Shown here: in pieces, positions 1 to 64,000 of the stretch
Position numbering within the stretch: position 1 is the stretch's first letter
How the letters are laid out: each line of letters starts with the position of its first letter
From: Candidatus Thorarchaeota archaeon
GTDB lineage: Archaea; Asgardarchaeota; Thorarchaeia; Thorarchaeales; Thorarchaeaceae
Assembly: GCA_963726195.1 (NCBI GenBank)
Contig: CAVSBO010000003.1
Span: forward strand, 320,001-384,000
Direction of reading: 5' to 3'
Length of the DNA: 64,000 bases
Program-made: the position numbers and the translations under genes
Notes under the pieces: generated by a model
Told to the model about the DNA's origin: nothing
The model's database searches: none
The model's input: only the letters and a program-made list of their open reading frames with translations

Positions 1-917
1 TCTACCAAGTCGGCAGTGATTCTGAAATATCAGAGATGGTTCTTCGCGAGAATAGAAGTGAGGCATTCGGCCGCAGAGAAGCTGCTAACGGACAAGGAAG
101 CGTGATTGGAGCTTTTGTCGGGTTCACCGTGTTGGCTTTCTTCGGCATCGGGTCTGTGTTTCTCCTGTACGCAGCCATGAATCTAATTGGAGGTCTAATA
201 GTTCTGCAGAAGGGGCCATCGCTGGAGCCAAGGGCTGAAAGAGCAAGAAGCAGAGATGCTCAGTTTCTTGTGGGAGCCGGTATACTCGCTTTGGTCTTAG
301 CGGCATCTCTTGACGCATTCATTACGGCCTTGATGGGACCCTTTGTGGAGCTCTTCATAATCAACATGTTCAATCCTTCACTCGAGATGCTGGCCTTCGT
401 ATACCTGCCCGGGGGTATTATGTCAGCGATATTGGGCGGATCGATGGGACGGTTGGCCGACAGGAAGAACAGAATCGCCATAGTCTCACTCGCGGTCGTA
501 GTCAGCTCATCGTCATCTCTCTTGCTTGTGGCAATTCCGTGGATAGTCGCTGCGCTTAGAGCAGTGATACCGCCGCTTGCGGCCTTATCAGAGACCGACC
601 TGGGACTGATACTCATTGCAGTCCTGTTCACAATTCAGAGTGTGACCGCAGTGCTCGCCTATACCGTAATGTCTGCCATCTTCGGCACCGCCTATGAGGG
701 TAGAGCAGGCCAAGGCTTCGGGATATTCGAAGGGGCGACAGCCTTCTCTAGGTTTGTAGGACCGATAGCAGGCGGTGTTCTCTGGGACACTGTGAACCCA
801 ACGGCCCCATTCGTCCTTGTGGGTGTGGCCGGCTATCTCGTGATCCCGGCATACCGTATAGGAATGCGGCGCTTTGAGCAATTCTCGCGCCAGCAAAGCG
901 AAGGCCGGGTGAACTGA
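1..917 (+). CDS. MFS transporter (5'-truncated by window edge)
   Basis: Multiple TM helices; MFS motif GRLADRKNR; C-terminal GPIAGGVLWD; frame is open back to position 3. Confidence 0.85.
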   Translation, partial: YQVGSDSEISEMVLRENRSEAFGRREAANGQGSVIGAFVGFTVLAFFGIGSVFLLYAAMNLIGGLIVLQKGPSLEPRAERARSRDAQFLVGAGILALVLAASLDAFITALMGPFVELFIINMFNPSLEMLAFVYLPGGIMSAILGGSMGRLADRKNRIAIVSLAVVVSSSSSLLLVAIPWIVAALRAVIPPLAALSETDLGLILIAVLFTIQSVTAVLAYTVMSAIFGTAYEGRAGQGFGIFEGATAFSRFVGPIAGGVLWDTVNPTAPFVLVGVAGYLVIPAYRIGMRRFEQFSRQQSEGRVN

Positions 918-1060
918 GTAGTAGCGGACTTGCAGGTCCCCGCCTAGCGAGTGCTTGATCACAAGCTTAGTCACACCGAAATAGGCATCTAGTATTCACT
1001 GCGCAAGAGATATAGCAAAGGTCCAAGACCTGAGTACTAGGTAACTAGAGGTGCGTTAGA

Positions 1061-2059
1061 ATGGCACGCGTTGCTATCAATGGTTTTGGTCGGACTGGCC
1101 GCCAATTCATGCGTCAAGTCCTGTTGAAGAAGAACTTGGAAGTAGTCGCAATCAATGACCTCACGGATGCGAAGACCTTGGCCCATCTGTTCAAGTACGA
1201 TACGGCCATGCGTCAGTTCAACGGCACGGTCACTGCGACGAAAGATGGGATTGTCATCAATGGCAAAGAAATCAAGATCCTGTCTGAGAAGGATCCGACG
1301 AAATTGCCTTGGAAGCAGATGACTATCGATATTGTCATTGAATCTACTGGTGTCTTCAAGGACACAGCTGATTGCCAGAAGCATATCGCGGCAGGAGCCA
1401 AGAAGGTTATCCTGACTGCACCGGCAAAGGGAGAAATGCCCACCTTCGTAATGGGAGTGAACGAATCAACTTACGATCCTGCAAAGCAAAACATCGTATC
1501 GAATGCATCTTGCACAACGAACTGCCTAGCGCCCATGGTGAAGATTGTCGACGAGAACTTTGGAATAGTGAAAGGCATGATGACGACGGTACACGCCGTT
1601 ACGAATGACCAGAGATTGCTCGACCTTCAGCACACTGACCTCAGGAGAGCAAGAGCAGCAGCATGGAACATAGTGCCCACATCCACCGGGGCGGCAAAAG
1701 CAATTGGCCTAGTATATCCAAATGCGAAAGACAAGATGAATGGCATAGCAATCAGAGTGCCGGTGCTGGATGTCTCGCTCACAGACCTCAGCGTAGTTGT
1801 CCAGAAGCCGGCCACAGTCGAGACAGTCAATGCGGCATTCAAGAAGGCAGCCGACGGAGCACTAAAGCCGTATCTGCGCTATACAGACGAGGAGCTCGTC
1901 TCATCAGACTTCATCGGCGACACTCACTCATGCATCTTCGATTCGCTTCAGACCATGATTGTTGGTGACATGGTGAAGGTTTTGGGCTGGTACGATAATG
2001 AAGCGGGCTACTCTACCAGACTGACTGACCTTGCCGCCTTCATGGCACAAAAGCTGTAG
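1061..2059 (+). CDS. gap: Type I (bacterial-type) glyceraldehyde-3-phosphate dehydrogenase
   Basis: INGFGRTGR Rossmann motif, catalytic SNASCTTNCLAP, WYDNE; GAGGTG Shine-Dalgarno upstream. Confidence 0.97.
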   Translation: MARVAINGFGRTGRQFMRQVLLKKNLEVVAINDLTDAKTLAHLFKYDTAMRQFNGTVTATKDGIVINGKEIKILSEKDPTKLPWKQMTIDIVIESTGVFKDTADCQKHIAAGAKKVILTAPAKGEMPTFVMGVNESTYDPAKQNIVSNASCTTNCLAPMVKIVDENFGIVKGMMTTVHAVTNDQRLLDLQHTDLRRARAAAWNIVPTSTGAAKAIGLVYPNAKDKMNGIAIRVPVLDVSLTDLSVVVQKPATVETVNAAFKKAADGALKPYLRYTDEELVSSDFIGDTHSCIFDSLQTMIVGDMVKVLGWYDNEAGYSTRLTDLAAFMAQKL

Positions 2060-2318
2060 AGCTTTCAGATTTCCAATTGGCGGGCTGCTGCGCTGGCCGC
2101 GTCACCCGTCTCGTTTTCTTAGTACTGACATCATGTCTCCTTCTTCTAATGTGAATTATGCCTGTTCTAATGGTTCAGCCATGTCTTGGCTCCATAGTGT
2201 GGATTCAGGGAACCAAGAAACGGATCGGGCTTGCCAGTATCCTGTCATGCCAATCGTTTGTACGAAAACTGACTCTTCAGAGGTTCGTCAAAAACAGCCA
2301 CTCATGTTGGCAAACAAA

Positions 2319-3107
2319 TCATTTGCGCGCTTCAAGGACTTGGGCGAACAAAAACCCCTCCAAGTTCTGCTCTGCGTGAGCCCATTTTGTTCTTGCCATG
2401 AGTTCCTTGAGTTCTTCTGACGTGTATGCTGCAAGCAGTGATCCAAGTGGTTCTCGTACTTTACGCAATGGCTTTGGTACAACAACGCGCGTTGCGAACC
2501 TGAGAAGCCAATGCCAGATTCTCCTACAGTCTCGCCTCATATCGAACAGGACTAGAAGTCCCTCTGGCTTCAGAACACGATAAATCTCGTCAAGAACACG
2601 CAGTGGCTCAATCCAGTGATGCAATGATAGTGAAGTCACAACAATATTCATCGATTCGTCCGAGTAGGGCATGTCCGCTCCATCTCCCTCCCTCAAATCC
2701 ACCTCAGTGATATTTGCTGCCTCAAGCTTTTCGTGACAAACCCGAATGGACTCCACTCCGATATCTATGCCATATAGCTTAAGCCGTGGTAATCTTTCAC
2801 GGGTGCTTTCGTCGTGGAATGCCTTCAGGAGGTGACCAGTTCCACATCCAAGGTCTAGTAGTGACATCCCATCTGATGCGGGCGCTCCGATACTTGGAGT
2901 AGCTACATGTTCAACGATTTTTCTCCGCAGCATTTTGAATTGTGGCAACTCTTGTAGCGAACCAAACGCATCTGCCACACCTGCATCATCGATTCCTTCA
3001 GCAAATCCGACCTCCCGTGATGCCTTGCTCCTAGTTAGTCCAAAGAGTATGCAGCCTGCGAAAATGAGTATCAAGGCAAGGATGTACCATTCAATTATGG
3101 TTAACAC
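2319..3107 (-). CDS. Class I SAM-dependent methyltransferase with N-terminal membrane anchor
   Basis: LLDLGCGTG motif I, SLHHW, RVLKPEG; start chosen at GTG 3107 (uncertain). Confidence 0.85.
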   Translation of the reverse strand: MLTIIEWYILALILIFAGCILFGLTRSKASREVGFAEGIDDAGVADAFGSLQELPQFKMLRRKIVEHVATPSIGAPASDGMSLLDLGCGTGHLLKAFHDESTRERLPRLKLYGIDIGVESIRVCHEKLEAANITEVDLREGDGADMPYSDESMNIVVTSLSLHHWIEPLRVLDEIYRVLKPEGLLVLFDMRRDCRRIWHWLLRFATRVVVPKPLRKVREPLGSLLAAYTSEELKELMARTKWAHAEQNLEGFLFAQVLEARK

Positions 3108-3232
3108 ATTACAGATGCGGCATGACTTTCGTATAAACAACATGCCTGAAGTCCGCTGCACAAAGACAGGTTGCTGAAGAGAAGCCTCATATCATCCGTG
3201 CTATTGCGTGTGTTTGCAGCGAGTGACAGAGT

Positions 3233-4279
3233 ATGTCGTATCATCCGCCCATTAGCGAAATCGATCCTATCAGAGGGCAGCTTTTGTTTAGAGGAGCGGA
3301 CGTCACGGTACTGGCTGGCAAGGAGAGCTACGAGAGCGTCTTGCACCTTTTGATTCATGGCCACTTGCCCACAAAGGCACAGCTTACGACATTGATGACC
3401 TCGATGAACAAATACAGATATCACGGCCCCGATGTGCTGGACTCCCAGTCCCCAGAGAAGTCAAACGACGCCAGTCCGCTCATTGCGTTAGCCAGTCGGC
3501 TCGATGAATATGCTGATAGGTGGGGGTTTGATACTAGCGGCTCCTTGCTTTTCTTTGTGAGTCTGACGCCGATGGTGATTGCATCTCAATGGCGTCTGAC
3601 ACATGGTGAAGAGACAGTCTCGCCCCGAATCGATCTCGGGCAGGCAGCCAACCTACTCCGAATGCTCGGAATTCAGGCAGATCAGGAATTGGTGAAAGAC
3701 TTCCAGACTTGTCTCATTCTTCACATGGACGACCCGCAGAACCCGTCCCTCAATGCCCTAGAAGAGAAAATCAAGTCCGGCGCTTCTCCATCAGAGTCAC
3801 TCATCGCCGCGTTGAACGAACATTCGAAGCCACTTCACCATGGCGCAGGGTGGGAAGCATTCAAGACCATCAGCGCAATCCACGATTCGTCAGAAGTTGC
3901 CGAGGTCCTTCGAGAGAGAATGGAGCGCGGCGACCGGATATTCGGCCTCGGTCATCGAATATACCGAACCATTGATCCAAGAGCCGTGGTACTGAGAGAG
4001 ATACTACGTCGAAGGACGGCAGGCACTCCTCAGGAGTCACTCTTCCAAGTCGTCGAGGCAATAGCGACTGAGGGGAGTCGTATGATCATGGAACGTAAGG
4101 GCTTCACGGTGTACCCCAACGTTGACCTGTACAATGCTGCCGTCTACTCGGTGCTTGGTGTACCCGCAGAACTCAATACACAGATGTTCGCTGTTTCGCG
4201 CGTGTGTGGCTGGATCGCTCATGTCTTGGAGCTGACGCAAGATCTTGGGCGTGAAATAAGAAGAGGCACGTATTACTAA
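3233..4279 (+). CDS. Citrate synthase / 2-methylcitrate synthase family protein (divergent)
   Basis: GQLLFRG, LHHGAG, IFGLGHRIY..DPR, YPNVDLY, SRVCGWIAH. Confidence 0.85.
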   Translation: MSYHPPISEIDPIRGQLLFRGADVTVLAGKESYESVLHLLIHGHLPTKAQLTTLMTSMNKYRYHGPDVLDSQSPEKSNDASPLIALASRLDEYADRWGFDTSGSLLFFVSLTPMVIASQWRLTHGEETVSPRIDLGQAANLLRMLGIQADQELVKDFQTCLILHMDDPQNPSLNALEEKIKSGASPSESLIAALNEHSKPLHHGAGWEAFKTISAIHDSSEVAEVLRERMERGDRIFGLGHRIYRTIDPRAVVLREILRRRTAGTPQESLFQVVEAIATEGSRMIMERKGFTVYPNVDLYNAAVYSVLGVPAELNTQMFAVSRVCGWIAHVLELTQDLGREIRRGTYY

Positions 4280-4350
4280 GGTCTAGCTGACAAATCTAGC
4301 AGGACCGCAGAAGGAGAAGGGCACCCAGTAACGATTCTTGGCCTTGCCTA

Positions 4351-5221
4351 TCACTGCATAGACCACGCTCGCTCAATGATGAACCCTCCAATTGCGGCGA
4401 ACAACTCCAGCATCAAGAGGCTATACCACGTCATCGCAGCCGCGGGTGACCACCAGTCCCATAGAGGAGGAGGGCGAAACGGGAATGCCCAATAGACATA
4501 CAACGAAAGCGGAGCTGATGATGATCATGAGCCCACAAACGACAAGACCCACTTTGGTCAGCAATCTTGTCTTGGCGACGTCTACTCTTTCTCTATGGCC
4601 AAGTGCCAATAGCAGTATTGCAACGCCGAATCCCACCATTAGGAGGCTCAATACGCTGACGGCGAACATAAACTCTGAAGTACCAAGTGCCGACAACAGT
4701 ATTGCAGTGCCGAATCCCAGTACTAGGAGGCTCGATAGGCAAACGGTCAGCATAACCTCTGAAGTACTCTGAGGCATCGAGTGGTCACCCTCAGAGTACA
4801 CTGATGACGACGCTCGCTCAATGATGAGTCCTCCAATTGACGCAAATAGCGCCAGTACTAGAAGGTGATACCAGCTCATCATAGCAGCGAGAGACCAGAA
4901 GTCCCAATCCAGAGGGGAGCGCCATGAGAATGCCCAGTACATGTTCAAAGAAAGCGGAGTTACAGTAATCATGAGCCCACAGAGGACAAGACCCGCTTTG
5001 GTCAGCAGTCTTTTCTTGGCGATGTCTTCTTTTTCTCTGTAACCAAGTGCCAACAGCAGTACTACAACGCCGAACCCCACCATCAGGAGGCTCAATACGC
5101 TGACGGCGAACATGAACCCTGAAGTGCCAAGTGCCGACAACAGTATTGCAGTGCCGAATACCAGCACATCCAGGCTCAATATGCTGACGGTGAATGCAAC
5201 CTCTGAAATACTATGAGGCAT
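4351..5221 (-). CDS. Multi-pass membrane protein made of two tandem ~145-aa units; frameshift near 4450-4490
   Basis: Second unit continues in another frame as AAMTWYSLLMLELFAAIGGFIIERAWSMQ*, matching the end of unit 1. Confidence 0.65.
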
Positions 5222-5238
5222 CGAATGCACGCCCTCGA
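4351..5238. repeat. Diverged tandem duplication with 444-bp period and nested 84-bp (28-aa) sub-repeat
   Basis: ATGs at 5221 and 4777 in near-identical context; cgctcgctcaatgatga occurs at ~4367 and 4811. Confidence 0.9.
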
Positions 5239-5414
5239 GATATATCGATGGCATCTATCCGCATAAACATATCGTCCGAAGGCATCTGTGTAATGACTTA
5301 GCTCTTGGAAAGCAGCCTGGTGTGACAGACATCGTGGAGGGGCTTGAGCCATCCTCCAACTTAACAACACCGTCCGCCGGGAGCGAGCGCAAGAGCGCAA
5401 CACTCCAAAACGCT

Positions 5415-6311
5415 CTACTTGAGTCCCCAAGTGGAAACCGCATCAACTGCAGCCTTCCTCTCAGCAACACTAAGCGACTGGATTGGCGGCCTACATTCTC
5501 TACCAACGAGCCCGAGATGATCCATTACAGCTTTCACTACCGGCACGTTATTCGCAGTTCCTTTGCCTTCTCTCAGGTTCTCAAACGGTGTAATCATCGC
5601 TTGGACTTTCATCGCCTCGGCGTAATCATTTCGCTTGAGTGCATCGTACATTCGCTGTGAGACCTTAGGGGCGAAATTGCCCAGGCCGGATGTGAACCCT
5701 TCAGCGCCGGCGAGCCAATAGAATGGAGCAAATCTCTCAGCGGTGCCACATGACCAGATAACGCGCTTGCCTAGTGTCTGAACGCTATATGCGCAGTCGA
5801 CGACTCTTCCAAACGCATACTTTACTGCGACAACATTCTTGTGATTGAAGAGATCCCTGAGAACGGCGTCTGTGAGCAGGGGTCCCTTCTTGTACAGCGC
5901 AACACCAATCTTGGTCGCATCGAGTATCTTTCGATAATAACCAACGACTCCCTCTTCTGAACTGAAGACATGCTGGGGGTAGAGTATCATGACTGCCTCT
6001 GCACCCAATGATTCGGCCTGATTGACCATGCTGATGGCGGTGGTCACGCTATTGCCCACACCGGGCATCACGATCATTTTGCCAGAAGATGCTTCAATTG
6101 TGGCCTTGACCACTTGAGTCCATTCTGCTTCTGAAAGCGAGTAGAACTCTCCAGTATTGCCGCAGGGTATAACAAGCCGGACACCATTCTTCTTCAGGTG
6201 AGCCATGTTCGTTGATATGGCACTGACATCTACCTTCGCCAAGTCCTTGCTGAATGGTGTAGCCGTGGTCACCGAGAAACCACGAAGAGCATCTCGAAGG
6301 GTTTCAGACAT
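5415..6311 (-). CDS. Dihydrodipicolinate synthase (DapA) family aldolase/dehydratase
   Basis: TPF, GNTGEFYSLS, Schiff-base Lys in AVKYA, RPP near the C-terminus; start MSETLRD. Confidence 0.9.
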   Translation of the reverse strand: MSETLRDALRGFSVTTATPFSKDLAKVDVSAISTNMAHLKKNGVRLVIPCGNTGEFYSLSEAEWTQVVKATIEASSGKMIVMPGVGNSVTTAISMVNQAESLGAEAVMILYPQHVFSSEEGVVGYYRKILDATKIGVALYKKGPLLTDAVLRDLFNHKNVVAVKYAFGRVVDCAYSVQTLGKRVIWSCGTAERFAPFYWLAGAEGFTSGLGNFAPKVSQRMYDALKRNDYAEAMKVQAMITPFENLREGKGTANNVPVVKAVMDHLGLVGRECRPPIQSLSVAERKAAVDAVSTWGLK

Positions 6312-6327
6312 CTTATTGTGATCACTC

Positions 6328-7173
6328 CTACGGAAAGTCTTTGACAATTCTCTCCTTGTCACGCGCGGAAAGGTCGAAATCAATGCGTATTTCCTTGAAC
6401 GGGTTCGAGCATGGGTTCCCACGAGACACATGCATCTTGAAGGCGAACTTCTTGGGTTCGACTCTGTGCATTTCGATTATGTATGAGTACGTGGTCTCGC
6501 CCATCAGAGGATTCTCGTGAGGCTTGACCGCCCTGTGACGACATATCGAATCGAAGCCCTTGCTGTCGCTATGATTACTCAGTATCGCAGTCATGTCACG
6601 CAATGAAGAAGCGGAGTCGAGCATTTTGGCCGCGACCTGGCGTCTCTTCTCACTGGTAGGCAGCGGCCCACCAGCTTCCCGTTCTTCTTTTGACGCCTTT
6701 AGTAAGGCATCTTTTGTCGGGAGCTTCATGTGATGGTTAGCACGGGTTATAATCTTTGGATTCTTCTCCAACTCGCAAACGCCTTCGCCGATTTCAATCG
6801 CACCGACTCCTTCGAGCGTACCAACGACAAAGTTGCACCATTGGTAACGCTTGCCGCTCCGAAGTGAGTCGGATACCATATCATGGGCCTTGTCCACTGT
6901 CTTTGCGTTCCTTAGTATCTCTTCAAGAAGGAAGTCGTAAGCATCCGCTTGTTTAATCAGGACAGTTGAACTGCATGCCGCGAGACCCCACTTGTTGACC
7001 CCTATTGAGACACCGGCCTTCGTGCCTGTTCCGATATTCACACCCGTGACTGCAAACAGAGTATCATCAAACAGTGCGGAGTCTTTGAAGTTCTCGTAGA
7101 CCAAGTCTCGGTTCTTGAGCAGGAACAACCCGTTGCCTACTCTCTTGGCAGCTATTGTGCAGCCATCTGACAT
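6328..7173 (-). CDS. Ntn-hydrolase, peptidase C45 / acyl-CoA:6-APA acyltransferase-like
   Basis: N-terminal CT nucleophile followed by LLKNRD; GVNKWGL; RANH; SICRH; GNPC. Confidence 0.75.
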   Translation of the reverse strand: MSDGCTIAAKRVGNGLFLLKNRDLVYENFKDSALFDDTLFAVTGVNIGTGTKAGVSIGVNKWGLAACSSTVLIKQADAYDFLLEEILRNAKTVDKAHDMVSDSLRSGKRYQWCNFVVGTLEGVGAIEIGEGVCELEKNPKIITRANHHMKLPTKDALLKASKEEREAGGPLPTSEKRRQVAAKMLDSASSLRDMTAILSNHSDSKGFDSICRHRAVKPHENPLMGETTYSYIIEMHRVEPKKFAFKMHVSRGNPCSNPFKEIRIDFDLSARDKERIVKDFP

Positions 7174-7287
7174 GAAGCAAGAACTGATATTGTGGTATTT
7201 CTACCTGACGCACAGAAGCCGGTCAGCGTCATTTAGTGCGATAGACTTATTCGGACCCGTCTACACAAAGACAGGCGTGGTAGAGAG

Positions 7288-8263
7288 ATGTGCCCTCCTG
7301 TTTACGAACACGACTTACCCCTAGAGACGTCAGCCACTCTGCTAGGTTGGACTTCACCCAACGGCTTCTTCATTTTGGGTTGGCTTTGGGGAATCACGAG
7401 CTCATTCTTCGTGGGTATCGATAGCATTCTCGTCTCCTTTCTTTTGTTCACGTTCGTCATCGGTGCCCTATCTCACCTGCTCTGGCTAAAGACGCTGGCA
7501 CATAGATACAAGCGCCCAATCACCGACGCTCGTTTCTTGGGACTGCTTGCGAATGCGGAAGAGCGAACAGGTCAAAGAGGAATTGAGGCCTGGAAGAGTT
7601 ACCTCGGACAAGATAGTACTCGAGAACCTCCAGATCAGTCTTGTTCAAAGCATTGCTTGTATCAGAGTCTGCTATAGGGGATATCCTAGCATCACCAGGC
7701 GACGGAGAGGTGCTGCTTGCCGGGTGTGTCACTAGCACAAGAGGAAGAGTCTACGCAGTGTTTCCCTTGGTAGCGGGCTCCAACTTGATGATCATGACGA
7801 TGAGCGAACTGGCGATATTGGTCGCCCCTTTGCATGAAGGCTGGTTTCCGCTCTACTATGTCGCTTGCCTGCTTCTTTTCGCTGTCGGGCTTGTCACGGC
7901 TGTTGCTCATTCACGGCGCCGTGTCCCGGATTCTGGGCTTGTTGAGAGACTATACAACTTGCCCGCCTGCTGTGGCCAAGATGAGAGTATTCGATCACAA
8001 AGTGATGACCGAGTCGGAAATCGATCAATACCTAAGGGAACGCAAATCGAAGACTGAGAAAGACAGTGTCCGACTTAGACTAGCATTGATTGGAAGCCTT
8101 TTCGTATTTGCCCGCTGTTCTGTTCGGCGTGTTCCTGGGCACAACTCTGTTCAAGGCAGAGTACATTGCAGCGATGCCGATTCCATCTGTATTGTCCATA
8201 TTTGCCATCGGTGGCTGCGTCGCGCGATTTGTACCTGAGGCGACAGCCGTGACCCAACTATGA
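7288..8263 (+). CDS. Membrane protein of unknown function, split over several frames
   Basis: Hydrophobic segments continue across ORFs 7288, 7641, 7834 and a final frame ending at TGA 8263. Confidence 0.5.
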
Positions 8264-8284
8264 TGTGCCCGCATTCTCCGTTAG

Positions 8285-9512
8285 TCAGTCTTCAGCAAGT
8301 GCTGCACCCTCAGACGATGTCATTGCAAGCTCAGGAATCTCTTCTCTTTTTCTTGTTTGCGTCTCCACCCTGAAGAGAGTTGCACAGACGACCATTGCAG
8401 CAAGATTGAACACAAGAGTGACCCATGCCACGGGTTGAAAACGAAGGAAGACGAACGCGGCGAACAGACCTCCGACAATCGGACCTAGTGCATTCCCTGC
8501 GTTCTGTGCACCATTGACAATGCCCATTGCGCTACCACGTTCGGCATCTGCAGACATCCGAGCGACAAACGCATAGGATCCCGTTTGGGCCAGTGCGTAG
8601 ATGGGCAGCATATAGAGCACTGTTGCAAGGAACGGATCCGTGACTAATCCCCAACCGATGGCGTAGAGGGAATATGAAACATATGCAGTGAACATTATGG
8701 GTACAGCACCGTGCCTGTCGGCGAGGATTCCTATGAAGCCAGTAATCAAGACTGCAGCGAGGGTTGCGCCAGAGTTAGCATAACCTACGTATGCGGCAGG
8801 ACCGCCGAGCTCGTCCACGACAACGATTGCCATGACGAATGATGTGGCATAGATGCCGACCGTACTGAGAGTGACCATAAGAGCGAGCCTTGCCATCCCA
8901 GGTTTCCGAATCATGGTCCGAAATCTGACCCTGACACGCACTGTCGGCTGGACAATCGGCAGGTCTTTGACAAGAACCGCGCTTACGCCCACGGCGACCA
9001 GGCAAATCGCTGCGGAGATTCTGAACATTGTGAACATGCCAATCATATCGTGGAGCAGCCCGCTAGCCAGCGCTCCAAAGAACCAGCCTGCTGAAGTAAC
9101 TACCATATAGAAACCCAGGCGTTGGCCTTTCTTCGCTGTCTTGCTCGTCAGGTATGCTTGGCCTGCAGGAATTGCTGCTGCCGAACACGCAGCTCCGCCA
9201 TAGCAACCAGTACGAATTGGAAAACATCGGTCACGAAGGAATAGAGAAAGAAAGTGTAGGTATATCCTATGAAGCCCACCACCATGAAGGGCTTCCTCTT
9301 CCTACACGGTCTGACAGAGAACCCCATAGATACACGGCTATCATCGTCACAAAAGCGGGAATGGCCCAGACAAAGGCCAGGACGAGCTGCGAACTCTCAC
9401 CTAAGTCGTGCTTAGCAAAGAATGTGATGAATTGCCAAGCCATCGCCTGCCCCATGCTTTGACTCGCATATGCAAGATACACTGCGAACCTTGACCGGTC
9501 AATGTCAACCAT
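8285..9512 (-). CDS. MFS transporter (two frameshifts near 9300 and 9200)
   Basis: WGSLSDRVG.RKPF and GILADRHG motif A in both halves; GPIVGG. Confidence 0.85.
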
Positions 9513-9678
9513 GGAGTGGCGCCCCTGGCTAGTCGGCGACCGATTCTGATTAGGTAATAACGTTTGGCTTTTTGGTGTTGAGGAAAGTGAGAAAGCATGA
9601 TATATTAGCACCAAATGACCAAAGCATCAAAAACCTAGAACCATTGAAGAGTAAAATGAGGTCTGGAAAACGGGAAAC

Positions 9679-10002
9679 GTGGCGAAGAAACCAATCTACG
9701 GGCTCGTTCTCAGCCTCGTCGGCGGCATAATCATGATAGTCTCTGTGGCACTGCTACTCTCGAATATCAGCTATATGCCGTACAGGCTGTTTCCGGATTC
9801 AAGGATTAACGAGATTCTTGGACTCGTCCTTGGAATACTCACAGTGCGGTTTGGCTTCCAGGGTTATGTCGGAAATGGAAAGACGTGGGGTATTGTCGTC
9901 TTGATATTCGGCATAGTCAACTTGATTGCGGGCGCTGACGTCTACTTCATCGGAAGCATCCTAGCAATCCTAGGCGGCGTTCTTCTTCGCACTGGAAAGT
10001 AG
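9679..10002 (+). CDS. Small four-TM membrane protein
   Basis: LSLVGGII...FIGSILAILGGVL hydrophobic pattern. Confidence 0.7.
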   Translation: MAKKPIYGLVLSLVGGIIMIVSVALLLSNISYMPYRLFPDSRINEILGLVLGILTVRFGFQGYVGNGKTWGIVVLIFGIVNLIAGADVYFIGSILAILGGVLLRTGK

Positions 10003-10008
10003 GGGGCA

Positions 10009-10048
10009 GGCAGGACCAGCAGTGCAGGCTCCTCCTGCTATTTTTTTG
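10009..10048 (+). terminator. Hairpin plus T-tract terminator
   Basis: gcagga...tcctgc followed by a 7-T run directly after the stop at 10002. Confidence 0.55.
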
Positions 10049-10137
10049 TATCTCAACCACGCGGGTTAGGGTCGCAATACGTCTCTCGATGCGCTGTTCG
10101 GAGGATTCTTCAGTCGTTCGCCGCGAGAGGTTCTATT

Positions 10138-11267
10138 GTGACCTCCAGCGATAACGAACCAGTTCTTCGGCTTGAGAATCTCCGAGCATACTACACTTCA
10201 AAGAAAGGAATTGTCCGAGCAGTTGACGATGTATCATTCAATATCAGGAAAGGCGAATCTGTAGGGCTTTTCGGCGAGTCGGGATCGGGGAAGACTTCAG
10301 TGGCGCTGGCAATCATGGGCGTTTTCGACAGAATGTCGAGATACTATGCCTCTTCCTCGGGCGATGAAACGACAAAGCGCTTGTGGGAGCTTCGTGACCA
10401 AGCGAGAAAGAAAGGGCTCACATCAGCAGATATGAAAGAGGATCTGCCTGGAGTTGAGGGACATATTTGGTTCAAGGGCAAGGACCTGCTGGCTCTCGAT
10501 GAAAAGGAGTACAGAAAGATACGTGGCAACGAAATCACTTACGTGCCTCAAGGTTCGAAAAAGTCGATGAATCCCTACATGACTATCGACTACCAGACAG
10601 CTGAGTCCCTATGGGTGCATGATGAAAAGAGAATCCTGCAGGAGCGCCAAGTCATGCGGCGAGTCCTTCAGGTACTTGACCTCGTTGAACTTGCAGATGT
10701 TGATATCAGGAAGGATTTCAAGCCAGCCCAATTCAGCGTCGGGCGAAGATCAGCGCGTACTCATTGCAATGGCTCTCATCACGAAACCCGCCTTGATGAT
10801 TGCAGATGAACCGACCACTGGATTGGATCCGGGAGTACAACACAGAGTCCTTGCCGCGATTGACATCGTTAGAAAGGAACTCAGTATATCAATGCTCATC
10901 ATAAGCAATGACCAGAGACTAATGGAATGGGCCACTGACAGAGTCGGTGTCATGTCAGCAGGGCAGATCATGGAGTTTGGGCACACCGACAAAGTCCTGA
11001 GAACGCCCGGTCATCCGTTCACTAGAGCCTTCGTGATGAGCAATCCGACAATGGAGGCCCTCCGGAGAATTCGAGAGAAGGGATTGGTCGATTCGCGGCA
11101 TACCTGGCAGTCCCCCGGATATGACTAATCCGCCAAGTGGTTGTAGGTTCCATCCTAGATGTGAATACGCAGTAGCACAATGCAAAGAGAAAGTCCCTGA
11201 ATATCGGGAGGTAGAACCAGGTCACTGGATCTCATGTCACAGATACGAAGAACTGCCCGAGTTCTAA
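10138..11267 (+). CDS. Oligopeptide/dipeptide ABC transporter ATP-binding protein (OppD/DppD-like); two frameshifts
   Basis: GESGSGKT Walker A, IADEPTT Walker B, HPFT; C-terminal PPSGCRFHPRC...C...C read in a third frame. Confidence 0.88.
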
Positions 11268-11334
11268 TTCCACTAGTAAAATTGGGATTGCAGTCCCTGA
11301 AAGGAAAAAGAGAGGAATCTCAGCTCCAGCCCAT

Positions 11335-14119
11335 TCAGTTCCGGAGCTGAGTTTTGGTGATTATTCTTCGCGCGCCGGGCTTCTTCGCCCTGATTGCGGC
11401 CTGCGCTGCCGCTAGACGAGCTATGGGCAGTCTGTAAGGTGAACATGACACGTACTGGACCCCGATACCGTAGAAGAACTCGATTGAACGCGGGTCTCCA
11501 CCGTGCTCACCGCATACTCCAATCTTGAGGTTTGGTCTCCTAGACTTTCCCCTCTCAATTGCAATCTTCATGAGCTCTCCGATTCCACGTCTGTCAATGC
11601 TCTGGAAAGGATCATTCATGAGAATGCCTTTCTTAAGATAGTCAGGCAGGAAACTCCCGATGTCATCTCTGGAGAATCCGAAGCCCATCTGGCTGAGGTC
11701 GTTCGTGCCGAAGGAGAAGAACTCTGCAGTCTCGGCCATGTCATGTGCACGCATACAGGCACGGGGGACTTCAATCATGGTCCCATAGGCATAGTCCACC
11801 TTGAAGCCGTGCTTCTTGGTCGCATCTTCACTTGCCTTATCCACGATGGACTTCATCACCCGCAGCTCCTGCGCTCCAATCGTTACAGGAATCATGATTT
11901 CGAGCTTTACCTTCTTGCCTTCTTTGATGAGTTCAGATGCCGCATCTAGAATGGCATGCATCTGTGCCTGTGGTATCTCAGGGTAGGTGATGCAAAGTCG
12001 TACGCCTCGGTGCCCCATCATTGGGTTACTCTCGTGGAGACTCTCGCCTCGCTTCCTGACCTCATCAACACTGATGTGAAGCGCGCTTGCGAGTTTCTCT
12101 TGGCCAATCTTGCTCTGTGGAACGAACTCGTGTAGTGGTGGGTCCAACAACCTGATTGTGACAGGACGACCATCCATTATTTCTAGGGTGCCCTTGATGT
12201 TCTCCTTCATGAACGGTTCGAGCTCATCGAGCGCATGTCGTCTCTCTGCCTCATTGGCGCTCATGATCATCTTGCGAAGAAGGAACAGCGGTTCATCAGA
12301 GCCCTCTCCGTAGAACATGTGCTCCGTCCGATAGAGACCGATTCCCTCTGCTCCGAAGTCGACTGCGTTCTTCGCATCCTTCGGAGTATCTGCGTTAGCT
12401 CTGACACCCATCTTCCGATGCTTGTCAACAATCTTCAGGAATTCCTGCAGTCGGGGGTTGTCTTTTGCACTGATAGTAGGCAACTGACCAGCGTAAACTA
12501 GTCCCTTCGTGCCGTTCAGACTGAGCCAAGTGCCTTCGATGTAAGTCCTGCCGCCGACAGACAGTGTCTTATCAGTGGCACTAATCTGAAGCGCGCCCGC
12601 TCCAACTATGCAGCACTTGCCCCAGCCACGCGTGACGAGCGCAGCGTGGCTTGTCATTCCACCACGTGCGGTAAGCACACCGGCTGCAGCTCTCATTCCC
12701 TCTATATCCTCAGGGCTGGTCTCTTCTCTGATGAGAATTGCGCTCTTTCCTTCTTTGGACCACTTGATTGCATCAGCGGATGTAAACACAATTTGACCAA
12801 CCGCTCCACCGGGTCCTGCAGGCAGTCCTTGAACGATTGGGTTCGCCTTAGCCTCCGCTGCGGGATCTATAATCGGGTAGAGAAGCTGAGTGAGCTGTTC
12901 CGGCTGAATTCTCAATACTGCGGTCTGTTCATCAATAAGCCGCTCATTGAGCATGTCTAGTGCAGTATTCAGCGAAGCAGTGGCCGTGCGCTTTCCAACT
13001 CGGTACTGCACCATCCAGAGCTTGCCGGATTCAATCGTGAACTCGATATCAAGCATATCATGACTGTCATGTTCAAGGGTACTGCGAATGTCCCAGAGCT
13101 GCTGGTACACCTTGGGCATCTCTTCCTGAAGGGAAGGAAGAGTCTTGTTCTGGTCTGTCTTGCTTTCTTCGTTCAACGGGTTAGGTGTCCTCAATCCTGC
13201 CACGACGTCTTCGCCCTGAGCATTGAACAGAACCTCACCGTAGAAGATGTTCCGACCTGTCGCAGGATCTCTTGTGAAAGCAACACCGGTCGCAGAGTCG
13301 TCACCCATGTTGCCAAAAACCATGGACTGTACGGTACATGCTGTACCCCAGTCATCCGGTATGTTCTCAATCCGACGGTAGGCAACAGCACGCTTTCCGT
13401 ACCAGCTCTTGAAGACTGCACCAATGGCACTCCAGAGCTGCTGGTCCGGGTCGTCAGGAAACTCCTTCTTGAGAGCTGATTTCACTTCAGCCTTGAACTC
13501 GTCACAGAGCTCCTTCAAATCAGTGACCGTAGAGCTCTGTGTCAGACTTCGCTCCTCGTTTCTTCTTCTTGACGTCCATAAGCTTCTCCATTCGCTCACG
13601 AATGCCTTGGCCCTCCTCACGCTCAATACCCTCGGCTTTTTCCATTACCACATCAGAGTACATCATGATGAGCCGGCGGTAGCTGTCGTAAGCGAACCGC
13701 TCATTCTTCGTCGTTTGAATGAGACCCTTGATTGTCTTGGAAGTGAGGCCCACATTGAGGACCGTGTCCATCATACCCGGCATTGACATTCGTGCACCAG
13801 ATCTGCAAGACACGAGCAGTGGGTTCTTCGAGTCCCCGAACTTCCGTCCCATTAGCTTCTCAGTTTCCTTTAGGGCGTCTCGGATCTCCTGCTTGAGGTC
13901 CTCAAAGATGACTCCGCCCTGTTTGAAGTAGTCCATGCACGCGGAGGTCGAAATCGTGAATCCTGGGGGCACGGGCAAGCCGAGCAAGACCATTGATGCC
14001 ATGCTAGCTCCTTTTCCACCGAGCTCATCGCGCATGCTCGCTTTGCCGTCTGCGTTGCCGCCTCCAAACTTGTAGACGCGTTTTGGCCTAGCGTCTGCCT
14101 TGGATAACACTGTAGACAT
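11335..14119 (-). CDS. ppdK: Pyruvate, phosphate dikinase (frameshift near 13530)
   Basis: LGGKGA, RSGARMSMPGMMDT, GGMTSHAA phospho-His, FSFGTNDL, GVCGEHGG. Confidence 0.96.
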
Positions 14120-14397
14120 TCCGAATAACCACCTCGGTCTAGAATCTCGCAATAAATGCAAGACAACCAGCGGCGCTTCAACAAAGGAAGCCGCCTCGTC
14201 GGTCGCTCTAGACTCTTGTTTTCGCCTTGTTTATCACCAAAGAGGCCTGCGACTACGCTATTATACCTTCGGTCTGGTCCGTATTTCAGGCGCAATGCTT
14301 TTCAAATCGGGCCATGTTAGCATTCTACACTTGGTCTGATGCTGTTTCATGTAAGCACACCCTCATTGTAGCATGACCAGTAGACGAGGAAGCGTCC

Positions 14398-15862
14398 ATG
14401 ATCGACCTAACAAAAAACGATGCTCAGCTCAAGCGGAATATCCAGCGCTGCAAGGAGCGCAGAATAATCATACCAACATTCGGTCAACTCAAGGACCCGA
14501 AGACAGTTCCTGAGAAAGTCAAGTCGCGGCTCAAGACCATAGGACTGTGGGATATTGCTCCCGAGAATCTGTTCAGGATAACTTGGAAAAACGAGCCGGT
14601 CGAGAAGGGCGGATTGTTCACTACTTCACCGAACTTCCTTGAGATTCCCACCTGAGCTGACAGGGGTTGAAGCAAGAATCATTGCATTGATTGGCAAGTG
14701 GTTCCCCACAGGGTCGCACAAGGTGGGCGCCACCTTCGGCTGCTTGGTTCCTCGTCTCGTTACAGGTCAGTTTGATCCTACAAAGCACAAGGCTGTTTGG
14801 CCCAGCACTGGTAACTTCTGCAGAGGAGGGGCCTACAATGCAACTCTTCTCGGGTGTGACAGCATCGCCATCCTCCCACAGGGTATGTCAAAGGAGAGAT
14901 TCGACTGGCTCAAGACAGTTGCAGGTGAGATTATCACCACACCCGGCAGCGAGAGCAACGTCAAGGAAATCTATGACAAGGTCTGGGAGCTGAAGAGAAC
15001 GCGAAATGACATATTCGTGTTCAACCAGTTCGCTGAGTTCGGCAACTACCTGTTCCACTATGATGTCACTGGTCACGCCATGGAGGAGCTGATTAAGAAA
15101 GAGTCAGGCAGCAGTCATTACAGAGGCGTGTGTCTGACTACCGGCTCCGCAGGCACAATCGCGTGTGGAGACTATCTGAAGCAGGCATATCCGACTTCCA
15201 AGATTGCGGCAGGGGAAGCCGTTCAGTGTCCTACCCTCTGGTTGAACGGCTATGGGGCTCATCGTATCGAGGGCATAGGTGACAAACACGTTCCTTGGAT
15301 ACACAACGTACGGAACACTGATATGATCATCGCAATCGACGACAACGACCCGCTGAATCTCATCAGATTGTTGAATGAGCCTGCAGGCCGCGAGTATCTG
15401 GTCAAGCAAGCGGGAGTGTCTGAAAGTCTAGTCTCGAAGCTAGACCTGCTGGGAATATCAAGCGTTGCCAATGTTCTGATGGCCATCAAGTTCGCCAAGT
15501 ACTATGAGCTGACTCGAAAGGATACTGTGCTTACAGTCTTCACTGACTCGATGTCGATGTATCAGTCCAGACTCAAAGAGGCGACGGAGTCTCATGGTGC
15601 CTATACCGAGAAAGATGCCATCAAGGACTATCACAGACATCTCATGGGACAGAAGACAGATGCCATGACTGAGCTCACATTCCCCGACAGAAAGCGTGTT
15701 CACCATCTGAAGTACTTCACTTGGATTGAGCAGCAGATGTTCGATCTCGAGGAACTGAACCGTCAATGGTACGATGAAACCTACTGGACCGGTAATCAAG
15801 AACTGACTCCCAAGATAGACCGGCTAATCGGTGAGTTCAACGAACGAGTCGGTTTGGCCTAA
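14398..15862 (+). CDS. Fold-type II PLP-dependent enzyme (cysteine/threonine synthase beta family); frameshift near 14650
   Basis: TGSHKVGA PLP-Lys, STGN, TGSAGT, HRIEGIG. Confidence 0.88.
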
Positions 15863-15958
15863 GCAGTTGCTTAGCTGTGAGCGGACAGGACTCACCATAT
15901 CCCAACGGACGTCGTCCACTCATGTCACGGTAGTCTACAGATGCCGCTGGTCTTGATC

Positions 15959-16388
15959 TCATCCCTTGAGGAGCTGGCGAATGACAGAAACGAACTCAGT
16001 GGCATCAGCGATTACATTCGGAATCGCTTCGAACAGCAACTGGTAGTCGACCTCAAGATACTGGTGAACAAGTAGGTTGCGCATCGAAATCATGTTCTGA
16101 AGGCTCTTCGACAAACGAGAGTCCAACACACCGTTCTGTTCAAGAATTGCAATCATTTCCCTGTATGAATCAGGAATCCCCAATCGCCTTTGGGCGACGA
16201 TATGACTAGCCACATCCACGACTGACTGAGCTACTCAGCTCGAATGACCGAGCAGTCGCCCGGAGAGTCTTTGCATCCGCGATGAATCGTTCATAGTTAG
16301 GAATGCGGACCGTCTTGAGGAATTCAACTTCCTTGATGATCATGGCCAGTCGTTTGTTTAGCAGTTTTGCATCAATTGCCACAATCAC
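15959..16388 (-). CDS. HEPN (DUF86) RNase toxin of an MNT-HEPN pair; frameshift near 16230
   Basis: RNLLVHQY (Rx4HxY) motif; PDSYRE; overlaps the MNT stop codon. Confidence 0.88.
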
Positions 16389-16784
16389 TCGCCGCCCAAG
16401 AACTCATTCAGAAACCTGTCCTCGGAGACCGACCAGTCAGGATAGTTGATCAAGACCTGCTCGACAAATCGATTCCAAAGACCCTCCTCCCGCTCGTAGA
16501 GAACGAGCCCGTCGTGTGCAATTCTGTGAGCCAGTGACCAATTGACATCCTCAATTGTGACGAAATCGAAGGCGCGCTCAGGACCTGTGAACTCGCCAGT
16601 CAGGACAACCCTTAGTTGCGATCTCTCTAGCCTCGATAGTGAAGGTACTGATACTGCGACGTCGTGGTCACTTCTTGGTCCTGATTCGTCCCTCAGCTCT
16701 GGACCCAAATAGAACTATGAAGTCAATCGGACAATTCGCGCTTGACAAGACTCGCCTCACGATGTCTTCCGAATCCAAGTGCAT
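16385..16784 (-). CDS. Minimal nucleotidyltransferase (MNT) antitoxin; frameshift near 16680
   Basis: MHLDSEDIV...IVLFGSRAEG joins in another frame to RSDHDVAV (GSx10DxD); GLVLYE. Confidence 0.85.
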
Positions 16785-17129
16785 GATTAATCTCACCAAG
16801 CTGTCACGTGGCTGCCTTGAGCCCTGTCCGATAACGAGAATTAGCGTCAGTCCATATAACGCTTGGGACTCGCGTGTTTTTCCACATAGGATACCATCTG
16901 TCGTTTCTGGTTCTCTTCTTCTCCAAGCCTATCTTGTGGGGCCAGAGTAAGCATCGGACCAATCTCGAACGTCCTTCTTCTTGCCCCACGGCGTATTTTC
17001 TGTATTATACTCTGCTATGACTTTCCTTCAATTGCCGATAGCAGGTGCTTTTCGCAGGTAATTCTTGTCCACAACTTGCTTGAGAATGAAATCCGCCAAA
17101 TCTGCTCTTGAGATGGCTGTTCCTACTTG

Positions 17130-17319
17130 ACCGTTCATTGTTAGTTGGACAAAGTTGGACACAGGAGTCTCTGTCCGCCCAGAAACGGCACTGGGCTCAA
17201 ACTCCTTGAGGTCAAGTTTGTGTCGTTTCAACCTCGAAGGCTGATTCCTTATCAGGGCATATAAGCTCCTACGAGGAGGTGTCCAAGTTTGTCCCAGCTT
17301 TCTGCAGCTGCCGCGTGCC
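17130..17319 (+). mobile_element. Non-autonomous ~188-bp mini-element (MITE-like), copy 1
   Basis: Interrupts a CDS; subterminal inverted doublets gttggacaaagttggacac / gtgtccaagtttgtcccagc; homologous to copy 2. Confidence 0.85.
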
Positions 17320-17529
17320 CTGAGTGCGAGAGCTTCAATTGACGCGCTCAATTTCAGAGCGAAAGCAACGATTGCGCTGGTAAAACTCATGATGCGTCCA
17401 GCATACGAAGAGATTGTCCACGTTGCAGAAATTGTCCGGGGCTCCGATCGCGATCGGACGATAGTACGCTTATCATTACTCAACAATAATCCCAAATCCG
17501 GTAACGTTAGAGTCGGCTACATAAGCAAG

Positions 17530-17717
17530 GGTTGACAACAGCTGCATAGAAGTTGGACAATCTTGGACATTCTGGAGTAGGAGCTTAAATAGCTCGGACC
17601 AGACTTCTCTTTGAGGTTGACTCGACACACTCCAGCCTCAAGGAGTACGACCCCAGTGCCGTTTCTGGGCGGACAGAGACTCCTGTGTCCAACTTTGTCC
17701 AACTAACAATGAACGGT
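17530..17717 (-). mobile_element. Non-autonomous ~188-bp mini-element (MITE-like), copy 2, inverted relative to copy 1
   Basis: 17652-17717 is the exact reverse complement of 17130-17195 (66 bp); the rest is diverged but colinear. Confidence 0.85.
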
Positions 17718-18111
17718 AGATGTTATGATGAGCTGGCGTACGCCCTGACTCTCCATCGCGGCAAGTATGTTTCGCATTCCTTGCGCAAGTGGCTTTCCCT
17801 TCTTTCGGGCGCGCGGACCAAGCGTGCTAATGACCGCATCCGCGGCGTTCATTGCGGCCGCAATTGCCTCTTGATCTGACAATTCGCCTTAGACAACCTC
17901 CAAGTGTTCGTTCTGCATGTTGAGCTTGGAAGGGTTGCGAACGTATGCAACAATGTCATTTCCTGAAGCAAGAGCTTGTTCTACAACAGGTCTTCCTGTG
18001 CGTCCGGTTGCGCCAAAAACCAGCAGTTTCATCTTTCATCCTCTTGTATGTAGTACTTCAAATTCCCGTCACATTCATCGATAATCTAATGTCTTCCAAA
18101 GAGCTATCAGT

Positions 18112-18834
18112 CTAGAGGTAAGCAACGATTACTACACTGGCAATCATCAAGAGCAGCGTCATGAGCCCGACCTTCCATGAAAGAGTGGTGCTCTCCTTTT
18201 CAACGATAAGGTCAGAGATTACTCCGACGCCGATAAAGAAGGGGAAAATCGCGAGTGCGGAATTGAAGACTCTGAAAGTGATTGAATACATGAGACCCAC
18301 AAAGAAGAGTTTGCCCAGTTCTTGACCGGGTCTTGTATCCTTCATCTGTTCTTCCAACCCGATGTGATGCAAGCTGTAAAAGATGGAGACCAGCAAAAGC
18401 GCCGGGATTATGCCGAATGCTTCCTCGAAAAGCTGTCTCAAGAAGCTGTAGAAGAACAGAGTTTCGAAGAGCACTCCCACCATCAAATAGAAGATTGTCC
18501 CGGATTTCCCAGAGAGATCGGGTCTGTGTCCCTTGTTCTTTGCTTCGGAGTAGAACATCGCAGCAAGCAGGGCCGCCAGTATTATGTCAGCCGCCATTGC
18601 CCATACCAGATTATCTCCCGGCAAACCAAAATCGTTGAAGGAAAGACCGTTTGTCTTCACCCACCATGTCGGGAGCAAGACACCCAGTCCAACAAGGGTG
18701 ATGACATCACGAAGGGCTACTCGGGTTGCTTTGCTGTTCCTAAACACCATCAGCAGACCACTCAGGAGCACGCAAGCAATGGCCGCCAAGAAAGCGACCA
18801 ATGTCCCTTCGGTCACAGACAAGTTGAACAGCAA
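18112..18834 (-). CDS. CPBP (CAAX/Abi) family intramembrane protease-like protein
   Basis: FETLFFYSFL, FYSLHH, multiple TM helices; start uncertain. Confidence 0.7.
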   Translation of the reverse strand: MLFNLSVTEGTLVAFLAAIACVLLSGLLMVFRNSKATRVALRDVITLVGLGVLLPTWWVKTNGLSFNDFGLPGDNLVWAMAADIILAALLAAMFYSEAKNKGHRPDLSGKSGTIFYLMVGVLFETLFFYSFLRQLFEEAFGIIPALLLVSIFYSLHHIGLEEQMKDTRPGQELGKLFFVGLMYSITFRVFNSALAIFPFFIGVGVISDLIVEKESTTLSWKVGLMTLLLMIASVVIVAYL

Positions 18835-19035
18835 TACAACCGTCGCATTGTCACCTGAGTTGTCCGAGGGATTGAGCCTTCCTCAAATGCGTTTCTCTAT
18901 CGTGGATTCGAGACTATCTGAGCCGCAAACCGCAGGCAGACGCTAGGAGCCTTTCATTTCAGCTTCTGGTTTGATTGAAACTCGCAAACAGACCGTCCGT
19001 CTTGGCTGCCAATCAGCAACCAAGATGGATTCTCA

Positions 19036-20475
19036 TCAGCTTCTTGAACGGTTCTGACGGACTTTGTAATACTGGCAGGTCCGTGACAACGCACCCACGG
19101 CTTCTCCGACATTCCTGAACACAGGCAGTCCCTCAGTGACGAACGTGTTCCAAGTGGCAGTCCTTTGTTCGGGGTATGCTACCTCCGGCACAGCAACGAG
19201 AAGGGGCTTCTGCTGTACCTCGACCACTTCTTTCGCGGCTTTTGCCAAAGCCTTCCAGAAGTCAGGCATTACATCGAGTGCATCCATGATTGTGGCGACT
19301 TGGTGTATGTTGTGCACATCCGCCTCAACGATTATCGAATCGAAAGCCGGGTCCGCCCCAACGAGCCTGATTACCTCGGACGTAGTCTGATCCTCGTAAT
19401 AGTCTGCCGCCATGTCCACAGGGTTACCGAAGCCTGTCCCGACATCCCTTATGATTTCCCTTAGCTTCGTCACGGTGTCTGGTGAAGTTCGAGGAACCTT
19501 GAGTCCCCTTTCAATACAGAGGTCCGTGTAGATGACGCTTGTTCCACCGCTTATCGTAACCATGCCCACGTTGTTGCCACGAGGAACCGGACACTTTGAG
19601 AAGACACTGAGAGTCGCCTCGAGGTCCTCCAAGGTTGTGACAGTAGGCACGTTCGCCTGTCTGAAAGCGGCAGCCCATAGCTCGTTGTTTCCTGCCAAAG
19701 CCCCAGTGTGGGAAGAGACAACGCGAGTTCCCTCCTGAGACCGTCCGCCTTTGAGAATGACAACCGGTTTCTTGGCCGCGAAGCGCTTGAGCGACTCAAC
19801 CAGAGCTCTCCCATCCTTGGCGCCTTCGAGGTACGCTCCAACAGCTTCTGTTTCGCTGTCGGTCTCGAAGTAGTCGAGAATCTCTGAGGCAGTGATATCT
19901 ATCTGATTGCCAAAGCTGAAGACCTTACTAAACCCAAGACCAGACTCGACTCCGCCGGTATAGGTCGCAATTGCGACTCCTCCTGACTGAGACAAAAACC
20001 CGACATTGCCCGGACCTCTTTTTATTGTCGGCATGAACGCGAATCCAAGCTTCGGATAAAGCAGACCCATGCAGTTCGGACCTAGGACCCTCATCGGGAG
20101 GTTTCGAACAATCTGAGCGAGCTCCTTTTCTCTTTGCCTTCCTTCCTCAGTGCCGAGTTCCGAGTAGCCGCTTGTGAAGATAGTGACGCCCTTGGCACCC
20201 TTGGCTGCACACTCTTTGACAACATCTGCAACATACTTGTACGGTACTGAGATTATCGCATAGTCAATCTTCTCTGGGACTTCAGAAAGGCTTTGGTAGA
20301 CTTTGCGCCCGAGCGCCTCTTCTTCTCCTTTCGACACGAGCCATAGCTTCAGATCATGCGGCCATTGAATCATCGAATGGACCCAATAGTAACCCATCTT
20401 CGAGGAGATTCCGACGATTGCTACGGACTTGATCTTGAGAACGTCGGCAATTGTGGGTCTAGCCCGCGTGCTCAT
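19036..20475 (-). CDS. ADP-forming acyl-CoA synthetase alpha subunit (CoA-binding protein)
   Basis: SVAIVG, GPNCMG, SQSGG, SHTGAL phospho-His, NPVD. Confidence 0.9.
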   Translation of the reverse strand: MSTRARPTIADVLKIKSVAIVGISSKMGYYWVHSMIQWPHDLKLWLVSKGEEEALGRKVYQSLSEVPEKIDYAIISVPYKYVADVVKECAAKGAKGVTIFTSGYSELGTEEGRQREKELAQIVRNLPMRVLGPNCMGLLYPKLGFAFMPTIKRGPGNVGFLSQSGGVAIATYTGGVESGLGFSKVFSFGNQIDITASEILDYFETDSETEAVGAYLEGAKDGRALVESLKRFAAKKPVVILKGGRSQEGTRVVSSHTGALAGNNELWAAAFRQANVPTVTTLEDLEATLSVFSKCPVPRGNNVGMVTISGGTSVIYTDLCIERGLKVPRTSPDTVTKLREIIRDVGTGFGNPVDMAADYYEDQTTSEVIRLVGADPAFDSIIVEADVHNIHQVATIMDALDVMPDFWKALAKAAKEVVEVQQKPLLVAVPEVAYPEQRTATWNTFVTEGLPVFRNVGEAVGALSRTCQYYKVRQNRSRS

Positions 20476-20611
20476 CTAATTCTCACCGGATCCCGGTGCC
20501 GCGGGATGTGGGCATGATTTAACTGTACCGAAAGAAGAAACTTTAATCAGAGACCGAATATGCCGGGCTAACCACGGCCTTGATACCCGAGGTCTTGTGA
20601 GAGCTGCGCGA

Positions 20612-21760
20612 ATGTCAGAAGAACTCAGCCTCGCAGGAGTGTTTCGCCGCTTCAGGAGATTCATTATCCTGTCATTGCTGGTATCTCTGTTGCTGGTACC
20701 TGTTGCGGATGCCCTGATTGTTCAACGAGACCGGAACAGAAGTATGGTCTACGGTGATCTCTTCTGGCAGGTCGGTCTTGGGGTCTACAACATCAGCGAC
20801 CATGACCTAAACGTCACCTATCACGCACCAGCTGACCACATGCTGACAGGTGTCCTGAACGTCACGTACGAGTACCCCATTGTCACACTCCTCTTCTATG
20901 CAGTCTTGGCCGGGATTGAGCCCGGGATTTTCGGTCCAAGTCACTACATCGCGAACTGGGCCCTCGTTCTCTTGGCTCACCTAGATGTGCTAGCGTTTCT
21001 GTATCTCTCGCAAGGCTATTGGGACAAACGGTGGCTGAGACAACTCCTTGCGCTGTTCTACTTCTTTGAAGTTACATATGCTATTGGGTTCGGCAAGATT
21101 GAGCCCCTAGCTGATGCGTTCATGTTGGGAGCCTTTGTTCTCTTTAAGCGGGGTGCGCTTTGGAAGGCGAACGCGCTCTTAGGAGTCGCCGTTCAGACAA
21201 AGGTGTATCCGGGGCTTGCATTTCCCATCTTCTTTGCAGCGGGACCCTTGGCCTCACTCTCGTTTGTTGTAACAATAATAGGTCTATCTCTGCCTCTGCT
21301 CGCGACGGGCATGGGCTATACTTCCCTGATTGCACATCTCACGAACAGTCCGAGCTATGCCAGCATCACGACAAATCCATTCTATCTCGGACTTGCCGCA
21401 GCCAACCCGGTCGCCATAATTGCACCTGCAATACTCGTGGTTGTGCTGTTGTATTCGGTGCTCGTGACAAAACGTTTGGGTCCGATACGAGTTCCTACGC
21501 TCAAACTCAAATCCAAGAGCTTCATGGGACTGTTCATCTTTTGCGTGCCGCTGGTTCTCATGTTCTTCTCGTGGGTTCTAATCTGGTACTACTCTTGGTT
21601 TGTACCTATGGTGTTACTCTTGAAGACACCAGATGAGATGATGAGATACCGATGGATGATTGTCGCGATATGGGTCGCGCATTTTGTTGGAATTGCCCTG
21701 AATCTGCAGTATTTCCTTGTGGGGCCAATAGCTGAGTTCTTCGGCCACCTCAAGCTGTAG
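20612..21760 (+). CDS. GT-C fold membrane glycosyltransferase (GT87 / PIG-M-like)
   Basis: YEYP motif in the first loop; GVAVQTKVYP; WYYSW; ~10 TM helices. Confidence 0.7.
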   Translation: MSEELSLAGVFRRFRRFIILSLLVSLLLVPVADALIVQRDRNRSMVYGDLFWQVGLGVYNISDHDLNVTYHAPADHMLTGVLNVTYEYPIVTLLFYAVLAGIEPGIFGPSHYIANWALVLLAHLDVLAFLYLSQGYWDKRWLRQLLALFYFFEVTYAIGFGKIEPLADAFMLGAFVLFKRGALWKANALLGVAVQTKVYPGLAFPIFFAAGPLASLSFVVTIIGLSLPLLATGMGYTSLIAHLTNSPSYASITTNPFYLGLAAANPVAIIAPAILVVVLLYSVLVTKRLGPIRVPTLKLKSKSFMGLFIFCVPLVLMFFSWVLIWYYSWFVPMVLLLKTPDEMMRYRWMIVAIWVAHFVGIALNLQYFLVGPIAEFFGHLKL

Positions 21761-21835
21761 CCAGTGAGCTGCCATCACGCAGACTTTGAAGAGCCTGTTC
21801 ACAGCCCCAGACGAACTGCGGGCCTCTACAGATAC

Positions 21836-22012
21836 CTATGTAGAATAGAAGCATCTCTTAGGAGATTTGACTTTGCCATCCTTCATTAGGACTGTGACAA
21901 TCTTCGTCACTTCTGTGCTGGGAAGGCCTGTTGCTTCTGCAATCTCTCCAGCCTTCATGGGCTTGCCTGCGCCCTTAATCGCATTGTAGACTTTCGTCGC
22001 TTTGTCGTCCAT
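21836..22012 (-). CDS. Small winged-helix DNA-binding protein (58 aa)
   Basis: KPMKAGEIAEATGL...V.K....L.KDGKV.SPKRCFY. Confidence 0.8.
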   Translation of the reverse strand: MDDKATKVYNAIKGAGKPMKAGEIAEATGLPSTEVTKIVTVLMKDGKVKSPKRCFYST

Positions 22013-22246
22013 GTGGTTCTCCTGGCACTTGTTGGCAGAATCCGGAGATAAATAGTTTCCAACTAAGGCTAATGATGGGTTGAAACTCACCTTGTTCGTC
22101 ACTAGTACGTTGATATGCGAATCTCTGCAAGGTTCATGACTCGATAGGCGAAGCTAATCGTAATGCGCAATAGGAACCTTTTTCCCCTCGACGGAAGGTT
22201 CCTTCTGAACTAGCGACAGCCGCAGCAAGTGGAGCGGAATAGAAAC

Positions 22247-24076
22247 ATGCGCGCATACCTCGATGCGAATTTCTTCATCAGCGGATTCAGTGAAAGGCCG
22301 AAAGATGTACAACTCATCAAGGAGGCGTGTGACCGTATCGGTCTGGAGGTATGGATGACGCGCCAAGTTTTTCAAGAACTCAGATGGTATCTGCGGCGCG
22401 AAGTTGAGCAGATAATCCAGATCGACGAAACACTCATGAAGGACATCAAGGCATTTCTCGAGAGCTTTGGCAAACCTGAGTCCGCTCTGCCACAGCCCAA
22501 TGACATGTCCATGGTGCTCGCTGCAATAAGAGTCAAGCAATCGCAAATCGTGACAAGTGATCTGAAGCTGCTGAATACACTGCAAGAGTTCAAGATAGAG
22601 GTTGAGGGAATAGTAGGCTCAGCCTTTGTTCTCGAACTGATAGAATCAACAGAGAATCCCGAAGAGAAAAAGAAGCTTGAACCAATCCACGACAGAATCT
22701 ATGCCGAGGAGGTCCGCTATAGCATCTCGAGGCAAGAGGCCTACGACCCTGTTACAAGGATTCGCATCATTGAAGACCACGCCATGAAAGTCATGCGCAC
22801 AGTGAGGCGGCCTGCAGGTGGACTGGATAAGAAACTGTCCAAGGGGCAATCACTGTTTGTTCTTGACTTCCTCGAAGACATCAAGGCTGGAATACCCGCG
22901 ATGTTTGATGATTTCAGGGCGGGCAAGTATGACTCGTTGGCAGATGAAATCGAGGCAGTCCAGAACGAAATCGAGCGGCTACTGATTGTCTCGACTCTTA
23001 CAGATGATGCCGAGACTCACAGAAAACTGGTCGAGCATGCATCTGACCTTACGCTGTTCCTTTACTATCTCGAGATGATTTGTCATCTGTATCGAGGCAC
23101 TCGCCAAGGCGTCGAGGATGCTAAGGCTCTCAGCGAAGAAGCGTTCCGGCTCTTGATGTTCGCATCCGTCTCAAACGAGGAACTGAAGGCATCGACATTC
23201 TTCGTCAGGATCGTTCTTGCAATCATTCGTCAGGACTATGAAGAGATTGATTGGTTCTACTCTCTCTACGATAGCATGCTGGAGCGGTTAGGGCTCGAAG
23301 ACATGAAAGCAACTTCCGAAGGCCTCTACGTCACAATGCAGATCCTGCGCAAGTTCATGGGCGGATTCTCACTGGCCAAAAGCAAGCTACAGTACCCGGA
23401 TGCCACTATATCTATGTTGAACGACCTTGCCAAGTACTATTGCCAATTCGATGAACATGACACGGCTTGGCAGATGTCGGTGAATGCCTACAAGATTGGA
23501 ATTGCATACGGCAAGGAAGAGGGATCTCAGTCATCATTTCTGATGCTGTACAAGATATCCTCCTCATCCGGCGACAAACTGAAGCCGAGCCTCGAGAAGA
23601 TAGCAGAGCACGCCTTGAAACTCTTTGTCAAGAAAGGTTGGAGTACAACCGAGATTACACCAATCCTCAATGAGATTCAAGGGAACTACCCGCCAGTGGC
23701 GATACGGGTCTCGTCCGAGACAGTCGACTTCAACGACTTGCCTCAGGAACTCACTGGTTGGATGGATGTGCTCTCTGTGCAGAGTCTGAGCGGCATTGAG
23801 ACACTCATTGTGAGAAACAACAAACTCCACATTCGCGTCGGAATCATCATCACGGACCGTCCGGAACTCAAGACTCTCAAGACGGGACATAAGGTCGCTC
23901 TCGCGAGAGGCAAGTTCAGGGTTGAAAAGGCCAGTTCTGTTGCGTTGCGCGATTACTCTGTCATGTTTGTCATTACACCCAGCGAAGGGTCTGAGGTCTC
24001 ATACGAAGGGGAGTATGGTTTTAGCTATCTCAGAATAGCCCAGCCGCAGGCCGAAGTCAGAGAAATAACATCCTAG
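22247..24076 (+). CDS. PIN-domain protein with long helical-repeat region and C-terminal beta domain
   Basis: YLDANFF, VFQEL, NDMS, IVTSDLKL PIN acidic motifs; alpha-solenoid-like middle. Confidence 0.75.
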   Translation: MRAYLDANFFISGFSERPKDVQLIKEACDRIGLEVWMTRQVFQELRWYLRREVEQIIQIDETLMKDIKAFLESFGKPESALPQPNDMSMVLAAIRVKQSQIVTSDLKLLNTLQEFKIEVEGIVGSAFVLELIESTENPEEKKKLEPIHDRIYAEEVRYSISRQEAYDPVTRIRIIEDHAMKVMRTVRRPAGGLDKKLSKGQSLFVLDFLEDIKAGIPAMFDDFRAGKYDSLADEIEAVQNEIERLLIVSTLTDDAETHRKLVEHASDLTLFLYYLEMICHLYRGTRQGVEDAKALSEEAFRLLMFASVSNEELKASTFFVRIVLAIIRQDYEEIDWFYSLYDSMLERLGLEDMKATSEGLYVTMQILRKFMGGFSLAKSKLQYPDATISMLNDLAKYYCQFDEHDTAWQMSVNAYKIGIAYGKEEGSQSSFLMLYKISSSSGDKLKPSLEKIAEHALKLFVKKGWSTTEITPILNEIQGNYPPVAIRVSSETVDFNDLPQELTGWMDVLSVQSLSGIETLIVRNNKLHIRVGIIITDRPELKTLKTGHKVALARGKFRVEKASSVALRDYSVMFVITPSEGSEVSYEGEYGFSYLRIAQPQAEVREITS

Positions 24077-24079
24077 GAC

Positions 24080-24517
24080 TTGTCAGGAATGGACCCTGTC
24101 ACACTCGTCATCATCTTGGCTGGCATAGTCCTCGCAGGCGCGTTTAACTACGTGCTCAACCGTGCCTCGGGTGCAGAACCAGAAGACTTCGAATTCGGTC
24201 CGAGCGGCATGGCGATCCAATGCGATTGTTTCATCAACATTCTGATCATTGGGGCCATCGTTACTCTCGCAGTAGCATTGTCATCGGCAGCCTTCTCTTC
24301 TCCGCTAGAACTGTATGCCACAGGTGCCTTGGCATTCGCTGCAACAACAATAGCTGGTCTCCTAGGCAGAAGACGTAGGCACCGCGAGTGGGGGGAGATG
24401 GAAGACGTTCTAGAGCGAGTCGTGCCCGATGACTATCTTGACGTCAGAGAACAGGATTTCGCAGACCTCCCGCCTGACGATGACGATGAAGACTCTGATG
24501 ACGATGTGCTGTTCTAA
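24080..24517 (+). CDS. Three-TM membrane protein with acidic C-terminal tail
   Basis: Hydrophobic helices, RRRR stop-transfer signal, DDDDEDSDDD tail. Confidence 0.7.
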   Translation: MSGMDPVTLVIILAGIVLAGAFNYVLNRASGAEPEDFEFGPSGMAIQCDCFINILIIGAIVTLAVALSSAAFSSPLELYATGALAFAATTIAGLLGRRRRHREWGEMEDVLERVVPDDYLDVREQDFADLPPDDDDEDSDDDVLF

Positions 24518-24630
24518 CTATTCAGTTGATGATTCGGCCTTCTGGAAACTTTCGGGGGCAAGAAGCAGCGAGATTCGGATTGTGTTCTGCAACCAATACA
24601 GTTTAGTCGGATGATGACCTTGTTCAGAGC

Positions 24631-25785
24631 GTGGCTACGGCTAATTCTGCTGTGGGACAGGTCCGGCTCATATACAAGGTTCTCATACTAGGAAATCGAC
24701 CGTCTTTGCAAGCTGGATTCCTGAACCAAGCATCTGGAAGCTGCCTGTCTTACCAACTCTACACCGCACTCGGGATTGGGATCGGAGTCGCAAGAATGCC
24801 TAGCCCGATTGGAACCGTCACGCTTCAGCTTTGGCTGATTCCTTCTCAGGAACGATTCGTTGGCATAACTAGAGGACTCATGAAAGGAGCTCGTTCGTCA
24901 ATTGTGGTTGTCAGAGAGGACGATCTTGCGAATCTCTCTGATATGTTGCTCGAGCTCGCTCCTGAGCAGAAGGACTCGCTGTCAATCGTAGTTGTCGGGT
25001 CCCTACTCGACCGCGAGAGTGTCAGGGTCTCAGTTGAGGATGCGCTCCGTCAAGAGTGCAAAATACACCGGGCAGATTCGGTGCAGCAGACTCTTCGAGC
25101 CGTGTCCGAGCTCATGGTTTTGCAGCTAAGCGAAAGACCGCAGCCTATCCGGGTCATGCTGTTGGACGAGAGATACTGCCCGGAGTTTCAGTTCCAATTC
25201 AACCCTCCGACCCCGCAGCCAAACACACGAGAAGAGATACAGGCAATCAGGAGGTTCGCCTCATCATTGGGCCTAGAAGTCTCAGACAGTGCGTGTATGA
25301 TCAATCTTGAAGAAGGAGTAGCACAGCTCGAGCTGGCCACTGGTGCTCTTGTCTTTCGGTCTCGACTTTGTGAAGAATGCAGGAAGGACTGCAAGAAGGA
25401 GGAAAGAATCTGCATCGTGGGTCAAGACAAGGGGTGGTCCAGCGAAGGCATGGGTCCGAGAGCACTACTAACCATGGCGAAGCTCCAAGCACTCAATGGA
25501 AGAAGACTCCCAGAAGACGTACGGCTGCAGATTGATAGAGCTGTTGCTTGTTCACGTTTCACACCGAAGCCCGGCTCAGATATTAGCAGGTGCTCCCATG
25601 ATCCACGTCCATCGAATCAAATCGTTGGGCGAGAACGAACCACACTTCTGGAAGAAGCGCAGAAGAGAGTGATGCAGGGGAGACTCCCGTCTTCGGTCTA
25701 CAACATGCTAAAGAGCAAGCTTCAACGTGCCGAGGGAAAATTCAATCGTGCCGAAGGTGCTGATAGTCCATGCCGCTTAGAATGA
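24631..25785 (+). CDS. Degenerate Rab-like small-GTPase domain fused to a Cys-rich domain and a SHOCT-like tail
   Basis: YKVLILG, TLQLWLIPSQERF, ITRGLMKGA; CEECRKDC....IC. Confidence 0.7.
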   Translation: MATANSAVGQVRLIYKVLILGNRPSLQAGFLNQASGSCLSYQLYTALGIGIGVARMPSPIGTVTLQLWLIPSQERFVGITRGLMKGARSSIVVVREDDLANLSDMLLELAPEQKDSLSIVVVGSLLDRESVRVSVEDALRQECKIHRADSVQQTLRAVSELMVLQLSERPQPIRVMLLDERYCPEFQFQFNPPTPQPNTREEIQAIRRFASSLGLEVSDSACMINLEEGVAQLELATGALVFRSRLCEECRKDCKKEERICIVGQDKGWSSEGMGPRALLTMAKLQALNGRRLPEDVRLQIDRAVACSRFTPKPGSDISRCSHDPRPSNQIVGRERTTLLEEAQKRVMQGRLPSSVYNMLKSKLQRAEGKFNRAEGADSPCRLE

Positions 25786-26273
25786 TTTCAGTAGTTGGAA
25801 GCTCTGAAGCCGACGAAGCAACTCTGAAACTAGCCGAGAATCTGGGTCAAGAGATAGCCAGAAGGGGGATCGCGCTTGTTTGCGGCGGTCTCGGGGGCGT
25901 CATGGAGGCAGCATGCCGTGGTGCAAAGAAGCGCAACGGGATGACCATAGGTCTGCTTCCTTCGGACAACAAGAAGGACGCAAATCAGTTCGTTGACGTG
26001 GTGATTCCAACCGGTTTCGGCCACGCAAGGAACTTCCTTGTCGCAAGAACTGGAGACGCCCTAATCGCAGTAGGTGGTCAAGCCGGCACCCTCAGTGAGA
26101 TGGCTATTGGGTGGTTCTCGCAGAAACCCGTCGTAGCGATGGCCCATTCAGGCGGCTGGGCAGAGAAACTCGCTGGCACTAGAATCGATGAGAAGAGAGA
26201 GGACAAGGTACATTCAGCAGAGACCCCCGAACAGGCCGTTGACATTGTGTTCAAAGTGCTGGGCTGGAAATAG
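25770..26273 (+). CDS. LOG family protein (TIGR00725-like)
   Basis: CGGLGGVMEAA, GHARN, GGQAGTLSE. Confidence 0.92.
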   Translation: MPLRMISVVGSSEADEATLKLAENLGQEIARRGIALVCGGLGGVMEAACRGAKKRNGMTIGLLPSDNKKDANQFVDVVIPTGFGHARNFLVARTGDALIAVGGQAGTLSEMAIGWFSQKPVVAMAHSGGWAEKLAGTRIDEKREDKVHSAETPEQAVDIVFKVLGWK

Positions 26274-26363
26274 TGTTACCTGTGTTGCGTTATCGAGTGA
26301 CAGCCGCACGAAAGGCGAATAACAACAACTGCGTTGCATATGGACACCCGGAACGGAATTTCC

Positions 26364-27200
26364 ATGAACAAGACTGGCATCCCAGAGTGGCGCGAGAACC
26401 TTTCGCGTGAAGATGTTCAGGAACTGACCTCACTGATTTCCGACAGGTACCGAAAGCTTCCAAACTTGATTGTTACGCCAGACGATGATGTGTTCTATGT
26501 GGGCGATCTTCACGGTGAACTAGAATCAGCTCTCGCTGTTCGTGACCTACTTCTCGGTAATCCGGAGAGTTCCATGGTTTTTCTGGGGGACTATGCGGAC
26601 AGGGGCCCTCAGCAGACCGAGACATTCAATCTAGTCTTGTCGCTTGCAGAGGAGTATCCGAATAGAGTCTTCATGCTCAGGGGAAACCATGAATCATCTG
26701 AGATCGCGAAAGTGTACGGCTTCTATTCGGCGGTCTCGGAACGTTATTCACGCGACCTATTTGAAAGCTATTCCAGAGTATTCGAAGCCCTGCCCTTGGT
26801 CGGGCTAAGCCCAGACGGAGTGTTTGCCTGCCACGGTGGTGTGCCCGAGCATGTCACGAGCAGCGAGCAGATAGATCGCATAGATAGGTTCGATGTCAAC
26901 TTCCCCGATGACATTGCATTCCAGCTGGCGTGGAACGACCCAAGGGAGGGAAACTTCCATTTCAAACGGAGCTACCGCTCAGACCGAGCTCGAGAGTTTG
27001 GCCGCTTGGCCTTTGAGGAGTTTGCATCAGACCTCGGAATTCGGCTCATGATTAGGGGTCACGAGGCCTTTGAAGATGGATGCATGGACTTCTTTGACGG
27101 GAGGCTCTTGAGCGTCTTTAGTGCTTCTTATGCAGGCGCAGTGAATCCGAAAGTGATTAGAGTACGAAAGGGTCTCTCGCTTGAGGTTGTCAGTATTTAG
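26364..27200 (+). CDS. PPP-family Ser/Thr protein phosphatase (metallophosphoesterase)
   Basis: GDLHG, GDYADRG, RGNHE, HGG, WNDP, RGHE, SVFSA. Confidence 0.92.
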   Translation: MNKTGIPEWRENLSREDVQELTSLISDRYRKLPNLIVTPDDDVFYVGDLHGELESALAVRDLLLGNPESSMVFLGDYADRGPQQTETFNLVLSLAEEYPNRVFMLRGNHESSEIAKVYGFYSAVSERYSRDLFESYSRVFEALPLVGLSPDGVFACHGGVPEHVTSSEQIDRIDRFDVNFPDDIAFQLAWNDPREGNFHFKRSYRSDRAREFGRLAFEEFASDLGIRLMIRGHEAFEDGCMDFFDGRLLSVFSASYAGAVNPKVIRVRKGLSLEVVSI

Positions 27201-27299
27201 GCCGCCTACCTAGGAGCAGCTTGATAAGGTCGTGCTAGACGACCACGCTGCTCTTGGCAAGAATAGGGCAGTCCTGCGCCCAAGGGTGGATGTAGCGAA

Positions 27300-28381
27300 A
27301 TGACCAAGGTGGCAGTAGTAAAGACATCGCCAAAGACGGTCAAGGCAGATATCGCTCGTCTTATGGATCTCAGCTGACTATGACAAGTCAGTCTCGAAGG
27401 ATGTTGCCACCACTATCAAACTCAATCTCTCTTGGAGCAAGTTCTATCCTGCCTGCTCAACCAACCCTTACATACTGGATGGTGTACTCAGCAAGCTAAT
27501 CGCTGATGGATTTGACCGTCACAGGATACAAGCAGTTGAAAATGAGACTGTTGTGACGAACATCTATCATGGAGTCCACAACAACAACTGGTACCCCGTT
27601 ATGAAGAAGCACGGCATCAAATTCCTCCCTCTCATCAAGGCCACATATGTTGATGTCAAGTTGCCACGAGAGACACTGGCCCTTAAGCAGATTTTCGGGG
27701 AGACCGTTGCGCCCAAGGAAATCTTTGGCACAAACATAATCCACTTGCCTACTATCAAGACACACGGTCACACTTTGATGACCGGAGCGATGAAGGACTC
27801 GTTTGGTCTTTACTTGACAAAGAAGCGGCACTTGGCGCATTTGCGTCTCCATGAGGTACTGACCGATCTTCTGTTACTTCAGAAGACAATTTCCCATTCT
27901 GAATTCGTCGTGACCGATGGGTCTGTTATGGGCGACGGAGCCGGACCGCGTACAATGGTGCCCAAAATCGGCAATATCCTTCTTGCGACTAATGATATGG
28001 TTGCTGCGGATACTGTTCAAACAAGACTGATGGGCATCGACCTCAGATTGGTGCATAAGCTCCGAATCGCAAATCAGCTTGGCCTTGGCGAAAGCAACCC
28101 AGAGAGAATCGAGATAGTCGGTGACTACGAATCTTGGAAAGATCTCCCGAATTTCCACCTCAAGCCCGCAAAAAGCCCGGTCATCATATGGAACCGAGGC
28201 TTCCTCCGCTTCCCGGGTATGGAGATGTTCCTCTTCAGGTCCCCTCTGATGTGGCTACCAACCCAGCTTTCTGGTCTGTATCATGATGGAATCTGGTTGC
28301 CGCTACGAGGAAAGAAGTGGGTCAAGTGGTTCCTCAACGGAGACAGATTGGGGACAGCTTTGGAAGTCCTATTCGAACTAG
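27300..28381 (+). CDS. DUF362 domain protein (frameshifts near 27370 and 28340)
   Basis: KVAVVKT, IKLNLSW..FYPACST, LPTIKTHGHT.MTGAMKDSFG, GDGAGP. Confidence 0.85.
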
Positions 28382-28423
28382 CAAAGGAGTGGTGAGAAAA
28401 CGGCAGCACGTGATTATGTTCAC

Positions 28424-29362
28424 TTGATGCGACCGCACCAGTGGTACAAGAACATACTCGTGTTTCTTGCGATCATATTCGTCGAAGTGCCAAAGGAATG
28501 GCCTTGGGAAACGCTGCCCGCCATATTCAACTGGAGATACTATCCTCCGCTTATAGTCGGATTCGTGGTTTTCTGTTTAGTGTCCTCCTCCGGATACATA
28601 TTGAACGACATAAAGGACATAGAGAAGGATGCAGCTCATCCTGAGAAGAAGAACAGACCTCTGCCCTCTGGCCGGGCTACTGTGCGAAAGGCGGCCTCAC
28701 TGGCGGTCGTTCTTGCCGGACTCGGCCTCTTCATCGGGTACATCTTGAACACTGTCTTCTTTTTGATTGTGGTACTCTACCTTATCAATTCACAATCTTA
28801 CAACCTCTACTTGCGGAACCGAGCAATTATCGATGTGGTGGCGATTGCAGTCGGCTTCGTATTGAGGGCTGTTGCTGGAACATTCCTGATACACGTGCCA
28901 TTCACATCATGGCTCGTTGTCGGTGTGTTCTTTGTGGCGCTCGTGTTGGGATTTGGCAAAAGAAAGAACGAACTACAGCTGCTCGGAGAAATGGCCCCAC
29001 AACACAAGAAGGTTTTCGAGAAGTACACAGATGAGATGCTCAATCAAGGCATCATCATGTCTGCGACTTGGGTTGTCCTCTTCTACGCTCTTTACTGCTA
29101 TGAGAACTTTAAGGATGTCATAGTCAACCAGCCAGTCATGATTACGGTTCCCATTGCCGCGGGCCTCGTTTTGAGATACGTCTATTTGATTGAGTCGGGT
29201 TCTCCAATCGGAAGAAAGCCCCATCTTGTCCTTGGAGATTCAGGTATGCTGGTTGGGGTGCTTATCTTCGCGATTGCACTCCTTTGGACACTGTTCTTTT
29301 GGATCCCTGTGATGGACTTCTTCCGCAACCTGTTCCCGCCGCTGTTTCCGACATTTCCTTAG
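28424..29362 (+). CDS. UbiA-family decaprenyl-phosphate phosphoribosyltransferase-like enzyme
   Basis: RPHQWYKN, YILNDIKDIEKDAAHPEKKNRPLPSG, GKRKNEL. Confidence 0.9.
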   Translation: MMRPHQWYKNILVFLAIIFVEVPKEWPWETLPAIFNWRYYPPLIVGFVVFCLVSSSGYILNDIKDIEKDAAHPEKKNRPLPSGRATVRKAASLAVVLAGLGLFIGYILNTVFFLIVVLYLINSQSYNLYLRNRAIIDVVAIAVGFVLRAVAGTFLIHVPFTSWLVVGVFFVALVLGFGKRKNELQLLGEMAPQHKKVFEKYTDEMLNQGIIMSATWVVLFYALYCYENFKDVIVNQPVMITVPIAAGLVLRYVYLIESGSPIGRKPHLVLGDSGMLVGVLIFAIALLWTLFFWIPVMDFFRNLFPPLFPTFP

Positions 29363-29371
29363 GTGCGCCTT

Positions 29372-30044
29372 ATGAACGACCGGCTTTCTGCATTTGACCT
29401 ACACAGTCACACCATTCACTCCAAGGATGGCCTCAGCAACCCCAAGTCGCTTTTCACTTGGATGAAACGCAAAGGGCTACGGGGCATGGCAATCACAGAG
29501 CACGTGACGCCTTCCATACTCCATCCCGTCGTCAGAGATGGCCATTTCTTGATTAACGCGTGCGAACACATGTCGACAGACTACGGCGAACTCATCGGCC
29601 TCTTCATAACTGAACCAATCAAGAACAGATCCTTCGCAGAAATCGCTGACGACATTAGGGGTCAGGGCGCCCTCAGAGTCCTGCCTCATCCGAGAGACCC
29701 ATTGAGAAAGGAGAGTGCTCTCAGAAGGCACTTGCCAGACGAAATGATAGTGCGCCATGTTGACCTCGTTGAGGGCATCAATTCGAGGTGTGTGGTCAAT
29801 CGTTTCAACGTCTGGGCACAGGAACTGGCACACCGGACAAACAAGCCCGTGACTGCAGGAAGTGACGCGCATTCGTTCTTAGAGATGGGTCATGCGAAGA
29901 CTTGGATTCAAGACATAGATGACGTAGAAGACATTCGCAAGGCTCTGAGACTAGGAAGGACGCAGATAACAGGCCATCCTTCATTCTGCTTGTGGCAAAT
30001 ACCGACGATGGTCTGGCAAAGAGCTGAGGAGGATAGGTCATTGA
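29372..30044 (+). CDS. PHP-domain phosphoesterase
   Basis: DLHSHTIHSKDG, AITEH, PHP, GSDAH; runs in frame into the next gene, probably through an indel. Confidence 0.85.
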
Positions 30045-31078
30045 CAGAAGGTCAGTGCGCTCCGGAGGAAAAAAGGGGTTCTCTAATCAGCATCCGTAGG
30101 CTGCTCGTGTTTGTTTTTCTCGGCGTCATCGTCTACATGCTTCTGGGCCTATATGCTCGAGTGGACCAAATTGCTGCGGCGCTTGTCTCTATGCCCTTGT
30201 GGGTATTGCCTGCCATGATGATACTGTCCTTCTTCAATTACGCAATTCGTTATGGCAAATGGCAGTACTATCTTCACCGCATCAATGTCCGACTATCAAA
30301 TGCCGATAGCTTCAGAGTGTTCCTTGCGGGCTTCACGCTAACAGCAACACCGGGAAAGATAGGTGAGGCAATCAAGGGTTACTTCATCAATGACCTGAAT
30401 GGTACACCCGTGGCTAGGACAGCACCACTGGTGGTCTCAGAACGAGTCACAGACTTGCTCGCAATGGTGATTCTCGCTCTTGTTGGGTTCGGTTTTGGCA
30501 CTGAAAGCAACGAACAAATGGAGACACTCATGCTTCTCACTGGCATTGTCCTAGTTGCGGCGGTGATTCTGAGCCGCCGTTCATTCTACAACAGACTGCT
30601 GAAGAGACTCACTTCCGTTGGACCGTTGAAAAGGTTCAGTGATAGCTGCGATCTCATCGAGGACACTATGGCTCGAAGCTTGGGCCCGAGACCAATGCTC
30701 GTCAGCACGGCCATAAGCCTCCCGGGGTGGTTCATGGAGTGTCTTGAACTCTGGCTCTTGCTGAGTATTCTATCCGGCGCAGGCTTGCCATCACTGCAAC
30801 CTTCATCTCTTATCCTGCTTCTCCAATCCACCTTCATCCATTCTGCAGCATCGGTCATAGGTGCAGTGACGTTCATGCCGGGCGGTCTTGGGACCTACGA
30901 AATTACGTCCATGCTTCTGATGACGAAGGTCATTGGATTGAGCGATGCCGTCGCGGGCGCTGCGACAATCCTCATAAGGTTCGTCACACTCTGGTTCAGC
31001 GTCATCGTTGGGTTCATCGCGCTTGGACTTCTGACCCGCAGAATCAAGGGAGCACGGGCACAAAAGGGTCAACCTTAA
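30041..31078 (+). CDS. Lysylphosphatidylglycerol synthase TM / UPF0104 flippase-like protein
   Basis: TPGKIGE, ERVTD, PGGLGTYE, IRFVTLW; TTG start after a GAGGAG SD. Confidence 0.85.
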   Translation: MTEGQCAPEEKRGSLISIRRLLVFVFLGVIVYMLLGLYARVDQIAAALVSMPLWVLPAMMILSFFNYAIRYGKWQYYLHRINVRLSNADSFRVFLAGFTLTATPGKIGEAIKGYFINDLNGTPVARTAPLVVSERVTDLLAMVILALVGFGFGTESNEQMETLMLLTGIVLVAAVILSRRSFYNRLLKRLTSVGPLKRFSDSCDLIEDTMARSLGPRPMLVSTAISLPGWFMECLELWLLLSILSGAGLPSLQPSSLILLLQSTFIHSAASVIGAVTFMPGGLGTYEITSMLLMTKVIGLSDAVAGAATILIRFVTLWFSVIVGFIALGLLTRRIKGARAQKGQP

Positions 31079-31167
31079 AACGCGGACCATAGTGTTGCCG
31101 CCGGTTAGCCTCACTCCGGAAGAAGAACTGGATACGGGCTGATCCCCCATTACTTGGGTGATGACAC

Positions 31168-32214
31168 ATGAGTGGGATAGATGAACAGAAAGCGAACACA
31201 GCTTTGATGAAAGCATCTAGTAATGCCGAAGAAGTGGTTACACCAGAGGAACTCAAGACAGTTCTGCAGAAGCCAACATTCAACTTCTATTATGGTACTG
31301 CTCCCTCTGGACCATTCCATTTCGCGTATATGATTCCCCTTAACAAATGCATTGACCTTGCTAACCTCGGGGGGAAGGGCACGATGCTGCTCGCCGACTA
31401 TCACGCTCATCTGGACGATCAGAAGACGTCTTTCGAGCAGATGGATATCAGGTCGAAGTACTATGAAGAAGCGATGAAGGGTGTGCTCGGTCCTTTCGCG
31501 AAGAAGTTCAAGTTCGTCAGAGGGTCCAGCTACCAGACAAAGCAGGAATACGTTGAGGACATCTTCAGACTGTCGGCCAAGATAACGACGACCAGGGCAA
31601 CGCGTGCCGCAAGCGAAGTTGTCAGAATGAAGGACGAACCAAAGGTTTCCGAGCTACTCTACCCTGTCATGCAGATTCTCGATGTCAAGTACCTCGAAGC
31701 CGACATAAGTGTGGGCGGCCGGGATCAGAGGAACATCTACATGCTTGGGCGTGAGTACTTGGAGGACTTAGGCTTCCAGAAAGGAGTCTACATCTTCATG
31801 CCTTTGCTCCCCTCGCTGAAAGGCGGCGGCTCTAAGATGTCAGCCAGCGACCCACTGTCACACATCAGGGTCACCGACAGTCCCGAGAGAATCAAGGTCA
31901 CGATGTCAAAGGCATACTGCCCTGCGGGTGTGCTGGAACAGAATGCAGTGACCTCGACAGTGTCTCTGATCATCCTCCCGAGATACGGTAAGTTCCTGAT
32001 TCCTCGAAAACAGAAATTCGGTGGTGACATTGAGTTCACCTCTGTCGCTGATTTCGAGAAAGCCTACAAAGAGAACAAACTGCACCCTGAGGACGTCAAG
32101 GAAGCCGTCATCACGAAGCTGTGCGAATTGCTTGAACCGGCCAGAAAGTACTTCGAATCACACCCAGATATTCTGGCGGAAGTAGAACGCACCTTCGCTG
32201 AGAAGAGAACGTAG
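31168..32214 (+). CDS. tyrS: Tyrosine--tRNA ligase (archaeal type)
   Basis: GTAPSGPFHFAY (HIGH-like), LYPVMQILD, GGRDQR, KMSAS, LHPEDVK. Confidence 0.95.
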   Translation: MSGIDEQKANTALMKASSNAEEVVTPEELKTVLQKPTFNFYYGTAPSGPFHFAYMIPLNKCIDLANLGGKGTMLLADYHAHLDDQKTSFEQMDIRSKYYEEAMKGVLGPFAKKFKFVRGSSYQTKQEYVEDIFRLSAKITTTRATRAASEVVRMKDEPKVSELLYPVMQILDVKYLEADISVGGRDQRNIYMLGREYLEDLGFQKGVYIFMPLLPSLKGGGSKMSASDPLSHIRVTDSPERIKVTMSKAYCPAGVLEQNAVTSTVSLIILPRYGKFLIPRKQKFGGDIEFTSVADFEKAYKENKLHPEDVKEAVITKLCELLEPARKYFESHPDILAEVERTFAEKRT

Positions 32215-32225
32215 AAAGAAAATGT

Positions 32226-32252
32226 CCTAGGCGGCTTGTTCGACCGCCTAGG
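32226..32252. terminator. Hairpin between convergent genes
   Basis: cctaggcgg-N9-ccgcctagg perfect 9-bp stem. Confidence 0.6.
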
Positions 32253-32265
32253 TTTCACCTGTTTC

Positions 32266-35200
32266 TTAGTCTAGTTCAATGCCCAAGCTATCGAGAAGGG
32301 CCTTGAAATCTGCCTTTGACAAGGACTTTGCTTGGTCGAGTATGATGTCTACTTCCTCAGGAGCCATTCCTTTCTTCTGAAGCTTCGCCTTCAGCTCTTC
32401 CATGTCGCTGGGCTTGGCTCCGAATAACTCCTTCTCAGGCTTGACGCTAGGCTTCCCAGCAGCCTTCTCTGCAAGGGCCTCAGCTCGTCGTGCTTGCTCC
32501 TGAGCTATGACTTCATGGAGGAAGCCAGGCCTCTCGCTCGGCTTCATCCTTGCCAGGTCAGAACGGAAAGCATCGATTTCTTGAGCACCCAAGCCGGTTA
32601 TCGAAGCTAGTTGATCTAGAAGGTCGTTGACCTCAGGAACTACAATCACAATTGGTTCTGGAGCGATATCCTCTGCTTGCTTCTCAATTCCAATGGGTTT
32701 CAATTCCTTGTTCACGATTGCGAGGACGCTATCCGCTCGGGACCGCACCACGGCTCGCCGTGGAACCTTGCCGCGTCGGAGAGAACTAATCATGCGATTC
32801 ATGACACGCACGAGTTTCGGCACGCTCCAGACTCTGACATAGAGCCCGACGAGAGCTGCACCTAGGATCAGAGCGGCTCCGCCAATGAGACTTACCCTCT
32901 GATAGAACACCTGCTCCTGTGAAGTGTCGGACCTGACAGCAAACACGAGTACTTTCGTAGCATATTGCCCTCTTGAGAACTGGATGGTGATATGGAATGT
33001 GCCACCAGCGTTGATTCCAAAGTAGAGCAAGTATGTGCCGTTGTCAAGTTGCCTAGTCTGGTCAGCAAAGAAAGTGATGTTGCCGCCCTCCGTCGTGACA
33101 AGTGGTACCACGCCTGTAATTACTGCACCGTGATCCACGTCATAGTATGTTACAGGTATGACTATTGTCGCTCCGGGCACAGTTCGGATCGTAGTGTTTG
33201 CTGTCCTGAGCTCTGTGTTCACCTGTCTTACTGTGAGGTCAAGGGTAAACGATTCGATTTGGTAGATTGATGTGGCAAATGCTATCTCAATATGGTAGAG
33301 ATTCAGAGGCAGAGTTCCAGCAATGTCGAGTCTGTAGCTACCGTTTGTCATCTGGACTAGCGGAATCTCGCCAATTCCTGACCAGTATGATATTCCGTTG
33401 AGCCCTGAAACCGTCTGGTTGTTCAGCGTATTCACGACAGTAAACACAACTGAGGCGGTGTCATTCACAGGAAGAGATAGGGAGCTTGTCCCACGTATCT
33501 CAGCTGGCATCGCAAGTATTATGATGCTGACTTGAGTTGTCGCGGATGCATAGTTGCTCTTGGCAAGAGCAACACTCATTTGATATAGTCGAGGATTCAG
33601 CAAGGAGAGCCTAGTTGCGATGTAATAGCTTCCGTTGCCGAGGTCAGTAACGTTCGCAACACCACCTGCCCAACCTGCAGAGACTGTGGCGCCTACTATC
33701 TGCGCACCTGTGATGCTATCATTGTAGTAGACTGTGAACCAAATGATATCGCCATAGTACCCAACTCGTGTCAGCGGCTTGCCATTGGCATCAGTCGGCC
33801 TAGGCAGTATGTTCGCTATCACTGTTCTGGTAGCAGTGGCATAGCCGAGCTTGGTGGCGGTAACTCGCAGGTACAATGTCTCTGCTGCGAGCGAGGTCGT
33901 GTTGAATGTCACCCAATAGGACCCGTTTAGAAGGTCCCTGAATTGGCCTGTCAGGTTTCCAAGCACGTACGTTACATTGGCTCCTGTGAGCAAGCCGCCA
34001 TGGTATGTGTCGTTGTATGTAACCGAGATTGTAAGGTTGCTCCGATACACGACTGTGACTGAGGTTGCGCCGCCCGCCATTCGCAAGGCAGTGGGAACTG
34101 GTGCGACATTAATCCCAATGGAGAGGTCTAGGAATATGTGGTCAGTCTCGAAAGCTCTCAATGTGGCAGGATAGCTGCCTATGTTGAGACCGCTGAGGTT
34201 GACACTCGCCACATAGAAGCCAGGCGTTCCGTTGTAGACTAGTGCGCGAATCTTGTTGTTCCATTCTAATGTAACATTGTTGGCAATCACTGGCCTATTG
34301 GTAACCGTGTCGTTCAGGTAGACCCAGAACGAACCAGTAGTTCCGGTGACTATATTGTATGTAGACTGTGAGGGCATAATCTGACCGTTTGCCCTAAACA
34401 CGATTAGCACGAAAGACTGAGTGCGTGTCTGATAGTACTGCCTCGAAACGGACACCTGCGGCTGATGGTAACCGTAGTGTTTAGCTGATGTATCAAGGTT
34501 CAGCTGATATGTTCCGTTACCCAAGTCTGAGAACACATATAGAGTTCCGTTCCACAGGAGAGTAGCGTTCATGTGCGGAACATAAGTCGAGTACAGTGTC
34601 TCGCGAACACTCATTTGAATTAGAACGTGCTGCCCCCAATCCGCATAGTACGTACTCTGTCCGAGCAGTATGATTACTGTCGTCGACCCTGGCTGAGCTG
34701 TGACATTGATCGCGGATGTCTGATACAATGCCTTGACTGCTGTAATCGTAAACGGGTAGGCTTGAGCTACTAGTGCTGAGGTATTGAGTGTGATTCTGTA
34801 CACTCCACCTCCTATCTCTGCCCATGCGTAGCTTCGACCGTACCTACTCTGCCAATCACAACTTATGACAGCTCCTGCCAACGGCAGATTGTGGTCGAAG
34901 TCGGAGAGTGTGACGTTGAGAATGAACGGACTACCTACTGGCCGTGTCCCAGCAGGCGGCAAAGACGAAAGCAGAGAGGTCTGGACTAGGCGTATAACAG
35001 CAGGGACATTGTTTGTGGTTCTGTTCGCGTAGTGGTTCGCTGCACCCGTCTTGTAAACTGTGAGATTGAAGTAGAAGGTCCCAATCGATCCAAATTGCAC
35101 CGAAGGGACGAGTATGCGGTAAGCACCTCCTCCAAGCGAAACGAAGTAGTAGGTCAGAGATGTCTTGTTGCTGGATGTGAGAGTTGCTGAAGCACCTGCA

Positions 35201-38200
35201 ATGCCGGCTCCGGTTGTGTAGTCTGTATAATCAAAGTTCAGAGTAATATTGTCGAAGTACGGTGTATCAGGTACAAGTGGGAACAGTATCTGTGTGGGGC
35301 GCTCGACAGTTGTTGCGTACGTCGTTGTGCTCTTGGGAGCATAGTATGGGACACTAGTGCTCCTGTTGATAGACAACTGAATGGTCATGCTAGTGACAAG
35401 GTTCACTGCGTCAAGAAATGTCGAGTTAAATCTAATCTCATAATAGGCACCGTAGTTCGTCAACACGTAGTTGGCCGAAGTGAGTACATAAGCACCGCCC
35501 AGAACAATGGTGATGTTGTTCTTTGTGATGGCTATGTTCGAGCTTGTGATGAAGTCGATGTATTCAAACCTGAAGACCACAAACTCCTTGAATGGAGTGT
35601 CGCCGGGTGTCTGCGTCATAAGTATCTGAGTAGCTCTCTGTGTGACCTGTGAATTGACGTTTCTTGTCGAGAGCATATAGAACGGTGAACCTGCGCGAGA
35701 GACAGTCACACCAATAACATACTTGCCTATATGCCCAAGAGCCACGCTACTAATTCTGATTTGGTAGACCCCTTGGCCTTGATACGTTACCCAGTAGTTG
35801 CTGTTCTGCACAAGTGACGACGTGGAGTTAGAGCAAGCCAACGAGACCGAAGCGCCAGATATGCCTGTACTAGTTGTGTCATCAGTGTAAGTCACTGTGA
35901 ATGTCACATTCTCAAGGTAGGCTGTCGGATCCGGAGTGGCGTATCCAAGCTGTGTCGAACGCTTAAGGACTGACAAGCTGACGAAATCGACTGCATTGCT
36001 CACATAATTCGAACCCGTGTAGACTATGGTAGCGTTGAGCACGAACGTACCGTCTGACACAAAGGCTGAAGTGTCGAGAGTCAGCTGGTAGCCACCGTTT
36101 CCAAGGAAGAGTACCGTGTAGTGTCCCGAGAGAGTGGCATTGAGTGTCAGGGTTCCGGTCATTCCAGATGAGGATCCGGATATTAGGTCGGTGTACAGGA
36201 ACTGGATTATCACACTGTTTGCGTACTGAGGCGGAGTGAATGGCTGGTTTGTGAGCTGACTGCTTCTCAGAATCACTGTGACAACGAAGGCTTTGCTGCC
36301 CACCGATGCATAGAAGGGCGCGCCTGTCCAAGTCATGTTGAGATGCAGAGTGTAGGAGCCGATGCCTCCGAGACTGTGCGTATCAATGGTGATGTTGAAC
36401 AATCGTTGAGCAGAAATGTAGGTCAATGAATAGGAGACCGTGCCTTCATTCAGCCGCACCGTGAGATTGCTAGGAGAATTGGGAATGCGACTTGCAGTCA
36501 ACGTATCATAGAAGCTAAATGTGAAAACTGCGTATTGCCCGTATGGAGTAGATTGGATGGGGTTCGGATCGATATAGGTTGATCTCTGAATGGCCGTGAG
36601 GGTCACGGTCATCGTGTTGTTTTCATAGAGAGGCGACTGACCACTCTTCCACAGGAAGTCAAGCTGGAATACGAACGATCCGCACTTCCCAAAGAGGGAG
36701 CTATTCAATGCAAAGCTGTAGACGCCGCCACCCAGTCCCACCACCTTGAATTTGGCTTGTGTGACACTGTGACCACCGGTGAGGGCTGTTATCTTGAGAT
36801 GTACGTAGCCAGATGTGTTGGAAATACCTGTTCCATTCAAGACATCCCAGTAGACTGCTGTGAATGTCAGATTCTGAAGATAATAGGTGGCGCTCGGTGC
36901 TTGCTGAAGGTACAGATCGGTGGTCGTGCCCGAAACTCTCACTGCCGTACTAATGGATTTGCCATAGTAGGTAACGACAGGTCCCGTCCAGCTAACTGCA
37001 ATCGTGAGATTCTTCCAGCCAATTGAGCCCCACTGGCGCGCCATCGCTGTTATGTTGTAGTGACCCACGCCTAGGGTGTCAGCCACCATTGTGAACTTGA
37101 AGTTGGTGACGCCCGGCGCCGACACGACAATGTGGACATAGCCGCTTCCGTTAGAGATGCCGACCCCGAGGTCAGTATCCTGATAATAGACTAGGATATC
37201 TATCAGCTGGCCGTACGCGGTCTGGCTCAATGGTTGGTCCAGCGTAAATAGTGTGTTGTGAGAACGCACCTGAACGCCCACAGTAAAGGTGTGATTCTGA
37301 TAGAGGTAACGTTCAACCTTGAACAAAACGGTGTAATAGTAGTTGGGCGCTGTAAGAGGGTCACTCAACATAGTGAACACGGTGATCCTGTACACACCAG
37401 GGGAAACTTCTGCAACTGTGTAGTTTGTGTCTCCGTGCGAATGGAATGTTGTCCAATTGCAGCTAATTGAACTGCTCGAACCAGTGACAGGGTTGTTATT
37501 CTCGTCGGTCCAAGTTAGGTTAAAGTTAGCTGACTGCCCAACAGGTATTGAGAGCTGATTTGCGGAGTAAGCAATGTTGTTGTACACGCTTCTTACGTCA
37601 ACAAACATTACCATCATCTGAGTCAGGACGAATTGTGCTTTCGCTGTAATGTTCAGAGCGTTCCTGCCAATTCCATACCCGGTGGTGTTTAGCGTCATCT
37701 TATAGAAACCCAAGCCCAACGAAGTGACCTGATACGGCTTGGTCCAGTTGCACTTGATAACGGCGCCCGTGATGCCAGTGCCGTTCACGTTCTTGAAGCT
37801 CACAGTGAACGATTGATCATAGCCAATCGGGCCCGAAATGCCTGGATATTGAGGAGACTGTAACGTTGCCGCGTAGTTCACGTTCATGTAGAGAGTCGCC
37901 GTGGCATTATCATAGCGTGAACAAGTCCACTTCAGCTGCATTGTGTAACGCCCAGCATGCGTCAGACCTGAAGTGTCGATGACCTTCGTGTATTGTCCGT
38001 TTCCGCTGTCGTCGAAAGTAACAGTGCCAAGCGTCCAGGTCAACGTGAGCGTTCCACCCGCAACAACTACCTTGCTGTCGGTGTCGTTTGCCTTTATCAC
38101 GACTAGTACAAGAGCGCCGTAAGTTGCATTAGTAACCCAAGTAGTCTGAGCATCTGATGGGTACAGAATTGAGATTTTGGAAGAATGAGTTACTGTGAAA

Positions 38201-40038
38201 GGTCTCTTGAAGAATCCAGTGGACTGCCATTTGCCGCTGCTGCCCACGTCGTTCGTACTGGCTTGAATCATCCAAGCACCTGCAGTCGCGTTGGTACCTG
38301 CGAAAGTAAGGGACTTGCTGGTTGCATAGCCTGTGGCATTAGCAGTAGCATTGCCACTGTACCACTTTGATCCAGATGGGCCGTAGATAGTGATATTGAC
38401 TACCGAATTTGCGTAAGAGGCTCCAACATAGGCGCGGACTTTTGTGACGTTTCCGGCTCTGAGATTGACGGTCGCCTTCCAAGTAGAGTCCTTAGGATCC
38501 AACATCTGGATGTTCGTAATCATGTTCGCAGACTGGCTGAGGATTCGCCAGTAGCCATATCTGCCTGCGTCGGTAGCATCCTTGTATGCAGACACGTTCA
38601 CGTAACCTTGACCGATTTGTCCACCGTTCCATCCCGATGGATATGTGAGATTTGTCGAAGGAGCGAGTGGTGCGCCGACGAAGTAGACACGTCTGTTTGA
38701 TGGAATAGTCTCGTTGAAGAAGTACTTGTTGGAGTATCCTGTGGGGATATTCGCATAGAAGAAAGTTGTGTAGTAAGCCTGAGAGCCGTTCTGAATAGCG
38801 AAGCTCTGACCGTAATCAGTGGGACTAATATCAAACACGGTAAGCGTGTTAAGTCGTCGCGCGTAGAAGTTGATTGCGACATCGAACTGCACGATTATGT
38901 TAAGGTTTGGAGCAGGAGTCGCAGGCACTGGAGCCCAAGTGAAGTTCATCCGTACGGGATTGGTTCTCCACGGGGTTCCGGGAGATTGTGTGATTGTGCC
39001 CGCTCCATAACCTGTGCTGTTGACCACAGCAACACCGTTCATCTTGAGATTAACATTGGTAGGAGCAGCTTTTGTCACCAGATACAACTGAATGTTGTCG
39101 AGCTTGGCATGAGGCCTAATATTCGGGGTGTAGCCTACGGCCACCTTGCTCAACAATCCTGCTTCAAGCCACACATTTTGTACGGAAGGCAGATTGAACG
39201 TGTATGCAGGTATGAAAACCATACCGCTGTTATACCAAGTCCGCTCCGCACCGATTGAATCGAATACAATCTCCCAGATAGCTGTGCTCTGGCTTCTCAC
39301 ATACAGCGAGAACGATCCAGTCATGCCATAGTGAGTGTTGTCTCTGGTTTCTGCCCAGTAGTCCAGAGTCAAGCCGGCCCACACAACTGTTCCACGCGTA
39401 ATTGGCACGGTCTGGTTCACCCAAGCCTTGTCGCCTGAATCGTAGTTGTAGACTGGGCCGCCTCCGGTCGAGTTGATCTCCAACTCAACCGCTCCATTGC
39501 CCGTTCCGTGGCCTGTCGCGTTGTATGTACAATACGGATTGCTGCTGCCGCCCGCCCCTGTTGTACCGAGAGTCCAGTTACCACTACCGCACTTTGTGCT
39601 GAAATCGTAGTTCTTGAACCACGTGCGATTCTCAGTCAGACTTGAAACACTGACAACAGCCTTGTATGCTTCCCAGCCGCTTCCAGTGGGTACACTCACA
39701 CTTGAATTAGCCGTGGTACCGTTCGAGAAGTGCTTCACAGTCACGCTTGAATAGCTGTTAGTGCTATTCCCGAACTCGCCCGTATTGCTGCCAGTGAACG
39801 GCGCAGAGTATCCGTCCCATTCAGTCCATCCTTGATCAGTCAAGACAAACCTGTGCAACTCCTCGTCAGGGCCTATTGGAGGAATGCCGTTGACATTCGG
39901 ACCAACCTGTGTCGCTGATCCTGTCTGGCCACCGCCCAACGGCGCAGCAAGCATTCCAAGTGCGCCCGGCGAGAACATCTGAATCATTATGGCTATCACA
40001 AACAGTGCAAACGGCACAAGCTTCTTCATACGGCTCAT
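32266..40038 (-). CDS. Giant (2590 aa) type I membrane surface glycoprotein with tandem Ig-like repeats and helical cytoplasmic tail
   Basis: Signal peptide; ~100-aa beta-rich repeats with G.G.Y motif; many NxS/T sequons; TM helix; ~180-aa charged tail. Confidence 0.88.
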   Translation of the reverse strand: MSRMKKLVPFALFVIAIMIQMFSPGALGMLAAPLGGGQTGSATQVGPNVNGIPPIGPDEELHRFVLTDQGWTEWDGYSAPFTGSNTGEFGNSTNSYSSVTVKHFSNGTTANSSVSVPTGSGWEAYKAVVSVSSLTENRTWFKNYDFSTKCGSGNWTLGTTGAGGSSNPYCTYNATGHGTGNGAVELEINSTGGGPVYNYDSGDKAWVNQTVPITRGTVVWAGLTLDYWAETRDNTHYGMTGSFSLYVRSQSTAIWEIVFDSIGAERTWYNSGMVFIPAYTFNLPSVQNVWLEAGLLSKVAVGYTPNIRPHAKLDNIQLYLVTKAAPTNVNLKMNGVAVVNSTGYGAGTITQSPGTPWRTNPVRMNFTWAPVPATPAPNLNIIVQFDVAINFYARRLNTLTVFDISPTDYGQSFAIQNGSQAYYTTFFYANIPTGYSNKYFFNETIPSNRRVYFVGAPLAPSTNLTYPSGWNGGQIGQGYVNVSAYKDATDAGRYGYWRILSQSANMITNIQMLDPKDSTWKATVNLRAGNVTKVRAYVGASYANSVVNITIYGPSGSKWYSGNATANATGYATSKSLTFAGTNATAGAWMIQASTNDVGSSGKWQSTGFFKRPFTVTHSSKISILYPSDAQTTWVTNATYGALVLVVIKANDTDSKVVVAGGTLTLTWTLGTVTFDDSGNGQYTKVIDTSGLTHAGRYTMQLKWTCSRYDNATATLYMNVNYAATLQSPQYPGISGPIGYDQSFTVSFKNVNGTGITGAVIKCNWTKPYQVTSLGLGFYKMTLNTTGYGIGRNALNITAKAQFVLTQMMVMFVDVRSVYNNIAYSANQLSIPVGQSANFNLTWTDENNNPVTGSSSSISCNWTTFHSHGDTNYTVAEVSPGVYRITVFTMLSDPLTAPNYYYTVLFKVERYLYQNHTFTVGVQVRSHNTLFTLDQPLSQTAYGQLIDILVYYQDTDLGVGISNGSGYVHIVVSAPGVTNFKFTMVADTLGVGHYNITAMARQWGSIGWKNLTIAVSWTGPVVTYYGKSISTAVRVSGTTTDLYLQQAPSATYYLQNLTFTAVYWDVLNGTGISNTSGYVHLKITALTGGHSVTQAKFKVVGLGGGVYSFALNSSLFGKCGSFVFQLDFLWKSGQSPLYENNTMTVTLTAIQRSTYIDPNPIQSTPYGQYAVFTFSFYDTLTASRIPNSPSNLTVRLNEGTVSYSLTYISAQRLFNITIDTHSLGGIGSYTLHLNMTWTGAPFYASVGSKAFVVTVILRSSQLTNQPFTPPQYANSVIIQFLYTDLISGSSSGMTGTLTLNATLSGHYTVLFLGNGGYQLTLDTSAFVSDGTFVLNATIVYTGSNYVSNAVDFVSLSVLKRSTQLGYATPDPTAYLENVTFTVTYTDDTTSTGISGASVSLACSNSTSSLVQNSNYWVTYQGQGVYQIRISSVALGHIGKYVIGVTVSRAGSPFYMLSTRNVNSQVTQRATQILMTQTPGDTPFKEFVVFRFEYIDFITSSNIAITKNNITIVLGGAYVLTSANYVLTNYGAYYEIRFNSTFLDAVNLVTSMTIQLSINRSTSVPYYAPKSTTTYATTVERPTQILFPLVPDTPYFDNITLNFDYTDYTTGAGIAGASATLTSSNKTSLTYYFVSLGGGAYRILVPSVQFGSIGTFYFNLTVYKTGAANHYANRTTNNVPAVIRLVQTSLLSSLPPAGTRPVGSPFILNVTLSDFDHNLPLAGAVISCDWQSRYGRSYAWAEIGGGVYRITLNTSALVAQAYPFTITAVKALYQTSAINVTAQPGSTTVIILLGQSTYYADWGQHVLIQMSVRETLYSTYVPHMNATLLWNGTLYVFSDLGNGTYQLNLDTSAKHYGYHQPQVSVSRQYYQTRTQSFVLIVFRANGQIMPSQSTYNIVTGTTGSFWVYLNDTVTNRPVIANNVTLEWNNKIRALVYNGTPGFYVASVNLSGLNIGSYPATLRAFETDHIFLDLSIGINVAPVPTALRMAGGATSVTVVYRSNLTISVTYNDTYHGGLLTGANVTYVLGNLTGQFRDLLNGSYWVTFNTTSLAAETLYLRVTATKLGYATATRTVIANILPRPTDANGKPLTRVGYYGDIIWFTVYYNDSITGAQIVGATVSAGWAGGVANVTDLGNGSYYIATRLSLLNPRLYQMSVALAKSNYASATTQVSIIILAMPAEIRGTSSLSLPVNDTASVVFTVVNTLNNQTVSGLNGISYWSGIGEIPLVQMTNGSYRLDIAGTLPLNLYHIEIAFATSIYQIESFTLDLTVRQVNTELRTANTTIRTVPGATIVIPVTYYDVDHGAVITGVVPLVTTEGGNITFFADQTRQLDNGTYLLYFGINAGGTFHITIQFSRGQYATKVLVFAVRSDTSQEQVFYQRVSLIGGAALILGAALVGLYVRVWSVPKLVRVMNRMISSLRRGKVPRRAVVRSRADSVLAIVNKELKPIGIEKQAEDIAPEPIVIVVPEVNDLLDQLASITGLGAQEIDAFRSDLARMKPSERPGFLHEVIAQEQARRAEALAEKAAGKPSVKPEKELFGAKPSDMEELKAKLQKKGMAPEEVDIILDQAKSLSKADFKALLDSLGIELD

Positions 40039-43000
40039 AACTTCTCGCCTCCAATCTGATCCAGCAGGGCATCTATCTCTGCTTTTGTGAGATTCCTGGC
40101 TTGTTCAATCATGATATCGGCTTCGCTCTCTTCTATTCCCATCTCGATGAGCCGCTCACGGAGTTGCTTCAGCTCGCTCTCTGTGAGCTTCCTCTCAAGA
40201 TGTTCAACTGCCTTGCCGGGCATCGCTGCCTTCTCAGCTTCGACGAGTTCGCGTGCTCTGCGGGCACGTTCCTGCCTCAGCACTTCACTTACAAATCCGG
40301 CCCTTTCGCTAGGTCTCATCTTTTCTAGGTCCTGTTTCAGCACTGCGACGTCACTTTCGCTGAGGCCAACCACTTGGGCCAGCTCAGTCAGCAGCTTCTC
40401 GACATCAAGGATTGAGATATCTACTGTGGACAGACTGACATCCTCAAGACTCTTTGAAACTCCAATCTCAGCGAGTTCATCGTTCATTAGGTCCAGCAAC
40501 ATCTCTCTTCTGTCCCTGACTGCTGCCGGGCGTGGAATGTCGCCCTTGCTCAGCTTCCCGACCATCGACCTAATTCGTCTCAGCATGGGGGGTACTGACA
40601 GTACCTTGACGTACAAGGCCCCAAACGCGGCGATGAGTATCAACGCCAATGAGCCGTAAGTGAATGCAGTAACCAACATTGCCTGCTGGGGCGAGATGAG
40701 AGAGTAGATCACGGTCGAGTACACAGCTGTGGCATAGTCTGCCTTGTCGAAATGCACCTCCAGACTCAGATCGCCAGCCTGAGGCGCATTGAAAGCGAGC
40801 ACATATGTGCCGTTGCCAAAGTCTAGACTCTGGCTAGACACATAGTAGAGATCCGTCCCGGGTGTGCTGTTGTAAGCACTTGCTATCGGCTTATTGTGGT
40901 CGACATCCCAATAGGTCAGCCGAACCACGAAGGTGTCTCCTGCAAAGATGGTCGTTGGCGGCGGCACAACCACGAGCTGAGTCAGCTATCTTTCTAATTG
41001 TAAGATAAAGAACAAACTCTGCGTGACTGTAGTTGCCTCTGGAGAACTGAATGTGAACCACATACGGCGTGTTTCTCACTTCGAGTCGAGCGATTCCCGA
41101 CTCAATCGCTCCAAATTCATAGGACCCATTGCCAAGATTAGTCAGGGATGCGACACCAAACTCCCAAACTGCTGTGGCAGTAGCATCAGTCAGTAGGTGA
41201 TTGTTGAGCGTGTCGTTGAATCGGAAAAGCTGCCTGTAGTCGTCGCCTACCGGTACCGAGACTGTCTGCGTGCCCATGACTGCAGTCGGAATGGGCCTCA
41301 CGATGAGCTTCACTACGGTGAAGGCATAGTCGTATCGTGACCTATGCATGGAGATGTAGACATCGTGGCTGACAGCTCCTGCAGTCAGCAGCCTTGTATC
41401 TATGACCAAGGAGTAGTTGCCGTTCTTCAGATCAGTAACGGTTCCTCCAAACGATTCGAGGGTGAACTGACCTGTTCCATTCACAATCGGCTGGTTGTTG
41501 TGAGAATCCCAGTAGGCAAACAAGAACGTTACATTCCTGCCGTAGTAGCCTTCCTGCAGTGGACTAGACAAGACCAAGATAGTTGTGGGAACTTGGGTAA
41601 TTGTAACAGTGAGCTGGATTGAAGATGGAGAGTAACCAGTCTTAACGCCGGATACTGTCAGCACCCAATCACGAATGTCGCTTGTGCCCGTGGGAACGCT
41701 AGCTGAGTAGTACCCTCCACCAATGTCAGAAAGATTACCCACATGAGCTCCCAAGCTGTCAGCTTAGCATGCCACCAGTCACTGATTCGTTCAAGGCTGT
41801 ATTGTTCAGGTACACTGTGACGTTCAAATGGTCTCCTGACACGATCGTGTAGACCGTGTGGCCCAGGTAAGCCTTGAGTTCCGTCGGGATTTCTGTGATT
41901 TCAATTGTCACCTGGAAACTCACTGTCGCGTAGTTGTCGGATGATGCAACGACAAGGATTTGGTGAGTACCTACTGGAGCTCCGTTGACAACAGACTCGG
42001 CAACGTACATTGAGCCATTCCATGTCAGTATTCCCGAACCTCCGACCCAGCCGTACGTTAGATGACCAAACCTGATCGGAGTGCTATTGGACTGGATGAG
42101 GTACCGAGCAGTAATAGTAAGACCGTGCCCGTTGACAGTGATTGTGGGGTTAATCCCACCAGACGTCGTTGCTCCGACTTTGGCGATTCTAATCTGAAAG
42201 CCCTGAGAGCGGGTTTCATAGTTCGTAAGAATGAATGAAACCGTCATCGTATACTCGCCGGAAACGTACTGCCCGGTGAGCACAGTGCATCGGTATCTCC
42301 CGCCACCAATACCAGACATAACGTAAGTGTGAGAAGAGAGAGTTAGATTGACGCTTGCTCCGGATATGGGAGTCCCTGTCCTAAAGTCGGTAATGTTCAC
42401 TTCAATGATGACGGTATCACCCCACGTTGGAGCAACAGGGGTCGTTTGCAGAACGATGCTCACAGGCGTGGGAGATAGAACAATGTCAGCGATGATAGTC
42501 TGGTTCACGTAAAGGTACTTCGAAGCGCTGATAGCAAAACTGTACAGCCCGGCATTCAGACTTGCAGTCGTTATGCTAAGCCTGTACACTCCATTGCCCA
42601 TGAAAGTGATAGTCGCACTAGTTGAGTATCGAAGCGTCCAATTGGTACTGACAGAGGCACCGTTTATGCCGGCACCCGTCGAGATCGGCCTGAATGTGAT
42701 ATTCCCCACAACGGTGTCGCCCAAGTAATGGAGAGAACCGATTGGGAGATCAAATGAGAGAACTGTGGAAACCGGGTTGACCGCTACGTTGAATGCTATG
42801 CCAGTTACGTTCTGATAGTACGGCAGGCCAGTCCAAGTCAGGTTGGCCAGGAAGTAGTACCTTCCTAGCGATGGCAGGAGAGTTGTGTTGACACTCACTA
42901 GGTAGGTGCCATCGCCCATGCTGATTCCCCAACCCTGCACGGAAGTCTTGTTCAAACACTTGAATTTCAGGACGGCGCCAGCTATCCCTGTGCCCTTGAG

Positions 43001-46000
43001 GTAGTCTGAATACTTTATCACCGCGGTTATGTTGTAATAGTAGTACGCAGGAGGAGCAGAGATGACGCTTGCTTGGGTGTATCGACCAGTGATGGTAACC
43101 TGAGTCGTGGCTGTCGAATTCGAGTAGTATGGAACGACGTTGCCCCAGAATAAGGTCAATCCTATTGGATGGTTAGTGACCAATGATGATCCTATGAGGG
43201 TGGAGTTGAATGAAATCGTGTACACTCCATTGCTTCCTGTCAGAGAGTAGCTTGCAGAACCAATGGGAGTGCCTGAACCATGAGTAAGGATTAGAACTGA
43301 CTTTGTCAATGTGATTGGTGTGCCTGACAAGCCATCGGTCGCAGTGATTTCAAAGGTCACGTACTCTAGGTATGCAGTATTGAGTGGAGACCTCGATACA
43401 GTGAGGCTCGCGGGTCTTCTTGAAACCTCAATACTCACCGATCGAACACGTTGCATATAAAACGGATTTCCTGTATAGTTGGCAGTAACGACTATCGAGT
43501 ACGGTCCGAAGTTGCCCAGAGCAACTGTCGAGATCCGGATTCTGTAGTAGCCATCGGTAGCATTGTAGTATACCCAGTAGTTACCTCCTTTGGCAAGCGG
43601 GTATGATGAATTCCCGCAGCTCGCGTAGATGTTTGCGCCCGGTATCGCCACACCTGTTGTGTCGTCACTATATCTCACCATGATCGTGGCATTCGTCAAA
43701 TAGGGAGCGAGGTCAGGTGGCAGGCTGGTCAACTGAGTACGTCTTTGGATTAACGTTAGGTAGAAGAAGTCAGTAGCATCCAAGCAGTATCTTGCGCCGT
43801 TGTAATGTATGCTCGCATTGACTCTGAAGACACCGAGAGATAGAAAGGTGGTCGTATTGAGAGTCAACGTGTACGTGCCGTCATTATTGTCCAGTATCGT
43901 GTAGTGACCAGATAGCGATGAATCAAGGGTCAGCGTACTACCCTTCATGCCGGCAGTCGTGCCATCATCATCATCCCTGTATGTGAACACGAGAATCAGA
44001 TTGTCTTTGTACTGAATAGGGGCGTACGAGCCGTGTGATAGGTCGGTGTTTCTGTATCTCACTGTTATGGGCACAGGAATGTGAGTCTGGTTCTGGTAGA
44101 ACGGCTTTCCAGCCCATATTACGTTGAGATGGAATGTGTGCGTGCCAGGAGTCCAAGAATTAGTATTCAGTCGAATCTTGAAGACACCAGTTGCATTTCC
44201 AAGATAGTATACCGTGTATGAAATGGGCTCGTCCAGCGTAATAGTGAGCATACTTGTCTTTAGTATCGGATTGCCCGTGATAGAATCTCTATAGACAAGA
44301 GTGAGATTCACGAGTGTGTCATATGGAGTTACGGGTATTGGAGTCCAGTCCGCAGCAGTGAGACGAGAAGTGGTGTATACAGTTACGAGCAGAGTCTTGT
44401 TGTCATATTGTGGCAACTGTCCCTTGGTCCAGTTCAGGAAAATCCTCAACTGACAGCCGATGAGCCCGCTAAGATAGGCTTGTACTGAATACGATACGGT
44501 ACTCACCAGGCCTGCTGATAGGACTAACCTCCGTGATTGTCATTACACTCTGTGTCAGAGTCTGACCTGGAGTCAATACAGAGATGTAGATCTTTACGTT
44601 CCACTTGTATGGGCCGGTCCCGTTTGTGATACCTGTCGCGTTGGATACATCAAAATAGATTACTGTGAAGTTGGCATTTTCGCCATACGGAGTAATGACA
44701 GGGCTTTGGCCAATGTATAGGTCAGTAGGAGACGATGTAATGCTTGCACTAGTGCTGATGACCTTGTCATAGTACTTCGTAGTCGGGCCTGTCCAGTTTG
44801 CGTATATGACAAGAGGCTCTGACCCAATTGTGCCCCACTGGTCAGCACGGATTATGATCACGTAATACCCAGGCTGGGTCCCATTGACTACTTGATACTT
44901 GAGTCCCGGCAAGGTTGAGCTTGTCACGCGTATCTTGACGTAGTAGCCGACCGTGGAGCCATTCTGAATACCCACCATGAGGTCAGAATCGAAATATGAC
45001 ACGTTGATGTAGACACGGCCAGTGTACGGGGTCCGGCTAATCGCGTTCAGAAGACTGAATGATGTCAGGTGAGTTCTCAGAACAACTGTTACAACGAAGG
45101 TGTGGTTCTGAGCTCCGTACTTTAAGACGTTGAAAACGACAGCGTACGAACGCAAAGCATCTGAATCCTTCGAGAAAAGCGTGACTTGGTAGACTCCCGG
45201 AGTTCCGGTTGTTGTGACTGTGTAGTTCTGGTCGCCTTTGACGTGTATGCTAGACCAGTTGCAGCTGATTGCGCTTGCAGCACCTGTAATAGGAGTCCCA
45301 TGGTCCGTGTCTGTGTACGTGATTGTTAGAGATGCGCTATAGCCCACGGGGACGGAAAGCAGACTTGCAGACGGGATAGCTGAGGTATGGAGATCCCTTA
45401 CTTGCAGGGAGAGAACAATCGACTTTGTTGCAAAGTAGTCCCTCCTTGCGGTGATGTTTATGTGGTAAGTTGCGAGTGGAGCCGCACTAGTGCGCAAAGT
45501 CAAATCATAGTAGCCGGGTTTTCCTGCCTCTGGGGTGACACTATAGGTATCCTTGGTCCAGTTGCACGAGACCAAAGCATTCTGAATTGCGTTGCTCTTC
45601 TGGTCTGTGTAAGACACATGGAAAGTAGCGTTATACCCTTTCGGCACATCGACACCCGGAGCGTCAGAGGAGAACAGATTACTCGTGTATATCACATTAA
45701 TTGTGAATGTCTTCGAAATCGAATCATAGTAGGTCTTGGACCATAGTAGATTCACAATGAATTGGCCATTGGATGACAAGAGGCTTGTATTGAGTGTCAC
45801 GCTGTATTCTCCGGTCCCTAAGTCAGCAACTTGTCCGGAGCCAGCCGCCCAAGAATAGGTCATGGCTCCCCCGGGGAGCATGACTCCTCTGTCCGAGTCA
45901 TTCACTCTGAATTGCAGAAGCACCAGATCGCCGTACGTTGCATTGTATGTCCACGAAGTGACAGAAGATGAGGGGTACTTAACGGCCATCTGGGTCGAGT

Positions 46001-48692
46001 GATTAACGGTGAACCCTCTGCGGTAGAATCCTACGTTTCTCACAGCTCCTCCGCCAGATACAGAGTCAAACACGTAGGCCTGGACTTCCCAAGACCCGAC
46101 CGTAGCGTTCGAGGATGCGAACGTAACGTACCCGGTGGTTGCGTAACCAGAGCTATTGATCGTCGCTTGAAGTGTCTTCCAGAGGTTGCCACTAGAATCA
46201 TACACGCTGAAGTTGACTTTATTGCCAGAATAGGAAGTGTTAGAGAATGACGCAAGGAATCTTGTTTGTTCGTTTGCTCTGAAGGCCTTCGTCGTGACCC
46301 ACTGAGAGGTAAGCGTGTTCCATACCTTAAGGTTCGAAATCATGTTTGGCGAATAGCCCTTCATGTCCCAGAATCCATTCTGGCTTGTCGTCGTGACCTT
46401 GTACACTGAGACATTGACCTTCCCATCGCCAACTTTCCCGTAGGACCATTGAGAGCCGTACGTGAGGTTCGTTGTACGGAAGTTGGGTTGAGATACAAAG
46501 TTGACGTCCCTGTCTTTTGGTATCGAGACGTTGAAGAAGTAGTATGACGAGTATCCTCCGGGCACGGCGGGATAATGGTTTGTCTCCCATTGAACTAACG
46601 AAGCATTTTGCACCACGAAGTTGTCGCCGGTCGTGAACTTTGCGGTATCGTTCACCGTAAGCACATTATACCTTCGAGCCCATACTGTTACGTAAGTGTT
46701 AATCGCGATTGAGATTGTCATGTCCGGGTTAGGAGGATTTGGAATAGGCGTCCAAGAGAAATTCCCATAGGCACTGCCAGACTGCCAAGGGATGGCAGGC
46801 GAGTATGTAGCGGTTCCTCGACCGAAGATAGGTTGTGAGCCATTCATGACATTGCTGACCACTACGCCATCCATCTTGAGATTGATGTTCTGAGGAGTGG
46901 CTTTGGCTTTCATGTATATCAGTAGATTATCTACCCTGCCCTCAGGTCCGATTTCAGGTCTGTACCACTCGCTTTGCGTATCTCGCAGACCTGCCATGAT
47001 TGTTACGTTCGGAAGAGTGATAGAAGACGTGCTTACGGGCAATAGACCCGTGGAGTACCATGTATTTGGAGCGGCTATCGCATCGAATGCCTTGCTCCAC
47101 AAGTAGGTGCCACCCGCATCTGGGTCACCTATTGAGACAAAAAGCTGGAAGAAGCCAGTCATGTATCCACCCCATCCTCGGCAAGATGCATAGTAGTCCA
47201 GCGAGATTCCGAGCCATGTGATTTGGCCTCTGGGAATACTCAGCTTTTGACTGACGAAGGCCTTGGTGCCAGGGTTGTACCAGTAACCGTACAGCCCGCC
47301 TCCTGCATCATGATAGAAACCATTGAGGACGAAATCGGGTGATGGGTTCCCTGCGCCGTGCCCGGTGGCCGACCACGTACTAGCAGGACGGTCTCTTGCG
47401 CTACTCTCGGTCGTATAGATGTAACCCGTGGAATTCACTGCAATTCCATAATTGAAGTGGAAGTTGCCGTTTCCTGAACCATCAGAACCCCATGAGGAGG
47501 TGCCGCCGGTCACATTGTTGTAGGTATAGACTCGATGGTTGCCTGCGTCATCAATGTACACCATGCCAGTCGATGAATAGGCGGCAATCCCTTCGGGTGT
47601 CAGCATTCCTGAACCAATTGTCGTAGCACTGGCCCCAATCTCGGAGAAGCGGCGCACTTGGCTTCCTGAGGTTTGGACCTCGCTCACGAAGACTTGCCTG
47701 CTGACTTGTAGGATTGCTATTCCATGAGGCAGCCCCACACTCGCCCATTGGCCGACGTACGAACCTGTATCGCTAAAGTACTGTACCCTTGAGTTTCCAG
47801 AGTCAACAACATAGGCACGGTAGTTGTAGTTCATGATAGCTATGCCAACCGGACCATGAAACAGCCCATTTCCCTCACCGGTTGAGCCCCATGATCTCTG
47901 ATAGACGCCTCGGGCATTGAAGACCTGAATCCTGTCATTTCCATAGTCTGCCACATACACATAGCCAGTGTTATTTACAGCGATACCCATGGGCCTGTCA
48001 AATTGCCCGGTGCCAGTTCCGTAAGTCCCCCACTTGAACTGGAACACTCCATTGCGATTGAATACTTCGATACGGTTGTTGTAAGTATCCGCGACATAAA
48101 CGAACCCTGTAGAGTTAATTGCGATGCCCCATGGATCGGTGAAATTGCCGTTTTGCGCGCCCCTTGAGCCCCACTGTCTCTGATATACGCCCGCCGAGGT
48201 AAAGACCTGTACCCTGTCATTCCCTGAGAAGTAACCTTCAAGCTGGCCGGTCCCGTAACTCCAGTTTGCGTTCGTGGCATAGCCAGAGTTGCCGACCCAA
48301 GTCCTGTTCTCAGTGACGTCAGTCAAGTTCCCAAGCACTTTGTAACCTTGCCACGCGTTTCCGAGGGGCACGGAGAGGTTTGCGGTCGTTGTCTTCTGAG
48401 TTGACGGGTTATAGATCATGCTACTTCCAGTGAATGTGTCTGTCCGTGTGCCGTATTCTGACACCACGAGCGGCGAACCCACACCAGTCTTCTGGCTTGG
48501 TGCAGCCGACAAGACATACTCGTAGAGTATCTCATCAGGACCAACTTCGATGGTCGTGCCATTTCCAAGGTCGACTATTCTTGAACCTGATTGAGAAGAA
48601 GACACATTCGGCAATAGGGGGTTGATCATAAAACTCCCCAATGTCATCGATGCCATCATGAAAAGCACGACAATGAATCGAGTTGGTCTCAT
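40035..48692 (-). CDS. Giant (~2900 aa) paralogous surface glycoprotein with NHL beta-propeller; three frameshifts
   Basis: Four consecutive ORFs (44469-48725, 41759-44506, 40891-41754, 40035-40973) colinear with the downstream paralog; NHL repeats P.GIA....G.VYVAD..N.RI.VF. Confidence 0.85.
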
Positions 48693-48725
48693 GCACAGGA
48701 CTCCTGTAGTTTGAGAGAGAATCAA

Positions 48726-48756
48726 CCGTCCTGAGAGTCTGCAGTCTCTCAGACGG
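48726..48756. promoter_or_regulatory. Inverted repeat in the leader of the giant-protein operon
   Basis: ccgtc-ctgagag-tctgcagt-ctctcag-acgg, ~35 bp upstream of the start codon. Confidence 0.35.
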
Positions 48757-48956
48757 CAAGTATTATGCGCAGATGTGGCTTCAAACAGTTTGTATTAAAA
48801 AGATGGCCGCTAGACACCGTTCCAAATGACGGCGAGTCGTTCGATTAATCGACATGAGCCACGGCAATCACATGACTCGCCTGCATGTTCTCTGCTGGTT
48901 CACTAACACAACGGGAATCTTATTACGCTGAAGTGGTTCGCGCGTTGCGATTCAAG

Positions 48957-51482
48957 ATGGTTGAGCAGCCTGAGAAGTTCTGGAGTGAAAGTGCTGACGA
49001 ACTGATAGCGGCACTGCAAAGCAAGAAGGAAGGACTGAGCACCACCGAGGCTGCCGATCGCTTGGTTAGGTTCGGTCCCAACCGACTCAAGCCCAAGAAG
49101 AGAACTGACTCCTTAGTCCTGCTCGCGAATCAGTTTAGAAGTCCAATAATCATGATTCTGATCTTCTCAGCCATCCTTGCCTTTCTTACAAGCGACGACG
49201 TAGACAGCCTCATCATAGTAATCATAGTTGCCACCAGCGGTGCCCTCGGCTTTTCGCAAGAACGAGCGGCTACCAACGCTGTTCAGCGTCTCTTGTCCAT
49301 GATAACGACAAAGGTGACCGTGCTCAGAGATGGGGCAACAACTGACATTCCCATGGAGAATCTCGTTCCGGGCGACATCACGGTTCTGAATGCTGGTGAT
49401 ATCGTACCAGGAGATTGCAGGCTCCTGGAGTCTAGAGACCTATTCGTCGACGAAGCGACTATGACAGGTGAAACATTTCCTGCCGAGAAAGAGTGCGGTG
49501 ACCTAGCGCCAGATACTTCCTTGGCCCGGCGCACCAACTCTGTCTTTATGGGCACACATGTTGTGAGCGGCAGCGGCACTGCACTAGTGGTGCAGACTGG
49601 CCCTGCGACCGTGTTCGGCAAGCTGGAGGAGAGGCTTAGGGAAGGAGTGCCGGTCACTGAGTTCGAACGCGGCATCAGACGATTCGGGTACCTGTTGAGC
49701 GAGGTGACCATGACCTTCGTGCTCGTGATCTTCGCTCTGAATGTGTACTTTGTACGTCCAGTTCTGGATTCCTTCTTGTTTGCCCTGGCTCTCGCAGTCG
49801 GTATCGTACCGCAGCTCCTGCCCACAATCATAAGCATCAACCTAGCACAGGGAGCCAAGAGGATGGCTAAGAGCAAAGTCATCGTGAAGCAACTGGAAGC
49901 AATTGAGAACTTCGGCAGCATGAGCATCCTCTGCTCCGACAAAACTGGCACAATCACTGAAGGAAAGATTCACCTTCAGGCTGCAGTTGATATGAACGGA
50001 CAAGACAGCAAAGATGTGCTTCTATATGCCTACTTGAACGCACGATATCAGAACGCGTACACAAACCCAATCGATGAGGGCATAATTGCCTCCGTCAATA
50101 TGGACATAGGGGATTACACCAAACTGGACGAGATACCTTACGACTTCATACGGAAGCGTCTGAGCGTTCTTGTGGCGAAGGGCGAGAGTCGATTAATCGT
50201 AACGAAGGGAGCTCTCACAAACATACTCTCAGTCTGCACACGAGTAAAATCAGCACAAGGCAAGGTCATCGACATTGGCGGCTACCTAGATACTATCAAA
50301 CAGGAATATGCAAAGCTCAGCGATCAAGGCTACAGAACACTCGGTGTCTGCTATCGCGAGTTGAAGGGAGTCGACAGAATCACGAAGGATGACGACAAGG
50401 AAATGGTGTTCGCCGGTCTCCTCGTCCTGACCGATCCCCCGAAGGAGGGCATCGTCGAGACACTTGCACAGCTCCGAGAACTCGGGGTCTCTCTGAAGGT
50501 CATCACTGGCGACAACAAGCTCGTAGCAACCAGCATTGGACGCCAAATCGGCATGGAGGACCCTCATGTTGTATCAGGGCCTGAGATTCGCCAGATGAGC
50601 GATGAGGCGCTCGTCAGGAAATCCGCCGAGATTGATATCTTTGCTGAGGTGGAGCCCAATCAGAAGGAGAGAATCATACTTGCGCTCAGGAAACTGGGCC
50701 GCACTGTGGGCTACATGGGCGATGGAATAAACGATGCTGCTGCAATCCATGCAGCTGATGTCGGAATATCCGTTGAAGGGGCAGTTGATGTGGCGAAGGA
50801 TGCCGCCCAAATCGTGCTTCTAGAGAAAGACCTCAACGTTCTTGCGGATGGAATAAGGGCGGGGAGAAAGACATTCGCCAATACAATGAAGTACATCTTC
50901 ATGACGACAAGCGCCAACTTCGGCAACATCACCAGCATGGCAGTCGCGTCCCTAATCCTGACCTTCCTACCACTGTGGCCAAAGCAGATACTTGGGCTCA
51001 ACCTAATCACAGACCTTCCTGCAACAACAATGGGCACAGATAGGGTCGATCCGGAACTCGTGATAAAACCCAGACGCTGGAACCTTGGATTCTTGACGAA
51101 GTTCATGGTTGTTTTCGGCTTGCAGAGTTCGCTGATGGACATGGTCACATTTGCTGTGCTACTTCTCGTGCTCAACTCTACTCCAGACCAGTTCAGGAAC
51201 ACATGGTTCTTGGTCTCAGCTGTAACCGAATTGGTTACGCTCCTAATCGTAAGGACGCGGAAGCCTTTCTTGTTGAGCAGACCTAGCGGCTCCCTGATTG
51301 GTGCAACATTAGTTGTTCTGTTCGTGACACTTGTCTTGCCCTATTCTCCACTCGCAGGCCTATTCGATCTTCTTCCCTTGAGCGCTTTTTACCTGGAAGT
51401 GGTCGCTGCCATTGTTCTCCTGTACACCGTGGCTCTGGAACTAACGAAGCACGTCTTCTATGCAAAGGTTCGCGAGCAATAA
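48957..51482 (+). CDS. mgtA: Mg2+-translocating P-type ATPase
   Basis: TGE, AVGIVPQLLP, DKTGT, NPID, PYDFIRKR, GDGIND, SANFGN. Confidence 0.9.
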   Translation: MVEQPEKFWSESADELIAALQSKKEGLSTTEAADRLVRFGPNRLKPKKRTDSLVLLANQFRSPIIMILIFSAILAFLTSDDVDSLIIVIIVATSGALGFSQERAATNAVQRLLSMITTKVTVLRDGATTDIPMENLVPGDITVLNAGDIVPGDCRLLESRDLFVDEATMTGETFPAEKECGDLAPDTSLARRTNSVFMGTHVVSGSGTALVVQTGPATVFGKLEERLREGVPVTEFERGIRRFGYLLSEVTMTFVLVIFALNVYFVRPVLDSFLFALALAVGIVPQLLPTIISINLAQGAKRMAKSKVIVKQLEAIENFGSMSILCSDKTGTITEGKIHLQAAVDMNGQDSKDVLLYAYLNARYQNAYTNPIDEGIIASVNMDIGDYTKLDEIPYDFIRKRLSVLVAKGESRLIVTKGALTNILSVCTRVKSAQGKVIDIGGYLDTIKQEYAKLSDQGYRTLGVCYRELKGVDRITKDDDKEMVFAGLLVLTDPPKEGIVETLAQLRELGVSLKVITGDNKLVATSIGRQIGMEDPHVVSGPEIRQMSDEALVRKSAEIDIFAEVEPNQKERIILALRKLGRTVGYMGDGINDAAAIHAADVGISVEGAVDVAKDAAQIVLLEKDLNVLADGIRAGRKTFANTMKYIFMTTSANFGNITSMAVASLILTFLPLWPKQILGLNLITDLPATTMGTDRVDPELVIKPRRWNLGFLTKFMVVFGLQSSLMDMVTFAVLLLVLNSTPDQFRNTWFLVSAVTELVTLLIVRTRKPFLLSRPSGSLIGATLVVLFVTLVLPYSPLAGLFDLLPLSAFYLEVVAAIVLLYTVALELTKHVFYAKVREQ

Positions 51483-51540
51483 TACCGTTCCGGACTGGTT
51501 GAGCCAGAGCTTGGCCCAACAGCTGCATGTCAAATGATAA

Positions 51541-53703
51541 TCAGGCCCTCGTTTTCTTGTAAGCTATGAGCACTACTACCACAGCTCCAATCACTGTCAT
51601 GCTCAGGACGACCATCAACGCGGCACTCCATGGAGGTCCGATCAAGTTCTCTCCGATTACCTGAATGTGGTTCGACTCAACCTTATTCAGTCCCCAGTCG
51701 TATGCTTCCACCCACAAGCTCAGTGTGCTAGAGTTGCCCAAGCCCAGAACGCGTGTCGCGTAGTTGCTTCCAACGGATGTGCAAGGGAGGACGATTTCAG
51801 TGGTATCATTCACGAGAAGGTGTGCAGTGACATTCTCGACACCTGCCAAATCATCCTCGACCTGTGCCCATACGGTGAAGTTGTTGTAGCTGGAGTCGTG
51901 TGGAACCACGCCCCAAGCCTTGATTTGTGGCGGGTTGTTGTCAACCATTGAATAGACGAGTCGCCTGCTCCAATCTTTTGCAGCACAAAGAGCCCGATAG
52001 CACCCTTGCCAGTCCATATGCTCATACCTATCGTTTGCTAGCGAGAAGGCACTCAGGGCTTCGTGCTCGGCTAGGAAAACCTTAGGTAAGTCACTGGGCT
52101 GCACGTCAGCACTACCTCGTTCAAAGCGTGCCCACACGTCTGCTTGCATTTGGTCAAGGTATGTGCCCTGAGCCCAATTCCTGTCGAATGTCGACGTGCC
52201 ATTGTGGGACCCAAAGTAGCCCATTGGGCCGTAGCTGAAATCACCCACGTAGTGATAGTAATCCCAAGTGTGTCCAAAACCAATCGCGTGCATCGCTTCA
52301 TGAAGCTGAGTCTCGGAAACACCGCACTTAGGGGTGACCCCATCCGGACGATAGTAACGCTCCCAGCTCTTCCATATCACTGTCTGTCCGTCACCACCAA
52401 GACCGGTGTATGCTCGCCCATAGACCTGCATTTCCATGTTCTTCTTTACGAAGACAACACCAAACACATTGATGTTCGGGTCTTCCACATTGATGTATTG
52501 TGGTCTCATCTGCGTGTAAATCGCATCAAACATCGAACCGCCATCAACAATCAACTTGCCATTGATAACCTGCGAATACTCTTGGAACAATGTCAACCAA
52601 TCCGGGTAATTGTCGATGTCAAGATACTGCACGTCCACCGTCCACGGGATGAACGGCAAGAGCTCGGACAGGGCATATGCCTGCTTCTGAGCATTGGTCA
52701 CCCACCGAAGGCTATCGACCGTGATGTTATCGGAAACATCCATACAAGAGACGAGCACTTTCATCAGCCCTGAATGAGCGTAGGCCGAGGGAGAGTGCTC
52801 GCCGGGAACCATCAGATATGCGATTGGGTCATGGATATAATCGCGAAGATACGAATTGAGGGCGATACGGCCCGCGGCTGTGGAGAGGTCAAGCGCAGAT
52901 ACTATGTCTTCTAGATCTTCTGTGCAATGTTGGTACTCGTTGACATAGGGCGGATCACTCCACCAGATTCTTGCCCACCGCAGATACCACTGGTCCGCCG
53001 AAGGGTCGAGAACATAGATGTTCCCTCTTCCTCCGAAGCCAGCATACTCGAGCTTGACGTCAAGATTCAGAGAGTTGTCCCATTCAAGTCTGAACCAATC
53101 CTGTTTCTGGCCGCTGTCAGGATCGATTGGGCGGTAGTCGTACCAGTGCTCAAGCTGGTGACCGGGTGTATCTAGCTCCGAGAAGTTGAACAAATAGTAA
53201 ACATACCCGAGGTCTGGTGGTCTAACTGCAGGATTGGCAATCAACCAGTCCTCAACAGGGTACGCATCAATAGCCCTACCTGCACGCGGATAGAAGATAC
53301 TTTGGGGTTGATTCAGGTGAGTCTTTTGATAGTAGAGGTTGTTCTCGTTGATTCTCGTACCAGTCTCAGATCCGTTCACTGAGTGTGCCATCATGACCTG
53401 CAAGAGACTACTCGTGTACGAAGCGTTTGCAGAAAACAGGTCGTAGTGCACATCATAGATGATAGTTGCGCCATCGGTCGCGTAGACTCTTTGAGTCGGG
53501 AGTCCGGTAGTCAGGATTGTTGAGTTGAGAAAGGCGATGCCATAGTTCACCGCCACGATATGAATTGTCCAGTTACGTGTGACATTCACCGGGCCTCCCG
53601 CAAGTTCCATTGCACTCAACACTGGCTGGTTGGCTGATGCCCAGCCAACGGGGACCAATAGTGAGAAGACAATACCCAAGATAAGATAGGCCCCGCAGCG
53701 CAT
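51541..53703 (-). CDS. Membrane-anchored extracellular metzincin-type metalloprotease
   Basis: Signal peptide; HEAMHAIGFGH with downstream Met-turn GPMGY; C-terminal TM helix plus KK. Confidence 0.75.
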   Translation of the reverse strand: MRCGAYLILGIVFSLLVPVGWASANQPVLSAMELAGGPVNVTRNWTIHIVAVNYGIAFLNSTILTTGLPTQRVYATDGATIIYDVHYDLFSANASYTSSLLQVMMAHSVNGSETGTRINENNLYYQKTHLNQPQSIFYPRAGRAIDAYPVEDWLIANPAVRPPDLGYVYYLFNFSELDTPGHQLEHWYDYRPIDPDSGQKQDWFRLEWDNSLNLDVKLEYAGFGGRGNIYVLDPSADQWYLRWARIWWSDPPYVNEYQHCTEDLEDIVSALDLSTAAGRIALNSYLRDYIHDPIAYLMVPGEHSPSAYAHSGLMKVLVSCMDVSDNITVDSLRWVTNAQKQAYALSELLPFIPWTVDVQYLDIDNYPDWLTLFQEYSQVINGKLIVDGGSMFDAIYTQMRPQYINVEDPNINVFGVVFVKKNMEMQVYGRAYTGLGGDGQTVIWKSWERYYRPDGVTPKCGVSETQLHEAMHAIGFGHTWDYYHYVGDFSYGPMGYFGSHNGTSTFDRNWAQGTYLDQMQADVWARFERGSADVQPSDLPKVFLAEHEALSAFSLANDRYEHMDWQGCYRALCAAKDWSRRLVYSMVDNNPPQIKAWGVVPHDSSYNNFTVWAQVEDDLAGVENVTAHLLVNDTTEIVLPCTSVGSNYATRVLGLGNSSTLSLWVEAYDWGLNKVESNHIQVIGENLIGPPWSAALMVVLSMTVIGAVVVVLIAYKKTRA

Positions 53704-53908
53704 GAGCTCCGCATCTCCTCTTCTGATATTAACAACTCGGTGACAGCATGCTGGCAATCATCCCCGAGAAGATGCCTATCCGTGTCCTGCACAGCTCGCT
53801 CTCAGTTCTACCCTGTCAGGACCAAACATTCCCCACACGAACCATTATAAACGGCATAGAACCTGCCCGACGACAGTCCAAAGACAGTCGGGTCTAGAGG
53901 CTAACGGA

Positions 53909-55403
53909 TTGCCAACTACTAAGAAACTGATTGATGAGTTGAAAGGGATTGTCGGACCCGAAAACGTGTTCTATGATGCCGCTCATTTGAAAGAGTACTC
54001 TGACCAACTGAGTCTCTTCAAAACGAAGTCGCCTTCCGCAGTGGTCTTGCCAGAATCGACAGAGGAAGTTCAGCAGCTTGTGAAGCTTGCCAACAGACGA
54101 TCAATCCCCTTGATTGCGGTAAGCTCAGGAAAACCCAAGCTCCGAGGAGACTCTGCTCCGAAGATTGATGGTGCGGTCGCGGTCGACCTCAGGCGTCTGA
54201 ACAAGATACTTAGAGTCGACACGAAGAACAAGGTGGCCATGGTCGAGCCGGGGGTCACCTATTCTCAGTTAGTTGAGAAACTAAAAGGTCAGGGACTCAG
54301 GCCGCTTATGTCGTTCCTGCCGAAAAGCAGTAAGTCGGTCGTTGTGAACTGCTTGGACAGAGAGCCAATAACGATGCCTCGTTTCCATTGGGATTCATCA
54401 GACCCTCTTCTCTGCACAGAAGTCGTCTTTGGTTCTGGCGATCTGTTCCGAACCGGAGCAGCAGCAGGACCCGGCACGCTAGAAGAGCAATGGTCCTCAG
54501 GCCAAGCACAGAAGAATCCGATGGGGCCGTCTCAGTTTGACCCGTTCAGGATAATCCAAGGCTCTCAGGGAACCATAGGCATCGTCACGTGGGCCTCAGT
54601 GAAATGCGAGACTGCTCCTGTTGAGCAGCGCATTCTCATCTCAGGCTTCGATGAGCTGACCAGACTCCTTGGACTTCATTCAGTCGATTACAAAGCGCAA
54701 ACTAGTCGATGACCTCTTCGTGCTAAACTCGACAAATCTGTCGTGTGCACTAGAGGCAAGTCCCGCAAAGATTCAGAAAACGCGTGCCAGTTTGCCGGGA
54801 TGGGTACTGGTGTTGAGCGTTTCGGGACACGGCATCTTAGCCACTGATGAATTGGATTACAGATTGGCAGACACTCTTGACATAGCGAAAGAGATGGGGT
54901 TGGAACTCAAGAAGCAGATTGGCGGCGTGACCTCTACACGAGTTGGAGCCCTTCTCGGAGTCCCGAGTGATGAACCGTACTGGAAGCTCAGACTTCGAGG
55001 TGCATGTCAAGAAGTGTTCTTCATTACGACGCTGAATCACATACCCGAATTCTGCTCAGTTTTCGAACAGACGGCGAAAGAAGAGGGCTTCCCTGACAGT
55101 GATATTGGAATCTACATACAGCCGACGCTTCATGGGACGAATGCTCACTGCAATTTCGACATTTACTTTGATCCAATCGACAAGGCAAGAGTTGGACTGG
55201 CACAGCGATTATACTCTAAGGGCTGTGAAAGACTCCTTGCCAAGGGTGCGTTCTTCAGCAGGCCCTGCGGCCCAGTGACCGAGGCGGTCTTCAAGAAGAC
55301 GCCACCCGAGAATGTCACTGCAATGAAGAAAGTGAAGGACATATTCGACCCGAAACATGTGTTGAATCCGGGTGCTTTGTGCTTCGAGGAGGCCTCAAAA
55401 TGA
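53909..55403 (+). CDS. FAD-binding oxidoreductase (GlcD/VAO family); frameshift near 54670
   Basis: VVLPESTEEVQ, VEPGV, GSQGTIGIVT, IFDPKHVLNPG. Confidence 0.88.
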
Positions 55404-56671
55404 CACTCACTGATTACCAACAGATGATGGACCGATGCGTACGCTGCTCCAAGTGCAAATTCCTTGATGGTATCTTAGTCAGGAGCAAGCAGTACTCCAC
55501 TATTTGCCCATCCATTGAAAGGTACAATCTGCACGCCTACTCCGGTGGCGGCAGAGTCATCATGGCCAACGCGATCCAGCGAGGCAGGGCGGAGTTCAGT
55601 GATGAGATGCTCGATGCTCTTTACAGATGCACCAACTGCGGCGCCTGTGAGGTCGTCTGCAAGATGTACTATGACATTGAACCAAATGAGGTCATACATG
55701 AACTCAGAGTCAAAGCTGTTGAGTCTGGATTCGGACCGATGCCTAAGCACAAGAAGTACATCGATCTTGTGCAGAGAACTCATAATCCTTACGGCGAGTC
55801 GGCCAAGAATCGAGAAGCATGGCTGCCAGATAGCGTCCAAGTGGATGAGAATTCGGATACCCTATACTGGGTTGGTTGCACTGCGGCCTTGCGACGACAG
55901 GAGATTGCCCAAGCGACTGCACGAATTCTCAACGCCGCTCATGAGCCATTTTCCTTGCTGGGCTCAGACGAGCACTGTTGTGGAAGCCCTGTATACCGCG
56001 TTGGTGACAGGAGTCGGGCCGTAGAAATCATGAAGGAGAACGTTGAGACATTCAAGCAGCATGGTGTGAAGAGAATCGTCACGAGTTGTGCGGGCTGTTA
56101 CAACATGCTGAAGGTCGAGTATCCTCGCTTCGTTGATGTGGATTTCGAGGTAGTTCACATATCGCAGCTGATGGAGTCGCTTCTTGCAGATGGCAAGCTT
56201 AAGCTAATAAACGAAGTTCCAATGAAGGTCACGTATCATGACCCATGTCACCTCGGTAGAATGGCAGAGCCATATGAGAAATGGGAAGGACAAATGGTCG
56301 AGGTCCTTGCTCTTATCTACATGGCAGATCCCCCAAAGCCGGTCAGGACTGGTGGAAGAGGAGTGTACGATGCTCCCAGAAATGTGCTCAGACAAATCCC
56401 CGGCGTAGAGCTCGTTGAAATGGAGCGAATCCGGGAGTATGCATACTGTTGCGGGGCAGGCGGAGGTGTGAAAGCCGCCTACCCAGACTTCGCGGTCTGG
56501 ACTGCAAAGAACAGACTGGAGGAGGCCGAGTCAACCGGGGCGCAGGCACTCGTTTCATGTTGCCCATTCTGCTCCACCAACTTCCGCGACGGAATCGAGG
56601 AGCGAAGAAGTCAACTAGAGTACTATGACCTCACGGAGCTAGTGGCAAAGAGCATTGGAGGTGAAGAGTAA
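55400..56671 (+). CDS. Fe-S oxidoreductase (GlcF/HdrD-like, 2x4Fe-4S plus CCG domains)
   Basis: CVRCSKC, CTNCGACEVVC, HCCG, YHDPCHLGR, CCGAGGG. Confidence 0.92.
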   Translation: MTLTDYQQMMDRCVRCSKCKFLDGILVRSKQYSTICPSIERYNLHAYSGGGRVIMANAIQRGRAEFSDEMLDALYRCTNCGACEVVCKMYYDIEPNEVIHELRVKAVESGFGPMPKHKKYIDLVQRTHNPYGESAKNREAWLPDSVQVDENSDTLYWVGCTAALRRQEIAQATARILNAAHEPFSLLGSDEHCCGSPVYRVGDRSRAVEIMKENVETFKQHGVKRIVTSCAGCYNMLKVEYPRFVDVDFEVVHISQLMESLLADGKLKLINEVPMKVTYHDPCHLGRMAEPYEKWEGQMVEVLALIYMADPPKPVRTGGRGVYDAPRNVLRQIPGVELVEMERIREYAYCCGAGGGVKAAYPDFAVWTAKNRLEEAESTGAQALVSCCPFCSTNFRDGIEERRSQLEYYDLTELVAKSIGGEE

Positions 56672-58261
56672 GTGCTTGAGGAAAAGATCTACACTGCACT
56701 GAAGAGCATCGTGGGTCCTGAAAACATCAGCAGAGACCCAGCGATATTGGACACTTACGCTTTCCAATGGTGTTGCGAAGTCGAAAATACTCTCAAGGGC
56801 AGGGAACCTTCAAGGTTTGGACAGAGACCTGAGGCGGTCGTGCTACCCGGCTCTACTGAAGAGGTTCAGGCGATTGTCAAACTCTGCAATGAACATGACG
56901 TCAAGTTCAAGGCATTGAGCACTGGCCAAGGTGCTTGGGCAGGCGTGACTGTCCCAAGGGCTATTCAGATCGACCTGAGAAGAATGAACAGGATTCTGGA
57001 GATTAACGCTGAAAACAGGTATGCAGTAATCGAACCCTACGTAACGAATGCTCAGCTGCAGGCAGAGCTTGTGAAGTGCGGTCTCATACACAATGCACAG
57101 GGAGGTGGACCACAGACTTCACCTCTTGCCAGTCACACATCATTTGTCGGCCCAAGCTTCACTTCATCTCATACTGGTTATAGTGGGCGGAATCTGTTGG
57201 GAGCTGAGTGGGTTCTTCCAACAGGTGACATTGTCCGGACAGGCTCATTCAATTACAGCGGCGAATGGTTCTCTGGGGATGGACCTGCTTTCTCACTCAG
57301 GGGTGTATTCAGAGGAGGGTATGGCGCATACGGAGGCCTAGGCGTCTTCACCAAATGCGCCATCAGGTTGTTCTCTCTACCTGTTCCCAAGGACTGGAAG
57401 TGGGAGATCAAGGGAACTGTTCCAGACTACGAATGGAATCTTCCACCATATTGGAAGATGTTCGTACTGAACTTTGCCGACTGGGACATCTTCACAGAGG
57501 CCTTCTATGAGGTCAACGACCAAGACATGAGCATGATGGCGATGGCATCCTCAGCGGAAGGGCTTGCAACAATGTTCACGAATACCCGCGAGGCCGCCCT
57601 TGAAGCCATATTCGCCGGGCTGCTCGTGAAAGCCCAGAGGTACTTCGTTGTCATGGTCGCGGCTCATACGGAACGCGAGTTCGATTACAGAACCAAATTC
57701 CTCCAAGCGATACTGAAGAAGTACGGCGGACAGGACCTGATTGAGGAAGGAGTTGTGACTGCTCAGCCCATGCACTACGCCGAAGGTATGCGGAATAGCC
57801 TTGGCAATCATGCGTTCCGCTTCACCAGTTGCTTCCAGAGCACCCACGGGGGCTTGGACACAATAGCAATGAGTGTCAAGATTGGAATCGTCAATCAGCC
57901 AATCAAGCAGAAGTACATCGAGAAGCATGTCATCGGTGATGATCGTGGAGAAGGGATTTGGATAACTGGATACGAGGGTGGACACATGGCCCACTTGGAA
58001 GTACCAACCGTGTACGATCCTTCTTCGCCCGAGTCCTGCAGGGGCTATGCGTATTACCAAGATGAATGCAACAAGGCCGACATCGCGAACGCGCTTGGAA
58101 TTCCATTCTTCATAGTGGGTGATGCATTTCACGACTCCTACGGACCGAATGTGATGGACTATCCTCGCTGGCTTCGCAAGATCAAGGCCACATTTGATCC
58201 AAAGGGAGTCTCAGATTCCGGCCACTACGTATCTGCAAGGCCGGGCGAGAATTCGACCTGA
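56672..58261 (+). CDS. Second FAD-binding oxidoreductase (GlcD/VAO family)
   Basis: VVLPGSTEEVQ, IEPYV, GGLGVFTK, IKATFDP. Confidence 0.88.
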   Translation: MLEEKIYTALKSIVGPENISRDPAILDTYAFQWCCEVENTLKGREPSRFGQRPEAVVLPGSTEEVQAIVKLCNEHDVKFKALSTGQGAWAGVTVPRAIQIDLRRMNRILEINAENRYAVIEPYVTNAQLQAELVKCGLIHNAQGGGPQTSPLASHTSFVGPSFTSSHTGYSGRNLLGAEWVLPTGDIVRTGSFNYSGEWFSGDGPAFSLRGVFRGGYGAYGGLGVFTKCAIRLFSLPVPKDWKWEIKGTVPDYEWNLPPYWKMFVLNFADWDIFTEAFYEVNDQDMSMMAMASSAEGLATMFTNTREAALEAIFAGLLVKAQRYFVVMVAAHTEREFDYRTKFLQAILKKYGGQDLIEEGVVTAQPMHYAEGMRNSLGNHAFRFTSCFQSTHGGLDTIAMSVKIGIVNQPIKQKYIEKHVIGDDRGEGIWITGYEGGHMAHLEVPTVYDPSSPESCRGYAYYQDECNKADIANALGIPFFIVGDAFHDSYGPNVMDYPRWLRKIKATFDPKGVSDSGHYVSARPGENST

Positions 58262-58367
58262 TGGTCGTTCCGTAGGCCAGACACAGACCTCAAAGAGTGC
58301 GTGCCCGGCATCATTCAAGCCGGGACACATCAGGTTCGTTGCACTAATGTTTGGAGTGCACACACTT

Positions 58368-59124
58368 TCAAGATTCCACACCTAGTTTCTTGGCTCTTTC
58401 GAACGCGGTCTCAGCTTCACCGGCGCGACCCTGCTTAGACAAGGTCTCTCCAAGACCTTTCCATGCGGCACCGTTGTCAGGCTCGAACTTGATGGCCGTC
58501 CTGTATGCTTCTTCAGCCCTTGAAGCCGCATCGGACAACAACAGCATTCGCCCGAGATCGTACCACGTTTTTGCATCGTCAGGCATGTGCGTCATGGCGG
58601 TGTTGAATGCTCGTTCACTTTGTGAAGCCTTGCCGGCGTTGTAGAGAATTGCTCCAAGACTGTACCACGAAATCGGATCATTAGGTTTCTGCGCTATGGC
58701 TGTCCTGAATGCCACTTCCGCCCTCGAAGTTTGACCAGACCAGAGCAGAACAGTCCCGAGTCTGCGTTGAGCGCCCGCATCGCTAGGCTTCAACTTGATT
58801 GCCGTTCTAATTGCCTGTTCAGCTTCTTTCAGACGATTCGACTCGTAGAGCAGATCAGCCATGTCAGCTCCACGCTTCAAAACTGCCATGTTTATGCTTG
58901 ATTGCTGTCCTGTATGCTTCCTCAGCCTCGTCAAAGCGCCCAGCTTTGTTGAGCACAAGCCCGAGATTGCACCAGGCTTCAGCGAAGTCAGGCTTTTGCG
59001 CTACGGCGGCTCTGAATGCCTCTTCGGCTTCCTTCGCTTGGCCCGACCCACTCAGTTTGAGTCCAAGTTCAAGCAATTGTGTGGGTGAGTTAGGCTCCGT
59101 TCTAGCACTCTTCTCCTTTGACAT
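58368..59124 (-). CDS. Tetratricopeptide-repeat protein (frameshift near 58880)
   Basis: Repeated 34-aa units W..LG..L...G...EAE.A.R.A....P. Confidence 0.85.
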
Positions 59125-59332
59125 GCCTTTGACCCCTCTAATCCATCTAATAGAACGATTGGTGTGTACCAAAGTTCCGGGTGAAAAATGACCATTGCAG
59201 CTCATCCACGTGCCGAGCATGGGACACAGAATGTGACTGAACTAGGTCCGCACCTGTTGAAGCTGCATAAGGCAACAACTAATAGCAGCGCATTCCTGAG
59301 CCAGACTCAGCTCGAAGAAGGCGGACCCTCGC

Positions 59333-60497
59333 ATGAGCAGAATTCAAGTCGATGAGTCAAAGCTCCTGTCAACCCTGAAGGAACTGATTGCTATCGAATC
59401 CGTGAACCCTTCCCTTGTTCAAGGTGGAAACGGAGAGTACAAGATCGCTGAATACATAGGTGAACGTCTGGAGAAGGCAGGTCTCGAAGTGAATTACCAG
59501 CGCCTCGGGGGGAATCGCCAGAATGTCGTCGCAGTAATGAAGGGACGAGGAAGCGGCGGCCGCACCTTGATGCTAAACGGTCACACCGATACAGTCGGTA
59601 CAGCAGGCATGGAAACTCCTCTCTTGGCCACCTATCGAGAACGGCAAGGTCTATGGTAGAGGAGCGTTCGACATGAAGGGAGGCTTGGCAGCGATGATTT
59701 GCGCTGCTGAGTCGCTAAAGGAAAAGAAGACTGTGCTGAGAGGTGACCTTGTGCTAGCCTTTGTAGCAGATGAGGAGTATGCCAGCATAGGGACGGAAGA
59801 ACTAGTGAAGGAGTACGCCGCCGATGCAGCGATAGTAACTGAGCCAACGAACCTTGACGTGATTGTGGCACATCGCGGGTTTGCCTGGGCTAGTGTGGAC
59901 GTCTCGGGCAGGGCTGCGCATGGGAGCCGATATGATATCGGAGTGGATGCTATTGCAAAAGCTGGCAAATTCCTTGTCGCGTTGGAAAAGATGGACACAG
60001 GGTTCAATGCGCTGGAGCCGCACCCGTTGTTAGGTCGTCCCTCGGTCCACGCATCGCTCATAAGCGGCGGTACCGAACTCAGCACATATCCCGAACATTG
60101 TAGGATTGAACTTGAACGTCGGACTCTACCCTCTGAAAGCGAACAGAGTGTCAGGGACGAACTTGGAAATCTGCTGGAAGAGGTATCGGAGACCGACAGT
60201 GATTTCCGGGCCGAGTTTAAGGTCTTCCTTTACCGGTCGGCTCTTGAGGTGCCTAAGAACATCGACCTCGTCCGCATCCTCTCTCAAGAGACTCGCAGAG
60301 TCATCGGTAAGGAACCGCATCTCGTGGGTGCAGGTTGGTGGACGGATGCCGCACTGCTCAACGACGTTGGCATACCCACGGTTCTGTTTGGTCATTCGGG
60401 CGAGGGAGCACATGCTCCGATTGAGTACGCAGACTTCGACTCGCTCGTTCAGATGACTGAGGTGTTAGCCAGAATGACAGTCTCCTTCTGTGCATAG
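59333..60497 (+). CDS. ArgE/DapE family M20 deacylase (frameshift near 59645)
   Basis: LNGHTDTV, GRGAFDMKGG, DEE, EPT, GRAAHGS, GAH..E. Confidence 0.92.
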
Positions 60498-60568
60498 CTG
60501 CGCCTAGGATTAATCGGATTGGGCGTTTGCCACCCGATGAGCTGCGCTTTGTTGGAGACTACGTTCAT

Positions 60569-61030
60569 TTACGGTTCCATTTGGATTTTCTCGGGTAGGG
60601 GTTTGCTAGCGTAGAAGAAACGCCCGGATCCCATGACATCCGAGTGTCGCACTCGAATCTTGTTGTAAGTCAGTCCACCCTTCACCTTCTTCACCAATGC
60701 TACCCGCTGTTGCTTCGAGGCACCCGCAAGCACGTTCATAATCAAGTCCCCAACGTAGCTCTCAAGGAGCTCGTCATCGGAAGGATTGTATTCTTCTCGA
60801 TCCCCGCCAAGCATCATTCTTCCAGGCTGGGTGTATCCGGGATTCCTTCGTGCCTTTGCCTTCACTTCCCCGAGAAACTGGACAAGGGCCGGCATCTGCT
60901 CAATGCTTGGGTTTCGAAGGACGGGAATCTCTTCGACGACAGCGTGCATTGCTGGCCGGAAATCAAAGATTGTGTCGGGAGTTCGCTTCGGTTCATAATC
61001 ACCGAAAGGCGTAGTACCGCTTGGATTCAT
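60569..61030 (-). CDS. Hypothetical protein
   Basis: 153-aa ORF filling the gap between flanking genes; no motif recognised. Confidence 0.6.
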   Translation of the reverse strand: MNPSGTTPFGDYEPKRTPDTIFDFRPAMHAVVEEIPVLRNPSIEQMPALVQFLGEVKAKARRNPGYTQPGRMMLGGDREEYNPSDDELLESYVGDLIMNVLAGASKQQRVALVKKVKGGLTYNKIRVRHSDVMGSGRFFYASKPLPEKIQMEP

Positions 61031-61157
61031 TGGATGTTTCCCTTTTTGTGTCTTTACGATTTGGGGTCTTAATATCTCTAGGGGAAACGCCCCTTTCGGT
61101 TTCCATGCCCACTTAGAAAGACTTAACTATAGTTATGACTAACCCTCTCTAGACAAA

Positions 61158-62090
61158 ATGACGGAGAGAAATACAGTGGTCGATATGGCAGGCAAAGTGT
61201 GCATCGTGACAGGTAGCAACTCGGGCATAGGAAAGGAGACTGCCGCTGAGCTCGCAAGAAAGGGTGCAACGGTGGTAATGATCGTGCGCAATCGAGAGCG
61301 CGGAGAAGCCGCGATGCAGGAAATCGTCCGGCGTTATCCCACGGCGACTCTTGATCTGTTGATTGCTGATCTATCTGTTGCTAGCGAAATCAGAAGGGTC
61401 GCAACCGAGTTCAAGGCGAGATACGATAGGCTGGATGTGTTGATCAACAACGCCGGAGGCGTTTCAGGCAAACGAACCTTGACACCTGATGGACTTGAAG
61501 AAACATTCGCTATCAATTATCTTGCCCCGTTCTTATTGACTCACGAACTCATGGACACACTGCTTTCCTCTGCGCCATCAAGAGTAATCATTGTTAGTTC
61601 CACAGCTCATAACATGAGCAAGGTCGACCTGAACGACCTCCAGAGCGAGAGGCGATTCAGTCCTTTGGGAACGTATGCGAATTCGAAGCTGATGAGCGTG
61701 ATGTTCACGTACGATCTAGCGCGACGACTTGGTCGAACTGGTGTAACGGTGAATGCACTCCATCCAGGATTCGTGGCATCCAACTTCGGCAAGGGCTCTC
61801 GCGCCATTCGATTCGTCTACAGGATCGCCAGACCATTCGAGATAAGTTCGCGAAAGGGTGCTCAGACTTCCATCTATCTCGCATCATCCCCTAATGTCGA
61901 AGGGATATCAGGCAAGTACTTCTACCGCTGCAAGCCGAAGCAATCATCGAAGGCGAGCTACGACTCTGAGAAACAGAAGAGCCTGTGGTCGGCGACTGAG
62001 TCGATTCTTTCTGCGCTCGGAGTTGAGACTGGCAAATATCCGTCCTCCCTCGTTCAGCTGAGCACTTGTTTAATGTCGTTCGGCGCATAG
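61158..62090 (+). CDS. Short-chain dehydrogenase/reductase (retinol dehydrogenase-like)
   Basis: TGSNSGIG, NNAG, YANSK, HPGFV. Confidence 0.92.
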   Translation: MTERNTVVDMAGKVCIVTGSNSGIGKETAAELARKGATVVMIVRNRERGEAAMQEIVRRYPTATLDLLIADLSVASEIRRVATEFKARYDRLDVLINNAGGVSGKRTLTPDGLEETFAINYLAPFLLTHELMDTLLSSAPSRVIIVSSTAHNMSKVDLNDLQSERRFSPLGTYANSKLMSVMFTYDLARRLGRTGVTVNALHPGFVASNFGKGSRAIRFVYRIARPFEISSRKGAQTSIYLASSPNVEGISGKYFYRCKPKQSSKASYDSEKQKSLWSATESILSALGVETGKYPSSLVQLSTCLMSFGA

Positions 62091-62243
62091 TGCGAGCCCA
62101 ATCCCAGGACATCACCTCGCTTATTGGTCTTCAGACTAGTAGACATTCCATCATCGGTGGAAACCCTGTGCCAACCGTGAGTTCGCTGCAAAGCGTAAAA
62201 GCGAACCTGCCGATGCTGAGCTCCATCAGGGGAAGGTGCCAGA

Positions 62244-63116
62244 TTGCGGACAGCGGCGATAATAACAACAAAAGGCGTCTACAATGCAGGCGACACTGTT
62301 GAAGGCGAATTGGTTGTTCAATCCGGCAAGGAATTCAACTATAACGCAATTCATGTGACCTTCACTGGAAGAGAACATACGAGGATTGTCGTATCAACTG
62401 GCAAGTCATCATACACCTATACAGACGAGAGAGTGTATTTCTCCAATAGACAGGACTTGGCTGGTGAGGGTGTTATGCCTGAGGGAGAATCGCGGTACCC
62501 GTTCAGCTTCATATTACCCAACGACGTGCCATGCAGTTATTCGGGAAGAAATGCATGGATTCAATATGGACTGAAAGGAGTGGTTGAGGTGTCTCGAGCA
62601 ATGGATACGAAACAAGAGGCCTTCATTGGAGTGATGAGACAAACGCCAGGACCTGCGCCTCAGCCAGTAACTGAAGAAGCAGACAAGCACGGCATTCCCG
62701 AGCTCGAGGTCGAGACGGAAAGTGACTGTGCCTGTCTTGGTGATTCGATTAACCTCAGGTACAAGGTTGTGCCTGACGTGAAAATACGCGGAGTTCGCGC
62801 TGAACTTGAAACGGAAGAGTACGCCATCGCCAAGAGGGCCAAGAGGAAAACCAAATGGACTCTGGCCAAAGAGTTCGTACAGGACAACGAGATTGAAAGA
62901 GACCAGTGGATGGACTTGCAGATCAAGACCGACGAGTCGATGCCAGCTAGCTACCAAGGAGAGATTCTCACAAGCAGGGCCTTCGTCAAATTGACTCTCG
63001 ATATTCCTTGGGCACTGGACAAGATTCTTGAGATACCTGTTCAACTTGGATATTACATTCGCGTATCTGATAGCGACAAGGGCAAGCCATTTCAGTTTCG
63101 GCCAACTTTCGGATGA
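62244..63116 (+). CDS. Arrestin-fold protein (two beta-sandwich domains; SpoOM/arrestin_N-like)
   Basis: Y.AGDTVEG, G.E.T, GE.RYPFSF.LP...P.SY.G....I.Y; second half repeats P.SY.G. Confidence 0.8.
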   Translation: MRTAAIITTKGVYNAGDTVEGELVVQSGKEFNYNAIHVTFTGREHTRIVVSTGKSSYTYTDERVYFSNRQDLAGEGVMPEGESRYPFSFILPNDVPCSYSGRNAWIQYGLKGVVEVSRAMDTKQEAFIGVMRQTPGPAPQPVTEEADKHGIPELEVETESDCACLGDSINLRYKVVPDVKIRGVRAELETEEYAIAKRAKRKTKWTLAKEFVQDNEIERDQWMDLQIKTDESMPASYQGEILTSRAFVKLTLDIPWALDKILEIPVQLGYYIRVSDSDKGKPFQFRPTFG

Positions 63117-63358
63117 GCCCGGGGCTTTCGCCTAGGCCGCCCAATGGTTCGTGACTCAACCTGTGCCTACAGCCCCGATTCTGTCGCTTGGCCAAGTGGG
63201 GCATATGTCAGACTCGATGATGCGATCTGCCACGAATCAGACAAGACATATTCGAACTATGTCGATTTGAGCCCAAGCGCGGACATAACGATTATTACCC
63301 CGGACTCCGGCCGCAATCGGCTAATCAAGCCCATGGGCGCTGTTCTAGAGGTGTTTGC

Positions 63359-64000
63359 TTGGCATTCGTTCAGAAAAATAAGTTCTTCGTCTGCGTGCTT
63401 GCCGCCGCATTAGTTCTAACTGGATTGACCTTCGGCAACTTGCAGGGTTCACCGACTCAAACAGGTGTCCAAGTTGTGAATGGAGTGGTGTACAACTTCG
63501 CCGACTATCCGGCTCTCAATCATGAACAGCTCGGCATCTTCAACTACCTCGAACATCTAGTGGTCGACCAGCCCTATGGATCGTGGGATGGGTTCTATAT
63601 CGGGGACTTCTACGGACTGCTGCATTACTTCCTGGCATTCTCGATGTATGTGTCGTCTTGTATGTTTGAGACAACACCGGGCTACCGAACGGATTACTAC
63701 CGCCAGTTCTCATGGGACCTCTTGCAGAAAATGAACACCTCGGAGGCCGTGTGGAACACAACCTCAGTTGAGTATATGGAATGGACTCATCCGGGCTACA
63801 ACTTCACCCAGTATTGGTACCCCAACGCCAAGAATCCGAATGCTTCCGTTGACGTCTACACTGGCGGATTCCGCGGCCCTGCGAATATTATGTGGACCGG
63901 ACACTATGGTCTGATGGAAGCTCTGCATGAAAGGAACTTCAACACAGGCCAAGCCTATAGTGAGTTGACTTCATTCATCAAGCAATGGAACACTACTTTG
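63359..64000 (+). CDS. Secreted linalool dehydratase/isomerase (LinD)-like protein, 3'-truncated by window edge
   Basis: Not in the ORF track; TTG start after GAGGTG; signal peptide; open 214 codons to the window end; HYFLAFSMY and ANIMWTGHYGLM resemble the LinD NIMY.GH..LM region. Confidence 0.65.
   Translation, partial: MAFVQKNKFFVCVLAAALVLTGLTFGNLQGSPTQTGVQVVNGVVYNFADYPALNHEQLGIFNYLEHLVVDQPYGSWDGFYIGDFYGLLHYFLAFSMYVSSCMFETTPGYRTDYYRQFSWDLLQKMNTSEAVWNTTSVEYMEWTHPGYNFTQYWYPNAKNPNASVDVYTGGFRGPANIMWTGHYGLMEALHERNFNTGQAYSELTSFIKQWNTTL

Follow-up and report, generated by a model that had tools for sequence, protein, structure and literature searches.

Elements of the IS607 family carry GG both at their ends and at their target, use a (G)GG target and leave no target duplication (PMC6188088). 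In CboIStron, an element of the IS607 type, the transposase and TnpB both specify TGGG, and the right end reads TCGG (bioRxiv 10.1101/2023.11.20.567912). Natural inversions, for their part, have been documented with repeats of no more than 23 bp, which come to resemble each other in the process (PMC3004938).

The locus described here lies in a window of 64,000 nucleotides (the whole stretch of DNA analysed) from a Candidatus Thorarchaeota archaeon, and consists of a broken oxidoreductase gene whose middle is reversed between two inverted copies of a short element. Like IS607, IS1535 and CboIStron, which combine TnpA with an RNA-guided TnpB, these elements show GG cores, no duplication, no terminal inverted repeats and subterminal motifs (TTGGACA in this case). 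Moreover, their AGGG target or TAM-like motif and their ACGG right-end tip differ at the same position as do TGGG and TCGG in CboIStron. Unlike the three described systems, the copies are gene-less, about 185 nt long and known from sequence alone, and their autonomous relatives in this genome measure 7.6-8.1 kb, have a tnpB enlarged to about 720 aa and bring large cargo genes along. Among TnpB elements, gene-less derivatives reduced to the guide RNA (stand-alone omega-RNA loci; PATE- or MITE-like elements) likewise keep both ends and the tnpB-proximal region and occur in many copies. Compared with stand-alone omega-RNA loci, the RNA considered here is putative, with no Rfam match and modest folding statistics.

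As for the inversion, ectopic recombination between inverted IS or MITE copies, or between their inverted repeats, is the nearest precedent: the TIR-TIR inversions of ISWpi1 in Wolbachia (PMC3004938), an example of it, share with this locus a short inverted homology around the flipped segment, identical repeats and a functionless scar as outcome. However, the ISWpi1 inversions flip the body of the insertion sequence, whereas the flipped piece here is the middle of a host gene. The repeats also differ from those of ISWpi1, since they are the right ends of two different non-autonomous elements of the IS607 type, in an Asgard archaeon. With the switches of the serine invertases Hin and Gin, the locus has in common a serine recombinase family and inverted sites whose core is 2 bp long, by which the segment might in principle be turned over. 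In contrast to Hin and Gin, the present locus has no adjacent invertase, no enhancer logic and no functional product in either orientation.

The kind of event, an inversion between inverted transposon copies, is already known; it occurs here with a newly named element family in an Asgard archaeon. To our knowledge, there is no earlier bench work on the Asgard IS607/TnpB family found here. The locus reveals neither a new mechanism nor a regulated switch. It illustrates that one small gene can be struck twice by a target-specific transposon family, each copy taking its orientation from the strand on which its target motif lies, and that two inverted copies can then scramble the host gene.

The anatomy of the locus is as follows (LE and RE, left and right end of an element):

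15870-19030, about 3.2 kb: genome-specific island with a HepT/MNT toxin-antitoxin pair, the pseudogene with its two elements, and a CPBP/Rce1-like membrane protease
17028-17129, minus strand: C-terminal part of the pseudogene, 33 codons plus stop codon
17130-17319, LE to RE on the minus strand: mini-element A, of the A subfamily, with CC cores at 17131-17132 and 17318-17319
17130-17211: inverted-repeat arm, the RE of element A, pairing with 17636-17717
17320-17532, plus strand, opposite to the rest of the gene: middle of the pseudogene (flipped segment), 71 codons
17533-17714 (to 17717), LE to RE on the plus strand: mini-element B, of the B subfamily, its boundaries ambiguous by the shared GG core (17530-17531 and 17715-17716)
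17636-17717: inverted-repeat arm, the RE of element B, pairing with 17130-17211
17715-18032, minus strand: N-terminal part of the pseudogene, 106 codons, start MKLLVFGATGRTG, with a GATGRTG nucleotide-binding motif
17889-17891, minus strand: in-frame TAA at codon 48, alignment column LEVV-Q-GELS

The coordinates and translations of the three gene pieces, first given in an earlier note on this DNA, were reproduced as they stood. Joined with the middle turned back, the pieces form 633 nt, or 210 codons, in which the TAA is the only interruption. The joined gene is restored to the codon if one GG is kept per site, the last codon of the N part (ACC) overlapping the GG core at the right end of element B. 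The note had described this frame as seamless and had proposed aligning the reconstructed gene to intact orthologs. In a protein alignment the joined gene is indeed colinear with them, all 210 of 210 positions aligning without gaps to intact homologs of 210 aa.

Homologs were sought among longer proteins with the N part as query, the TAA being read as Gln, which gave 187 matches at E <= 1e-5. Among the best 120 of the 187, the majority are SDR-type NAD(P)H-binding oxidoreductases of about 210 aa; the homologs carry PF13460, and several are labelled 'putative NADH-flavin reductase'. By itself, the N part is 94% identical to P0001 and 91% identical to P0002. The complete joined protein shares 192 of its 210 residues with P0001 (N part 99/106, middle 64/71, C part 29/33) and 190 of 210 with P0002 (95/106, 62/71 and 33/33), with no gap in either case. 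Identity is similar across all three pieces, and each joint interrupts a conserved motif, ITST|LSA in one case and KG|QVGT in the other. The match of the joined gene to intact homologs is far beyond chance. Codon-exact junctions provide an independent and precise definition of the element boundaries and of the target (AG|GG|T, no duplication). The DNA encoding P0001 and P0002 was not found in the JGI metagenome contigs (best match 54% identical) or among species-representative genomes (best match 60%, a Bathyarchaeia MAG), so that the argument for an empty site rests on the protein alignment.

From these similarities, the broken gene can be classed as a predicted SDR-type NAD(P)H-binding oxidoreductase (PF13460) that has become a pseudogene. 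At the position of the TAA, nine of ten aligned homologs have Gln and one has Arg. In the flipped middle, the conserved DPND reads ASID (DPN to ASI at 17329-17337, plus strand) and a conserved Trp reads Arg (17455-17457, plus strand). The stop codon and the lost conserved residues therefore mark the gene as a decaying pseudogene. Two insertions, one inversion and one stop codon leave no intact reading frame. An alternative genetic code in which TAA encodes Gln was considered and dropped, this being a single case in an already broken gene. A 23-nt direct repeat (16726-16748 and 17874-17896, 83%), one copy of which overlaps the TAA site, was judged to be due to chance.

The element responsible for the two insertions belongs to a dispersed family. 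BLAST against the whole assembly revealed about 18 copies of the ~185-nt element, with unrelated flanks, and there are many more in sister genomes, a distribution that indirectly suggests that the copies may be mobilised in trans by the transposase. When the copies are aligned together with their flanks, the ends are conserved and the inner part splits into two subfamilies. Genomic matches restricted to the LE lie just upstream of the genome's single gene for an IS607-family serine transposase: the LE of element B is near-identical to the DNA just upstream of this tnpA (G000:C3:855049). The encoded TnpA scores 174 bits against NF033518 (cutoff 110). The gene, the sole IS607 transposase gene, is intact (G000:C3:855049-855672) and is located on the same contig, about 518 kb from the locus. 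Matches restricted to the arm lie at the 3' ends of tnpB-like genes, and the RE aligns to the last ~65 nt of five tnpB loci. These tnpB-like genes encode a Cas12f1-like TNB domain and show a weak TnpB-family match. Because the LE matches the region upstream of tnpA and the RE matches the 3' ends of tnpB, the inserts can be assigned, from their sequence, to gene-less, non-autonomous derivatives of the IS607 family that retain both transposon ends.

Other features of the family agree with those listed above for IS607 relatives. The LE contains two copies of TTGGACA and the RE two more in inverted orientation, 13-25 nt back from the tips, and there are no terminal inverted repeats. GG is found at both junctions in every copy examined, with no target-site duplication.

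The right end corresponds to the position where the guide RNA of TnpB is expected, and may therefore be regarded as a putative guide-RNA region. The consensus fold favours the sense strand modestly (-35.6 kcal/mol, against -26.9 for the antisense strand), and single-sequence folding gives modest z-scores of -1.6 and -2.1. A search of Rfam with the mini-elements and the tnpB 3' regions returned no family at E <= 1 except two chance lncRNA matches. Both elements contain an A/T-rich box about 55 nt from the left end, which, in the direction from LE to RE, reads CTTAAATAG in element B (17590-17605) and CTTATATG in element A (17255-17270). This box might serve as an archaeal TATA box for the candidate guide-RNA region.

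The arms of A and B form an 82-nt inverted repeat at 96% identity and are two right ends facing outward. The earlier note had described the outer 66 bp of the two inserts as perfect inverted repeats and the inner parts as diverged, and both statements hold: the outer 66 nt show 0 differences, whereas identity drops to 68% in the inner parts, which fall into the two subfamilies. Element B is 89-91% identical to three other copies in the genome and 81% identical to element A. The proposal of two independent insertions 213 bp apart is supported by this, the copies being of different subfamilies and each located exactly at the family target motif. On this evidence A and B are separate insertions, the second not a duplicate of the first.

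The target rule was derived from 14 copies in this genome and 15 of 20 copies fetched from sister genomes. Every LE that could be located begins with GG and has AG directly ahead of it, and 15 of 15 left flanks close with AG at the GG core. At the opposite end, the RE finishes in ...AACGG, with T as the next base in most copies. The target is therefore AG|GG|T, with GG common to element and target. The joined gene contains only three AGGGT or ACCCT motifs, at nt 98, 316 and 527, and two of the three are occupied (ACCCT at 316 and AGGGT at 527). The two occupied motifs are on opposite strands, and this is why the elements are inverted relative to each other. Genome-wide there are about 4,300 such motifs for some 20 element copies; a rough estimate, assuming even use of sites, puts the chance that some pair shares a three-motif gene at about 0.09. 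This chance rises if insertions persist in dispensable DNA only. Another double hit was observed at G000:C8:162251-162707, where an A-type and a B-type copy stand in tandem, 83 bp apart, in another broken large ORF whose downstream part contains a P-loop (GAAGTGKT).

The surroundings of the gene are dispensable, probably acquired DNA. The island is flanked by a gene for a PLP-dependent enzyme (Pfam PALP) and a gene for an ADP-forming acyl-CoA synthetase. The best named matches of this synthetase are in Candidatus Thorarchaeota, which makes the host an Asgard archaeon. In one genome of the same genus and two of the same family (G002, G007 and G018), these flanking genes are close neighbours, with nothing similar to the island between them. 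The oxidoreductase gene was not found with a 61-aa query in 60 genomes of the host family, and such relatives as have names occur here and there in other archaea and in bacteria. Dispensable, probably acquired DNA of this sort is where a gene could be hit repeatedly without harm. At 15959-16708, the island carries a HepT-like RNase (PF01934) and a Pol-beta-type nucleotidyltransferase (weak match to PF18765), that is, a toxin-antitoxin pair of the HEPN/MNT type.

Taken together, it is on balance probable that the locus is a historical rearrangement scar in a dispensable, already decaying gene, formed in three steps. In a first step, two gene-less mini-elements of the IS607 family, of different subfamilies, would have entered the 633-bp oxidoreductase gene separately, each bringing a left end, a box resembling a promoter and, as the expected site of the guide RNA, the tnpB-proximal right end. 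They would have landed at AG|GG|T after codon 106 and codon 177, inverted, with their right ends outward and 213 bp apart. In a second step, one reciprocal exchange between the inverted elements would have flipped everything between the crossover points, the 71 codons included, homologous recombination in the 66-82-nt right-end arms being the likeliest route. The third step, the appearance of TAA at Gln48 together with the loss of conserved residues, may have come before or after the insertions and the flip. The anatomy, the element family, the target motif and the colinearity with homologs are directly shown, and the order of the events, the place of the crossover and the enzyme are what we infer.

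Followed along the gene, the pieces now stand as N part, RE-B-LE, reversed middle, LE-A-RE and C part. This order would follow from homologous recombination anywhere in the shared sequence, or from an exchange of GG cores at the two right or the two left ends. Homologous recombination in the arms is favoured because they offer 66-82 nt of near-perfect homology, because natural inversions use repeats down to 23 bp (PMC3004938), and because arm B carries the ACAGAGAC variant of its neighbour A. This variant is a single base; it is found in A and in one A-type copy, and in none of about 20 other B-type copies. Its presence in both arms hints at exchange or conversion inside them.

The identity of the arms is in itself a weak sign of such gene conversion or exchange, because the arms are conserved across the whole family. 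A and B are the sole pair, among 105 pairs of arms, with 0 differences in 66 nt; unrelated pairs go down to 1-2, with a median of 6. No part of the family is better conserved than the arm, so that even unrelated copies are only 1-3 nt in 82 away from arm A. For example, the unrelated copy at C8:162520 differs from arm A by one base in 82.

The most serious alternative is that the IS607 serine transposase itself flipped the middle, without homologous recombination, by strand exchange at the GG cores of two like ends, either the two LEs, which point towards one another with the 213-bp middle between them, or the two REs on the outside. In vitro, TnpA of IS1535 joins two inverted left ends, separated by only 80 bp, in a paired-end complex (PMC6188088), and subunit rotation in such a complex would, according to the authors of that study, yield an intramolecular inversion. 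Moreover, all four ends at the locus keep an intact GG core and their usual flanks, and the genome has one intact IS607 transposase gene. However, this gene is some 518 kb distant from the locus, and neither PMC6188088 nor bioRxiv 10.1101/2023.11.20.567912 reports a transposase-made inversion for IS607. An exchange at the tips would also leave the A-lineage variant in arm B unexplained. Since the two routes give the same end product, indistinguishable at the level of sequence, it is the variant, the homology of the arms and the precedent of short repeats that argue for recombination in the arms, and a role of the transposase in the flip seems unlikely. If it were true, the locus would show that in nature a serine transposase can work as a DNA invertase when it meets its own mini-elements, and would suggest a route by which transposon ends become invertible switches. 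A flip made in this way would possibly be reversible and may still toggle. The wider interest of the locus is limited to this possibility that the transposase, not homologous recombination, made the flip.

The flipped orientation, as read in the sequence, rests on the assembly of a metagenome-assembled genome (MAG; 88.9% complete, 3.9% contamination, 19 contigs, the largest of 916 kb). The middle might truly be forward, with both insertions kept, and the reversed order might stem from a wrong path through the inverted repeats or from merged strain variants. In de Bruijn assembly, a segment between perfect 66-nt inverted repeats is ambiguous in orientation for k-mers shorter than the repeat, and the two orientations look alike from sequence inside the locus. 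Nevertheless, 19 contigs and a largest contig of 916 kb suggest that long reads were used or that the assembly is well resolved, a repeat of 66 nt is short enough for ordinary 150-nt reads to cross, and no contig with the alternative orientation is present in the assembly, in which the gene piece has a single match. The contiguity and the lack of an alternative contig mildly favour a correct assembly, and we regard an artefact of this kind as quite improbable.

A programmed ON/OFF switch or variant-generating invertible segment, comparable to those of the Hin, Gin and Fim type or to shufflons, is very improbable. Its geometry alone fits, a short segment lying between inverted repeats. However, in either orientation the frame enters an insert of about 185 nt and stops, so that the insertions alone kill the gene both ways and the TAA at codon 48 is an extra hit, to which the loss of conserved residues is added. 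No recombinase gene is found next to the locus, where the neighbours are the toxin-antitoxin pair, the CPBP protease, the acyl-CoA synthetase and the PLP-dependent enzyme, and the gene is part of an island to which nothing corresponds between these flanking genes in the relatives that were compared. The programmed switch was accordingly rejected, neither orientation yielding a functional frame, and the earlier description of the locus as a footprint of a gene dead either way is borne out. Finally, a single replicative intramolecular transposition of the Tn3 or Mu kind, producing the inversion and the second copy at one stroke, would yield two inverted copies around an inverted segment, but its likelihood is practically negligible, a one-step origin being excluded by the divergence of the inner parts (68% identical, different subfamilies), and IS607 elements are excised as a circle that then inserts elsewhere (PMC6188088; bioRxiv 10.1101/2023.11.20.567912).

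Larger elements with the same LE and RE as the mini-elements are also present in the genome. One of 8.1 kb (G000:C3:854973-863119) contains the sole IS607 transposase gene of the genome along with a tnpB that is broken and large ORFs that have no Pfam match, one of them of 1223 aa. Another, of 7.6 kb (G000:C8:106584-114215), has tnpB and is without a transposase. An intact tnpB-like ORF of 722 aa is found at G000:C16:26999-29167; its Pfam match is confined to the C-terminal TNB domain, and its stop codon lies inside the conserved right-end tip CAATGAACGG. In sister genomes, some B-type copies have identical right-end flanks, namely L071 and L075 (both in G003), and L072 (G001) and L081 (G003); either the insertions are orthologous between species or the contigs are duplicated. 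The 88-92% identity found among many B-type copies suggests a recent burst of such copies in the genus.

Follow-up and report, generated by a model that had tools for sequence, protein, structure and literature searches.

Miniature elements of Thorarchaeota, probably non-autonomous derivatives of an IS607-family transposon that are moved in trans by its TnpA and encode its guide RNA

Transposons of the IS607 family have neither terminal inverted repeats nor target duplications, and carry instead an imperfect inverted repeat that lies at unequal distances from the two ends (PMC6188088, Chen et al.). Their ends contain short, helically phased repeats to which the transposase TnpA binds cooperatively, and the dinucleotide GG is found at both termini and in the target (PMC6188088). 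Gene-less mini-elements are excised in trans by TnpA, which yields a circle and a seamless donor joint (PMC10690162, Žedaveinytė et al.). The target of CboTnpA, TGGG, is also the TAM of the associated TnpB, the last letters of the ωRNA scaffold are UCGG, and target and self are told apart by the G at position -3 (PMC10690162). Stand-alone, mobilised ωRNAs are already known for OMEGA systems (PMC10691335).

In this study, two short inverted sequences, copies A and B, were analysed in a stretch of 64,000 nucleotides (the window; contig C3, 320001-384000) of a Thorarchaeota genome assembly of 2.9 Mb. We consider it highly probable that A and B are non-autonomous miniature derivatives of a Thorarchaeota IS607-family transposon, that they are moved in trans by its TnpA, and that they probably encode its guide RNA. 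The outer parts of the two copies form an inverted repeat of 82 nt that is 96% complementary (repeat finder); the outermost 65 nt are identical (65/65), whereas the remaining part is identical at only 76 of 125 positions. Both copies terminate in CC at both ends and differ in the 7 nt beside a conserved GCAGCTG. A GTTGGAC doublet with 10-bp spacing starts 11 nt from one core, and an inverted doublet lies ~23 nt from the opposite core. All of the features listed in an earlier note on this DNA, namely two inverted copies, CC cores and subterminal TTGGACA doublets of 10-bp period, are present in both copies; of its two end-to-doublet distances, 11 nt was retained and ~19 nt was corrected to about 23 nt. 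Its limits of 17130 and 17717 were also narrowed, since both positions are the A/T adjoining the outer cores, and the pair itself spans 17131..17716. The features of the two copies are as follows (A and B denote the copies, plus and minus the strands of the window).

17131..17319, plus strand of the window (IS/tnpB sense minus): copy A of the miniature element, core to core, with LE at 17319 and RE at 17131
17530..17716, minus strand of the window (IS/tnpB sense plus): copy B of the miniature element, core to core, with LE at 17530 and RE at 17716
A 17131..17132, B 17715-17716: RE core dinucleotide (CC on the plus strand, GG in IS sense), placed by GG in 44/44 copies and by the joints of the empty allele
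A 17318..17319, B 17530-17531: LE core dinucleotide
A 17145..17162, B 17685-17702: RE doublet of the TTGGACA-type repeat in 10-bp phase, putative TnpA binding sites by analogy to IS1535 (PMC6188088)
A 17280..17296, B 17553-17569: LE doublet of the TTGGACA-type repeat, in the orientation opposite to that at RE
A 17304..17317, B 17532-17545: conserved CAGCTGC palindrome and a 7-nt low-constraint spacer (N7)
A 17163..17235, minus: three conserved helices, putative ωRNA scaffold (helix 1 at 17208-17235, helices 2 and 3 at 17163-17206)
B, plus: the same three helices, putative ωRNA scaffold (helix 1 at 17613-17639, helices 2 and 3 at 17641-17684)
A 17257..17265 (minus), B 17584-17592 (plus): TATA-like box of A/T only, candidate archaeal promoter from its column composition
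A 17111..17130 (minus), B 17717-17736 (plus): predicted guide segment, the flank beyond RE, from its position relative to RE under the IS607 model (PMC10690162)

A genome-wide profile search (nhmmer, 19 contigs) returned 18 full-length copies in the assembly, together with 7 matches to the first ~65 nt only (RE in IS sense) and 3 to the last ~45 nt only (LE). The idea that the pair represents a family was thereby upheld, other copies being abundant far beyond chance. Among 61 searched genomes of the same taxonomic family, 42 were matched, covering 13 of 16 genera, and all 27 matches retrieved from nine other genomes were full-length. Copies within the present genome are 75-90% alike, which was counted against recent mobility here. 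An alignment of 44 copies from 10 genomes was used for the junction and helix statistics given below. Three further observations were made during these searches. At C8:160744-162709 of the same genome, three miniature copies lie within 2 kb, two arranged in tandem with 77 bp between them and the third inverted, and this cluster is a second candidate site of element-driven rearrangement. Many contigs of related assemblies start or end ~77 nt from an RE copy (e.g. contigs C8, C16, C20, C57, C91, C94 and C95 of G042, at ~77-139), and assemblies of Thorarchaeota MAGs may often break at members of this repeat family. At C5:38041-38604 and C10:107267-107989, miniature copies are situated within a few hundred bp of TnpB genes of ordinary length and of other families, which could reflect chance or an insertion preference near other elements.

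The junctions of the 44 copies, read in the transposon sense, are strongly patterned. At LE, the flank shows A in 29/44 and G in 41/44 copies, followed by GG in 40-42/44 and an element T in 36/44; at RE, the element ends in ...AAC and GG (44/44), after which come T (40/44) and an unconserved flank. From this junction logo, the preferred target is (A/T)GGG·T, the reverse complement of ACCCT, and the CC seen on the plus strand of the window is the GG crossover dinucleotide of IS607. Strand exchange would take place at this GG, or at the overlapping GT of the shared GGT. A natural empty allele was found in contigs of two peat-metagenome runs that are ~94% identical to the window. Along these contigs, 16713-17129 is followed on the opposite strand by the stretch from 17532 to 17320/17340, after which the sequence resumes at 17715 and beyond; three letters are shared at the joint 17129/17532 and two at the second joint (to 17715), and the middle stretch measures 213 nt. 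They prove that both insertions were precise, with nothing duplicated beyond the ACC/CC that is present once in the empty site, and they confirm the cross-paired empty sites with ACCCT and the lack of a classical target duplication that had been reconstructed from the window. The assembled genome contains no circle-junction or head-to-tail pattern of the element.

The origin of the miniature element could be traced through longer elements with the same ends, a search for which had been suggested in the earlier note; they were found, and the enzyme enclosed is an IS607-family TnpA, not an integrase or an IS110 transposase. An element of 8.1 kb (L024 1070-9219), on the same contig as the window and about 0.5 Mb off, carries the LE of the miniature element beside tnpA and its RE after a tnpB-like gene, and its LE is nearly identical to that of copy B, N7 included. 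When 8147 bp were excised in silico at the shared GGTT of this element (L024), an ORF of 301 aa was restored, and in another long element, L025, a short-chain dehydrogenase (SDR) ORF reappeared on excision of 7637 bp. The seven right-end-only matches all proved to be 3' ends of tnpB-like genes (Cas12f1-like TNB domain), and the homology between the miniature element and these seven 3' ends extends over ~85 nt and then stops; the element-specific segment, which includes the A/T box and helix 1, is missing from the full-length elements. Three parts are fused in the miniature element: LE (~47 bp), the element-specific segment of ~60 bp and the last ~85 bp of RE, these ~85 bp being the 3' end of tnpB in the full element.

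TnpA (L024:1150-1776) consists of 208 aa, with an N-terminal HTH of the MerR type at residues 1-51 and a Resolvase domain at residues 66-190. It scores 174 bits against the NCBIfam model of the IS607 transposase (cut-off 110), its closest solved structures in the PDB are TnpA of ISC1904, ISC1926 and IS1535, and its gene is the sole Resolvase-domain gene in the assembly. The statement that no recombinase is encoded within the window holds, TnpA being encoded elsewhere on the contig. Mobilisation in trans by a recombinase was likewise supported in that the ends are common to a recombinase-bearing element, while the class of enzyme had to be changed from tyrosine recombinase or IS110 to IS607 serine recombinase. 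The description of the element as MITE-like, non-coding and non-autonomous with recombinase-type ends is borne out by the ends shared with an IS607-type parent; having neither terminal inverted repeats nor a target-site duplication, it is MITE-like only loosely. The subterminal, asymmetric repeats, the phased doublets, the GG core and the absence of a duplication are all IS607 traits, and the features that had seemed odd in the window are explained by them.

The tnpB-like gene of the sole tnpA-bearing element is split into two frames. In an intact TnpB-like copy of 722 aa (P0001), the D/E/D residues of RuvC and the zinc finger are retained. This protein of ~720 aa scores below every curated TnpB cut-off, and at least 249 relatives of ~700-720 aa were found for P0001, most of them without a source name; those named belong to Thorarchaeota, with one exception from Promethearchaeota, and by these names the genome was assigned to Thorarchaeota. 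The ~720-aa TnpB-like protein is likely to be the partner nuclease of the miniature element. The genome as a whole (2.9 Mb) is rich in TnpB and poor in transposases, with 35 TnpB TNB-domain matches against one serine-recombinase gene. A conserved divergent gene pair, comprising a giant protein of 1223-1848 aa and the ~720-aa TnpB-like gene, was also observed in IS607-like elements of 7.6-8.1 kb (L027:2690-10168, corresponding to C16:21689-29167; L024:1886-9188; L025:1090-8559; and L063:4216-12106), and tnpA is absent from most copies. The giant protein has no Pfam match, two compared copies are ~26% identical, and a motif of the PD-(D/E)xK type is apparent by eye; the same pair occurs on an unrelated metagenome contig. 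The Aloposons of Heimdallarchaeia, which integrate at tRNA genes and carry giant-gene pairs, were considered and found to be unrelated to the miniature element.

Three helices were recognised in the right-hand ~110 nt of the miniature element (tnpB sense). In the 44-copy alignment, 89.9% of the helix cells are paired, compared with 38-52% when the partners are slid by 1-3 columns, and none of 500 shuffles reached the observed helix values. Both partners are changed in nine helix pairs, as compared with 3-4 pairs in the slid controls, among copies that are related to one another; one such covarying pair is UA in 16, CG in 14, UG in 7, AU in 2 and GC in 2 copies. Compensatory changes across genera occur in helices 1 and 2 (18 and 9 cells, one pair each). 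Strand specificity is weak, with 74 G-U versus 42 A-C cells and 89.9% versus 86.0% pairing on the two strands, the tnpB-sense strand being favoured. A box situated some 25-30 nt upstream of helix 1 consists purely of A/T in nearly all 44 copies, with T and A interchanged; it resembles an archaeal TATA box and is a candidate promoter of the element's own RNA. As regards derivation of the scaffold from an ωRNA, the last ~85 nt align with the 3' ends of tnpB, and the flank is unconserved beyond one T. The arrangement suggests a stand-alone ωRNA gene, the flank beyond RE of the miniature element being its presumed guide. Since neither helix 1 nor the TATA-like box is represented in the full-length elements, the scaffold may lack parts that the nuclease needs. 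A further-reaching proposal can be offered tentatively: the element may be a self-contained mobile guide-RNA gene, in which its own archaeal promoter and a newly acquired 5' hairpin have been placed on the last 85 nt of the tnpB/ωRNA region. Present in most genera of the family, such a gene would supply the Thorarchaeota-specific ~720-aa nuclease with a dispersed library of flank guides, and would parasitise the transposase and the nuclease of elements that mostly lack tnpA.

It is possible, though rather unlikely in our judgement, that the element is mobilised by the IS607 TnpA and has no functional guide RNA, the helices and the A/T box being leftovers of the tnpB 3' end or serving transposition or termination. 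Such an explanation is favoured by the weak strand asymmetry of the wobble pairs, by the lack of a homologue of helix 1 in the full-length elements, and by an Rfam scan of 16800-18100 (E up to 10) that gave only two chance-level matches and neither an IS607 reRNA of the RAGATH-18 type nor another family. It is opposed by the compensatory changes in helices 1 and 2 across genera and by the A/T-only box, which holds its composition through T/A swaps in the 44 copies. To our knowledge, serine recombinases, which act on duplex DNA, have no requirement for hairpins. Moreover, ωRNAs that are mobilised on their own already have a precedent (PMC10691335). The reading of the miniature element as an IS607 derivative that probably encodes a guide RNA is preferred here.

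The two copies are inserted in a gene for an NAD(P)H-binding protein, of which the following parts were recognised.

17715..18032, minus: N-terminal part of the host gene, PF13460 NAD(P)H-binding, profile 1-98
17892-18032 and 17715-17888, minus: sub-pieces of the N-terminal part, profile 1-44 and 46-98, respectively
17320..17529, plus: inverted 210-bp middle segment of the host gene, profile 106-156
17031..17132, minus: C-terminal part of the host gene, profile 164-183

Because the middle piece is coded on the plus strand and both flanks on the minus strand, the middle 210 bp are inverted relative to the flanks. An in-frame stop at 17889-17891 inside the N-terminal part is consistent with decay following disruption of the gene. 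A 70-aa query with the middle piece found no orthologue among 40 relatives. Copy A is nearest to the copy at C5:38041, and the nearest relatives of copy B are the end of the tnpA-bearing element and copies from two sister genomes. In the history of the locus, insertion into the gene of two copies from different sub-lineages, 213 bp apart and oppositely oriented, was followed by recombination between A and B, which inverted the intervening 210 bp. Three routes may be envisaged for this inversion, namely homologous exchange within the 65-bp identical parts, a TnpA-catalysed LE x LE reaction or a TnpA-catalysed RE x RE reaction, and all three would fit the pairing of the flanks equally. In the RE-proximal part, where A and B are identical (65/65), other copies are also 97-98.5% identical, and the identity of A and B therefore cannot separate homologous recombination from TnpA-catalysed inversion. 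At another place in the window (4361-5236), two families of direct repeats, of 269 nt (85% identity) and 154 nt (73%), each with a spacing of ~444 bp, together amount to a ~445-bp unit duplicated in tandem.

Two like sites in inverted orientation that flank a short segment, in a genome encoding a serine recombinase of the invertase/resolvase superfamily, could also be viewed as a programmed invertible switch (phase variation) of the 210-bp middle. We regard such a switch as very improbable, since the host gene is broken whichever orientation the segment takes and contains an in-frame stop besides; A and B belong to different sub-lineages, relatives carry an intact, empty gene, and the occupied, un-inverted form was present on none of the metagenome contigs. 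Two independent insertions followed by inversion remain our preferred account of the locus.

The 7-nt spacer N7 had been viewed as a variable coupling sequence, an interpretation that was not sustained. One N7 7-mer is shared by 11 of the 44 copies, from three genomes, and a second one by 4 copies, including the tnpA-bearing element, and comparison of N7 with the flanks of all other copies gave matches no better than those obtained with shuffled flanks. N7 is a low-constraint spacer that travels with the element and is inherited within sub-lineages, not a coupling sequence. If strands are exchanged at a fixed dinucleotide, the element should take no flank sequence with it, and it takes none. 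A MITE of the tyrosine-recombinase type (Tn916/Tn554-like) or of the IS110/IS1111 type, which the subterminal repeats, the dinucleotide core, the lack of a target duplication and the differing 7 nt resemble at first sight, is hardly credible, given that the ends are common to an element encoding an IS607 serine recombinase, that an IS110-type DEDD transposase (PF01548) had no match in the assembly (88.9% complete), that the sole tyrosine recombinase (one PF00589 match) lies on a contig (C17) devoid of the miniature element, and that N7 is inherited in sub-lineages and unrelated to other flanks.

The IS607 model can be written as a series of steps. TnpA would use its N-terminal MerR-type HTH to bind the TTGGACA doublets of 10-bp phase at the two ends, pair the ends, exchange strands at GG and excise a circle, leaving a seamless donor joint. 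The excised circle would then integrate at another GG. Transcription from the TATA-like box through the helices, across RE and into the flank would give a stand-alone ωRNA with the flank as its guide. A TnpB-like nuclease directed by this RNA could cut the empty (A/T)GGG-plus-guide site, and homologous repair could restore the copy.

The elements described here agree in many respects with the known systems. As in the IS607 family, GG is present at both termini and in the target, the subterminal repeats are unequally spaced and helically phased, and gene-less minis are, in the model, mobilised in trans. The arrangement shared with IS607, IS1535, ISC1926 and the mini-IS of CboIStron comprises an HTH serine-recombinase TnpA, the absence of terminal inverted repeats and target duplication, and a tnpB that abuts RE. 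The correspondence with CboIStron extends to the target/TAM (NGGG type) and to the end of RE (...CGG), which are AGGG and ...ACGG in the miniature element, and TGGG and UCGG in CboIStron. Unlike the described IS607 systems, the present one is a natural derivative of ~190 bp that occurs throughout an archaeal family and has a segment of its own (A/T box and hairpin) between the ends, and its parents are 7.6-8.1 kb long, with a giant unknown gene and a TnpB-like protein of ~720 aa. Like the stand-alone ωRNAs and PATE-like elements of IS200/IS605 OMEGA systems, the miniature elements are short and non-coding, keep the transposon ends together with a putative guide-RNA scaffold, have a flank-derived predicted guide, and occur scattered through genomes in which effector-encoding copies are present as well (PMC10691335, PMC10055086). 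The best-described stand-alone ωRNAs, however, are associated with Y1 (HUH) single-strand transposition and hairpin ends, whereas the ends are of the serine-recombinase type here and the RNA role is inferred. Classical DDE MITEs are likewise small, non-coding, multicopy derivatives of an autonomous element by internal deletion; they differ from the miniature element in having terminal inverted repeats and a target-site duplication. The family is not a new class of element, and it is notable for being widespread in Thorarchaeota, for carrying a promoter-like segment of its own and for its association with an uncharacterised, long TnpB-like clade. The term 'undescribed' can be kept only in the sense that this particular family has no Rfam match, since the kind, IS607 mini-elements and mobilised stand-alone ωRNAs, has already been described (PMC10690162, PMC10691335).

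By this analysis, a suspected new class is replaced by a precise and testable model, and the annotation of Asgard archaea gains a defined repeat family with its boundaries, target motif, parent transposase and partner nuclease. Gene disruption, contig ends and inversions are effects of this family. Should the RNA part of the model be true, the miniature elements would readily show where the scaffold passes into the guide, and would predict (A/T)GGG as the TAM of an uncharacterised and unusually long TnpB-like clade. This nuclease clade comes from the archaeal lineage nearest to the eukaryotes, and would be relevant to the TnpB-Fanzor-Cas12 story and to the discovery of genome-editing tools.

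Follow-up and report, generated by a model that had tools for sequence, protein, structure and literature searches.

The 64-kb stretch of Thorarchaeota DNA analysed here (the window) carries on its reverse strand two adjacent giant genes, an upstream gene of the type that we call g2 and a downstream gene of the type that we call g1 (Table 1). The two are paralogs and are collinear over their whole length, except that an NHL propeller (Pfam NHL PF01436, E=4.4e-24, 83.7 bits vs a cut-off of 20) occupies a gap in the g1-to-g2 alignment. An earlier note, made from the sequence alone, described the locus as a paralogous pair of about 2900 and 2590 amino acids (aa) with a 4-bp overlap. The overlap and the 2590-aa gene stand as described, whereas the larger gene is not one reading frame but four; the three frameshifts that separate them had been overlooked, as had the propeller in the g2 head.

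Table 1. Features of the giant gene pair (positions are those of the window)
Feature	Position	Strand	Remarks
g2-type upstream giant gene	40035..48692	-	2886 codons by length; four ORFs, three single-base shifts
g2 ORFs	44469-48725, 41759-44506, 40891-41754, 40035-40973	-	frames 2>3>1>2, table 11
NHL-repeat beta-propeller in g2 head	47415..48248	-	Pfam NHL; absent from g1
g2 transmembrane (TM) helix	40599..40667	-	hydropathy scan
g2 cytoplasmic tail (predicted)	40038..40598	-	187 aa
g2/g1 ATGA stop/start overlap	40035..40038	-	4 bp
g2 frameshift 1	44469..44483, near 44472	-	ACAAGC[C]TAT, extra base, register vs ortholog
g2 frameshift 2	41755..41767, near 41760	-	CTAAGC[T]GAC, extra base, register vs ortholog
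g2 frameshift 3	40977..40989, near 40985	-	ATAGCT[G]ACT, extra base, register vs ortholog
g1-type downstream giant gene	32266..40038	-	single intact ORF, 2590 aa
g1 signal peptide	39943..40038	-	aa 1 to about 32; basic n-region MSRMKK, then hydrophobic aa 4-32 (Kyte-Doolittle)
g1 head region	38122..39942	-	aa 33-639, ~600 aa; no recognised family
g1 stalk, sequon-rich	32905..38121	-	aa 640-2378; 17 tandem repeats, iterated HMM and alignment
g1 transmembrane helix	32824..32892	-	aa 2383-2405, sole TM helix; hydropathy scan; helix 2-22 in AF2 model
g1 cytoplasmic tail (predicted)	32269..32823	-	185 aa, charged; alignments and AF2 model

Compared with the register of the intact 2888-aa ortholog in G333, each g2 break adds exactly 1 nt, and the length of 2886 codons holds only because the three shifts add up to 3 nt. 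Each of the three breaks falls on an AGCT, intact or with one base inserted into it. The genome's third giant gene lies in six pieces, with AGCT in four of its five junction zones (the fifth reads AAG[T]CTGAC); the PPDK/PEP-synthase gene of the window is split likewise at an AGCT pattern; and, across the genome, no palindromic 4-mer is more enriched than AGCT in frame-switch zones (184 vs 126.5 expected). Because the g2 breaks share this motif with other broken genes of the assembly, we regard them as most likely indel errors of the assembly, not gene decay. The g1 gene contains 44 AGCT sites and zero breaks. When an AGCT-specific methyltransferase was sought, a single degenerate m5C methylase and >10 N6/N4 methylase loci came up, whose specificity is not assignable. 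Since core genes are broken too, AGCT-linked single-base indels concern anyone annotating this assembly. Elsewhere in the genome an AlaX-like gene and methyltransferase genes are split as well; the junction motifs read are those of g2, the third giant gene and PPDK/PEP synthase.

A true pseudogene in this strain would mean that only the downstream protein is made and that the pair is non-functional here. The sequence as given does have four ORFs in place of one, the third giant gene is fragmented too, and shifts are ~10 times as dense in two of the three giants as in the remainder of the window. However, the supposed decay is limited to three single bases, and identity to the G333 ortholog is equal across all g2 pieces (57–65% each, compared with 60% for the intact g1 and its own ortholog, and with 74% for the two g2 tails). 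The AGCT-bound pattern is moreover common to a split core gene, PPDK/PEP synthase, and orthologs are intact in every other assembly examined, so that a pseudogene is quite unlikely. Programmed +1 frameshifting was also considered and rejected: the shift sites have no common codon register, the orthologs are unshifted, and the motif is found also at -1 shifts and at breaks in unrelated genes.

The hydropathy scan and an iterated HMM bear out the signal peptide, repeat array and single TM helix that had been read from the sequence. The g1 stalk comprises 17 full repeat units, each 97–113 aa long, which are only 16–31% identical to the reference repeat in the alignment, with a mean column identity of 29%. 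The g1 repeat profile matched the PKD domain of KIAA0319L (E=1.1e-4, a weak fold assignment), and homologs have matches to CarboxypepD_reg, MG2 and Invasin_D3. These weak sequence similarities, which lie behind the fold proposed for the repeats and the head alike, suggest Ig/PKD-like beta-sandwiches. No match to the g1 head was found in Pfam or among PDB sequences; a language-model search placed it near Ig-like, CBM and CARDB clusters with scores of 0.76–0.81, which are weak leads.

The g1 ectodomain contains 77 N-glycosylation sequons, compared with 33.7 ± 5.2 in shuffled sequences, and the g1 tail contains none; the sequon density remarked on earlier is thus real. The stretch following the TM helix is strongly basic (8 Lys/Arg within 25 residues), and 33% of the tail residues are charged. 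A type I topology for g1 and g2, with the tail inside the cell as the earlier note had placed it, is supported because the signal peptide is of the cleavable type, the ectodomain is rich in Thr/Ser/Asn and sequons, Lys/Arg residues follow the TM helix and the tail is charged.

The tails of g1 and g2, said before to be homologous and about 180 aa long, measure 185–187 aa, share 42% identity and contain the motifs then quoted. The g1 tail comprises a basic amphipathic juxtamembrane helix (SVPxxLR...KGKxPxP), a helical unit in which the motif KMKxSE...F..EV..QE is invariant and, after a linker, a unit of three terminal helices (161–173, 178–188 and 193–202 in the AF2 model). In an alignment of 84 tails, 11 columns are invariant and 18 are nearly so. 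With these 84 sequences the AF2 model of the tail reaches a pLDDT of 91.2, compared with 66.7 when three sequences are used.

The earlier supposition that the tail is not a well-known domain is borne out: it matched nothing in Pfam, NCBIfam or PDB sequences, and no convincing fold match emerged. Foldseek with the whole tail model found nothing in the PDB at E<=0.001; VIA-align wide gave a best Z of 7.5, to generic helices; TM-scores in the ESM Atlas were <0.3; and a language-model search gave no usable match. The terminal unit has only generic three-helix matches (affibody, TM about 0.5; FlhF, Z 4.9), and a likeness of it to UBA/CUE has no sequence support, there being no UBA or CUE among the Pfam matches of the tails. 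The sole recurrent Pfam match is a sub-threshold RecX_HTH1 in 25 of the 84 tails (best E 0.0027). An internal duplication of the tail was likewise not accepted, as units 1 and 2 aligned in hhalign with a probability of 60% over 20 columns, in a register that differs from the proposed one. The models thus describe the tail as a confidently folded helical module of ~185 aa outside described families. The g1 orthologs form more than 70 clusters, every one of them named 'hypothetical protein [Candidatus Thorarchaeota archaeon]', and the locus defines an unannotated family, since the names in the databases are all 'hypothetical protein' or a generic domain label. A literature search found no description of these giant proteins or of the tail.

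Among 1.84 billion representative proteins there are 159 tail matches. The tail is located almost always at the extreme C-terminus, in proteins of up to 5543 aa. A survey of its taxonomic range and attached ectodomains, proposed in the earlier note, found the full tail in 80 of the 85 genomes of the family Thorarchaeaceae and in the one genome of the sister family, and, in other Asgard families, divergent forms of it on large surface proteins; judging from these sequence matches, the module is found only in Asgard archaea. The heads joined to the same tail are NHL, Laminin_G_3/ConA-like, DUF2341, or none recognised. Genomes have 3–11 tail matches each, of several paralogous types, and in the source genome the tail modules are confined to the three giants. 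The part most widely conserved across Asgard families is the TM helix plus juxtamembrane motif, which is attached to unrelated ectodomains.

The pairing of the two genes, whose absence from relatives would by the earlier note have spoken against its reading, is kept within the genus and recurs, with near-constant protein lengths, across many further genera of the family as well as in the sister family. The G333 pair encodes 2888 and 2600 aa with the same 4-bp overlap, the L080 pair 2883 and 2626 aa with a 1-bp overlap, and L079 has a 2588-aa gene, again with the 4-bp overlap; L080 and L079 have the same neighbours, namely TyrRS/TrpRS-type synthetase, LPG_synthase, PHP and UbiA genes. Upstream open frames of 2601–2916 aa and downstream ones of 2583–2636 aa, 7.4–8.7 kb apart, are present in at least 14 more genomes. 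Upstream orthologs with the NHL propeller are 2882–2916 aa long, and those without it 2601–2634 aa. The tail tree unites the pairs of the source genome, of G333 and of G311, a genome of the sister family, in a single clade (SH-aLRT 99), in which upstream and downstream orthologs separate. Taken at the level of sequence, the locus is a conserved Thorarchaeota two-gene operon for two collinear paralogous proteins, predicted to be type I membrane glycoproteins, in which a rod of fixed length, made of 17 apparently non-interchangeable repeats, carries a head that varies between genes. No cytoplasmic gene was found to be conserved beside the pairs in the neighbourhoods examined.

That the stop and start codons overlap, and that gene order and lengths are conserved, suggests that the g1 and g2 proteins are produced jointly and work next to each other. 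Together they would build a paired or mixed surface fibril holding ligand-binding heads far from the membrane, and the conserved tail would retain the rod in the membrane and dock it to a putative intracellular partner or to neighbouring tails. From the head types we infer a role in adhesion. As a whole, the best explanation of the locus is this one of co-made, paired and tail-docked glycoprotein rods whose frameshifts are assembly errors, to which we give a probability of about 0.5.

A less probable but serious alternative is that the giants are a structural coat or spacer of the envelope, non-crystalline and in place of an S-layer; the tail, above all its juxtamembrane motif, would then serve only for retention, insertion, sorting or lateral packing, with neither ligand binding by the heads nor a link to cytoplasmic machinery. 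The near-constant lengths (2552–2600 aa in the >70 g1 clusters) and the collinear, non-homogenised repeats suit a ruler or spacer more than a variable adhesin; a heavy sequon load, the wide conservation of the TM helix and juxtamembrane motif on unrelated ectodomains, and a neighbourhood without a partner gene also fit a coat. On the other hand, the NHL propeller and the Laminin-G/ConA-like lectin are heads of ligand-binding types, a folded stretch of 185 residues whose surface-type motifs (KMKxSE, QE..R) are invariant exceeds the need of an anchor, and several paralogous types per genome speak against one bulk coat protein. Signal-transducing receptors, in which a ligand of the head would alter the state of the tail and so act on a cytoplasmic effector, are suggested by the type I receptor layout with a folded tail, and the invariant Ser of KMKxSE could be a modification site. 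But no enzymatic or known signalling domain is present in the tail, a 17-repeat rod is a poor conduit for conformational signals, and no kinase or regulator is conserved beside the pairs; we consider this reading very improbable. A complex prediction for the g1 tail (aa 24–208) with the g2 tail (aa 25–210), using 84-row alignments, scored 0.00 against a mark of 0.32, which gives no answer and is uninformative either way.

The paired rods may bear on how Asgard archaea, the closest known relatives of eukaryotes, contact partners and surfaces. A bolder version, which we think unlikely, would have the tail dock the rods to eukaryote-like Asgard machinery (actin and its regulators, ESCRT or small GTPases) and the pairs act as obligate heterodimeric receptors; receptor-to-cytoskeleton coupling would then have an origin in the archaeal relatives of eukaryotes that is separate from integrins and cadherins. 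Integrin alpha/beta and classical cadherins resemble the giants by analogy of layout only, with a large, modular, glycosylated ectodomain, a single TM helix, a basic juxtamembrane helix and a conserved cytoplasmic tail, and also with two paralogous chains, which here would be co-expressed. No sequence or fold similarity between their tails and the Thorarchaeota tail was found with Pfam, Foldseek against the PDB or VIA-align: the g1 tail has no match to integrin or cadherin Pfam models at E<=1, and such models are absent among the 25 commonest families of the 84 tails.

Bacterial giant adhesins with Ig-like repeats (SiiE, LapA, Bap and MpAFP type) have in common with the Thorarchaeota giants signal-dependent export, a distal head of ligand-binding type and a rod of ~100-aa beta-sandwich-like repeats. 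Their anchors are T1SS retention modules, LPXTG or outer-membrane plugs, and they are not known to have a cytoplasmic domain, whereas the Thorarchaeota anchor is a TM helix with a folded 185-aa tail. The bacterial repeats are in many cases almost identical and differ in number; those of the Thorarchaeota are position-specific and collinear between paralogs, and the protein length is fixed across the family. Archaeal S-layer glycoproteins of the haloarchaeal and Sulfolobales types are, like the giants, type I surface proteins with one C-terminal TM anchor and N-glycosylation, the latter predicted here from sequons. They stop at the anchor or shortly beyond it, or bear a PGF-CTERM archaeosortase signal ahead of the TM helix; NCBIfam and Pfam found no such signal in the giants. 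In contrast, the giants continue after the TM helix, on the predicted cytoplasmic side, with a conserved motif common to several Asgard families and then two folded helical units, and they occur as several paralogous types per genome, in ordered pairs. Fixed-length, paired, glycosylated rods with an Asgard-only folded cytoplasmic module are unusual in layout among the surface proteins of prokaryotes.

Upstream of g1, the downstream giant gene, the minus strand holds four consecutive open reading frames (ORFs) in differing frames, extending to position 48725. A tblastn search of this region with the 2590-aa g1 protein gave one collinear alignment through frames 2, 3, 1 and 2, and thus the region is a full-length g1 paralog (g2) broken by three +1 shifts, rather than the single ORF of ~2900 aa described in the earlier note. 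The overlap of the two genes reported there is borne out, as the end of the last upstream ORF (...TTATGA) covers the g1 ATG. The g2 protein has the same plan as g1, plus a ~278-aa NHL beta-propeller inside its head (Pfam NHL, E=4.4e-24), which fills a gap in the g1-g2 alignment. A genome of the same genus (G333) carries, on its contig 72, an intact 2888-aa g2 ortholog followed by a 2600-aa gene, likewise with a 4-bp overlap. All four pieces of g2 are 57-65% identical to this ortholog, and the intact g1 is 60% identical to its own. In the register of the ortholog, each of the three junctions (AAGC[C]TAT near 44472, AAGC[T]GAC near 41760 and TAGCT[G]ACT near 40985) has exactly one extra nucleotide and no residue is lost; all three lie at AGCT or at AGCT plus one inserted base. 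All g2 orthologs seen in other assemblies are open; those with the NHL insert have 2882-2916 aa and those that lack it have 2601-2634 aa. To read the three shifts as those of a true pseudogene appears improbable to us.

Single-base indels at AGCT appear to run through the whole of the source assembly (G000), which has 19 contigs, the largest of 916 kb. In frame-switch zones, that is, places across the genome where two long same-strand ORFs change frame, no palindromic 4-mer is more enriched than AGCT (184 against 126.5 expected), and CAGCT and AGCTG are prominent among the 5-mers after Shine-Dalgarno-like words have been set aside. The third giant of this genome (~4000 aa), which bears the same C-terminal tail, is broken into six ORF pieces by five frame switches; AGCT is found in four of the five junction zones, and the fifth reads AAG[T]CTGAC. 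The split genes include, in addition, an AlaX-like gene and several for methyltransferases. Two of the three giants have a ~10 times higher density of breaks than other regions, and g1, with its 44 AGCT sites, is unbroken. From general knowledge of such assemblies, our reading of the g2 breaks is systematic indel error in a long-read assembly, probably at a methylated motif, and the rich restriction-modification complement of the genome could be the cause of such motif-bound errors. More than ten N6/N4 DNA methyltransferase loci were found, several of them frame-split, as well as the remnant of one m5C methylase gene, interrupted by five stops.

Within the window, a PPDK/PEP-synthase gene lies in two frames, with PPDK_N positions 2-50 in one ORF and positions 133-326, together with the PEP-utilizer domains, in the ORF that follows, and with AGCT in its junction zone; a TPR gene is split in the same manner. 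A 738-aa ORF, without a Pfam match at E<=0.001, adjoins a P-type cation ATPase gene. The third giant has no tandem partner and adjoins a convergent RadA/Rad51-family gene; a 3147-aa relative on the metagenomic contig L084 likewise has a Rad51 neighbour.

Positions of the features discussed (window coordinates unless a contig, protein or model is named)
Feature	Position	Strand	Remarks
g1	32266-40038	-	single long ORF
g2, ORF pieces	44469-48725; 41759-44506; 40891-41754; 40035-40973	-
g1/g2 overlap	40035-40038
g1-g2 alignment gap	47415-48248		NHL insert of g2
g1 signal peptide	aa 4-32 of g1		hydrophobic stretch; g1 begins MSRMKK
g1 head	between signal peptide and repeats		~600 aa
g1 stalk	aa 640-2378 of g1		17 repeats, each 97-113 aa
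g1 transmembrane (TM) helix	aa 2383-2405 of g1		sole further hydrophobic helix
Third giant	G000:C3:693129-704822	-
PPDK/PEP-synthase gene	11338-14230	-	junction zone 13520-13644
TPR gene	58371-59241	-
738-aa ORF	51541-53757	-
P-type cation ATPase	48885-51482	+
DNA methyltransferase loci	G000 C4:214699-215599; C3:904121-904874; C7:120873-121655; C16:149769-150515
174-aa stop-to-stop ORF	G000:C3:719392-719913 (L089:2893-3414)	-	one TM helix
Tail model, start			TM helix, basic amphipathic helix SVPxxLRxIxxxIxxL, then KGKxPxP
Tail model, middle	helix 52-67		then extended conserved segment ESIxVxVPE
Tail model, three helices	88-145		invariant M116, S119, F124, V128, Q131, E132
Tail model, end	161-202		terminal three-helix unit, after variable linker

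The g1 head has neither a Pfam nor a PDB sequence match. The profile of the stalk repeats weakly matches the PKD domain (E=1.1e-4), and matches of g1 homologs to other Ig-like families are sub-threshold or precomputed. The ectodomain contains 77 N-x-S/T sequons compared with 33.7 +/- 5.2 in shuffled sequences, few charged residues (10%), and abundant Thr, Ser and Asn. The stretch of 185 residues past the TM helix is 33% charged and contains no sequon, with eight Lys/Arg in the first 25 positions. The signal peptide, the TM helix and the composition of ectodomain and tail thus indicate a type-I topology with the g1 tail in the cytoplasm.

The tails of the three giants share 35-42% mutual identity. 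A profile built from them was searched, with no prefilter, against 1.84 billion representative proteins and matched 159 of them at E<=1e-3, 90 of which passed E<=1e-30; almost all of the 159 are either proteins (up to 5543 aa) with the match at their very C-terminal end or fragments of such proteins. AlphaFold2 modelled the tail with a pLDDT of 91.2 and a pTM of 0.50 from an alignment of 84 tails (pLDDT 66.7 from three sequences). Foldseek found no PDB match to this model at E<=0.001, TM-scores against the Atlas were <0.3, and the best VIA-align hit (Z 7.5, 62 residues of generic helices) lies under the level that is meaningful for helical models with that tool. The tail has no Pfam, NCBIfam or PDB-sequence match, where the earlier note had named a match to a well-known widespread domain as a refutation; when the 84 tails were scanned against Pfam at E<=1, the sole recurrent match was a sub-threshold RecX_HTH1 in the terminal unit, and a full-text literature search found no account of the tail. 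It is an undescribed domain family. An internal duplication of the tail was unsupported (hhalign probability 60%, over 20 columns and in a register other than the one proposed), and Pfam scans of the tails likewise gave no support for a UBA-like terminal unit. Some tails or fragments (relatives P0008, P0013, P0041, P0063, P0067, P0096, P0099 and P0100) carry as many as four copies of this ~45-aa three-helix terminal unit (LSxxELEELRxxLxxxGxPxxEIDxIxxQAKxLPxxL) in tandem, and in P0132 two copies follow an UppS (undecaprenyl-diphosphate-synthase) fragment; the unit thus behaves as a mobile small domain.

In a tree of 45 tails, the window pair, the G333 pair and a sister-family pair form one clade (SH-aLRT 99), within which upstream and downstream orthologs stand apart with supports of 100 and 97. 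Two other pair types form their own groups, with lengths of ~4100-5600 plus 3150-3390 aa and of 3370-6560 plus 3975-4011 aa, some of the upstream frames being cut by contig ends. A family search with the g2 head found the window's pair type, always in the same order, in many genera, so that the pairing is kept in relatives; the upstream frame has either of the ortholog lengths, with or without NHL, the downstream frame has 2583-2636 aa, and the upstream frame is placed 7.4-8.7 kb before it. Two metagenomic contigs have the same flanking genes as the pair in the window: a convergent class-I tRNA synthetase gene and genes for LPG_synthase, PHP and UbiA. The heads vary by type (NHL, one to three Laminin-G/ConA-like domains, DUF2341, or unrecognised).

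A survey of 400 genomes from this phylum found the full tail (E<1e-50) in 80 of the 85 genomes of the same family and in the one sister-family genome, with 1-11 matches per genome. Other families gave tail matches only at E 1e-6 to 1e-17, which are diverged but genuine. In the family f14 (L030, L031, L035 and L036), giants combine the TM helix and the juxtamembrane motif with a first helical unit that can still be recognised (LExLEGLGxKEKEELFxQMKKIPxKDRVWF), and their C-terminal repeats differ (LSEEE..VLE.IK.LSEEERE). In f29 (L032 and L037) and f22 (L033), the common part comprises only the TM helix and the juxtamembrane motif, and the charged helical tails that come next are different. This motif, in large surface proteins of other Asgard families, reads [YF]S[VI]Pxx[VI]R[RK]xRxMxKx[IL]xxGxxP. 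The named homologs belong to Candidatus Thorarchaeota, apart from a few that bear the label Sifarchaeia or Promethearchaeota, and all are 'hypothetical protein' except one 'carboxypeptidase-like regulatory domain-containing protein'. Within the source genome, tail units are confined to the three giants. A 174-aa TM protein, with a segment VPLDKAISSMIGALDRGK... after the TM helix that weakly resembles the juxtamembrane motif (E=0.0017 in a search of this genome), may represent a 'tail-only' relative; its helical C-terminus differs from that of the giants, and the adjacent AlaX-like gene is frame-split.

The conserved bicistronic pair encodes collinear, fixed-length, sequon-rich type-I rods, and their folded cytoplasmic module is lineage-specific and is also carried by other giants with different heads. 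That the genes overlap, and that their order and lengths are strictly conserved together, suggests that the two rods are made together and work next to each other. Estimated from 17 Ig-like domains, surface fibrils of this kind would be ~50-80 nm long. Lectin-like and propeller heads suggest that external ligands may be bound, and the size of the tail (185 aa) and its invariant polar motifs suggest that it docks to a partner inside the cell or to neighbouring tails. To the combined reading, of jointly produced, side-by-side, ligand-binding rods with a docking tail, we assign a probability of about 0.5. In the main rival reading, the rods are purely structural parts of the envelope and the tail serves to anchor or sort them. 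It is favoured by the facts that the rods are constant in length and that the juxtamembrane motif is widely conserved, and we regard it as rather unlikely. In none of the pair types examined does a cytoplasmic gene consistently neighbour the pair. It is very unlikely that the giants are signalling receptors.

What is new here is the frameshift problem of the assembly, the family-wide conservation of the window's pair type, and the diverged relatives of the tail in other Asgard families. In their working, the rods of this pair would resemble giant Ig-repeat adhesins, but two features of the latter are absent here: their anchor is of a different type, and their repeats are variable and homogenised, which those of the present giants are not. 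TM-anchored archaeal S-layer glycoproteins are also similar, but the giants described here have, in addition, a large folded tail. With integrin or cadherin receptors they share an analogous architecture, without detected homology.
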